Shown: in pieces, positions 1 through 64,000 of the stretch
Position numbering within the stretch: position 1 is the stretch's first letter
Layout: each line of letters starts with the position of its first letter
Source: Eledone cirrhosa
Taxonomy: Eukaryota
DNA: 64,000 bases
Assembly: GCA_964016885.1 (NCBI GenBank)
Contig: OZ024750.1
Location: 52,080,001-52,144,000, forward strand
Direction: 5' to 3'
The notes under the pieces: generated by a model
The model's input: the letters and a program-made list of their open reading frames with translations, nothing else
Told to the model about the DNA's origin: nothing
The model's database searches: none
Position numbers and translations under genes: made by a program

Positions 1-318
1 GAGAACATCTACGGACCATTGATGAGGAGTTTGCAAATCCAGTATCCAAGATACACCTTTAGCTTCATACCCATCATTATTGGAGCTACGGGTTATATAC
101 CAACCCGCTTGGACCAAAGTATGACTGAACTTGGATTTGCGGACAAAGAGCGCAGCTCCCTAATTCATAGTCTACAAGTGGCTGGGTTAGTTGGCACCTT
201 CAAAATTTGCAAAACAATCTTGCGATTCAAGGGATGACAATTTCTTTTCTTTTACAACCTTGCCACCAGGAAGGTGGCCGGTCAAAAACATATACTCGAA
301 ATTAAGAGAAAGAGATAA
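1..318 (+). mobile_element. 3' end of an RLE-type non-LTR retrotransposon (R4/Dong-like), cut by the window edge
   Basis: C-terminal peptide ENIYGPLMRSLQ...FIPIIIGATGYIP...KICKTILRF resembles the post-RLE tail of R4/Dong/NeSL ORFs. Stop at 237, short 3' UTR with hairpin GCCACC-AGGAA-GGTGGC (262-278), then (TACA)n. Near-identical copy at 63528-63851 (-). Confidence 0.7.
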
Positions 319-320
319 CG

Positions 321-360
321 TACATACATACATACATACATACATACATACATACATACA

Positions 361-396
<36 letters not shown>

Positions 397-444
397 TACA
401 TACATACATACATACATACATACATACATACATACATACATACA
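321..444. repeat. (TACA)n microsatellite
   Basis: Directly visible; abuts the 3' end of the RLE element. Confidence 0.97.
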
Positions 445-959
445 TTGTAGAGCTAACCAAAGTGCCACACATTGTAGAGGGGGTGAATACCCATGTGCCG
501 CCAGCTTCCATATGTAAATATCCGTCGATAAGCAAGAGCTAGATTACCGTTAACTATTTTAATCGCATGCTTTACATTTTTATATCAGAAAGCCTCTACC
601 TAAACTTTTCCAATAAAAGGGGACAAGTCAACAGGAGTTTGATTTTAGATTTTCTCCCTTTTCCAAGAGGTTTAACTATGTGACCAGACACAAAGTCTAT
701 TATAATCTCTCTCTGCCTTTATTTTCAGTGTGTGGCAACGAAACTTGCTGACAACAAAGTGGAAGATGTACGTACCTTCCAAAAAAAAGAGGTTAAAACA
801 ATAAAGGTTGTGGAAAGCAATGGTACCATGACAGGGGCAAGTATTATTTTCAGGCACTATTTTCTCTCTTTTCTAGTTGAAAGTAGGATTAGTATACCAT
901 ATATATCAGGATTACTAGATATATGTACAATCATACAAACTAGAAAATTTGCGTCTTGA

Positions 960-1410
960 TCATTTATGTATGTATACTTTGACAGAAAGAATGTAGTTAT
1001 ATCTGCTCAACTCTCTGACAACAAGAGTAGTCCTGCATTCTGGAAGTGTTCGTATGTTCCACGTCGCAACATTCATTGCAATTCTATTCTTTTGAAAACT
1101 ACTATTCTTCTTGTTTTGCTTCGATTTGTTTCTGCTGGTATGAACAGCTGTCAGCCGCATGTAGCTGACCAGCTTTATGGTGAAACAGACAATGTTTGGG
1201 TCACCTTTTCTAAACCTCTAAACCTGGGTGAGCAGTGTTCTCCTTGGAAATGGTTACTCAGTCACAAAAGACTCCACCCAAGCCAGTTCCTATTCCGAAA
1301 ACTGACAACGACGTTAGATAAACCTTACGCTGTCTGTGTGTAGATTAGCAACTGCATACCTCTAACTCGTTAGGTGTGTAGATGTCACTGCCTCCGCCAC
1401 AGGACTTTGA
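960..1410 (-). mobile_element. 5' fragment of an RTE-clade LINE (5' UTR plus start of the APE endonuclease)
   Basis: ORF 960..1160(-) contains MNVATWNIRTL...RTTLVVRELSRYN, the typical RTE APE N-terminus. UTR boundary approximate. Confidence 0.7.
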
Positions 1411-1733
1411 AGAGATATCAGCACAAGAAGATCAAAGCAACATATGCTTGTACAACACACATGCTGCTCTCTGAGTATCAACAGCCAAAATCCGATGACA
1501 AGCAGATGCAAGATAATCGGTAGCTGTAGCAACCGCAGCTATTTCAGAGTGTCCTTCTCTTTAAAAAAAAGGTAACTGCAGCAGCCATAGGTTTTCACAG
1601 ATAAATAATAAATAATAAATAGGTAAAATATGTAGATAAGATAAAATGGAATTTTAAAAATCTTTAAAAGTTTAAAAGTTTAAAAATTAAAACTTTGAAT
1701 ATATATATATATAGTTTCCATTTGTTTAATATC

Positions 1734-1805
<72 letters not shown>

Positions 1806-1845
1806 GATATTAAACAAATGGAAACTATATTTATAAAACCATATT

Positions 1846-1911
1846 TATTTCGTTATATATATTTCTGGGATATTATATTAAAAATATGGTATGCCTTCCT
1901 CAGACAAAATA
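1846..1911 (-). ncRNA. Type I hammerhead ribozyme, family A (copy in the inverted repeat)
   Basis: Reverse complement reads UAUUUUGU-CUGAGGA-stem II-GAAA-UAUAUA-UA-ACGAAAUA. Confidence 0.75.
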
Positions 1912-2144
1912 CAATATATAAGCTGTTTTATAAATAATTTTGACATACCTTAGAATAATGCAACTTCCATTTAAAAAGTTGATTTGGTAGTGAAACTGTT
2001 AAGGACAGTTATAGAGAAAGAAAGACGAAGAAAAACGAAGATAAAAAGAAGAAGATGAAGAGATGTATGTAAAGAAAAAACAACAGAGCGAGATAGAGAG
2101 AGAAGGAGATATGGGAGAGAGAAATATATTGAGGAAGTGAAAAA

Positions 2145-3674
2145 ATGGTAGGCAGCTTGGGGACATATGATCAGCGTACAAGTGAGAGGTTAAGGAGGGA
2201 AGGGATACAGTTAAAACAGCCGGCACATATAAATGAAAATGTCTCAGACCTAGACAAAGTCTTCAAATCTAAAAAAAATCCACCCCCCAACAAACTTTTA
2301 ACTGATTTTGAAAACGATATAATTTCTATCATACAAGGAGTCAAATTCAAAGGAAACTTCAATGGCCAGGATTATCTGAAAAGCATTAAGGATAATATTG
2401 TGAGCTTAGAGAGAACAGAGAAGATCTTGGTGAAATCGGACAAAACCAACAACCTCTATGGAGTGGAAAAAGACATGTATAATGGCCTCATACTGAAAGA
2501 ACTAAGGAAAAAGTACAAGGTAGCAGATAAGGCTGAACTTGAGAAAATGAATGTTGAGGCATCTTGTATAATGCATGAGTTGGAAATTGAGAACAAAACA
2601 CAACCTTTCGTGCCCAGGAAACCCAAGATCAATATGAAAGATCACAAGAGAAATTTTGAAAATGACTTGCCAGTCAGGTTGATTGCACCATCAAAATCTG
2701 ACCTGGGTAAACTTAGCAAGAGCATTCTAGACAGGGTGATACAGCAAATTAAGGACTTGAATTGTTTACCTGGCTTGACTTTGTGGAAGGGAACTGGGGA
2801 GGTCATTGAGTGGTTTAATGAAATTAAATATAACAATAATAATAAATTTATTCAACTAGATATTGCTAACTACTATTCATCCATTACCCCTAATCTACTA
2901 AATAAGGCACTAAATTACGCATTCAAACATACAGACCTAACTAGCAATGAAATGCACATTATATTATCGGCAAGGAAAACATTGATAGAATTTAATAACC
3001 AACTATGGACTAGGGCAGATAGAGATAATAATTTCGACATTACTATGGGATCATCAGACTCAGCTCAGGTAACGGACTTTCTGGGCCTATTTATAATTAA
3101 TTCGCTGCATAGGAAAATACCCGGTGTTACCGGAGGTTTATATAGAGATGACATGCTTTTACTTATTGAAAATAATAACTCTGAACTAAATAGAAAAAGA
3201 AAACAAATTATACAATTTTTTAATTACCTTAATCTAAAAATAGAAATTGAGAATAACCATAGAATAGTCAATTTCCTAGACGTAACATTAAATCTCAACA
3301 CATGTCTTCACTATCCATTTCACAAGTTAAATGAAAACTTGAATTATGTCAATTTTAGCTCCAATCACCCCAGATCTGTCAAAAATACTATAGTGAACTC
3401 TGTTCAAAAACGTATCTCTAGAATCTCTTCCAATAAAAATATTTTTGACGAAAAAGCCCAGTATTATAATGAAGCGTTAGCTAGAGCAGGATATAGTGAT
3501 AAAATTATGTACATCGATAATAGACAAACTAACCAAAATAACAACAATTTTAATTACAGTAGCAACTTTAACAACTATAATAGAAAGCATTACAATAATT
3601 CCAAAAACCAGAAAAGAAATAGAACTAAAAATATAATATGGTTTGCCCCCCCCCCCTTTCTCACTAAACATTAA
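2145..3674 (+). CDS. PLE reverse transcriptase (Naiad type); the first ~28 codons derive from the inverted repeat
   Basis: Motifs KSDKTNNLY, VRLIAPSKSDLGKLSK, FIQLDIANYYSSI, FDITMGSSDSAQ, GLYRDD, VNFLDVTLNL, SNHP. Confidence 0.9.
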   Translation: MVGSLGTYDQRTSERLRREGIQLKQPAHINENVSDLDKVFKSKKNPPPNKLLTDFENDIISIIQGVKFKGNFNGQDYLKSIKDNIVSLERTEKILVKSDKTNNLYGVEKDMYNGLILKELRKKYKVADKAELEKMNVEASCIMHELEIENKTQPFVPRKPKINMKDHKRNFENDLPVRLIAPSKSDLGKLSKSILDRVIQQIKDLNCLPGLTLWKGTGEVIEWFNEIKYNNNNKFIQLDIANYYSSITPNLLNKALNYAFKHTDLTSNEMHIILSARKTLIEFNNQLWTRADRDNNFDITMGSSDSAQVTDFLGLFIINSLHRKIPGVTGGLYRDDMLLLIENNNSELNRKRKQIIQFFNYLNLKIEIENNHRIVNFLDVTLNLNTCLHYPFHKLNENLNYVNFSSNHPRSVKNTIVNSVQKRISRISSNKNIFDEKAQYYNEALARAGYSDKIMYIDNRQTNQNNNNFNYSSNFNNYNRKHYNNSKNQKRNRTKNIIWFAPPPFLTKH

Positions 3675-4311
3675 AACCCCCATCGCTAAACTATTTTTTA
3701 ATGCTCTTGACAAACGCTTCCCTAGAACACATAAGTATCACTCAATTTTCAATAGACATACTATAAAATTAACATACTCGTCCACCAAAAATTTAGCACA
3801 AAATATTAATAGAATAAATAATAGGAATCTAAAACCTAGCCAAAATACCGAAAATAGCCTAAACAATATTCAAGTAAACAACTGTAACTGTAGAGATAGA
3901 TCTAAATGTCCGCTAAATAACAATTGCTTAGTTAAAAATATAATATACAACTGTAATGTTAAAACTGACTTAAATTCTTTTAATTATGTTGGTTCCACCT
4001 CGACAAAATTTAAACTTCGCTATAATAATCACAAGAATTCTTTCACGGATCCAAATAAAAAATCTTCAACATCACTATCAGGCTTACTCTGGCAACTTAA
4101 ACATGATAAAGTTGGATATTCGATGGTTTGGAATATAGTTTCAAAAGGGATTCCTTTTAATTCCTCCTCTGAGACATGTGACCTCTGCGCGGAGGAGATA
4201 TTCTTTATACTAAAATCTAAAAATTCCCTTAATTTACGGACCAATTTATTCAGCTGCTGCAGACATAGATTGAACTCAACTTTTAAATATAAATATAAAT
4301 TTAAAATGTAG
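3643..4311 (+). CDS. PLE linker plus GIY-YIG endonuclease; continues the RT ORF after a frameshift in a C11 run (3646-3656)
   Basis: PPFSLNIKT, CNCRDRSKCPLNNNC, IIY...YVG, FKLRYNNHKNSF, CDLCAEE, LN, CCRH. Confidence 0.9.
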   Translation: MPPPPFSLNIKTPIAKLFFNALDKRFPRTHKYHSIFNRHTIKLTYSSTKNLAQNINRINNRNLKPSQNTENSLNNIQVNNCNCRDRSKCPLNNNCLVKNIIYNCNVKTDLNSFNYVGSTSTKFKLRYNNHKNSFTDPNKKSSTSLSGLLWQLKHDKVGYSMVWNIVSKGIPFNSSSETCDLCAEEIFFILKSKNSLNLRTNLFSCCRHRLNSTFKYKYKFKM

Positions 4312-5571
4312 TATAAAATGTAGTATATTTACTTAAGATATTTAACTATTTATGAAACTTGGCGATAAATCTTTCGATTCCTTCAATTTTTAAAACCTTT
4401 CTGCATGAATATATAATTAATGAGATTAATTAAACTACCCTAAAATTGGCGATATTCCCAATCTTTTGAATAAATTTTTAAGCTAGATAAACTTCTATAA
4501 TAAATATAAGAGCATTGGTAGAATAAGTTTTTGAATGATTTCTGCTAAATAAGTTTTGTTGAACAATTTTGGTTTTTGTTTGCTTTTGATTCTGATTGCT
4601 TCTAATGAACTTGACAACATATTGTCAAATAAATTGGAAGGGTGGTTTTATGTGATTGATATGCGTGGCATACTATGTTCTCTTACGTCCCTAGATACTC
4701 TGTGGAGTGACGAAGATATTCTTGGCGTTTTTAATTTTTAATATATTGATATCTGTTGTCTATTCTATGCTTGAACGATAATCATGTAAGTGAGGGCAGG
4801 AATATTACTATTAATATTAATGTATATTGTATGTCTATATATATATATGTATGTACATATATGTATGGTGGAATCTTTTGTAACGCAATGAAGATTTTCA
4901 TGAAAAATAAGAATTTGCGGAGCATATCACGTAAGTTCACATGTGTGTCTATAATTGTCAACTTGAATTTGAGATAACCTTCTCTTTTCTCTTTTTTCTT
5001 TTTTCATGAGAATGCATATATACTTATGTATTTTTGAAGTTTTGTCTCAGATTTTGCTTATAGACCTAAGAATTTTTAAACTAAGCATGGGGTCATTTTT
5101 TTCACACATTATGGATATGTGTCTCATTCATGAATATTGATATTTACATTATAATACCTAATTCATAAAAATTGATAATTCAAATGGATGAGACATAATA
5201 CATTTTAAATATATCATCTTTCTTTCTTTTTCTCCTCTACACTGGACGGGATTTATGTGCCGGCTGTTTTAACTGTATCCCTTCCCTCCTTAACCTCTCA
5301 CTTGTACGCTGATCATATGTCCCCAAGCTGCCTACCATTTTTTCACTTCCTCAATATATTTCTCTCTCCCATATCTCCTTCTCTCTCTATCTCGCTCTGT
5401 TGTTTTTTCTTTACATACATCTCTTCATCTTCTTCTTTTTATCTTCGTTTTTCTTCGTCTTTCTTTCTCTATAACTGTCCTTAACAGTTTCACTACCAAA
5501 TCAATTTTTTAAATGGAAGTTGCATTATTCTAAGGTATGTCAAAATTATTTATAAAACAGCTTATATATTG

Positions 5572-5637
5572 TATTTTGTCTGAGGAAGGCATACCATATT
5601 TTTAATATGATATCCCAGAAATATATATAACGAAATA
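5572..5637 (+). ncRNA. Type I hammerhead ribozyme, family A (PLE 3' region)
   Basis: Stem I UAUUUUGU/ACGAAAUA, core CUGAGGA (5580-5586), stem II with CAUAUU/AAUAUG, GAAA (5618-5621), palindromic stem III UAUAUA, UA cleavage site. Confidence 0.8.
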
Positions 5638-5765
5638 AATATGGTTTTATAAATATAGTTTCCATTTGTTTAATATCGTAAACCTACTCCAAAAACTGTT
5701 GAGTGCTTTTATATCAGTTATAAAATATTTACTCGTTGTAACCCAACAATTTTAAATAAAACTTT

Positions 5766-5805
<40 letters not shown>

Positions 5806-5809
<4 letters not shown>

Positions 5810-6700
5810 AGTCGTTTGGCAGCCTCGACAATGCAAATGGGTAAATCTCCGGGTAACAGGGTCCGGTGTAGGAGAGAGAGAGATATGTAAGTGGGTGTAC
5901 GTTGAGATGCGTGGTGTGTATAAGGTGTGTGAGATGTGTAGAATGAAGGGAAGAGTGAAAGGGTAAAAATAATAATAACAACACAAGAGATAGAGAGTTA
6001 CCTTGGGAGAGATTTAATAGTCCCTATATATTTCGGATTCACATCCATCAACTGGGGGTTTTTTTCCGGGGTGGGGGAAAAGGTTGTCTGTCGGACAATT
6101 CGGAACGCGTCTTTCGCTGTTTAAGATTTGAATATCTGAGGTATTCGGTCGGGCGCGCGTGCGCGCGAAATGGGGCCGGCCGCACAGAAGTCAATGGCCG
6201 AATGAGGGAGTGGGAAGGCGCTAGCTGTCAGTCCATTCTCTGCCTGCTTGTTAAATGTTATTGTGTGTGTGTGTGCGTGTAAAGTTGTCTCGCTTGAGTG
6301 TGTGTGTGTGTGCGTGTGTAGTTGTCTTGTTCATCTGTATTGGCAGTGTGGTATGTTCGTATGGTGGAATGCTATTGTGTGTGTGTGTAGTTGTCTCATT
6401 TGCGTGTGTGTGTGTGTGCGTGTGTTGTGTGTTGTTGCATCGCTTGTTAACTTAAACCAGCCATTTCATTTCGCTTCTCTCAAGACGGTTGTTTAATTGC
6501 GGTTGTAGTTGTTTGATAAGAAGCCCTTCCTTAATACGTAACGTGCCGACGTTTCTTTCAGTCGCTAAAACTGTGACAATGGGCCTTCCGTCTTTGTTTC
6601 CGCATTTGTCTATGTGTTTCCGGAAAGACGAGGCCCTGGTTTTAATGTGTTCCTTGATCCTGATGTGCATATAAATAAGACACGCGTGCATGCCACACGT
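5806..6700 (-). mobile_element. 3' fragment of a different PLE (Penelope/Poseidon-like GIY-YIG C-terminus plus 3' UTR with a degenerate HHR at ~6021-6058)
   Basis: ORF 6452..6691(-): RIKEH...HIDKC...VLATE...LRIKEGLLIKQLQPQLN. Minus-strand UTR reads GAUGGAU-gugaAUCC-GAAA-UAUAUA-GGGACU. Ends at (TA)n. Confidence 0.75.
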
Positions 6701-6955
6701 GAGACTGTTTCATACACTGACTACTCTAAACTTTCCTCTTGCTTTATCTTCATAAACTGCCAATGTTTTATTTTTATTTTTATTTTAATTTTAACTTTAA
6801 TTTCGTCCTTTAATATGACTGTAACCTTTGTATGTAAATTGCCATGTCATATTATTATGATGGATGTCTACCCACTGTGGGTCAATATATACATATGTTT
6901 TTATATGTCTCTTGTGTTGAAAAGGAGGTCAAGTATGTAAAGAATCACTAAATAG

Positions 6956-7004
6956 TTGCTCCGAAGAATCCAAACCTCGGTTTGGAGGAAACAATTGTAA
7001 GCAA
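6956..7004 (+). ncRNA. Type I hammerhead ribozyme (core variant CCGAAGA)
   Basis: Stem I UUGCU/AGCAA, stem II UCCAAACC/GGUUUGGA, GAAA-CAAUUG-UA. Confidence 0.75.
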
Positions 7005-7371
7005 ATAAATTATTTAAACTGAACTTTGATTCATGTAATTTCTATATACACATATATATATATATTTATATATATATATACATACACACATATATATATA
7101 TGAGTGTAGATATTTGTAGATTTTTCCAAATTGAAGGATAAGTATTTACCCTTAATTTTATTCTGAGTTAAGACTCTATTGGTTTTTTCCCTGCATTACA
7201 CAAAATGTGTGGATAAAATTTCTGTGTTGACTTTTTTTGAATTGAGATTGAATTATTTTTCCCATATCTTACGTTATATATTTTCCATCTTGACGTAATA
7301 GTCACTTATATGTATGAATTACTGTTGGCTTCTTGCTCACATTAATTTCTCTATTTTCATTTATATATATG

Positions 7372-7485
<114 letters not shown>

Positions 7486-7976
7486 ATAATTCTGTAATTT
7501 CGGAGCACCAAATTCTGGACACAAGACATTTCTCTCATCCTGAGTCTATTGTTGAGGACACTTGCCCAAGTTGCCTGTACCATGCTGTGGGATTAAACAC
7601 ACACAGAAGCCCGTTTGTAACGTACTGAACTTTTAACCACACATCCATAACTCCCTTCTTCAAAAATCGTTTCTTATGATCGATTATAATGGTCAACTAT
7701 TTTGTACTGAAATCAACTATTATATTAATCATCTACGTTGGGACAACTACATTTATATTTTATATTGATATCTTTCTTAAAGTGCCTTATTATCATTTCT
7801 ACCTATTTCAGACGACAAGTTGTGATGGCAAATCATTTAGCGTAACATTCAGAAAATGCTAAAAATATATTTAAAATATATTAACCTTGGGTCAAAGGAA
7901 CCAACAAGACATATCTAGCAGAACTAACTCTAGACCTAACTCGTCCTTTGGACGGATATAACCTCCCGTTTTTTTA

Positions 7977-8046
<70 letters not shown>

Positions 8047-8427
8047 ATATACATGTGTGTGTGTGTGTACATACACTGTCACAGCTATTTAAGCGATCAC
8101 CAAACGCCGTATAATGTTCTCTGTTATTCTGATCTATTCCTTCAGTAACATCTAAAATGTAAGACTACTTCGAAATAAAGATAATTCTCCGGATTATTTC
8201 TTGTGTTTTCTCATAAACTTTATTGTTGTTGTAAAACCTAGGGTCATGTGACATTGATAAACTGGTTGGTTTTCTGCTTGAAAACATTTCTGCAACGAAT
8301 ACCGCAAAGCCAATCTATTTGACTTTCTAACGACTCTGTCACTTTTCCTTTGTACTTTGTATTCATATTCGTTTTTTTCAGCAAAATTGAACGAAGCTAT
8401 GTTTGTTTGTGGATTATATATATCTCT

Positions 8428-9729
8428 AGGGCGGGTAAAATTCCCGTGATCCATGGACGAGATATCTCCAGCGGTCGCTGTCCCTCATTATCGCTGCCAT
8501 GTCCTGCGTCTCCAACAGACCAGTGTCTGTCCTTAGGGCTTCAACATATGTTAACCTTGGACTTCATCTTCCAGTGTTTCCATGTAGGGGCTCCTATGGG
8601 AGCACTGAGTACAATGTCAACTCTGGATGTCGGTGAGCATGTCCAGCTAACCTCAGTCTCCTCTGTGTCCCTTTTGAGGTGACATTTGGGAGGCTCCCAT
8701 ACATCTCTGAGTTTTTCATCCTCAGTGTATACTGATTAATGTTCAGAGCCATCCTCAGTATTCTCGTGTAGCATCCATCCACCATCTGAGTTAGTTTCTT
8801 GGTCAGTGTCCAAGTCTCAGACCCGTACAGCAGCACAGACTCCGCTACAGCAATGAAGTGGCGGATTTTCAGGTCTTTACGAAAGTCCGACTTCCACACC
8901 GATCTCAAGCTGTGGCACGCCGCCCAGGCTTTGCTCTTCCTCTCAACCACATCATCTTCCGTATTCCCAATCTTTGCTCCCAAATACACGAAGTCCTCAA
9001 CCAATTCTAGCGGCTTCCCGCCTACATTAGTGATCCCCTCTGGCTTCTCAACATTCTCTACCAGAAATTTTGTTTTAGTCTCATTCATTCTCAGCCCCAT
9101 ACTCATCGACAGTCTCAACCCCCTGCATCAAATCCCCTGCATCCTTCACTGTATTTGTCACCAAAACTATGTCGTCGGCAAATTCAGCATCCGATACCTT
9201 TTTCGCCTTAACTCTCCTGCTCTGAGCCGGTGCTACAGTAAAGCCAGAGTCCTGGTGTTTCTCCAGTGCAAGGCGCATACAATAGTCCACTACGAGGATA
9301 AAAAGGTAGGGAGCCAATGTATCTCCCTGGAGCACTCCAGCCAGTATCTCAAAGAACTCTGTCATCCCATCAGGTGTAATGACTTGGGCTTGGGTATTGG
9401 TGTAGAGCAGTGATATCAGGTCCACTATCTTCTTGGGGTTTCCATAACCCTGTAAGATCTTCATCGGGCAGTGTCGGTCCACAGAATCGAATGCCTTCCT
9501 AAGTGCCAAAGAAGGGAGATCTCTAACATCAACAACTACAGGGAGATCTCACTGACGCCACTTGTGGCAAAGACCCTCAACAGGATGATTCTTAACAGGA
9601 TCCAGTCTGAGATGGAGAAGAAACTCAGGAACAACCAGAACGGCTTCAGAGAGGGAAGATCAACCACCAGTCACATCCTGATGCTGAGGAGGATATTAGA
9701 GGGAGCTAGAGCAAAGTGTCTTCCTGCGT
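8428..9729 (-). mobile_element. 5'-truncated RTE-clade LINE with a 5' inversion (9503-9729 lies on +)
   Basis: Minus strand: KAFDSV, GVLQGDTLAPYLF, EFADD, FVYLG, ESVLLYGSETW, RRLRLAGH. Plus strand: VPKKG, NYREISL, NQNGFREGRST. 3' end in (TA)n. Confidence 0.9.
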
Positions 9730-9741
9730 CAATATTTTCAT

Positions 9742-9772
<31 letters not shown>

Positions 9773-9875
9773 GTATATAAAACAATAGCGTAAGGTCTTC
9801 AAAATGCTTTTAATTAAGCATACAGTGTATTACGAAATACACTATATATACATTCATATATATATATATATATAT

Positions 9876-10216
9876 AATCCACAAACAAAGCGTGTCCTCT
9901 GACGCTGAAATTCGTTTGTTCTAGCACATGTGATTCCAGTTCCTCGTAGGACTAAGAACACACCTTGGGGCTGGAAATATCGATGAATTGACAGAGTGGA
10001 ACACATTTCAACACCATGTTTACCTGTTCTTTCTACATTAATTCGTACAGCCGGAAGAGGTCACAGCCAATAATAGCTGTCACTAAATATATATACCAGA
10101 GAATTTATAATAAACGAAGCCAAATTTAACATGTTTGACTTACTTATTTTACATTACTCCGGAGTAACAAACCTACTTGCATACTGAGGTGTCGGTAAAA
10201 AACCAACACATACTCA

Positions 10217-10225
<9 letters not shown>
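9876..10225 (+). mobile_element. PLE 3'-end fragment (family B) with a degenerate HHR at 10047-10100
   Basis: Homologous to 25256-25560; core mutated (CGGAAGA...UAAA); lies between (TA)n tracts. Confidence 0.65.
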
Positions 10226-10257
<32 letters not shown>

Positions 10258-10314
10258 ATAATAATAAATTTGAAGACTAAAATCCAATGAGTGCTCGATA
10301 AGGATAAATATATG

Positions 10315-10695
10315 TGTAACCCTGTAGCTAGTACTAACTGTAATTGTAGGAATCGGGTTGACTGCCCTCTATCCGGGAAATGCCTCTCTAGTAACATTGT
10401 CTACAAATGTAAGGTTGAAACACCCACGTCCCGTAGGGCCTACATAGGGTTAACCGCCAATAGATTCAAGCAGCGTCTTTACATGCATACCCATTCTTTT
10501 CTTAACCCTTTAAGAAGGAATATGACGTCACTTTCAGCTTATATCTGGAGTCTAAAAGACAATATAAGTTACACTGGGAGATCCTAGCTAAGGCTAGATC
10601 GTATAACGGAAATAAAAGACCATGCGCCACTGAGGCCCTGGAAATACTCTACGCCAAAGACCACATCTTAAACAAAAAATCTGAGGCAATTTCGT
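10315..10695 (+). pseudogene. Naiad-type GIY-YIG endonuclease fragment
   Basis: CNCRNRVDCPLSGKCLSSNIVYKC...AYIGLTANRFKQRLYMH...SF...TSLSAYIWSLK; frameshifted downstream. Confidence 0.85.
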
Positions 10696-11044
10696 AGAGC
10701 AAATATTTATTAAAATAACAGATTAAATTTTAAGCAAAGAATCGCTGCTTTCACCCTTAACGGGATCTTCTGAAACTAACAAAGTCAATCTGTGAACGAA
10801 GAAGTGAATATTTCAAAAATCGTTGCAACCGGAGGAAGACAGGAAGACGATACTTTGGTTCGTGGAAACGTTCCCTGGCAAAGAACTGGAAAAAAACGAA
10901 TATAATACGTCATTATTTGGAGCGGTGAAAAACAATTACACGCAAAGACAAAACCACGTTTAAGGTATAAAAGAAGTCGTAGACTAATGTTCCCTTAGGT
11001 GGTTCATAGAGACTTCTCTGGCAATGAACAGATTGACTTTGTAT

Positions 11045-11093
11045 GTTTCAGAAGATCCCGTTAAGGGTGAAAGCAGCGATTCTTTGCTTAAAC
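11045..11093 (+). ncRNA. Type I hammerhead-like motif, family C (core CAGAAGA); mirror copy at 10728-10776 (-)
   Basis: Stem I GUUU/AAAC, CAGAAGA, stem II CCC/GGG, GAAA, stem III AGCA/UGCU, U at the cleavage position. Confidence 0.6.
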
Positions 11094-11110
11094 TTTAATC
11101 TGTTATTTTA

Positions 11111-11154
<44 letters not shown>

Positions 11155-11168
11155 TTATATATATATAC

Positions 11169-11251
<83 letters not shown>

Positions 11252-11257
<6 letters not shown>

Positions 11258-11721
11258 ATTAAATAAATGGAAAACTATATTTATAAAACCATATTTATTT
11301 CATTATATATATTTCGGGGATATCATATTAACAATATGTTATGCCTTCATCAGACAAAATACAATATAAACAGTTTTATAGATAAATATATTCGACATAC
11401 CGTAATAAACATCAACTTCATTTGAAGAGGTTTACTCTAGCAGTGAAAATACAGAGAGAAAGAAAGAGAGAAAGAAAAGAGGGAAAAAAGAAAGAAAGAA
11501 AGACAAAACGAAGAAGAGGAAGAAAAAGAAGAAAAAGAAAAAGAAGAAATGCATGGGACAAAATAGAGAGATGGAAAAATAGATAAAGCGAAGAGCTTCA
11601 TGTAAAGAGACAGAAAGAGATATATATATATATAGAGAGAGGAAATAGAGATAGATACATATATATATAGAGAAAATTAGGTAGTGGGAGGTCATTTTGA
11701 GTAAGTGTATCAATGATACAT

Positions 11722-11756
<35 letters not shown>

Positions 11757-12880
11757 GCTCAAGTATTAATGTAAGGGAGATATATAGAGAGATATAGAGA
11801 GATATAGAGAGAGAAAAAAATTTAAAAATAGCCAGACATATTCGAGGCATAGAAAACCCTATGTTTTAATGTATTAGTATTTATAAAACTTACACTATAT
11901 TGTAAATATCAGTATTCCTGAATGAAACAAGTATTCACAATGTGTGAAAATTCATTATCTTATGTTTAGTTTTAAAAAATTCATATGTTTATGTGACAGC
12001 TACAAACATCAATGTGAATCCAATTGATTCACTCTGCAAACTTTTAGTTACCGGAAAACATTCTCAGTGTGGTATAAAAATTTGAGCGTATTATTATTCT
12101 TGCGATTACTCTACAAGATTATCTATCAAGCAGAAATAGAGAGCAGATTTCAATATACTAATCGAAAATATATATTATATTATAAACAAAGATAACAATA
12201 ATAATAATAATAATAAGTAAAAATATATAAAAATATAGAATAGAAAACTAAAAAAAATATATTACGAAAGAATATTACATAATAAAAATATTGCATATTA
12301 AAATACTACGTATTAAAAAATATTACGTATTAAAAATTTACATATAAAAAATTTACATATAAAAATATTAAAAATAAAATAAAAAAATAAAATAAAAAAT
12401 AAAAATATTATAGAATACTACAATACTAAAAGAATAAAAATAAAAATAAAAATAAAAATAAAAATAAAAATAAAAATAAAAATGAAAATAAAAATAAAAT
12501 AAAAATAAAATAAAAATAAACCACAAAGAACAACCCTTCAAAGTTAATTGACAATATATTGCCAAGTTCATTACAAGACAAAGCCAAAAATTATCTATCA
12601 AATCACATCTAGCAAAGAATATCGCAAAAAAAGATTATGATGTCCAATAATGTCTACATAAGTTCCTATATTTAATATAGAAGTTTATCTAGTGTAAGGT
12701 TAATTCAAAAAAATTTGGAGCATCGGCTTTTAGGGTAGCTTAATTTTTCATGAGGAATGTTTAGATAAAAAATAATAAAAAATAAAAATAAATAAAATAA
12801 AAAAAACAATAGAAAGAGTAAAAAGAGGGAATCAAAGATTTAGGAATCAAAAGATTTATCGGCTAGTTCTCATATAAATA
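11252..12880 (-). mobile_element. 3' UTR fragment of a diverged family A PLE, with internal (TTTA)n and (TAAAAA)n expansions
   Basis: 11252-11460 aligns with 1803-2010; the reverse complement of 12830-12880 aligns with ~4345-4385. Confidence 0.75.
11296..11361 (-). ncRNA. Type I hammerhead ribozyme, family A
   Basis: UAUUUUGU-CUGAUGA-stem II-GAAA-UAUAUA-UA-AUGAAAUA. Confidence 0.8.
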
Positions 12881-13133
12881 TAAATCAAACCCCTTTAACT
12901 AAATTTTGTCCGAACAACACCACTAGAAGAATTTACCTCCTCCGCCAACCCTAACACGCCTCATTAAGCTAACTGCTGCCAAAACATTCTCTCCTTACAA
13001 TCTCTACTAGTCTGACAGTCTTAAATCCTAGGACTCCCTCCACCTTACTCACTTCCCTCTTCCCCTTCTCTTCCTACCTTCTTCTTTCTCTTTTATCTAG
13101 TGTATAAAATATTTTCATATCATTCCAATACAA

Positions 13134-13250
13134 AGGTCTGACGACATGATGTGTTTGCTTACAGTGTTCCTTCGGTTTATGATAATATTTTTATATTATT
13201 CAAATAGCGAGGTATAGGTAACCCATACACTATAGAAACAATTGTTACCT
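13134..13250 (+). ncRNA. Type I hammerhead ribozyme with a ~90-nt stem II region
   Basis: Stem I AGGU/ACCU, CUGACGA (13138-13144), GAAA-CAAUUG-UU. Lies in a pyrimidine-rich PLE-like 3' UTR (~12890-13380). Confidence 0.65.
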
Positions 13251-13427
13251 AATAAATTCTTTATACCCGCATTTCCATTTCATAAACTTCTTCTCCATAT
13301 TTTCTCCGGATTTTAAAACACACTTTATTATACGTTGAGCAATCTCTGACGTCGGTTGACTCCATCCAATGCAACTACTTAGTAACATTGGAATACAAAT
13401 TTACTAATATATATATATATATATATA

Positions 13428-13600
13428 TTCTAGGGCGGGTAAAATACCCGAGATCCATGACGAGTTCTCGCCAGCGGTCTCTGTCCCTCATCATCGCTGC
13501 CATGTCCTGCGTCTCCAACAGACCAGTGTCTGTCAGTAGGGCATCAACATACGTTAACCTTGGTCTTCCTCTTCCAGTGTGTCCATGTAGTTCCAAAAGT
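13428..13600 (-). mobile_element. Short 3' fragment of the same RTE family as 8428-9729
   Basis: GRGRPRLTYVDALLTDTG...MRDRDRWR; same terminus CTAGGGCGGGTAAAA next to (TA)n. Confidence 0.85.
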
Positions 13601-13626
13601 CAGCTCAAAAGCGATATATATATATA

Positions 13627-16575
13627 ACCAAAATTAAATGAATGATGTCATGTCTGAGAAACATGCGCCATTCCACTTGTCGAATAAGCTCAAAGATTCT
13701 AAGGGATAAATCCGAGCATTTATTAGCATTAAATTAAAAATCAATTTATATATATATAAAATAAATATATCAAACAATTACAGCGGATAATTTGTAAAGA
13801 ATGTAAACACACATAGTTACGTAGGTAACTTATTAAAAATTAACGAGAACCTCGCGTATATAAAACCTTAAGCAGTTTTCTTGTTTAAGCATCCATTCCT
13901 GATAAATATAAACAAAACCTTATCTACCTTCACATTTCCTGCTCCTTACGGTTGAGCCAAACCTGCTACTTACCAACACACCATGGGAAAACACTACCTA
14001 GGCATTTCTCAAAAACATATACCATATCCTCACTATAAGGATTATCTCAAAGATCTACTTAGAACTAATGAATTCATCCGCCGGGTACGGTGGAAGGTAT
14101 TCCACTTCGAAAACAAGATCAATAACCCGATTGATAATTTTAAAAACAGTGATCATGATAATTACGACTTTATTTCGAATAAAAACCCTCCTAACAACAT
14201 AATTCTGGGGAATTTTAAGACCAGTCTACTAGATATAGTCACTAATATCAAGTTAAAAAAACATTGACACCACGGCAAATTCCAATAAGAACCTAAAAAT
14301 AACTATGGATGAACTACCAAAAGGGAAGGAATACTCATCCGTGCTGATAAAACAAACAATATAGATATTTATAGGAACTTTATAGTTAAGGAACTGAATA
14401 AGAAATATAGAAAAACGGTTAAGTCTACCATTGATAACATTAATAGGGAAGGTCTTAAGATAGTTAATCACTTAGGCATAGCTGACAGAACGGAACCATT
14501 TGTACCCCGACTTCCAGCTTTTAACTTGAAAGACCACAAGGACAACTTTAAATTTAACCCCTCTTTTAGACTAATATGCCCCTCTAAATCTGACGTAAGA
14601 CGTATAAGCAAGCGCATTTTAGATAGGGAAATAATACAAATAAAAAACAGACTGTCTTTGAAACTCTGAGCAATACCGGAGACGCAATCAACTGTTTCCC
14701 TAATTTAGAAGATAAATCCACTTATAATTTCATTCAATTTGACATAGATGACTACTATTCATCTCTTCCTCAAGTCCTTCTCAATAAAAGCCCCTATATT
14801 CGCGGTGTACAATACCAAATTAACTAGAAATGAAGGCGATGTAATGTTTGACAATGAGTACTGGACATGTAAGGATAAACAAAAACGACTTCGATATAAC
14901 TATGGGTTCTAGTGACTCGGCCCAAGTTACGGATCTTGTAGGAACATATCTCATGCACAAATTACATCTAGCTCAAATGAGGTATATATAGAGATGATGC
15001 TCTCCTACTCGTTAAGAACTTCAATGGTTAGCAGCTAGAAAAAAGAAGGAAAACTATTAGATCCTTCTTTCAACGCATGGGCCTTAAAATATCTTTTGAC
15101 AATAACCTTAAACGCATTAACTGTTTAGATATGACTTTCGACCTTAACTCCGGCATATATGAACCCTTCCATAAATCTAATGATAACTTAAACTATGTTA
15201 ATCCAACCACCCCAATAGGAAAACATCACAAGTATACCACACAAAATTTGCAAATTTAAATACCAATGGCTCAAAGCCCCACAGTGGCGAGACAAGATAA
15301 TACTGCAAATAAGAAAACACCAAGGAGGTCCCACACGAAATCATACCTATGGTATAATCCTCCGCATAACGATCTGGTAACTACTAAGCTATCCTATCTC
15401 TTCTTCAAACTTATAGACGAACACTTTCCTCCAACACACAAATTCCATAGAATACTAAATAGAGACACGATTCGACTATCCTATTCCACCACAACTAACC
15501 TGGGCTATTCCATCATGAAATTGAATAACAAGCACCTCCAGGGGTATAGCAATACCAACAGTCAACGGAAACCCGGACTTATTTGAATCCTCAGCAACAT
15601 CCGCAGCTTCCAACACTTAGCAGACCAGCACCAACAAATACCAACGTCTCTTCCACTTAACGCGCATATCCGGAGCAACAACAAAATACCCGGAATAACA
15701 CCCACAACACTGGAACCAGGGAAGAAACCACACACTAGGGACAAACTGCAACTGCAGAAATCCCGGCAATTGTCCGTTATCGGATAAATGTTTGTACAAA
15801 AATTTCATTTATCAATGTGTGGTCAAATCTAAACTGGGAATATATAAATATGTGGGTGCTACTTCGAATATGTTCAAGAAAAGATGGTATGTACACTCCC
15901 ACGCGTTTAGAATTCCCAGTTTAGCTAGATCTACGGCCCTGGCGAAAAGTCTTGGATCTGAAACACGTTAATATTAAATACACACTACAATGGTCCGTGA
16001 TGAAATTCGCCCGTTCATACCGGAATGAAAGACGCCCCTGTTAATTATGTCTGGCGGAAATAATTGAAATAGCGACCCGGCATGATAGAGTATTTAATTG
16101 CAACACACAAGGTTCTAAAGACCTTCGCAAAATACCAACTGGACTAAAACAAGATTCGATCCCAAGATTTTGCTATATCCTGTTTAGTACATTTCCTGTG
16201 ACATTTGAACTTTTCACACTTACCCCAAGAATTCAGTAATCTTCAAAACAATCTCAATTTCTTAATTCTTTTTCCACCTTACCCACTCTATCCTACTCTT
16301 AATTTCTAACCTCTCCTTTTCTGTCCTTCTCTTTATACCTTCTCTACCCTCTCGACCATATATGGCAAACAACAAAACCTTCACCTATACCAATGGTCAA
16401 AGAATAATTGTTTCACATCAAATAATTAAGTATTGCATTTGATTGAACAATAAATATTGTAGTCACCATATGTAGACAATTATAATAGACACGAAAACAT
16501 ATGTTAAAGCAAATACATTCCTAATTTCCTTTATATTTTACTTGTGCAATTTCCTTTATATTTTACTTGTGCAAT
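13627..16575 (+). mobile_element. Degenerate, apparently full-length Naiad-type PLE (ORF ~13983-16110, many stops and frameshifts)
   Basis: N-terminus SQKHIPYP...EFIRRVRWKVFHF; ADKTN, RLICPSKSD, FIQFDI, FDITMGSSDSAQVTD, YRDD, WYNPP, CNCRNPGNCPL, YVG. (TA)n on both sides. Confidence 0.88.
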
Positions 16576-16759
16576 ATATATATATATATATATATATAGT
16601 TCTCTGTCTCTCTGTCTTTTCCTTATACAATCTCAAATCAAATTAAATTTTATAAGGTAGTTAGACCTCGGGATTAACAACATTAATCTTTTATGTTAAT
16701 TTTTACAAGTGTGTAACCACATGGAATATATACAGGGAAGATTAATCATATTATAAGGT

Positions 16760-17015
16760 ATCTATTTTTGAAGTTCTGGTCAACATTATTTAGTTACCTA
16801 CCTAGCTATGTGTGGTTACACACTTGTAAAAATTATCTCATGTAATTATTCATGTTTATTTATATGTTAATCAATTTCTAATTATTATAAAATGCTCGGA
16901 CCTACTCGTTAGAATCTTAGAGCTTATTTTACGGGTGATATGGCACATGTCTTTCTGGCATGACACCCATAATTTTGATTTAGATTAAATTCATTTGATT
17001 TATCTTAATTTTGTA
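16760..17015 (-). mobile_element. Inverted, diverged paralog of the 5' UTR of the 13627-16575 element
   Basis: The reverse complement aligns with 13627-13850 (shared AATAAGCTC.AAGATTCTAA, TCCGAGCATTT, CACACATAG.TA.GTAGGTAACT). Confidence 0.7.
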
Positions 17016-17029
17016 TATATATATATATA

Positions 17030-17659
17030 TATGAAAATATGGGTGAGAAGAATACTGCTGGTTGCACATGGATAACATGTTATAAAATGAGTCCCTCATC
17101 AGTGATTTACCAAACGATCATGGGTATTTCATCGCATTAAAAATCATATACCTCCCGTTGGAGCGATAATAACTAAAATAAGTTATTAGGACAATAGAAA
17201 CGCGTAAAGCGAGTGAGACAAGTAAACAACACAGGGGGGGGGGGGGAAGCTAACCGAAGATGGAAATAAACACAAGCAACATAGTTATTCTTTCAGCATA
17301 AGCTGTGTGAATATATGAGCGAGTCAGAAAACAGACCTTTCGCTAGTGAATCCGGTGTTACAAAGAATGAAAACCGTTTTCCCAGCGAACGGGAGGAAGA
17401 AAGAAGGGGAGAAACAGGGACTGAGTGAGTGGGAGTGCGAGGAAGAGGTCAGTAGAGAGAAAGAGTTAACTGACATGGCAGAGGAGACGAAAGAAAGTAA
17501 GAGAAACAGAGAGAACGAGGGAGCAGTAAGAGAGAAAGAGAGAAACACAGAATTGCAGTTTGGCTAAATATATGAAAATATGGGTGAGAAGAATACTGCT
17601 GGTTGCACATGGATAACATGTTATAAAATGAGTCCCTCATCAGTGATTTACCAAACGAT
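17030..17659. repeat. ~630-bp non-coding unit bounded by ~90-bp direct repeats (17030-17119 and 17570-17659)
   Basis: Identical TATGAAAATATGGGTGAGAAG...CTCATCAGTGATTTACCAAACGAT at both ends; (TA)n flanks. Confidence 0.85.
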
Positions 17660-17661
17660 AA

Positions 17662-17695
<34 letters not shown>

Positions 17696-17899
17696 AATAT
17701 AAAACGAAAAATCAGTGATGCATCTGGACTTAATTTATTGTGGGTTAAGGGAAATTCTTTAAAACCTAATTCTTTAAAGCTCTGCTTAGAGTGACAAAGG
17801 CCAGGAGAATTCTATAAACCAGTTCAAAATATTCGGTGCCTATCATTTCATTATTGTCATGTTTCTCTTAAGATAAATTCCAGGTGTCAACAGACACGT

Positions 17900-19811
<1,912 letters not shown>

Positions 19812-19814
19812 GAT

Positions 19815-20336
19815 AAATCTACCAAAAGTTTACGGTAGTGTCCAATCCGTATGAAGAACTCAATGTAATCCGGATATCATGAAAAGAGAAGATGCATTCA
19901 AAAACTACTTTCGGTGAAAAATAAACGGAAAACAGAGTCAAGATAAATTATTAAAAAAATAATGAATAAACAAAGAAACAGTTCCCTATATTAAAAAAAA
20001 ATCATTATTTTACGATCGTTTCTAGGATACATATGTGTTAGAGTTGGTATGCATATTCTATAGATCTATGTACAATATTTCTACAAACTATCAGAGGGAA
20101 TATACATACCTACACATATATATGCTGTCTTCAGAAATAATTATTTCTGAAGACAGCATATATATGTGAAGGTATGTATATTCCCTCTGATAGTTTGTAT
20201 AAATATTGTACATAGATCTATAGAATATGCATACCAACTCTAACACATATGTATCCTAGAAACGATCGTAAAATGATGAATTTTTTAATATAAGGAACTG
20301 TTTCTTTGTTTATTCATTATTTTTTTAATAATTTAT
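19815..20336. mobile_element. Fold-back PLE-end element (family D): spacer-less palindrome 19943-20336 centred at 20140/20141, plus a tail
   Basis: Arms of ~197 bp are near-perfect reverse complements; (TA)n flanks. Confidence 0.88.
20141..20276 (+). ncRNA. Type I hammerhead ribozyme with long stem II, family D; mirror copy at 20005-20140 (-)
   Basis: Stem I UUAUUU/AAAU(G/A)A, CUGAAGA, stem II AUAUAUAUGUG..GGUAUGUAUAUUC/GAAUAUGCAUACC..CACAUAUGUAU, GAAA-CGAUCG-UA. Confidence 0.78.
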
Positions 20337-20354
20337 ATATATATATATATATAT

Positions 20355-20756
20355 AATGTAGGAGGTGAGTTTTATTGTAGTACAATAAAGCAATGCAGAT
20401 ATCGGATAAGAAGCACTCTACAGTTTGTGGGACTGGAGTATGCATAATATAAGATCAAAAGATGGTTAAAGGAGTTCCATATATTTTATTATGCGCATTT
20501 CAAAAACAAACATCATCATGCAATAATATTTGTGTTTTTTAATCAGATAAAATAGGAGAACATGATATGAAGGCTAAAAAACACTTGTGGATAGTGCAGT
20601 TGATTTAAAACTGCACTATCCACAAGTGTTTTTTAACCTTCATATCATGTCTTCCTGTTTTATCTGATGAAAACACAAATATTATTGCATGATGATGTTT
20701 GTTTTTGAAATGCGCATAATAAAATATATGGAACTCCTTTAACCATCTTTTGATCT

Positions 20757-20764
<8 letters not shown>
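20355..20764. mobile_element. Fold-back PLE-end element (family E): arms 20444-20601 and 20609-20764, tail 20355-20443
   Basis: Inverted arms of ~157 bp with a 7-nt spacer; (TA)n flanks. Confidence 0.88.
20658..20724 (+). ncRNA. Type I hammerhead ribozyme, family E; mutated mirror copy at 20484-20552 (-)
   Basis: Stem I UUUUAU/AUAAAA, CUGAUGA, stem II ACAAAUAU/AUGUUUGU, GAAA-UGCGCA-UA. Confidence 0.88.
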
Positions 20765-20833
<69 letters not shown>

Positions 20834-20902
20834 TATACATATGTATGTGTGTATATATATACATATATATATATATACATATATATACATATGTATATCC
20901 CC

Positions 20903-20957
<55 letters not shown>

Positions 20958-21449
20958 CACACACACTAACTGATACTAATTATTTACCTTACTGTAAGAA
21001 ACTTTAACCTGATTAGCATAATAAATAGTGAAACATCTCCATGTGTTACAGTGATGTCTGTTTAGATCATTAAAACTAATCAGCTCAATATCATTTGTTC
21101 TTATACGTGGCTCATTTGGCAGAGTTCTAACAACTTTCCCTACTTCCCTTCCGAGTCGATATAGAAAGTATTAGCCCCGATGTTGGTGCATTCCTCTATC
21201 CTTCGAGATGTCACATTCTGGATTTCCGGTGAATCGAGGGAGTGAGAGAGGGAGGGGGGAGAGAGAGAAAGAGAGAGGGGGAGAGGGAGGGGGAGAGAGA
21301 GAAAGAGAGAGGGGGAGAGTTAAGGGGGAGGGTACTTGTGGCTGCTCCTCATACTATGGACACCTAAAATCTTTTAACAAAACATGGTACATGCTACCAA
21401 GTCATACTCGATTGTGAGTAACGGGGTATGGTTATATAAAAGAGGCGGG

Positions 21450-21542
21450 ACCCCGACGGCTGAGCTCTTGCTGTTTCAACAGCTAGATCCAGACTGAATC
21501 GCAGATGTATTGGCGGTGGAAAAAACTATTTCATCAGGAGAT
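21450..21542 (-). ncRNA. Type I hammerhead ribozyme with a full-length stem III, family F
   Basis: Reverse complement: AUCUC-CUGAUGA-AAUAGUU...AGCUGUU-GAAA-CAGC-aagagcuca-GCCG-UC-GGGGU. GUC cleavage triplet. Confidence 0.8.
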
Positions 21543-21885
21543 TCCAATGACCAAATAAGGGCATAATATCTTAGGAGATCTGAGAACGCATCACTGCACG
21601 AGGTATTATATGTTGTGCCAAAAGTAGAAAGAATTATATTTCCTACTGCCTCGGGAACAGTAAGCATTATATCTTGTTCTATTTCTCTTAGACTTGAACA
21701 ATATAACTCCCCTAGAGACTATGGCGGTTCTTGGATTGTTGGTAGTTCCAATGGTTCTTCTTCATATGAAGCCAAGGTAGGGAGTTCTTATATAAGCGAA
21801 GTTAGAGGAAAAACAATTTCTGTCTATCTTGTTTAGACTCCCTTAATTAGAGTTTTTTCTCATTTAATTTTAATATATAATATTG

Positions 21886-22002
21886 TTGCTACGTTGGGCA
21901 CAAGGCCAGCAATTACCTCAGTGCATTACTGGTACTTTATTTTATCGACCCCGTAAGGATGAAAGGCAAAGTTAACCTCGGCGGGATTTGGTTAACTTTG
22001 CC
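21886..22002 (-). mobile_element. 5'-truncated SINE (family of 57290-57483) with an 18-bp target-site duplication
   Basis: Reverse complement of the GCCTTTCATCCTTACGGGGTCGATAAAATAAAGTACCAG domain; TTTTAATATATAATATTG at 21868-21885 and 22003-22020. Confidence 0.85.
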
Positions 22003-22068
22003 TTTTAATATATAATATTGCTTCTCAGAGAGATTTCTTTCATTGAGATGTCTGGGTATTAGAGACTA

Positions 22069-22129
<61 letters not shown>

Positions 22130-22204
22130 TGGCGAAGGGTAACCTGGAAAGCAGGGCATGCAGTCCAATCGCCATGGCGGAAAGTGGGGCTGTGCCTTAC
22201 TCCC

Positions 22205-22619
<415 letters not shown>

Positions 22620-22770
22620 CACTTTTCTAAAAAACAAAGCATACACAAAACGCCAGCACCAACAGTTTTGCAAGAGATGTCAACATGAATGGACCTGTTA
22701 TTTTTATCTAAAGATATTTTTTACAATTCCATCCCGCCCGTCTCCTTAATCTATTTTATTTCTCATTCTT

Positions 22771-22806
22771 TCTTCTGATGAAGGACTAGCGTCCGAAACG
22801 TTAAGA
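22771..22806 (+). ncRNA. Minimal type I hammerhead ribozyme
   Basis: UCUU-CUGAUGA-A-GGAC-uagc-GUCC-GAAA-CG-UU-AAGA. Confidence 0.82.
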
Positions 22807-22985
22807 CCCTCTTCCTGCTATATCAAGCGTTAACCTAACATATACCTTCCATATACTGTACCGATTGTGTTGTTATTTCTGTTTACCTTTAACATATATA
22901 TATATATATATGTAGGAGGTTGATATGTTGATTTAAAACTGCACTATCCACAAGTGTTTTTTAGCCTTCATATCATGTTCTCCTG

Positions 22986-23052
22986 TTTTATCTGATGAAA
23001 ACACAAATATTATTGCATGATGATGTTTGTTTTTGAAATGCGCATAATAAAA
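22986..23052 (+). ncRNA. Type I hammerhead ribozyme, family E (in fragment ~22910-23090)
   Basis: Same sequence as 20658-20724; fragment flanked by (TA)n. Confidence 0.88.
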
Positions 23053-23085
23053 TACATGGAACTCCTTTAACCATCTTTTGATCTT

Positions 23086-23116
<31 letters not shown>

Positions 23117-23299
23117 GCACATAAAACTTAGCAGCAGAAATTATTAAATAAAACGAGCTTGATATGAAAAGGGGAGAAAGGAGGTGAAGACTAAATCAAT
23201 ATATTCTGTGTGAATTAGGTTATATTTAATTATTTGAATTAGTTAATTAGATGAAACGTCTGTTACCCTTTCACCACCTTGTCACAAATTAGTGAAGAG

Positions 23300-23385
23300 A
23301 CAACAACAACAACAACAGCAATATCAACAGCAACAGCAACAACACCAGCAACAACACCAGCAACAACACCAGCAACAACAACAAC
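23300..23385. repeat. (CAA/CAG/CAC)n trinucleotide repeat
   Basis: Directly visible. Confidence 0.9.
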
Positions 23386-23657
23386 GAATGAAAGTTAAAA
23401 TTTGGGAGAATATAGCGCATAAGTGTGAGATGCCTAGAGTGCTAAATACCCAGGTAGCAGCTCTGTATACACTCTAACCACTCCCTTTGACGCCCTATTC
23501 TTGGGACTATTTTTACTAACAAAACACATCTCACAGCTGTTGAATGGCTGAAGGGAACGTCGATAAAAGAGTTAAAAAACAGTTTCCCCTTTCTTTGTTT
23601 ACTACGAAACTTTAGTTAAAATATAATTATATATTTTCTGTATGCATGAAATATCTT

Positions 23658-23691
<34 letters not shown>

Positions 23692-23726
23692 TATATATAT
23701 ATAGATATATATATCTATATCTATAT

Positions 23727-23769
<43 letters not shown>

Positions 23770-24202
23770 TATATATAAATGAGAGGTATAGAGATTGTTT
23801 TAGCAAGAAGCTAACGGCATTCTATAACATATATGCGACTATAACGTCAAGATGGGAAAAGTAGTTAACGAAAGATTTAGGAAAAATAACTCAAACTCAT
23901 CTCAAAAGAGAATCAGGATATAAATTCATCCACAGAATTTAGTAAAATCCAGGGAAAAATCTATAGACCTTTAACTCATGATAAAATACAGTTTGAAACA
24001 CTTATCCTTCAATTTGGAATAACATCAAATGCTCTGTATAGTCTTAAAAGACTATTTCATGAAAACTTTCAGTGGAGATGGTCACGGTTGGATTTCATTC
24101 ATCAGCAGAGCTCAACAGAAACCAGGGCTCTCACAGTAGTATAATCCGAAAAAGGGAATTCTAAAACTGGCTAGTTCGCCTTCATGTGTATTTATGAAAA
24201 AG

Positions 24203-24257
<55 letters not shown>

Positions 24258-24292
24258 ATATACATATACATATATATATATATATATATATA

Positions 24293-24415
24293 GGTGTGTG
24301 CTGAGTGGTTAGATAATTGGATTCGCAATCGTAAGGTTGTGAGTTCGATTCCTGGACCAGTTGATGCGTTATGACCTTGAGCAAGACACTTTATTTCACG
24401 TTGCTCCTTCTACCT
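24293..24415 (+). mobile_element. tRNA-derived SINE head with a CORE-like motif
   Basis: A-box-like TGCTGAGTGG, B box GAGTTCGATTCC, then CCTTGAGCAAGACACTT. Confidence 0.7.
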
Positions 24416-24505
24416 GGAGTTGCGACCGATAGATTAGTATTAGCAATTGGAAAGACCAACGGAAACATTGTTCCCTCGGTCCGATTTGACGAAAGTCGAT
24501 CGTTC

Positions 24506-24548
<43 letters not shown>

Positions 24549-24940
24549 TGAAACGAAGCTTATCGATTAGAATGAACACAGCGTCTGTCTGTACCGCCTA
24601 GGTTAACTTTGCCTTTCATCCTTACGGGGTCGATAAAAGTAGAAACAATTATTAATACTGACGGAATAAGCACGTGTGTATTTCTCCCCCTTTTACTCAT
24701 TTTACCCGTTCCTTCCTCTTCTCATTCTTTTCTCAGTCATGAGCTGGGGTCGATCTAATCGACTTCCCCCTCCCCCAAAATTGCTGGCCTTGTGCCTAAA
24801 TAAGAAACCATTCTTTTCTTTTTATTTATCTTCTATTTCTAACTCTAACCTTAACACTCTTTTCCTGCTATTTCAAGCGTTAAACTAATATATTTCGTCA
24901 ATGTACTGTGTCGTATGCTTTGTTATTTCTGTTTCCCTTT

Positions 24941-24976
<36 letters not shown>

Positions 24977-24977
<1 letters not shown>

Positions 24978-25187
24978 GTAATAATAATAAATTTGAAGAC
25001 TAAAATCCAAAGAGGGCTCGATAAGGATAAATATATATCAAATATATAAGAACTGTAGAGCAAATATTTATTAAAATAACAGATTAAAGTTTAAGCAAAG
25101 AATCGCTGCTTTCACCCTTAACTGGATCTTCAGAAGATCCAGTTAAGGGTGAAAGCAGCGATTCTTTGCTTAAACTTTAATCTGTTA

Positions 25188-25195
<8 letters not shown>
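24977..25195. mobile_element. Fold-back element, family C: perfect 63-bp arms (25069-25131 and 25133-25195), 1-nt loop, tail 24977-25068
   Basis: Directly visible palindrome GATCTTC-A-GAAGATC; (TA)n flanks. Confidence 0.9.
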
Positions 25196-25256
<61 letters not shown>

Positions 25257-25454
25257 TTTTGAATGAGGAATGTTCTAACAACTGACCAATGAGAGGAGAA
25301 GAGGCCCTTTGACACTGAAATTCGTTTGTTTGAATTCATATGATTCCAGTTCCTCAGTGAAATAACAACCCAACCAGGAACTGGGCATATCAGAGTATTG
25401 ACAAAATTATACACCTCAACAACATATGTACTTGTCTATACCACACTAATTCGG

Positions 25455-25509
25455 ACTGCCTGAAGAGGTCACAGCCAAAGATGGCTGTCACCGAAATATA
25501 TATAGCAGT
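25455..25509 (+). ncRNA. Type I hammerhead ribozyme, family B (in fragment ~25256-25560)
   Basis: Stem I ACUGC/GCAGU, CUGAAGA, stem II GGU-c-ACAGCCA/UGGCUGU-c-ACC, GAAA-UAUAUA-UA. Confidence 0.9.
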
Positions 25510-25582
25510 AATAAACGAAGTTAAATTTTAAACATTTGACTTTTTATTTTACTTTATTTTATATATTTATATATATATATAT

Positions 25583-27103
25583 ATCATCATCATCATCATT
25601 TTACGTCCACTTTTCCTTGCTCGCAGGTGTAGAACAGGTCCTCTTCAGCACAACATCTCTCCATTCGTCACGGTCCTTCGTCATCTCGTCTGTGAGCTTC
25701 AGTGATCTGAGGTCAGCTCTCACCATCTCCACCCATGTTTTTCGTGGTCTTCTTCTACTGAGTCTTCCTTCCACCGGGATTTCTTGGCACTTCTTTACCC
25801 AGCGGTCATCCTCCACGTGCATCACATGGCCTTACCATCGCAGTTTTCTCAACTGCACACTACAGTTTATTCCTCTTATACACAGTTTCTCTCCCAACTC
25901 ATCTATGCTGGGTCGTTCACGCACATTGACATTGCACATCCATCGAAGCATGCTTGCTTCATTTCTCTCCAGCTGTCGCATATCCTCCGCAGTTGCTGCC
26001 CATGTCTTACTATCATGCCGCATCGCGCATCTCACACAGGCATCATATAATAACCGTCCTTTCGTACGCAGGGAGAAACCCTTTTTTGTCAACAGAGGAA
26101 GCAGCTCCCTAAACTTCTTCCATCCTGTCCTTATTCTAGATACTATGGCCTCGGAGCATCCTCCTCCCTTGCTAATTTGATCACCTAGATATCAGAAGCT
26201 ATCAACTACCTCTGTAGATCCTACCTGCATTTGAAAAACGTGCCTCTCACTAGCACTTCTGCTATCAATTCTCCCTGAGTATCTACTGCATATGTAGTTT
26301 TACCTACCTATTAATTTGCCTGCTATCCCACTACACATCTGGTGTACCCAAGATGCGCATGGTGTTCATTCTATAGAGTTTATGCCAACTTCTTTTCTAC
26401 ATATCGAACATGGCCATTTCCCTGGCGGAATCAGAGTTTTGTTCTCTCTTCTACTTCTCAACACTTTTGTCTTAGCTAGATTCACTCTCAGTCCTCTTGC
26501 TTCCAACTGCTGTTTCCACAGCTGGAATTTATTCACTAGCTCCTCTACTGATTCTGCTATAAGTACCAGATCGTCAGCATAGAGAAGTTCCCATGGGCAG
26601 CCAGTCTTAAACTCCTTTGTTATGGCTTCGAGGACTATAATGAACAAGAGCTGGCTGAGGACCGAACCCTGATGTTCTCCTACTTGTATCTGGAATTCCT
26701 CACTAAACTCCATTCCTACTCTCACTTTACTGACAGCACCCCTGTACATAGCTTGCACTGTCCTCACAAGCCATTCCTCTACACCTAGTTTCCTTGGGGA
26801 ACACCAAATGACAGATCGGAGTACCCTATCAAAGGCCTTCTGTAGGTCAATAAAAGCTAAGTATAGTGGCTTATTCTTCTCTAAGAACCTCTCTTGCAGT
26901 TGTCTCACTAAGTTGTACTTTTCCCAGGCACAAAAGCAAACTGCATCGCATCTTTCTGTAATTATTTGTGGTAGCATTATTTCTGTCACTTTTATAACCT
27001 AATCCATCAGTTTTATGCCCCTATAATTGCTCCTCTCCAAAGCATCTCCTTTACTTTCTGTAATTAACAAGAATACTGCTGCACAAGTCTTTGGGTATGA
27101 CTC

Positions 27104-27108
<5 letters not shown>
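25583..27108 (-). mobile_element. 5'-truncated, degenerate RTE (BovB-like) LINE with a (GAT)n tail
   Basis: KGDALERSNYRGIKL, FIDLQKAFDRV, QGSVLSQLLF, LLYADDLVL, MLRWMC, RPRKTW; (ATC)n at 25583-25599. Confidence 0.9.
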
Positions 27109-27193
<85 letters not shown>

Positions 27194-27195
<2 letters not shown>

Positions 27196-27367
27196 CGAAG
27201 GAGTTGTGGTAAGGAACCAGATGGACCATAACGCACCAGAGTACTCAATACTTAGGGTAGTAGAGTGGGTAATAAGAGAAAGTATGACCCCGACGGCAAA
27301 GCTCAAGCCGTGTCCAGAAATAGCCGTCGAAACGGCTTGAGCTCTGCCGTCGGGGTCATACTTTCTC

Positions 27368-27370
<3 letters not shown>
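27194..27370. mobile_element. Fold-back fragment related to family F; arms 27276-27311 and 27332-27367 carry the HHR 3' half
   Basis: GAAA-CGGC-uugagcucu-GCCG-UC-GGGGUC on +; homologous to 21450-21495; (TA)n flanks. Confidence 0.78.
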
Positions 27371-27446
<76 letters not shown>

Positions 27447-27732
27447 TACATATATAGATAGATAGATAATTTTCTTTTTATTTGCCACCAGTAATCAAAA
27501 AGTGGGACAAGTACAATGGGGGGAGTTTACATAACAAGGCGTCCTCAATAAGGAGGAGGCAATAACAAGATATAAAAATAAAATAAAATATAACAAAATA
27601 AATTTTATAACAAAATCCTCAATAGGGAGGAGGCGCCTTGGGCGGTCGCACACACCCCCCAAAAAAAGTGTGCAACCCTTCTCCTCAGGAGCACAGAGAG
27701 GGGGTGCTCCCTTGATCTTTCATCTTCCTCAC

Positions 27733-30700
27733 CTATAGTCTGATGTAGAGTGAAGGCCCATTCACACGGGCCATTCTCGCCACTTTCACCCATCTTTCAT
27801 AAAAACGGCTGGGGTGCAGCACCTCTCTCTCCATCCTGATCCTTCTTCCGAAATGATATCGGAAGAAACGGACCAGTTGTTGGCCAGAGAGAAAGGTGTC
27901 TGACCTCAGTCCTTTCAGACGCGTCCACCATACAACCTCTTTCGCCATGGCTATTACGCACAGAAACACCGCCTCTCCTTCGTTTTTGAAGGGGGGAGGC
28001 GGCTTGATCGTTACAATAGACTCGGTGGTCAACCGGATCGGTCCCACCCTTGACAGCAGTTGTTCGACATAGCCCCACAGATCGGCAATGCCCGAGCAGT
28101 GTACCAATGCGTGTGCAATAGTTTCCTCGTCGCACACGCATCTGGGACAGATCCTTTTCGAGGGGTCCCTCCCCGGGCACCCGTGTCTGTAGAGCCTTTC
28201 TCGAACGGGCAGAGCCCCTCGGTAGCACTGCCAGGCCAGGGACCTCTGGAAGTTATCCATGGGTCTCGGGCTGAATTTCCTACCGAACAGGTTGGCCAGT
28301 TCGTCTTCCTCCAAGCCTAGGGCTTCTCCGAGGGCGTCGTCGCACCTGCTAATCACCAGCCCTCTATAGAATGACGAGGTGGATTCTCCACTGACAGCCG
28401 GGTCCGCCTGCCAGAGAGCCGTGAGCGCCTGGGCACACTCGGTGTGCCAGGCGCCCAGTTTTCTCGGTCTTTGCTTGACCCAGGATTGCAGCTCAGTGAG
28501 TGAGACGAGTCTGGGAAAGGCTCGCCTCACAAACGGGGCCCACACCGGTTGACCGGTGAGGAATACCTGGAGGTGCCGAAGCCTTAATGCGTGTTTACGT
28601 ATCATTAGCCACAGCATCCCAGCCCTCCTTTCGAAGGGTGTTGACAGCAGATGGATCTCCTCACCATAGGAGCCCGCTTCTTCCAAAGGAATTGGAAGAG
28701 TGCGCGCTCCATTTTGGCGAGCGTTTCCCTTGGGCAAGGCACAACGGTCAGGCGGTAGTAGATGACGGACGCTATATAAGTGTTCGCCACCTCCGCCCGA
28801 CCTTTCAGGGACAGTTTGCACTCGGCCCACTTCTGGGTCAGTGCAAACACCCTGTTCGTTACCTCACCCCAGTTCTTCTTCACCTGGAGGTCTGGTCCGA
28901 ACCAGACCCCGAGCAACTTCACCGGGCGCTACGTCCAGCGCCCGACGACGCCATCGGAGGGAATCGATCTGCCCCTCCACGTGCCGAGTTGCACACCGAT
29001 CGACTTGTCCCGGTTCAGCTTAGCCCCTGTAAACCTTTCGTACTCCTCCAGTAAGGTGCCGATCGCCCCAATTTCCGAGGCCGTCGACACCATTACTATT
29101 ACGTCATCGGCGTAGGCTGACACCGCTTTCCGCAATCCCGGTTCCAACGGGATGCCCTGCAACAACTCCAACTTCCGCAGCAGTGGCTCTAGCGTCATTA
29201 CATACAGAAGGGAGGAGAGAGGGCACCCTTGTCGGATAGACCGCGCGATTTCGAACGGCTCCGAGAGGTAGCCGTTCACCTTGACCCTAGAGCAGATGCG
29301 GCTGCTGTGCATGGCATTGATCCAGCCCCTGAAAATGGGTCTGACGCCTGCCGCCGCTAGCACCGCATCCAGTTAACCATGGTCGACCCTATCGAACGCC
29401 TTAGATTGATCCAAGTTGATCAGGGCCCCACCAAAGCCGGGTTCGTTCCCAACCCTCTCTATGATGTATCGCATGAGGTGGAGGTTGTCGTGGATGGACC
29501 TGGACGGGATAGCACATGTCTGCGCATCTCCCACCAGGTTGCCCACGACTAGTGCCAACCTCTTTGCTAGCACCTTGGCCAAAATCTGTAACTCTGTATT
29601 TAGCAGAGTTATGGGCCTGAAATTATTTATATCGTCCCCCTTGTTCTCGTCCTTCCTCACTAGCGTGACTACGCCCTTGGTCACAGCACAGGGAATTCTC
29701 CCGTTCTGTTGCCAGTTGCAGTAGACCGCCTCGAGGAGATCGGGGAACAAGTCCAGCATAGCTAGATATAGTTCGTATGGAAGACCATCGAGACCTGGGG
29801 ATTTGCGTTTGCCGCATTGGCTCAGCACGTCCTCTATCTCAGCGGCTGAAATCGGCTCCTCGCAGGACTTCGCCTCCCTGTCCGAGAGATGCGGCAGGCC
29901 GTCGAGGTATAGACCGAAGTCCATTTCCCCAACCAGCTCCCCTCCCCTTCCGAACAATCTGGCAAAGTGCTTTTGAAAAGCCTCGCACATCTGCTTAGGT
30001 TCAAGGATCACCCGGCCATCCTGGTCTCGCAAAGACTGGATAGTGGATCTACTCCCTCTTTTGGCTTCTGTCACGCGGGCCCAGCTAACAGATTTGGTCC
30101 CCTCGTTTCCCAGAGCACGTATTTTGCTTCGGACGATGCAGCCTTCGTGTTTCGCGTCGAAGAACTGGCACAGGGCCGTTCTCGACGCTAGCACTCTGGC
30201 CACGTCGCCGCTTCTAATTGCCTCTTCTACACTATCTACCAACTCCCTTTCCTTCCTATTTCTATTTGAGGCTAACTCCTTACTAAATTCTATAGAGACT
30301 ACTCTAATCTCTCTTTTGAGAGATCCCCACCACCTGCTGTTGACGATGGTGCCCGTCAACCGCTCCTTAACTAAAGTGCTAATCCGGTCCCTGTAAGCCT
30401 TACTTGCCGGTAAGGACAAGTTGAGCTTCCAGTAACCGAGTCCCTGTCTATGCGTTCTGTCAAGGTTGACCATGCAGGTCACTAACTTGTGGTCTGAATA
30501 GCCAACCATGCGCATTTTTGGACAACTTAAAAAGTCCTTATCCTTATTTCTAACTAAGAACTTATCTAGGTACGATCTAGATGATCCGCTACGGTTTGCC
30601 CAAGTCCAGGTTGGCGCAGTCGGAAAATCTAGTCGATATCTATCGGCCAGGTCAAATCGACCGATTAACCCTTTGAGGCTATTACACCCCTCTCTATCGG

Positions 30701-31188
30701 GGCAGGCCCCTACGTAGTCCCAGCGTGCATCTAGGATACCATTCCAGTCCCCCACTAATAGCAAGGAGCGGGACGTCCCCAGAAAAGTCTCCAGACGATG
30801 GAAGAAGTCCGGCCGCATTGGCCCGAAAGGGCCGCATTGGCCCGAAAGGGCCGTAGACGGCTACCAACCTAAACGCTCCGCCTTCACCACTGCTAAGGTC
30901 CAGAACCACTAGTCGACCCTCCGGGTTCAAATGTACCGTCTATGTTGCGAGACCCAGATGTTTTTGCAGCAGAACGACAACCCCACCCCCACCTCCGGGC
31001 TGACAGAGAGATGCGTGCATCTCAAAGTCATCAAAGGTGGGGGCCAGCTGTCGCACGTTGCTGATCTGGGCCTCGCAAATAACCATCACATCTATACGTT
31101 GTGACCTGAGCTCATTTAGAAGCATTGCTTGCTTCCAAGTTGAGCCCAGGCCACGAGCATTTAGACAGCCTACTCTTAGCATAGCCAT
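27733..31188 (-). pseudogene. Tx1-like ORF2 (APE endonuclease, RT, C-terminal zinc motif), disrupted
   Basis: LNARGL, GDWNG, YLDKFLV, YSDHKLV, KSPGLDGLPYE, FRPITLLN, LDQSKAFDRVDH, RQGCPLS, AYADDV, GGLG, CPRC...HALVHC. Several stops and frameshifts, including a 19-bp tandem duplication at 30811-30848. Confidence 0.92.
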
Positions 31189-31379
31189 TTTGGTGGTGAA
31201 GAGAAAAGGCACTTACCTCTCTGCGTCCCGGGTATCGGGCTGCACAATTTCCATGAGGGTTGGGGGATGGGTTGTTGGGTGGAGTGGTGGTTTGTGGAAG
31301 TGTAGGGGCATCAGTGTGTTGTGTGGTTGGAATGTTTGGAATTGTGTGGGTGTTTGGGGAGGGGGTGGGGTAGTTTTTT

Positions 31380-32979
31380 AGGAGGACGCAGTTAATGGGC
31401 CAGACTCAAGGGGGGACCACGTCCTCTTTAAAGTTTAGTGTTTTATATGTGTCCTCTGGGGCCTTAATCATTTTGAGGTGGGGGTAATCCCCTGCCTGGG
31501 TGAAGTTAAGCCCTTGGGTTTTTATCAAATTGTTGTTGCACACAATGTTTAACAGTATTTTTATTTTTTGTGTTTATGTTTTTGTGTGGTGTTTTTTGTT
31601 TGCTGTTGTTGTTTGCTCTTTTGTGTTGGTGTCAGTGTTATGTTTTGGGAAGGGGTTGTTTTCATTTGTGTGTCTGAGGTGTGTTTTCTTTTTCTTTGTT
31701 TTGATTGTGTGGAAGTGCTCCTCCTCGTCTGACGACGAAATAGGGTCATCTTCCGTGTTGGAGGGGAGGGGTAGATTTTCGGGTTGTGTTTGCGGTGCGG
31801 GTGTTTTGGAAATTGTTTTTTTTTTAGTGGGGGATGGATTGGACATTGTTTTGTTTTGGTTTGAGCTGTGGTTGTTGTTTTTGTAGTGGTGGTTGTGGTG
31901 ATTGTGTTGGTTGTGCAGTTGTTGGTGGTGTAGGCAGGATTGGGGTTTTCTTATTAAGTTGAGGACAGACAGCCCTCAGGTGACCTCTGGTTCCACAGAG
32001 GTAACACGAGGGCCGCCTACCCTCAACGGTAATGTTGATAGAAGTTTGATCATCCAGTATGACGCGTTCAGGGATCTGGGCGATCCTTTCGGGCCTCATT
32101 TGAACTACAAGTTCGAGGCTCGTTCCACTGAATGCGTCACCCGATGCCTTTCCCATGGATATTAGTGTGTCATCATCTAGGTCCAGGAAACCTGTCAATA
32201 CCCACCATATGTCCATAATCGGCAGGATGGTGTGGATTTTTATTTTTTGTGTCCTTCTACCCATGTACGTAGAGTAGAAGGTGTATGCGGTGGATGTGAT
32301 TGGTTTGAAGGACAGTTTCACTGCTGTGTCCCTGTCCTTCATGAGAATGGATAGACTCCCGTAGAGTCTATCCTTCTGAATGAATGTGATGTCGTTCATG
32401 ACGTCTTTTAAAACCAGTTCTATCTCACTCTGTGATGGTTGAGCTGGTTTTTTGCTTTTGTTTGAGACTGTCCTAAACATGACAGTGTTTAGGAGTCTCT
32501 GGCTTTTTAGTTCCGGGGGGGAGTGGATCGAAAATGATCCATTTTCCCCGTACATTATGTATTTTTTGGCATCTGCCAGTAGCTCATTCGCTTATATCTA
32601 CTGGCAGATAGTCGAGGGTTTTCCTTGCCGTCTGGACGAAGGAGACCTTTTCCTTGTGCGTGTTGCTGTTGTAGTTGGTGGTGTTGTTGTTATCATTGTT
32701 GTTGTTATCACAGTTATTGGTCTTGTTGTTGTTGTTATTGTTATTGTTGTTGGTGTTGTTTTCGTCCGTAGCATTGTTGTTGTTGTTGTTGTTGCTGGTG
32801 CTGCTGGTTGTTTGGTTTGTTGCCATGGCAACGTCAAGTTGTCGGTCAGCAGATGGAGAAAATCCTTCCTCTTGCTGACCTTTGTCTTTGACATCTGCTA
32901 CTATGACAGTGGCAGGGGGAAGCTGTAAGCATATCTTCCCCTTTCCTCCTTCGAATTTTGGTGAAGAAGCTTCAGCCAT
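31380..32979 (-). pseudogene. Tx1-like ORF1 (gag-like, one CCHC knuckle), disrupted
   Basis: GRRPSCYLCGTRGHLRAVCP; Asn-rich (AAC)n tract near the N-terminus; Pro/Thr/Lys-rich C-terminus. Confidence 0.8.
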
Positions 32980-33234
32980 TTAATAAAAATGTTAGCTTTT
33001 CAAAAAAAAACTTTTTGTTAACTATTTCGCCTAAAGGCGTAGAATATTTTGAGAGACTGACCAGATCAAAGTTTGACCTGGCAGTCCCTCTACAAAATGG
33101 TACAAAAATGAAAGTTTACAGTCAAGAATTTCTATAGAAATTTAAGCAGAACTTACTCAGCAAGTTACACGCGTGTGTCCATCCCAGAGATAGATATATA
33201 TATAGATAGATAGATATACATACACGCACGCACA

Positions 33235-33337
<103 letters not shown>

Positions 33338-34430
33338 ATGAAGTGTAAGGTGAAGTTACTGTAGGTTCACCCAGGTGAGCACTCGACCTTTAGTGGCGAG
33401 GTGTAGAGCTAAACAGAGTGCAATATGATAAAATGTGCCCTGGTTTACTTGACAGGAAACCTGTACAATATGGAGTATAGCACATACCAAAAATATACAA
33501 GACATCAACGATAATCTAACATACATAAACAACCTGGTTAAGACAGACCTCAAGATCGATGATAGGACGCAACCCTACAGCTCTTTGACACCCAGGATCT
33601 CAATTAAGGTCCATAAACATGACTTTCAGATTACGCTATCGCTTATAGCACCCTCCAAATCAGACTTAGGTATACTTAGTAAATCTATCATTGACCGGAT
33701 AATACCAGAACGATGAAATAGGACAAAACTCAGCCTGTGGTCCTGTACTAGAGAGGTTATTGACTGGTTCTCCAGCATTGACACCAAGTCAGAAGTTCGA
33801 TTCGTCCAACTGGTCATGGCGAACTTATATTACTCAATATTCCTAGTCATCTAGCCTCACTAGAAAGGAAGTTGACATCATCTTAGTTGCTAGAAAAACA
33901 CTAGAATTCGACGGTAAATTATGGGAGAGACAAAATAGATCACATAGCTTTGACATTACAATGGAGTCGACCGATTCCGCCCAAATTACGGATGTTCTCG
34001 GCTTGTACCTCCTAAGTAAACTAATGGACGAAATCCCTAGCATAGGCGGAGGACTGTACAGAGACGGCGCTCTGCTCATGGCCCGCGGACTTAATAATAG
34101 CCAAATAGAAATATTACATAAACGAAACAGATACGTGTTTAAGACCCAAGCCTGGCGGTAGAAATAGAATGCAGCAATAGGACAGTGAATTTCTTAGACG
34201 TGACATTAGAATTAGACGCAGGTTTGTAGTACCCATACCATAAACCTAATGAGAACTTAAAGTATGTTAACAGACACTCCAACCACCCTAGGAACACTAT
34301 TAACTCTCTAGTGAAGAGTGTTTCTAACAGATTGTCCACCCTGTCCGCTGATAGATCTATCTTCAATCAACACGCAAAATACTACAACTCCGCACTAGAT
34401 AAGGCTGGATATAAAGATAAGATCACCTAC

Positions 34431-37400
34431 ACTAGAGTAACTACCACACAAGGACCACCCCAAGATCACCTACAACGACTAGACCAGACTAGAGTAACTA
34501 CCACACAAGGACCACCCCAAGCTGACCTACAACAACTAGACCAGACTAGAGTAACTACCACACAAGGACCACCCCAAGATCACCTACAACGACTAGACCA
34601 GACTAGAGTAACTACCACACAAGGACCACCCCAAGATCACCTACAACGACTAGACCAGACGAGAGTAACTACCACACAAGGACCACCCCAAGATCAACTA
34701 CAACGACTAGAGCAGACTAGAGTAACTACCAGACAAGGACCACCCCAAGCCGACCTACAACAACTAGACCAGACTACAGTAAGTACCACGCAAGGACAAC
34801 CCCAAGCTGACCTACAACGACTAGACCAGACTAGAGTAACTACCACACAAGGACCACCCAAGCTGACCTACAAAGACTAGACCAGACTAGAGTTACTACC
34901 ACACAAGGACCACCCCAAGCTGACCTACAACGACTAGAGTAGACTAGAGTAACTACCACGTAAGGACCAGTCCAACATCACCTACAACGACTAGACCAGA
35001 CTAGAGTAACTACCAGACAAGGACCACCCCAAGCCGACCTACAACAGCTAGACCAGACTAGAGTAAGTAGCACACAAGGACCACCCCAAGTTCACCTACA
35101 ACGACTAGACCAGACTAGAGTAACTAGCACACAAGGACCACCCCAAGCTGACCTACAACGGCTAGACCAGACTAGAGTAACTACCACGTAAGGACCACCC
35201 AAGCTGACCTACAACGGCTAGACCAGACTAGAGTAACTACCACGTAAGGACCACCCCAAGTTCACCTACAACGACTAGACCAGACTAGAGTAACTACCAC
35301 ACAAGGACCACCCAAGCTGACCTACAACGGCTAGACCAGACTAGAGTAACTACCACGTAAGGACCACCCCAAGTTCACCTACAACGACTAGACCAGACTA
35401 GAGTAACTACCACACAAGGACCACCCCAAGCTGACCTACAACGAGTAGACCAGACTAGAGTAACTAGCACACAAGGACCACCCCAAGCTGACCTACAACG
35501 ACTAGACCAGACTAGAGTAACTACCACACAAGGACCACCCCAAGCTGACCTACAACGAGTAGACCAGACTAGAGTAACTAGCACACAAGGACCACCCCAA
35601 GCTGACCTACAACGACTAGACCAGACTAGAGTAACTACCACACAAGGACCACCCCAAGCTGACCTACAACGAGTAGACCAGACTAGAGTAACTAGCACAC
35701 AAGGACCACCCCAAGCTGACCTACAACAACTAGACTAGACTAGAGTAACTACCACACAAGGACCACCCCAAGCTGACCTACAACGACTAGACCAGACTAG
35801 AGTAACTACCACACAAGGACCACCCCAAGCTGACCTACAACGACTAGACCAGACTAGAGTAACTACCACACAAGGACCACCCAAGCTGACCTACAACGAC
35901 TAGACCAGACTAGAGTAACTACCACACAAGGACCACCCCAAGCTGACCTACAACGAGTAGACCAGACTAGAGTAACTGCCACACAAGGACCACCCCAAGC
36001 TGACCTACAACGACTAGACCAGACTAGAGTAACTACCACACAAGGACCACCCCAAGCTGACCTACAACGAGTAGACCAGACTAGAGTAACTAGCACACAA
36101 GGACCACCCCAAGCTGACCTACAACGACTAGACCAGACTAGAGTAACTACCACACAAGGACCACCCCAAGCTGACCTACAACGAGTAGACCAGACTAGAG
36201 TAACTAGCACACAAGGACCACCCCAAGCTGACCTACAACAACTAGACTAGACTAGAGTAACTACCACACAAGGACCACCCCAAGCTGACCTACAACGACT
36301 AGACCAGACTAGAGTAACTACCACACAAGGACCACCCCAAGCTGACCTACAACGACTAGACCAGACTAGAGTAACTACCACACAAGGACCACCCAAGCTG
36401 ACCTACAACGACTAGACCAGACTAGAGTAACTACCACACAAGGACCACCCAAGCTGACCTACAACAGCTAGACCAGACTAGAGTAACTACCACACAAGGA
36501 CCACCCAAGCTGACCTACAACAACTACACTAAACTAGAGTAACTACCACGCAAAGACCACCCCAAGCTGACCTACAACGACTAGACTAGACTAGAGTAAC
36601 TACCCCCACAAGGACCACCCCAAGATCACCTACAACAACTACACCAGACTAGAGTAACTACCACACAAGGACCACCCCAAGATCACCTACAACGACTACA
36701 CCAGACTAGAGTAACTACCACACAAGGACCACCCCAAGCTGACCTACAACGACTAGACTAGACTAGAGTAACTACCACACAAGGACCACCCCAAGATCAC
36801 CTACAACAACTAGACCAGACTAGAGTAACTACCACACAAGGACCACCCCAAGCTGACCTACAACGACTAGACCAGACTAGAGTAACTACCACACAAGGAC
36901 CACCCCAAGATCACCTACAACAACTAGACTAGACTAGAGTAACTACCACACAAGGACCACCCCAACCTGACCTACAACAACTAGACTAGACTAGAGTAAC
37001 TACCACACAAGGACCACCCCAACCTGACCTACAACAACTAGACCAGACTAGAGTAACTACCACACAAGGACCACCCCAACCTGACCTACAACAACTAGAC
37101 CAGACTAGAGTAACTACCACACAAGGACCACCCCAACCTGACCTACAACAACTAGACTAGACTAGAGTAACTACCACACAAGGACCACCCCAACCTGACC
37201 TACAACGACTAGACCAGACTAGAGTAACTACCACACAAGGACCACCCCAAGATCACCTACAACAACTAGACCAGACTACAGTAAGTACCACGCAAGGACC
37301 ACCCCAAGCTGACCTACAACGACTAGACCAGACTAGAGTAACTACCACACAAGGACCACCCCAAGCTGACCTACAACAACTAGACCAGACTAGAGTAACT

Positions 37401-40400
37401 ACCACACAAGGACCACCCCAAGCTGACCTACAACAACTAGACTAGACTAGAGTAACTACCACACAAGGACCACCCCAACCTGACCTACAACAACTAGACT
37501 AGACTAGAGTAACTACCACACAAGGACCACCCCAAGCTGACCTACAATGACTAGACTAGACTAGAGTAACTACCACACAAGGACCACCCCAACCTGACCT
37601 ACAACGACTAGACCAGACTAGAGTAACTACCACACAAGGACCACCCCAACCTGACCTACAACAACTAGACCAGACTAGAGTAACTACCACACAAGGACCA
37701 CCCCAAGCTGACCTACAACGACTACACCAGACTAGAGTAACTACCACACAAGGACCACCCCAACCTGACCTACAACGACTAGACCAGACTAGAGTAACTA
37801 CCACACAAGGACCACCCCAAGCTGACCTACAACGACTAGACCAGACTAGAGTAACTACCACACAAGGACCACCCCAAGATCACCTACAACAACTAGACCA
37901 GACTAGAGTAACTACCACACAAGGACCACCCCAAGATCACCTACAACGACTAGACCAGACTGGAGTAACTACCACGTAAGGACCACCCCAAGATCACCTA
38001 CAACGACTAGACTAGACTAGAGTAACTACCACGTAAGGACCACCCCAAGCTGACCTACAACGACTAGACCAGACTAGAGTAACTACCACACAAGGACCAC
38101 CCCAAGCTGACCTACAACGACTAGACCAGACTAGAGTAACTACCACACAAGGACCACCCCAAGATCACCTACAACGACTAGACTAGACTAGAGTAACTAC
38201 CACACAAGGACCACCCCAAGCTGAGCTACAACGACTAGACTAGACTAGAGTAACTACCACACAAGGACCACCCCAAGCTGACCTACAACGACTACACCAG
38301 ACTAGAGTAACTACCACACAAGGACCACCCCAAGATCACCTACAACGACTACACCAGACTAGAGTAACTACCACACAAGGACCACCCAAGCTGACCTACA
38401 ACGACTAGACTAGACTAGAGTAACTACCACGTAAGGACCACCCCAAGCTGACCTACAACGACTAGACCAGACTAGAGTAACTACCACACAAGGACCACCC
38501 CAAGATCACCTACAACGACTACACCAGACTAGAGTAACTACCACACAAGGACCACCCAAGCTGACCTACAACGACTAGACTAGACTAGAGTAACTACCAC
38601 GTAAGGACCACCCCAAGATCACCTACAACGACTAGACCAGACTAGAGTAACTACCACACAAGGACCACCCCAAGCTGACCTACAACGACTAGACCAGACT
38701 AGAGTAACTACCACACAAGGACCACCCCAAGCTGACCTACAACGACTAGACTAGACTAGAGTAACTACCACGTAAGGACCACCCCAAGCTGACCTACAAC
38801 GACTAGACCAGACTAGAGTAACTACCACACAAGGACCACCCAAGCTGACCTACAACGACTACACCAGACTAGAGTAACTACCACACAAGGACCACCCCAA
38901 CATCACCTACAACGAGTAGACCAGACTAGAGTAACTACCACACAAGGACCACCCCAACATCACCTACAACGACTACACCAGACTAGAGTAACTACCACAC
39001 AAGGACCACCCCAAGATCACCTACAACGACTAGAGCAGACTAGAGTAACTACCACACAAGGACCACCCCAACATCACCTACAACGAGTAGACCAGACTAG
39101 AGTAACTACCACACAAGGACCACCCCAACATCACCTACAACGACTACACCAGACTAGAGTAACTACCACACAAGGACCACCCCAAGATCACCTACAACGA
39201 CTAGAGCAGACTAGAGTAACTACCACACAAGGACCACCCCAACATCACCTACAACGACTACACCAGACTAGAGTAACTACCACACAAGGACCACCCCAAC
39301 ATCACCTACAACGACTACACCAGACTAGAGTAACTACCACACAAGGACCACCCCAAGATCACCTACAACGACTAGAGCAGACTAGAGTAACTACCACACA
39401 AGGACCACCCCAACATCACCTACAACGAGTAGACCAGACTAGAGTAACTACCACACAAGGACCACCCCAACATCACCTACAACGACTACACCAGACTAGA
39501 GTAACTACCACACAAGGACCACCCCAACATCACCTACAACGAGTAGACCAGACTAGAGTAACTACCACACAAGGACCACCCCAACATCACCTACAACGAC
39601 TACACCAGACTAGAGTAACTACCACACAAGGACCACCCCAAGCTGACCTACAACGACTAGAGCAGACTAGAGTAACTACCACACAAGGACCACCCCAAGA
39701 TCACCTACAACGACTAGACCAGACTAGAGTAACTACCACACAAGGACCACCCCAAGCTGACCTACAACAACTAGACCAGACTAGAGTAACTACCACACAA
39801 GGACCACCCCAAGCTGACCTACAACGACTAGAGCAGACTAGAGTAACTACCACACAAGGACCACCCCAAGATCACCTACAACGACTAGAGCAGACTAGAG
39901 TAACTACCACACAAGGACCACCCCAAGCTGACCTACAACAACTAGACCAGACTAGAGTAACTACCACACAAGGACCACCCCAAGCTGACCTACAACGACT
40001 AGACCAGACTAGAGTAACTACCACACAAGGACCACCCCAAGCTGACCTACAACGACTAGACCAGACTAGAGTAACTACCACACAAGGACCACCCCAAGCT
40101 GACCTACAACGACTACACCAGACTAGAGTAACTACCACACAAGGACCACCCCAAGCTGACCTACAACGACTAGAGCAGACTAGAGTAACTACCACACAAG
40201 GACCACCCCAAGATCACCTACAACGACTAGAGCAGACTAGAGTAACTACCACACAAGGACCACCCCAAGCTGACCTACAACAACTAGACCAGACTAGAGT
40301 AACTACCACACAAGGACCACCCCAAGCTGACCTACAACGACTAGACCAGACTAGAGTAACTACCACACAAGGACCACCCCAAGCTGACCTACAACGACTA

Positions 40401-43400
40401 CACCAGACTAGAGTAACTACCACACAAGGACCACCCCAAGCTGACCTACAACGACTACACCAGACTAGAGTAACTACCACACAAGGACCACCCCAAGATC
40501 ACCTACAACAACTAGACCAGACTAGAGTAACTACCACACAAGGACCACCCCAAGCTGACCTACAACGACTAGACCAGACTAGAGTAACTACCACACAAGG
40601 ACCACCCCAACATCACCTACAACGACTACACCAGACTAGAGTAACTACCACACAAGGACCACCCCAAGATCACCTACAACGACTACACCAGACTAGAGTA
40701 ACTACCACACAAGGACCACCCCAAGATCACCTACAACGACTAGAGCAGACTAGAGTAACTACCACACAAGGACCACCCCAAGATCACCTACAACGACTAG
40801 AGCAGACTAGAGTAACTACCACACAAGGACCACCCCAAGATCACCTACAACAACTAGACCAGACTAGAGTAACTACCACACAAGGGCCACCCCAAGCTGA
40901 CCTACAACAACTAGACCAGACTAGAGTAACTACCACACAAGGACCACCCCAAGCTGACCTACAACAACTAGACCAGACTAGAGTAACTACCACACAAGGG
41001 CCACCCCAAGCTGACCTACAACAACTAGACCAGACTAGAGTAACTACCACACAAGGGCCACCCCAAGCTGACCTACAACAACTACACCAGACTAGAGTAA
41101 CTACCACACAAGGACCACCCCAAGCTGACCTACAACAACTAGACCAGACTAGAGTAACTACCACACAAGGACCACCCCAAGCTGACCTACAATGACTAGA
41201 CCAGACTAGAGTAACTACCACACAAGGACCACCCCAAGATCACCTACAACGACTAGAGCAGACTAGAGTAACTACCACACAAGGACCACCCCAAGCTGAC
41301 CTACAACAACTAGACCAGACTAGAGTAACTACCACACAAGGGCCACCCCAAGCTGACCTACAACAACTAGACCAGACTAGAGTAACTACCACACAAGGAC
41401 CACCCCAAGCTGACCTACAACGACTACACCAGACTAGAGTAACTACCACACAAGGACCACCCCAAGATCACCTACAACGACTAGAGCAGACTAGAGTAAC
41501 TACCACACAAGGACCACCCCAAGCTGACCTACAACAACTAGACCAGACTAGAGTAACTACCACACAAGGACCACCCCAAGCTGACCTACAACGACTAGAC
41601 CAGACTAGAGTAACTACCACACAAGGACCACCCCAAGCTGACCTACAACAACTAGACCAGACTAGAGTAACTACCACACAAGGACCACCCCAAGCTGACC
41701 TACAACGACTAGACCAGACTAGAGTAACTACCACACAAGGACCACCCCAAGCTGACCTACAATGACTAGACCAGACTAGAGTAACTACCCCCACAAGGAC
41801 CACCCCAAGCTGACCTACAACAACTAGACCAGACTAGAGTAACTACCACACAAGGACCACCCCAAGCTGACCTACAACAACTAGACCAGACTAGAGTAAC
41901 TACCACACAAGGACCACCCCAAGCTGACCTACAACAACTAGACCAGACTAGAGTAACTACCACACAAGGACCACCCCAAGATCACCTACAACGACTAGAC
42001 CAGACTAGAGTAACTACCACACAAGGACCACCCCAAGCTGACCTACAACAACTAGACCAGACTAGAGTAACTACCACACAAGGACCACCCAAGCTGACCT
42101 ACAACGACTAGACTAGACTAGAGTAACTACCACACAAGGACCACCCCAAGCTGACCTACAACGACTAGACCAGACTAGAGTAACTACCACACAAGGACCA
42201 CCCCAAGCTGACCTACAACGACTAGACCAGACTAGAGTAACTACCACACAAGGACCACCCCAACATCACCTACAACGACTAGAGCAGACTAGAGTAACTA
42301 CCACACAAGGACCACCCCAACATCACCTACAACGACTACACCAGACTAGAGTAACTACCACACAAGGACCACCCCAACATCACCTACAACGAGTAGACCA
42401 GACTAGAGTAACTACCACACAAGGACCACCCCAACATCACCTACAACGACTACACCAGACTAGAGTAACTACCACACAAGGACCACCCCAAGATCACCTA
42501 CAACGAGTAGACCAGACTAGAGTAACTACCACACAAGGACCACCCCAACATCACCTACAACGAGTAGACCAGACTAGAGTAACTACCACACAAGGACCAC
42601 CCCAACATCACCTACAACGACTACACCAGACTAGAGTAACTACCACACAAGGACCACCCCAAGCTGACCTACAACGACTAGACTAGACTAGAGTAACTAC
42701 CACACAAGGACCACCCCAAGATCACCTACAACGACTACACCAGACTAGAGTAACTACCACACAAGGACCACCCCAAGCTGACCTACAACGACTAGACCAG
42801 ACTAGAGTAACTACCACACAAGGACCACCCCAAGATCACCTACAACGACTACACCAGACTAGAGTAACTACCACACAAGGACCACCCCAAGATCACCTAC
42901 AACGACTAGACCAGACTAGAGTAACTACCACACAAGGACCACCCCAAGATCACCTACAACGACTAGACTAGACTAGAGTAACTACCCCCACAAGGACCAC
43001 CCCAAGATCACCTACAACGACTACACCAGACTAGAGTAACTACCACACAAGGACCACCCCAAGCTGACCTACAACGACTACACCAGACTAGAGTAACTAC
43101 CACACAAGGACCACCCCAAGATCACCTACAACGACTAGACTAGACTAGAGTAACTACCCACACAAGGACCACCCCAAGCTGACCTACAACGACTAGACCA
43201 GACTAGAGTAACTACCACACAAGGACCACCCCAAGCTGACCTACAACGACTAGACTAGACTAGAGTAACTACCACACAAGGACCACCCCAAGATCACCTA
43301 CAACGACTAGACCAGACTAGAGTAACTACCACACAAGGACCACCCCAAGATCACCTACAACGACTAGACCAGACTAGAGTAACTACCACACAAGGACCAC

Positions 43401-46400
43401 CCCAAGATCACCTACAACGACTAGACCAGACTAGAGTAACTACCACACAAGGACCACCCCAAGATCACCTACAACGACTAGACCAGACTAGAGTAACTAC
43501 CACACAAGGACCACCCCAAGATCACCCACAACAACTAGACTAGACTAGAGTAACTACCACACAAGGACCACCCCAAGCTGACCTACAACGACTAGACTAG
43601 ACTAGAGTAACTACCACACAAGGACCACCCCAAGCTGACCTACAACGACTAGACTAGACTAGAGTAACTACCACACAAGGACCACCCCAAGCTGACCTAC
43701 AACGAGTAGACCAGACTAGAGTAACTACCACACAAGGACCACCCCAAGATCACCCACAACAACTAGACTAGACTAGAGTAACTACCACACAAGGACCACC
43801 CCAAGCTGACCTACAACGACTAGACTAGACTAGAGTAACTACCACACAAGGACCACCCCAAGCTGACCTACAACGACTAGACCAGACTAGAGTAACTACC
43901 ACACAAGGACCACCCCAAGCTGACCTACAACAACTAGACCAGACTAGAGTAACTACCACACAAGGACCACCCCAAGCTGACCTACAACAACTAGACCAGA
44001 CTAGAGTAACTACCACACAAGGACCACCCCAAGCTGACCTACAACAACTAGACCAGACTAGAGTAACTACCACACAAGGACCACCCCAAGCTGACCTACA
44101 ACAACTAGACCAGACTAGAGTAACTACCACACAAGGACCACCCCAAGCTGACCTACAACAACTAGACCAGACTAGAGTAACTACCACACAAGGACCACCC
44201 CAAGCTGACCTACAACGACTAGACCAGACTAGAGTAACTACCACACAAGGACCACCCCAAGCTGACCTACAACAACTAGACCAGACTAGAGTAACTACCA
44301 CACAAGGACCACCCCAAGATCACCTACAACAACTAGACCAGACTAGAGTAACTACCACACAAGGACCACCCAAGCTGACCTACAACAACTACACTAAACT
44401 AGAGTAACTACCACGCAAAGACCACCCCAAGCTGACCTACAACGACTAGACTAGACTAGAGTAACTACCCCCACAAGGACCACCCCAAGATCACCTACAA
44501 CAACTACACCAGACTAGAGTAACTACCACACAAGGACCACCCCAAGATCACCTACAACGACTACACCAGACTAGAGTAACTACCACACAAGGACCACCCC
44601 AAGCTGACCTACAACGACTAGACTAGACTAGAGTAACTACCACACAAGGACCACCCCAAGATCACCTACAACAACTAGACCAGACTAGAGTAACTACCAC
44701 ACAAGGACCACCCCAAGCTGACCTACAACGACTAGACCAGACTAGAGTAACTACCACACAAGGACCACCCCAAGATCACCTACAACAACTAGACTAGACT
44801 AGAGTAACTACCACACAAGGACCACCCCAACCTGACCTACAACAACTAGACTAGACTAGAGTAACTACCACACAAGGACCACCCCAACCTGACCTACAAC
44901 AACTAGACCAGACTAGAGTAACTACCACACAAGGACCACCCCAACCTGACCTACAACAACTAGACCAGACTAGAGTAACTACCACACAAGGACCACCCCA
45001 ACCTGACCTACAACAACTAGACTAGACTAGAGTAACTACCACACAAGGACCACCCCAACCTGACCTACAACGACTAGACCAGACTAGAGTAACTACCACA
45101 CAAGGACCACCCCAAGATCACCTACAACAACTAGACCAGACTACAGTAAGTACCACGCAAGGACCACCCCAAGCTGACCTACAACGACTAGACCAGACTA
45201 GAGTAACTACCACACAAGGACCACCCCAAGCTGACCTACAACAACTAGACCAGACTAGAGTAACTACCACACAAGGACCACCCCAAGCTGACCTACAACA
45301 ACTAGACTAGACTAGAGTAACTACCACACAAGGACCACCCCAACCTGACCTACAACAACTAGACTAGACTAGAGTAACTACCACACAAGGACCACCCCAA
45401 GCTGACCTACAATGACTAGACTAGACTAGAGTAACTACCACACAAGGACCACCCCAACCTGACCTACAACGACTAGACCAGACTAGAGTAACTACCACAC
45501 AAGGACCACCCCAACCTGACCTACAACAACTAGACCAGACTAGAGTAACTACCACACAAGGACCACCCCAAGCTGACCTACAACGACTACACCAGACTAG
45601 AGTAACTACCACACAAGGACCACCCCAACCTGACCTACAACGACTAGACCAGACTAGAGTAACTACCACACAAGGACCACCCCAAGCTGACCTACAACGA
45701 CTAGACCAGACTAGAGTAACTACCACACAAGGACCACCCCAAGATCACCTACAACAACTAGACCAGACTAGAGTAACTACCACACAAGGACCACCCCAAG
45801 ATCACCTACAACGACTAGACCAGACTGGAGTAACTACCACGTAAGGACCACCCCAAGATCACCTACAACGACTAGACTAGACTAGAGTAACTACCACGTA
45901 AGGACCACCCCAAGCTGACCTACAACGACTAGACCAGACTAGAGTAACTACCACACAAGGACCACCCCAAGCTGACCTACAACGACTAGACCAGACTAGA
46001 GTAACTACCACACAAGGACCACCCCAAGATCACCTACAACGACTAGACTAGACTAGAGTAACTACCACACAAGGACCACCCCAAGCTGAGCTACAACGAC
46101 TAGACTAGACTAGAGTAACTACCACACAAGGACCACCCCAAGCTGACCTACAACGACTACACCAGACTAGAGTAACTACCACACAAGGACCACCCCAAGA
46201 TCACCTACAACGACTACACCAGACTAGAGTAACTACCACACAAGGACCACCCAAGCTGACCTACAACGACTAGACTAGACTAGAGTAACTACCACGTAAG
46301 GACCACCCCAAGCTGACCTACAACGACTAGACCAGACTAGAGTAACTACCACACAAGGACCACCCCAAGATCACCTACAACGACTACACCAGACTAGAGT

Positions 46401-49400
46401 AACTACCACACAAGGACCACCCAAGCTGACCTACAACGACTAGACTAGACTAGAGTAACTACCACGTAAGGACCACCCCAAGATCACCTACAACGACTAG
46501 ACCAGACTAGAGTAACTACCACACAAGGACCACCCCAAGCTGACCTACAACGACTAGACCAGACTAGAGTAACTACCACACAAGGACCACCCCAAGCTGA
46601 CCTACAACGACTAGACTAGACTAGAGTAACTACCACGTAAGGACCACCCCAAGCTGACCTACAACGACTAGACCAGACTAGAGTAACTACCACACAAGGA
46701 CCACCCAAGCTGACCTACAACGACTACACCAGACTAGAGTAACTACCACACAAGGACCACCCCAACATCACCTACAACGAGTAGACCAGACTAGAGTAAC
46801 TACCACACAAGGACCACCCCAACATCACCTACAACGACTACACCAGACTAGAGTAACTACCACACAAGGACCACCCCAAGATCACCTACAACGACTAGAG
46901 CAGACTAGAGTAACTACCACACAAGGACCACCCCAACATCACCTACAACGAGTAGACCAGACTAGAGTAACTACCACACAAGGACCACCCCAACATCACC
47001 TACAACGACTACACCAGACTAGAGTAACTACCACACAAGGACCACCCCAAGATCACCTACAACGACTAGAGCAGACTAGAGTAACTACCACACAAGGACC
47101 ACCCCAACATCACCTACAACGACTACACCAGACTAGAGTAACTACCACACAAGGACCACCCCAACATCACCTACAACGACTACACCAGACTAGAGTAACT
47201 ACCACACAAGGACCACCCCAAGATCACCTACAACGACTAGAGCAGACTAGAGTAACTACCACACAAGGACCACCCCAACATCACCTACAACGAGTAGACC
47301 AGACTAGAGTAACTACCACACAAGGACCACCCCAACATCACCTACAACGACTACACCAGACTAGAGTAACTACCACACAAGGACCACCCCAACATCACCT
47401 ACAACGAGTAGACCAGACTAGAGTAACTACCACACAAGGACCACCCCAACATCACCTACAACGACTACACCAGACTAGAGTAACTACCACACAAGGACCA
47501 CCCCAAGCTGACCTACAACGACTAGAGCAGACTAGAGTAACTACCACACAAGGACCACCCCAAGATCACCTACAACGACTAGACCAGACTAGAGTAACTA
47601 CCACACAAGGACCACCCCAAGCTGACCTACAACAACTAGACCAGACTAGAGTAACTACCACACAAGGACCACCCCAAGCTGACCTACAACGACTAGAGCA
47701 GACTAGAGTAACTACCACACAAGGACCACCCCAAGATCACCTACAACGACTAGAGCAGACTAGAGTAACTACCACACAAGGACCACCCCAAGCTGACCTA
47801 CAACAACTAGACCAGACTAGAGTAACTACCACACAAGGACCACCCCAAGCTGACCTACAACGACTAGACCAGACTAGAGTAACTACCACACAAGGACCAC
47901 CCCAAGCTGACCTACAACGACTAGACCAGACTAGAGTAACTACCACACAAGGACCACCCCAAGCTGACCTACAACGACTACACCAGACTAGAGTAACTAC
48001 CACACAAGGACCACCCCAAGCTGACCTACAACGACTAGAGCAGACTAGAGTAACTACCACACAAGGACCACCCCAAGATCACCTACAACGACTAGAGCAG
48101 ACTAGAGTAACTACCACACAAGGACCACCCCAAGCTGACCTACAACAACTAGACCAGACTAGAGTAACTACCACACAAGGACCACCCCAAGCTGACCTAC
48201 AACGACTAGACCAGACTAGAGTAACTACCACACAAGGACCACCCCAAGCTGACCTACAACGACTACACCAGACTAGAGTAACTACCACACAAGGACCACC
48301 CCAAGCTGACCTACAACGACTACACCAGACTAGAGTAACTACCACACAAGGACCACCCCAAGATCACCTACAACAACTAGACCAGACTAGAGTAACTACC
48401 ACACAAGGACCACCCCAAGCTGACCTACAACGACTAGACCAGACTAGAGTAACTACCACACAAGGACCACCCCAACATCACCTACAACGACTACACCAGA
48501 CTAGAGTAACTACCACACAAGGACCACCCCAAGATCACCTACAACGACTACACCAGACTAGAGTAACTACCACACAAGGACCACCCCAAGATCACCTACA
48601 ACGACTAGAGCAGACTAGAGTAACTACCACACAAGGACCACCCCAAGATCACCTACAACGACTAGAGCAGACTAGAGTAACTACCACACAAGGACCACCC
48701 CAAGATCACCTACAACAACTAGACCAGACTAGAGTAACTACCACACAAGGGCCACCCCAAGCTGACCTACAACAACTAGACCAGACTAGAGTAACTACCA
48801 CACAAGGACCACCCCAAGCTGACCTACAACAACTAGACCAGACTAGAGTAACTACCACACAAGGGCCACCCCAAGCTGACCTACAACAACTAGACCAGAC
48901 TAGAGTAACTACCACACAAGGGCCACCCCAAGCTGACCTACAACAACTACACCAGACTAGAGTAACTACCACACAAGGACCACCCCAAGCTGACCTACAA
49001 CAACTAGACCAGACTAGAGTAACTACCACACAAGGACCACCCCAAGCTGACCTACAATGACTAGACCAGACTAGAGTAACTACCACACAAGGACCACCCC
49101 AAGATCACCTACAACGACTAGAGCAGACTAGAGTAACTACCACACAAGGACCACCCCAAGCTGACCTACAACAACTAGACCAGACTAGAGTAACTACCAC
49201 ACAAGGGCCACCCCAAGCTGACCTACAACAACTAGACCAGACTAGAGTAACTACCACACAAGGACCACCCCAAGCTGACCTACAACGACTACACCAGACT
49301 AGAGTAACTACCACACAAGGACCACCCCAAGATCACCTACAACGACTAGAGCAGACTAGAGTAACTACCACACAAGGACCACCCCAAGCTGACCTACAAC

Positions 49401-52400
49401 AACTAGACCAGACTAGAGTAACTACCACACAAGGACCACCCCAAGCTGACCTACAACGACTAGACCAGACTAGAGTAACTACCACACAAGGACCACCCCA
49501 AGCTGACCTACAACAACTAGACCAGACTAGAGTAACTACCACACAAGGACCACCCCAAGCTGACCTACAACGACTAGACCAGACTAGAGTAACTACCACA
49601 CAAGGACCACCCCAAGCTGACCTACAATGACTAGACCAGACTAGAGTAACTACCCCCACAAGGACCACCCCAAGCTGACCTACAACAACTAGACCAGACT
49701 AGAGTAACTACCACACAAGGACCACCCCAAGCTGACCTACAACAACTAGACCAGACTAGAGTAACTACCACACAAGGACCACCCCAAGCTGACCTACAAC
49801 AACTAGACCAGACTAGAGTAACTACCACACAAGGACCACCCCAAGATCACCTACAACGACTAGACCAGACTAGAGTAACTACCACACAAGGACCACCCCA
49901 AGCTGACCTACAACAACTAGACCAGACTAGAGTAACTACCACACAAGGACCACCCAAGCTGACCTACAACGACTAGACTAGACTAGAGTAACTACCACAC
50001 AAGGACCACCCCAAGCTGACCTACAACGACTAGACCAGACTAGAGTAACTACCACACAAGGACCACCCCAAGCTGACCTACAACGACTAGACCAGACTAG
50101 AGTAACTACCACACAAGGACCACCCCAACATCACCTACAACGACTAGAGCAGACTAGAGTAACTACCACACAAGGACCACCCCCAACATCACCTACAACG
50201 ACTACACCAGACTAGAGTAACTACCACACAAGGACCACCCCAACATCACCTACAACGAGTAGACCAGACTAGAGTAACTACCACACAAGGACCACCCCAA
50301 CATCACCTACAACGACTACACCAGACTAGAGTAACTACCACACAAGGACCACCCCAAGATCACCTACAACGAGTAGACCAGACTAGAGTAACTACCACAC
50401 AAGGACCACCCCAACATCACCTACAACGAGTAGACCAGACTAGAGTAACTACCACACAAGGACCACCCCAACATCACCTACAACGACTACACCAGACTAG
50501 AGTAACTACCACACAAGGACCACCCCAAGTGACCTACAACGACTAGACTAGACTAGAGTAACTACCACACAAGGACCACCCCAAGATCACCTACAACGAC
50601 TACACCAGACTAGAGTAACTACCACACAAGGACCACCCCAAGCTGACCTACAACGACTAGACCAGACTAGAGTAACTACCACACAAGGACCACCCCAAGA
50701 TCACCTACAACGACTACACCAGACTAGAGTAACTACCACACAAGGACCACCCCAAGATCACCTACAACGACTAGACCAGACTAGAGTAACTACCACACAA
50801 GGACCACCCCAAGATCACCTACAACGACTAGACTAGACTAGAGTAACTACCCCCACAAGGACCACCCCAAGATCACCTACAACGACTACACCAGACTAGA
50901 GTAACTACCACACAAGGACCACCCCAAGCTGACCTACAACGACTACACCAGACTAGAGTAACTACCACACAAGGACCACCCCAAGATCACCTACAACGAC
51001 TAGACTAGACTAGAGTAACTACCCACACAAGGACCACCCCAAGCTGACCTACAACGACTAGACCAGACTAGAGTAACTACCACACAAGGACCACCCCAAG
51101 CTGACCTACAACGACTAGACTAGACTAGAGTAACTACCACACAAGGACCACCCCAAGATCACCTACAACGACTAGACCAGACTAGAGTAACTACCACACA
51201 AGGACCACCCCAAGCTGACCTACAACGACTAGACCAGACTAGAGTAACTACCACACAAGGACCACCCCAAGATCACCTACAACGACTAGACCAGACTAGA
51301 GTAACTACCACACAAGGACCACCCCAAGATCACCTACAACGACTAGACCAGACTAGAGTAACTACCACACAAGGACCACCCCAAGATCACCCACAACAAC
51401 TAGACTAGACTAGAGTAACTACCACACAAGGACCACCCCAAGCTGACCTACAACGACTAGACTAGACTAGAGTAACTACCACACAAGGACCACCCCAAGC
51501 TGACCTACAACGACTAGACTAGACTAGAGTAACTACCACACAAGGACCACCCCAAGCTGACCTACAACGAGTAGACCAGACTAGAGTAACTACCACACAA
51601 GGACCACCCCAAGATCACCCACAACAACTAGACTAGACTAGAGTAACTACCACACAAGGACCACCCCAAGCTGACCTACAACGACTAGACTAGACTAGAG
51701 TAACTACCACACAAGGACCACCCCAAGCTGACCTACAACGACTAGACCAGACTAGAGTAACTACCACACAAGGACCACCCCAAGCTGACCTACAACAACT
51801 AGACCAGACTAGAGTAACTACCACACAAGGACCACCCCAAGCTGACCTACAACAACTAGACCAGACTAGAGTAACTACCACACAAGGACCACCCCAAGCT
51901 GACCTACAACAACTAGACCAGACTAGAGTAACTACCACACAAGGACCACCCCAAGCTGACCTACAACAACTAGACCAGACTAGAGTAACTACCACACAAG
52001 GACCACCCCAAGCTGACCTACAACAACTAGACCAGACTAGAGTAACTACCACACAAGGACCACCCCAAGCTGACCTACAACGACTAGACCAGACTAGAGT
52101 AACTACCACACAAGGACCACCCCAAGCTGACCTACAACAACTAGACCAGACTAGAGTAACTACCACACAAGGACCACCCCAAGATCACCTACAACAACTA
52201 GACCAGACTAGAGTAACTACCACACAAGGACCACCCCAAGCTGACCTACAACGACTAGACCAGACTAGAGTAACTACCACACAAGGACCACCCCAAGATC
52301 ACCTACAACGACTACACCAGACTAGAGTAACTACCACACAAGGACCACCACAAGATCACCTACAACGACTACACCAGACTAGAGTAACTACCACACAAGG

Positions 52401-55400
52401 ACCACCCCAAGCTGACCTACAACGACTAGACTAAACTAGAGTAACTACCACACAAGGACCACCCCAAGATCACCTACAACGACTAGACCAGACTAGAGTA
52501 ACTACCACACAAGGACCACCCCAAGCTGACCTACAACAACTAGACCAGACTAGAGTAACTACCACACAAGGACCACCCCAAGCTGACCTACAACAACTAG
52601 AGCAGACTAGAGTAACTACCACACAAGGACCACCCCAAGATCACCTACAACAACTAGACCAGACTAGAGTAACTACCACACAAGGACCACCCCAAGCTGA
52701 CCTACAACAACTAGACCAGACTAGAGTAACTACCACACAAGGACCACCCCAAGATCACCTACAACGACTAGACAAGACTAGAGTAACTACCACACAAGGA
52801 CCACCCCAAGATCACCTACAACGAGTAGACCAGACTAGAGTAACTACCACACAAGGACCACCCCAAGATCACCTACAACGAGTAGACCAGACTAGAGTAA
52901 CTACCACACAAGGACCACCCCAAGATCACCTACAACGACTAGACCAGACTAGAGTAACTACCAGACAAGGACCACCCCAAGCTGACCTACAACGACTACA
53001 CCAGACTAGAGTAACTACCACACAAGGACCACCCCAAGATCACCTACAACGACTAGACCAGACTAGAGTAACTACCACACAAGGACCACCCCAAGCTGAC
53101 CTACAACGACTACACCAGACTAGAGTAACTAGCACACAAGGACCACCCCAAGCTGACCTACAACGACTAGACCAGACTAGAGTAACTACCACGTAAGGAC
53201 CACCCCAAGCTGACCTACAACAACTAGACCAGACTAGAGTAACTACCACACAAGGACCACCCCAAGCTGACCTACAACGGCTAGACCAGACTAGAGTAAC
53301 TACCACACAAGGACCACCCCAAGATCACCTACAACGACTAGACCAGACTAGAGTAACTACCACACAAGGACCACCCCAAGATCACCTACAACGACTAGAC
53401 AAGACTAGAGTAACTACCACACAAGGACCACCCCAAGATCACCTACAACGAGTAGACCAGACTAGAGTAACTACCACACAAGGACCACCCCAAGATCAAC
53501 TACAACGAGTAGACCAGACTAGAGTAACTACCACACAAGGACCACCCCAAGCCGACCTACAACAGCTAGACCAGACTAGAGTAAGTAGCACGCAAGGACC
53601 ACCCCAAGATCACCTACAACGACTAGACAAGACTAGAGTAACTACCACACAAGGACCACCCCAAGATCACCTACAACGAGTAGACCAGACTAGAGTAACT
53701 ACCACACAAGGACCACCCCAAGATCAACTACAACGAGTAGACCAGACTAGAGTAACTACCACACAAGGACCACCCCAAGATCACCTACAACGACTAGACA
53801 AGACTAGAGTAACTACCACACAAGGACCACCCCAAGATCACCTACAACGAGTAGACCAGACTAGAGTAACTACCACACAAGGACCACCCCAAGATCACCT
53901 ACAACGAGTAGACCAGACTAGAGTAACTACCACACAAGGACCACCCCAAGATCACCTACAACGACTAGACCAGACTAGAGTAACTACCACACAAGGACCA
54001 CCCCAAGCTGACCTACAACGACTAGACCAGACTAGAGTAACTACCACACAAGGACCACCCCAAGCTGACCTACAACGACTAGACCAGACTAGAGTAACTA
54101 CCACACAAGGACCACCCCAAGATCACCTACAACGAGTAGACCAGACTAGAGTAACTACCACACAAGGACCACCCCAAGCTGACCTACAACGAGTAGACCA
54201 GACTAGAGTAACTACCACACAAGGACCACCCCAAGCTGACCTACAACGACTAGACCAGACTAGAGTAACTACCACACAAGGACCACCCCAAGATCACCTA
54301 CAACGAGTAGACCAGACTAGAGTAACTACCACACAAGGACCACCCCAAGATCACCTACAACGAGTAGACCAGACTAGAGTAACTACCACACAAGGACCAC
54401 CCCAAGCTGACCTACAACGACTAGACCAGACTAGAGTAACTACCACACAAGGACCACCCCAAGCTGACCTACAACGACTACACCAGACTAGAGTAACTAC
54501 CACACAAGGACCACCCCAAGCTGACCTACAACAACTAGACTAGACTAGAGTAACTACCACACAAGGACCACCCCAAGCTGACCTACAACGACTAGACCAG
54601 ACTAGAGTAACTACCACACAAGGACCACCCCAAGCTGACCTACAACGACTAGACCAGACTAGAGTAACTACCACACAAGGACCACCCCAAGCTGACCTAC
54701 AACGACTAGACCAGACTAGAGTAACTACCACACAAGGACCACCCCAAGCTGACCTACAACAACTAGACCAGACTAGAGTAACTACCACACAAGGACCACC
54801 CCAAGCTGACCTACAACGACTAGACCAGACTAGAGTAACTACCACACAAGGACCACCCCAAGATCACCTACAACGGCTAGACCAGACTAGAGTAACTAGC
54901 ACACAAGAACCACCCCAAGCTGACCTACAACGACTAGACCAGACTAGAGTAACTACCACACAAGGACCACCCCAAGATCACCTACAACGGCTAGACCAGA
55001 CTAGAGTAACTAGCACACAAGAACCACCCCAAGCTGACCTACAACGACTAGACCAGACTAGAGTAACTACCACACAAGGACCAGCCCAAGCTGACCTACA
55101 ACGACTAGACCAGACTAGAGTAACTACCACACAAGGACCACCCCAAGATCACCTACAACGGCTAGACCAGACTAGAGTAACTAGCACACAAGAACCACCC
55201 CAAGCTGACCTACAACGACTAGACCAGACTAGAGTAACTACCACACAAGGACCACCCCAAGCTGACCTACAACGACTAGACCAGACTAGAGTAACTACCA
55301 CACAAGGACCACCCCAAGATCACCTATAACGGCTAGACCAGACTAGAGTAACTACCACACAAGGACCACCCCAAGATCACCTACAACGACTAGACCTGAC

Positions 55401-55892
55401 TAGAGTAACTACCACACAAGGACCACCCCAAGCTGACCTACAACGACTAGACCAGACTAGAGTAACTAGCACACAAGAACCACCCCAAGCTGACCTACAA
55501 CGACTAGACCAGACTAGAGTAACTACCACACAAGGACCACCCCAAGCTGACCTACAACGACTAGACCAGACTAGAGTAACTACCACACAAGGACCACCCC
55601 AAGATCACCTACAACGGCTAGACCAGACTAGAGTAACTAGCACACAAGAACCACTCCAAGATCACTTACAACGACTAGACCAGACTAGAGTAACTACCAC
55701 ACAAGGACCACCCCAAGCTGACCTACAACGACTAGACCAGACTAGAGTAACTAGCACACAAGGACCACCCCAAGATCACTTACAACGACTAGACCAGACT
55801 AGAGTAACTAGCACACAAGGACCACCCCAAGATCACTTACAACGACTAGACCAGACTAGAGTAACTACCACGCAAGGACCGCCCAAGCCGAC
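34431..55892 (+). repeat. 57-bp tandem array, ~376 units (ACTAGAGTAACTACCACACAAGGACCACCCCAAGCTGACCTACAACGACTAGACCAG)
   Basis: Unit counted directly; copy number is length/57. One frame reads TRVTTTQGPPQADLQRLDQ. Confidence 0.97.
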
Positions 55893-56123
55893 AGGCCAGG
55901 CAATGACACATACCACTGCCAAGGAGGTAAAGCCATGCACTTCTGCTACCCTAACGACTCGAAGCCTAGCACACAAATACGTTTTAATAGGGACCAAAGA
56001 TTAAATGATACAAACCAAACCAGAGCACCTAAGACAAATACCCCTGCCCACAACACACTCCCACACACACATCAAACCACAGCAACCGCACTAATGTCGT
56101 AGGATCCGAAGCAGATCCGTGAC

Positions 56124-56909
56124 ATGGTACAACGCCCTGTACTCAATACACGTTGCTACCAATGTACCAGTAATATTCTTCAGTACCCTCGACCAATCCT
56201 TTCCACACACACACACACACACCACAAGCTCTGTAACAGACATACGGTAAAATTCTCCTTCTCCACAACACCTAATCTAGCCGACACCATAGCATACACT
56301 AATAGGATCAAAATAAGGAAACACAAGCAAGCACCCCCCCCCCTCCCTCAAACAACTACTAGCACAGTCCAAAACAACACCGCACAGATAATACATAACA
56401 ACGCTCAACTACATGCTAACTCCAACCAAAATGAGACCATCCGGCATAACAACAACTCAATAGCCCCCAGGTGCAACTGTAAAAAGCTGGAGGAATGCCC
56501 ACTAAAAGTGGAGTGCCCCATCAGGAACATTGTGTACCAGTGCGATGTCATGGCTGGGTGCTATGAATACACCTATATAGGCACGACCTCGACAAACTTT
56601 AAGGAACGGCTTTACAACCACAGACTTAAAAACTCCCAAACCAGACTGGTAGATTTGATCTGGGACCTCAAGGATAGGAACCTGAAATACCAGATCAAAT
56701 GTTCAGTTAGGAGACGCGTGGCCCAACTTCCCACCGAAGGAAGCCACTGCAGATTGATCCTGGCAGAATCGGTCGAGATCATTAAATTAAAATCGGCCAT
56801 AAATTTGAGATTGGAAATCCTCCTAAACTGCAGACGCACGAAAAAGGATTCATTCTCCGCCATGGTATTCGCATATAAACCGCGGACAGACCAAAACTTA
56901 ACCACCTGA
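56124..56909 (+). pseudogene. Linker plus GIY-YIG endonuclease of the split Naiad element
   Basis: NRHTVKFSFSTTPNL, CNCKKLEECPL, IVYQC...YIGTTSTNFKERLYNH, IWDLK. Confidence 0.85.
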
Positions 56910-57289
56910 ACTTTGACATCGATAGTCACAACATCCTACTAACTACCACAATTATTATCATATCTCAACTTTATCATAGTCCTCATTGCCACTGTTACAT
57001 TCATTACAATTGTAGTTCTTGTTAATATTATATTGTATTCTTTATCATGTCCCTCATTATTAAACATATCACCATGTAGTCACCACTCTCACCCACACCA
57101 ATACGTACCCAACACGCAAACCACCAGCATCCTACACATTACCACAATTAGTTTCATCACTGCCATTTGTATCACCAATTTCATCACCATTATTACATAC
57201 GGGGTCGATAAAATAAAGTACCAGTAATGAACTGGGTAATTGCTGACCTTGTGCCAAAAGTAGAAACAATTATTACATACATATATATA

Positions 57290-57483
57290 AGGGCGGTGGA
57301 TTGGCAGTAACGGTAGAGGGTCGGACGCCATGCTTTGACGTATAGAGTTACGGCCCTTGCCATTCTGAGTTCAAATCCCGCCGAGGTTGACTTTGCCTTT
57401 CATCCTTACGGGGTCGATAAAATAAAGTACCAGTAATGCACTGGGTAATTGCTGGCCTTGTGCCAAAAGTAGAAACAATTATT
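57290..57483 (+). mobile_element. tRNA-derived SINE with a Meta-like central domain; further copies at 57197-57274 (3' part), 58570-58758 and 24600-24650
   Basis: B box GAGTTCAAATCCC, central GACTTTGCCTTTCATCCTTACGGGGTCGATAAAATAAAGTACC, (ATT) end. Confidence 0.8.
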
Positions 57484-57678
57484 ACATACATATATTACCT
57501 ATACATACAATATACCTATATATATACATACAATATACCTATATATATACATACAATATACCTATATATATACATACATATATACCTATATATATATATA
57601 CATACAATATACCTATATATATACATACATATATACCTATATATATATATATACATACAATATACCTATATATATATA

Positions 57679-57710
<32 letters not shown>

Positions 57711-58091
57711 CATACATACATATATTACCTATACATACAATATACCTATATATATACATACAATATACCTATATATATATATACATACATACATATATAC
57801 CTATATATATACATACATATATACCTATATATATATACATACTTATATTACCTATACATACATATATACCTATATATATACATACAAATATTGTTATACT
57901 TGGGGAGGGTCATATTTGTGTAATATTGCCAGAATTAATAACAGAACACACTCACTGTTTGGTTGGTTTTCGCTTCTCGCTGTCTTTTATATCTGCAATC
58001 TAACTTACTCGGTCCTCAATGTTGCCATTGACTGACCGACGGTCAAAAATAATACAGATACAATATAGACACAAACACAGATATATAGTTT

Positions 58092-58133
58092 ATCATAAAT
58101 CTTTCGTTGCACATCTGCAACATCGTCAGTGGT
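58092..58133 (-). ncRNA. Minimal type I hammerhead ribozyme, slightly degenerate
   Basis: Reverse complement ACCA-CUGACGA-U-GUUGCA-gaug-UGCAAC-GAAA-GAUU-UA-UGAU. Confidence 0.68.
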
Positions 58134-58502
58134 TCTATTGTTTCCTCCTGTTGAATTGTATGGCTACGCCATTTTTATTCAGTCTGTCTATACATGCACA
58201 CATATATACCTATATATATATATACATACATACATATATACCTATATATATATATATACATACATACATACATATATTACCTATACATACATATATACCT
58301 ATATATATATATAAGTATTGAAGTTTCCGTTGAAAATTGAAAAAGTCATAGGAGTGAAGATTGCTCTATGTATGTTACAGAGCTAAATTTAATGTATAAT
58401 AAACAATACAATATAATTAATGAGGTAATGAGGTAATTATATCGTATTGTTTATTATACATTACCTATATATATATATATATATACATACATATATATAT
58501 AC

Positions 58503-58569
<67 letters not shown>

Positions 58570-58573
<4 letters not shown>

Positions 58574-58758
58574 GAATTGGCAGTATCTGTAGAGGGTCGG
58601 ACACCATGCTTTCCAACATAGTTACGTCCCTCTACGGTCCGATTTCAAATCCCGTCGAGGTTAAATTTACCTTTCATCCTTACGGAGTCGATAAAATAAA
58701 GTACCAGTAATGTACTGGAATAATTGCTGGCCTTGTGCCTAAAGTAGAAACAATTATT
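58570..58758 (+). mobile_element. SINE copy (family of 57290-57483)
   Basis: Collinear similarity along its whole length. Confidence 0.8.
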
Positions 58759-58867
58759 TCTACCATCACATTTATTTCCCATCACATTTTCATCCTTCTA
58801 ATATCCTTTAAAAAATGTTCCTACATATATTCCTATATGATATTTATCTAGATGCACTGCTAGTACA

Positions 58868-61800
58868 TACACACCTACCTGAGGGTATGTATAGAGACAC
58901 ACCTGCCTGAGGGTATGTATGGAGACACACCTGCCCGAGGGTATGTATAGAGACACACCTACCTGAGGGTATGTATGGAGACACACTTGCCTGAGGGTAT
59001 GTATAGAGACACACCTACCTGAGGGTATGTATGGAGACACACCTGCCTGAAGGTATGTATGGAGACACACCTGTCTGAGGGTATGTATGGAGACACACCT
59101 GCCTGAGGGTATGTATGGAGACACACCTGGCTGAGGGTATGTATAGAGACACACCTGCCTGAGGGTATGTATAGAGACACACCTGCCTGAGGATATGTAT
59201 GGAGACACACCTGCCTGAGGGTATGTATGGAGACACACCTGCCTGAGGGTATGTATAGAGACACACCTGTCTGAGGGTATGTATGGAGACACACCTACCT
59301 GAGGGTATGTATGGAGACACACCTGCCTGAAGGTATGTATGGAGACACACCTGCCTGAGGGTATGTATAGAGACACACCTACCTGAGGGTATGTATGGAG
59401 ACACACCTGTCTGAGGGTATGTATGGAGACACACCTGCCTGAGGGTATGTATAGAGACACACCTGTCTGAGGGTATGTATGGAGACACACCTGCCTGAGG
59501 ATATGTATGGAGACACACCTGCCTGAGGGTATGTATGGAGACACACCTGCCTGAGGGTATGTATGGAGACACATCTACCTGAGGGTATGTATGGAGACAC
59601 ACCTACCTGAAGGTATGTATGGAGAGACATCTACCTGAGGGTATGTATGGAGACACATCTACCTGAGGGTATGTATGGAGACACACCTACCTGAGGGTAT
59701 GTATGGAGACACACCTGCCTGAGGGTATGTATGGAGACACACCTACCTGAGGGTATGTATGGAGACACACTTGCCTGAGGGTATGTATGGAGACACACCT
59801 GCCTGAGGGTATGTATGGATATACACCTGCCTGAGGGTATGTATGGAGACACACCTGCCTGAGGGTATGTATGGAGACACACCTGCCTGAGGGTATGTAT
59901 AGAGACACACCTGCCTGAGGGTATGTATAGAGACACACCTGTCTGAGGGTATGTATGGAGACACACCTGCCTGAGGGTATGTATGGAGACACACCTGCCT
60001 GAGGGTATGTATAGAGACACACCTGTCTGAGGGTATGTATGGAGACACACCTGCCTGAGGGTATGTATAGAGACACACCTATCTGAGGGTATGTATGGAG
60101 ACACACCTGCCTGAGGGTATGTATGGAGACACACCTACCTGAGGGTATGTCTGGAGACACACCTGCCTGAAGGTATATATGGAAACAAACCTACCTGAGG
60201 GTATGTATGGAGACACACCTGCCTGAGGGTATGTATAGAGACACATCTGCCTGAGGGTATGTATGGAGATACACCTACCTGAGGGTATGTATGGAGACAC
60301 ACCTGCCTGAGGGTATGTATGGAGACACACCTGCCTGAGGGTATGTATAGAGACACACCTGTCTGAGGGTATGTATGGAGACACACTTGCCTGAGGGTAT
60401 GTATAGAGACACACCTGTCTGAGGGTATGTATGGAGACACACCTACCTGAGGGTATGTATGGAGACACACCTGTCTGAGGGTATGTATGGAGACACACCT
60501 GCCTGAGGGTATGTATGGATATACACCTGCCTGAGGGTATGTATGGAGACACACCTGTCTGAGGGTATGTATGGAGACACACCTGCCTGAGGGTAAGTAT
60601 GGAGACACACCTGTCTGAGGGTATGTATGGAGACACACCTGTCTGAGGGTATGTATAGAGAGACACCTACCTGAGGGTATGTATAGAGACACACCTACCT
60701 GAGGGTATGTATGGAGACACACCTACCTGAAGGTATGTATGTAGACACACCTACCTGAAGGTATGTATGGAGAGACACCTACCTGAGGGTATGTATGGAG
60801 ACACACCTGCCTGAGGGTATGTATGGAGACACACCTGCCTGAGGGTATGTATGGAGACACACCTGCCTGAGGGTATGTATAGAGACACACCTGCCTGAGG
60901 GTATGTATGGAGACACATCTACCTGAGGGTATGTATGGAGACACATCTACCTGAGGGTACGTATGGAGACACACCTGCCTGAGGGTATGTATGGAGACAC
61001 ACCTGCCTGAGGGTATGTATGGAGACACACCTGCCTGAGGGTATGTATGGAGACACACCTATCTGAGGGTATGTATGGAGACACATCTACCTGAGGGTAT
61101 GTATGGAGACACACCTGCCTGAGGGTATGTATGGAGACACACCTGCCTGAGGGTATGTATGGAGACACACCTGCCTGAGGGTATGTATGGAGACACACCT
61201 ATCTGAGGGTATGTATGGAGACACATCTACCTGAGGGTATGTATGGAGACACACCTGCCTGAGGGTATGTATAGAGACACACCTGTCTGAGGGTATGTAT
61301 GGAGACACACCTACCTGAGGGTATGTATGGAGACACACCTGTCTGAGGGTATGTATGGAGACACACCTGCCTGAGGGTATGTATGGATATACACCTGCCT
61401 GAGGGTATGTATGGAGACACACCTGTCTGAGGGTATGTATGGAGACACACCTGCCTGAGGGTAAGTATGGAGACACACCTGTCTGAGGGTATGTATGGAG
61501 ACACACCTGTCTGAGGGTATGTATAGAGAGACACCTACCTGAGGGTATGTATAGAGACACACCTACCTGAGGGTATGTATGGAGACACACCTACCTGAAG
61601 GTATGTATGGAGACACACCTACCTGAAGGTATGTATGGAGACACACCTGCCTGAGGGTATGTATGGAGACACACCTATCTGAGGGTATGTATGGAGACAC
61701 ATCTACCTGAGGGTATGTATGGAGACACACCTGCCTGAGGGTATGTATGGAGACACACCTGCCTGAGGGTATGTATGGAGACACACCTGCCTGAGGGTAT

Positions 61801-62350
61801 GTATGGAGACACACCTGCCTGAAGGTATGTATGGAGACACACCTGTCTGAGGGTATGTATGGAGACACACCTGCCTGAGGGTATCTATAGAGAGACACCT
61901 GCCTGAGGGTATGTATGGATATACACCTGCCTGAGGGTATGTATGGAGACACACCTGCCTGAGGGTATGTATGGAGACACATCTACCTGAGGGTATGTAT
62001 GGAGACACACCTGCCTTAGAGTATGTATGGATATACACCTGCCTGAGGGTATGTATGGAGACACACCTGGCTGAGGGTATGTATGGAGACACATCTACCT
62101 GAGGGTATGTATGGAGACACACCTGCCTGAGGGTATGTATGGAGACACACCTGCCTGAGGGTATGTATGGAGACACACCTATCTGAGGGTATGTATGGAG
62201 ACACATCTACCTGAGGGTATGTATGGAGACACATCTACCTGAGGGTATGTATGGAGACACACCTGCCTGAGGGTATGTATGGAGACACACCTGCCTGAGG
62301 GTATGTATGGAGACACACCTGCCTGAGGGTATGTATGGAGACACACCTGT
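58868..62350. repeat. 28-bp tandem array, ~124 units (GAGGGTATGTATGGAGACACACCTGCCT)
   Basis: Unit counted directly; copy number is length/28. Confidence 0.96.
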
Positions 62351-62665
62351 AGACTGATATAGTTGTATGAACGTCCGGACCTATGAGCACGTATGTGTCT
62401 GAGTGTGTGCATATGCAGAGATACAGATATGTGTATGTATATACGCGCGTGTGTGTGCAGCTATGTATACTCTGTGTGAGTGTGTGTGTGTAGCTATGTA
62501 TACTCTGTGTGAGTGTGTGTGTGACTGTAGCTATGTATACGTGTGTGTGTGTGAGTGTGTGTGTGTGTAGCTATGTATACTGTGTGTGTATGTGTGTAGC
62601 TATGTATACTGTGTGTGTGTAGCTATGTATATTGTGTGTGTGTGTGGGAGTGTGTGTAGCTATGT

Positions 62666-62778
<113 letters not shown>

Positions 62779-62935
62779 CTATGTACAAGCTAACCCATAT
62801 AGCTAGAGTAGCAACTATTTCATGTATCCCTTCACACATATATATATATATATGTATGTATAGATGGATGTATGGATGGATGTATGTATGTATATATGTA
62901 TGTATATATGTATGTATGTATATATGTTGTCAAAA

Positions 62936-63069
62936 GCTTTTGACAACAGCTGGTGATATGCATGTAAGTAAATATTCTCCCTATCTGATATTTGGTAACT
63001 AACCTAACATAGATCGATAACGAAGTATAGTTACGATGTATTATCATCACCTAGAAACGATCGTAAAGC
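62936..63069 (+). ncRNA. Degenerate long-stem-II hammerhead motif (family D-like)
   Basis: GCUU-UUGACAA (mutated core)-GGUGAU...AUCACC-GAAA-CGAUCG-UA-AAGC; shares CCTAGAAACGATCGTAAA with 20255-20272. Confidence 0.55.
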
Positions 63070-63527
63070 AGTGAAGTATATTTCTAATGACTTGATTTTT
63101 TATTTCATTGTTTTAACTTATATCATGACTCTGTTTTCCTTTTAATGTTTTATTGTTTTTCGGGATTTATTTTAACCTACGACATATTCAACATATGTAT
63201 TACATTGAGTTCTTCATGCAGACTAGACCCCACAACTTACCGTGGATATCTCTGTGTATATATATATGTATATATGTATTTATGTATGTATGTATATATG
63301 TATGTATATATGTATTTATGTATGTATGTATATATGTATGTATATATGTATTTATGTATGTATGTATATATGTATGTATATATGTATTTATTTATGTATG
63401 TATGTATATATGTATGTATGTATGCATGTACGTATGTATGTATGTATGTATATATGTATTTATGTATGTATGTATATATGTATGTATATATGTATGTATG
63501 TATGTATATATATATGTATGTATGTGT

Positions 63528-63851
63528 CACCTCTTTCTCTTAATTTCGAGTGTATTTTTTTGACCGGCCACCTTCCTGGTGGCAAGGTTGTAAAAGAAAA
63601 GGAATTGTCATCCCTTGAATCGCAAGAACGTTTTGCAAATTTTGAAGGTGCCAGCTATCGCAGCCATTTGTAGACTATGAAATAGGGAGCTGCGCTCTTT
63701 GTCCGCAAATCCAAGTTCAGTCATACTTTGGTCCAAGCGAGTTGGTATATAACCCGTAGCTCCAATAATGATGGGTATGAAGCTAAAGGTGTATCTTGGA
63801 TACTGGATTTGTAAACTCCTCATCAATGGTCTGTAGATGTCCTCCTTCTCC
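63528..63851 (-). mobile_element. 5'-truncated R4/Dong-like RLE retrotransposon, same family as 1-318
   Basis: ORF 63608..63826(-) is nearly identical to 19..237(+); (TATG)n-type repeat on both sides. Confidence 0.75.
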
Positions 63852-64000
63852 TGTATGTATGTATATATGTATTTATGTATGTATGCCTGTCTGTATGCAT
63901 GTATGTATATATGTATCCCAGTACAACCTGTCTCATGGTCGGGTCGTCGGCGACTAAACTGGCAACCCCACCAAGTTTTCTTGGTGAGGAGGGTGACTTT

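What the first reader, a model, noticed from the sequence alone, without database searches (positions are those of the whole stretch)
34405..55900. 21.5-kb satellite born in frame inside a PLE RT-endonuclease linker
Seen: the RT thumb (...ALDKAGYKDKITY) runs directly into 57-bp units, in frame for the first ~7 units (TRVTTTQGPPQDHLQRLDQ), and the element resumes after the last unit. The unit contains AAGATCACCTAC, identical to the KITY-coding flank, so it derives from the element itself. The same linker is an Asn-rich low-complexity tract in the 1803-5768 element. Interior units carry TAG codons and 1-bp deletions, and the array is far more homogeneous than the decayed host. Inference: a short coding minisatellite expanded into satellite DNA after the element died.
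Basis: partly seen in the sequence, partly recalled or inferred. Interest (0 to 1): 0.75.

Follow-up and report, generated by a model that had tools for sequence, protein, structure and literature searches.

The report
Minisatellite born inside dead Penelope element
This 21.5-kb run of a 57-base repeat occurs at one place in the genome and is built from two pieces of the broken jumping gene it sits in; it likely began with a small deletion and a copying slip and likely grew by recombination, a known and ordinary way for such repeats to arise.

Summary
The array is real in the assembly: 376 full 57-bp units plus a partial one (34431-55892) in the RT-endonuclease linker of a broken Penelope-like element with Hydra-clade motifs. 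It is single-locus: 249 of 249 and 369 of 369 genome-wide pattern hits are in this window. The unit comes from the element, but not from a coding minisatellite. None of 50 sister places carries the repeat. In sisters its two halves occur once, usually 61-77 bp apart. The unit is the linker stretch between two imperfect 8-bp direct repeats, minus that spacer, and both sides of the repeat survive as the two main unit types. The open frame is half native, half shifted, and shows no sign of selection. A 7,865-bp block is duplicated at about 99.95% identity, so over a third of the length is very recent or an assembly duplicate. This is a clear example of a known process (TE-derived minisatellite, Haber-Louis type). 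The scan noted similar births elsewhere in this genome (e1-9565391, e1-10331077). Open: the order of the founding steps, and whether the element's own reverse transcriptase made the first dimer.

The parts
33292..33335 (.). (TA)n tract at the 5' edge of the host element
   Evidence: TRF; sister loci align from about here
33337..34430 (+). Broken RT part of the host Penelope-like element (5'-incomplete; 3 frames pieces, 2 stops, YRDG in place of YRDD)
   Evidence: tblastn with the window's other element; sisters have GLYRDD
34419..34430 (+). KITY-coding stretch; begins with the left imperfect direct repeat AAGATCAC; in true phase this is the start of unit 1, which lacks 14 bp
34431..55854 (+). 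376 full 57-bp units (75 distinct sequences in the segmentation); single-locus minisatellite
36468..44332 (+). First copy of the 7,865-bp (138-unit) block
44333..52197 (+). Second copy of the block; differs by two 1-bp indels and one linked two-base switch of unit type; recent duplication or assembly duplicate
55855..55892 (+). Terminal partial unit with the right imperfect repeat AAGCCGAC (55885-55892); keeps the sister-type letters at two CpG sites that most units have lost
55893..57194 (+). Rest of the host: linker, CxCx5C motif (56472), GIY-YIG-like endonuclease (YIG at 56574), 3' region

Best explanation
The array is a single-locus minisatellite built from the linker of the broken Penelope-like copy it sits in; it likely began when a deletion of about 65 bp brought two imperfect 8-bp direct repeats to 57 bp apart and the stretch between them was duplicated, and it likely grew afterwards by unequal exchange and gene conversion. 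Shown: source of the unit, missing spacer, the two flanking repeats, single locus, nested block duplications, mixing of variants among units. Inferred: the order deletion, then duplication; the repair pathway; a later 14-bp loss from unit 1; lack of function.
For: All exact and one-mismatch pattern hits are in the window (249 of 249, 369 of 369). None of 50 distinct sister places has the unit in tandem or either new junction at up to 3 mismatches, apart from one native-order match. In the 41 places with both anchors the linker is at most 131 bp. The two halves of the unit match near sisters at up to 23 of 26 and 27 of 28 bases, in the same order, 55-87 bp apart in 31 of 39 loci scored. The two main unit types match the two sides of the repeat: AAGATCAC-type 115 units, AAGCTGAC-type 201, and 3 units with the exact right-flank AAGCCGAC. 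Nested exact duplications of 1 to 138 units, all four allele combinations in 31 of 45 pairs of common variants and only 11 singleton changes in 13,566 bp point to repeated exchange. The same closest sister (L002) tops both flank searches. The mechanism is in print (PMC6947457, PMC3389668, PMC3648361; passages read).
Against: The flanking repeats match at only 5 of 8 bases (6 of 8 with the commonest unit type). No microhomology is evident at the spacer-deletion junction, and the host's own spacer is gone, so it cannot be checked. The left edge and the internal junction both end at the same base (start of the RVTTT half); the stepwise model must call this a coincidence. The trees of the two flanks did not place the host consistently (low support on the right). 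No listed read contig bridged either array-flank junction, so contiguity rests on the assembly.
Confidence: 0.62

Rival explanations
1. One break-repair event made the seed: a deletion of 76-90 bp with a templated 57-bp insertion copied from both sides of the break (theta-mediated end joining type). Later growth as in the main model.
For: Both forward junctions end at the same base, as expected if one free DNA end was joined twice. It needs one event in place of three.
Against: A chance 14-bp loss with 1 bp of microhomology next to 5-bp internal repeats also explains the left edge. Several sisters carry ordinary deletions in this linker (L018, L046, L048, L053, L058), so a separate deletion is common. 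The pathway's traits are recalled; I saw only the search listing.
Confidence: 0.22
2. The element's own telomerase-related reverse transcriptase made the first dimer at insertion by template jumps: twice forward from the same pause site and once backward across the 8-bp repeat.
For: Shared junction point beside a C-run in sisters. The terminal partial unit differs from the array majority at 3 bases and 1 indel in 39, which allows an old founding event. Penelope-like elements form tandem and inverted structures (PMC8557442, passages).
Against: 0 of 50 sister places show the same joint, so it is no recurring pause site. No stable fold in the unit or in two sister linkers (z from -0.22 to 1.30). 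The array's nested structure and shared variants cannot come from one synthesis event.
Confidence: 0.1
3. One reading: the active element carried a short in-frame coding minisatellite that later expanded.
For: Unit length is a multiple of 3, joins in frame and is stop-free; by chance about 1/3 x 1/3 x 0.55, near 6% (0.55).
Against: No sister has the unit, including the closest ones. Half of the peptide is a shifted reading. Alleles: 25 replacement, 10 silent, 4 stop, against 117, 47, 7 possible. Pattern searches would miss many copies that are 8-10% diverged, but the flank-based census does not depend on them.
Confidence: 0.04
4. Separate question: the 7,865-bp duplication is an assembly duplicate (two haplotypes or overlapping reads laid in tandem), so the true array is about 13.6 kb.
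For: Only 3 differences in 7,865 bp, two of them 1-bp indels. Word-depth ratio of unit to unique flank was 57-64 in run X1, below the 139 expected with the duplication and the 89 without.
Against: The third difference is a linked two-base switch of unit type, unlike a read error. Run X2 gave 55-124. The tool warns that contig depth is no copy number, and library type and individual are unknown.
Confidence: 0.4

Closest known systems
TE-derived minisatellites begun between short direct repeats (Haber-Louis model; Alu, B1 and MaLR cases as reviewed in PMC6947457 and counted in PMC3389668)
   Same: Unit is a piece of the host element, lies between short direct repeats, starts in one copy and grows locally.
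   Different: Here the unit also lacks an internal spacer, the repeats are imperfect and both versions persist as unit types, and the array is 238-376 units, above the usual 100-unit bound given in PMC6947457.
Maize CRM1TR / CRM4TR tandem repeats (PMC3648361)
   Same: Monomer formed by deletion within a retrotransposon; few loci; gene conversion proposed for growth and variation.
   Different: Those come from LTR-UTR parts of centromeric LTR elements with monomers mostly over 700 bp (per PMC6947457); this is 57 bp from the coding linker of a Penelope-like element, 3.15 Mb from a contig end.
Hydra clade of Penelope-like elements (PMC8557442, section 11)
   Same: C-terminal GIY-YIG-like domain, CxCx5C linker motif, DKT motif in sisters, insertion at (TA)n.
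   Different: RWK motif not found as such, no hammerhead confirmed, no tree against named clades built.
Non-LTR retrozyme arrays noted elsewhere in this genome (earlier scan notes, unchecked)
   Same: Long tandem array linked to Penelope-like elements.
   Different: Those are dispersed 311-490 bp hammerhead units; this unit is 57 bp, single-locus, with no Rfam match and no stable fold.

Membership tests
TE-derived single-locus minisatellite (Haber-Louis type) | Head-to-tail unit of tens of bases | tested here: met
   57 bp x 376.7
TE-derived single-locus minisatellite (Haber-Louis type) | Unit sequence comes from the host element | tested here: met
   Halves match near sisters at up to 23/26 and 27/28
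TE-derived single-locus minisatellite (Haber-Louis type) | Short (5-10 bp) direct repeats bound the unit | tested here: inconclusive
   AAGATCAC (34419) and AAGCCGAC (55885) share 5 of 8 bases; both sides recur as unit types
TE-derived single-locus minisatellite (Haber-Louis type) | Confined to one locus | tested here: met
   249 of 249 and 369 of 369 hits in the window
TE-derived single-locus minisatellite (Haber-Louis type) | Length varies between individuals | not testable with these tools
   One sample holds it as contigs; RAD runs do not cover the locus
Satellite DNA family | Long array (over about 100 units) | tested here: met
   238 units without, 376 with the duplicated block; bound from PMC6947457
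Satellite DNA family | Abundant or spread over several loci | tested here: not met
   One locus, 21.5 kb of 3.0 Gb
Satellite DNA family | Centromeric or heterochromatic chromatin | not testable with these tools
   Only position known: 3.15 Mb from the end of a 55.3-Mb contig
Coding repeat carried by the element family | Repeat present in sister copies | tested here: not met
   0 of 50 places
Coding repeat carried by the element family | Selection against stops and replacements | tested here: not met
   25/10/4 observed against 117/47/7 possible; 63 of 350 units with stops
Hydra-clade Penelope-like element (host) | RT followed by C-terminal GIY-YIG endonuclease | tested here: met
   Motifs and tblastn; Pfam gave no family for these pieces
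Hydra-clade Penelope-like element (host) | CxCX5C linker motif | tested here: met
   Host 56472; 28 of 58 sister loci
Hydra-clade Penelope-like element (host) | DKT in place of DKG | tested here: met
   7 sister loci with DKT(G/V)N; decayed in the host
Hydra-clade Penelope-like element (host) | RWK motif | tested here: inconclusive
   Not found; the host is 5'-incomplete and the window's other element shows only LWK
Hydra-clade Penelope-like element (host) | Insertion into (TA)n | tested here: met
   5' edge at the (TA)n tract 33292-33335; the 3' edge abuts another repeat
Hydra-clade Penelope-like element (host) | Hammerhead ribozyme in the pseudo-LTR | tested here: inconclusive
   No Rfam hammerhead in the window or 12 loci; loose pattern hits not validated
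Hydra-clade Penelope-like element (host) | Absence of CCHH motif; placement in an RT tree | not tested
   No reference sequences of the named clades were fetched
Non-LTR retrozyme array | Hammerhead in each unit, dispersed copies | tested here: not met
   No Rfam match, no stable fold, single locus

The most novel reading that the evidence does not exclude
The first dimer was written by the Penelope-like element's telomerase-related reverse transcriptase at the moment of insertion, by jumping twice from one pause site and realigning once across an 8-bp imperfect repeat. Penelope enzymes would then seed new minisatellites directly from their own coding RNA.
Probability: 0.1. Interest if true: 0.6.

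Novelty: new member of a known kind. Interest (0 to 1): 0.3.

Why it matters
The first steps of minisatellite birth are rarely visible; PMC3389668 found that known models explain only 6% of human TE-derived repeats. Here dozens of sister copies preserve the state before the repeat, so the deletion, the flanking repeats and both crossover products can be read directly. That makes it a good worked example and a likely hypervariable marker. It is not a new kind of element, not a coding repeat and not a centromere candidate on present evidence. Three paper searches (listings only) showed no report of a minisatellite from a Penelope RT-endonuclease linker, but they cover only open-access text.

Tried and rejected
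Array-free allele: an 862-bp read contig in X1 and X3 joined an intact spacer to the host's right flank. Rejected as a chimeric contig: the spacer belongs to a paralog on C4, which is 85% identical there and shares exactly one 31-base word at the switch point. RAD reads that leave the window at 34431 follow sister L014's linker, so they are paralog reads. Linker as a hotspot for tandem growth: two spaced-motif searches gave 308 of 311 and 16 of 18 hits in the window; three of the outside loci were fetched and are unrelated, and the C19 hit was judged from its listed letters only. Hairpin-driven origin: no stable fold. Variants templated from elsewhere in the unit: p = 0.08, not supported. Pfam and Rfam gave nothing for the host pieces or the unit. 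No RNA holder listed. A DNA search of the genome with three units was not scored. Trees of the flanks were too weak to name the host's subfamily.

Full report
Observation. TRF finds one array at 34431-55892, period 57, 376.7 copies. My segmentation gives 376 full units and a partial one; 350 are 57 bp, 17 are 56 bp, 9 are 58 bp, and 63 of the 350 carry an in-frame stop. The ORF 34230-34880 reads from the RT thumb through KITY into seven units. After the array the element resumes, out of its native frame, and reaches a CxCx5C motif at 56472 and YIG at 56574.

Host. The RT part is in three frame pieces with two stops and YRDG where sisters have YRDD. It starts at a (TA)n tract and lacks the 5' part of the ORF. 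The CxCx5C motif, the DKT motif in 7 sister loci and the (TA)n site fit the Hydra clade of Penelope-like elements (PMC8557442; passages and section 11 read). RWK and a hammerhead were not confirmed, Pfam gave no family, and no tree with named clades was built. The window is G000:C10:52080001-52144000, 3.15 Mb from the end of a 55.3-Mb contig.

Single locus. A 33-base unit pattern has 249 genome hits and 249 window hits; a degenerate junction pattern with one mismatch has 369 and 369. Two spaced-motif searches found no other tandem of the linker. These patterns would miss many old, diverged copies; the flank census below does not depend on them.

Sister copies. Searches with the left and right flank scored 40 of 407 and 40 of 113 candidates; I fetched 30 loci from each, giving 50 distinct sister places. 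In the 41 with both anchors the linker is at most 131 bp and not repeated; one (L019) is rearranged. TRF found no array of the unit in any, and neither new junction occurs at up to 3 mismatches; the one hit (L012) is the native order. The unit's two halves are there once each: the KITYNDQT-coding half, a spacer, then the RVTTTQGPP-coding half. Of 39 loci scored, 31 had the halves in order 55-87 bp apart, 2 had shorter gaps and 6 gave no sensible pairing; best matches were 23 of 26 and 27 of 28 bases.

Anatomy of the unit. In true phase the unit starts at AAGATCAC (34419) and ends before AAGCCGAC (55885). These share 5 of 8 bases. With the spacer removed they lie 57 bp apart. The two main unit types are the two ways of crossing over in this repeat: 115 units with the left form, 201 with the right form after a CpG change, 3 with the exact right form. 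The first unit lacks 14 bp. The terminal partial unit keeps the sister letters at two CpG sites that most units have lost; those letters survive in 14 and 3 of 238 units, mostly in the first third.

Not a coding repeat. Only RVTTTQGPP is in the native frame. The other half is read one frame off; in its native frame the majority unit has a stop where sisters have Gln. Variant alleles are 25 replacement, 10 silent and 4 stop against 117, 47 and 7 possible. A shuffled unit is stop-free in a given frame 55% of the time, so the in-frame look has a chance near 6%: not tiny, in a region with six such arrays in 104 kb. The Asn-rich tract of the other element belongs to a distant family.

Growth and age. 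Host flanks differ from near-sister majority at 35 of 425 and 57 of 722 sites, about 8%. Units differ from their majority by 3.7% (2.3% without the two dimorphic sites), neighbours are slightly more alike than distant units (4.8% against 5.9%), and singletons are 11 in 13,566 bp. Exact internal duplications span 1 to 11 units locally and 138 units once. 31 of 45 pairs of common variants show all four combinations. This points to repeated unequal exchange and conversion long after the insertion (inference). The founding date is open: the terminal partial unit differs from the majority at 3 bases and 1 indel in 39.

The large duplication. 36468-44332 and 44333-52197 differ by two 1-bp indels and one two-base type switch. 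Read contigs of one sample hold the unit at depth 609 and 703 against about 6-13 for flank pieces, so a large array exists outside the assembly, though this sample may be the assembly's source. Ratios of 57-64 and 55-124 fall around or below the 89 expected without the duplication and below the 139 expected with it; the tool warns that this depth is no copy number. No listed contig bridged either end of the array. An apparent array-free allele proved to be a chimeric contig.

Mechanism. Best model (0.62): spacer deletion, duplication between the imperfect repeats, growth by exchange, trimming of unit 1. Its weak point is that the left edge and the internal junction end at the same base. A single break-repair event with a templated insertion explains that (0.22), as would template jumps by the element's own reverse transcriptase (0.10); against the latter, 0 of 50 sister places show the joint and no stable fold was found. 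The traits of theta-mediated joining and of template jumping are recalled; I saw only search listings.

Comparison with what is known. PMC6947457 (passages) describes minisatellites starting between 5-10 bp repeats in Alu, B1 and LTR elements and growing by slippage, conversion or unequal crossing-over. PMC3389668 (abstract, passages, sections 3.3-3.4) gives 23% of human minisatellites as TE-derived and 300 of 7,276 as flanked by direct repeats. PMC3648361 (passages) proposes deletions then gene conversion for maize retrotransposon-derived repeats. Searches for a Penelope-linker case (listings only) showed none; supplements were not read. Earlier scan notes report a similar birth in a dead LINE and a genome-wide tendency to form such arrays; my 104-kb sample agrees.

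Verdict. Real, well resolved, and ordinary in kind: a new member of TE-derived single-locus minisatellites. Interest 0.3.

Noticed in passing
window 58869-62349: A second single-locus minisatellite, 28 bp x 124; all 29 exact genome hits of the consensus are here. Its source was not traced.
   Followed up: partly
L104:1699-2580, L104:7810-8226, L102:2634-4943, L102:9010-9306: Four more unrelated arrays (28, 20, 30, 35 bp units) within 20 kb of the window: six arrays in 104 kb.
   Followed up: partly
window 34431-55892: C-to-G type changes are 10 of 33 array alleles against 8 of 92 in the host flanks (p = 0.007; per C/G change p = 0.02 against flanks, 0.08 against the family). Post hoc, and counting distinct alleles inflates it; may hint at error-prone repair synthesis.
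   Followed up: partly
window 1803-5768: A younger Penelope-like element of another family with a 427-bp inverted repeat (1803-2229 and 5254-5680, 99.5% identical), DKT and CxCx5C motifs, (TA)n at both ends and one frameshift near 3650.
   Followed up: partly
window 27733-32979, minus strand: A LINE-type element with endonuclease, RT and zf-RVT matches and a candidate ORF1, split over several frames.
   Followed up: no
window 57197-57485 and 58585-58755: Several copies and fragments of one short dispersed repeat ending in a TA-rich tail; a fragment abuts the host's 3' edge.
   Followed up: no
L028:1-1023: A 48-bp array of at least 21 units lies just upstream of a sister copy.
   Followed up: no
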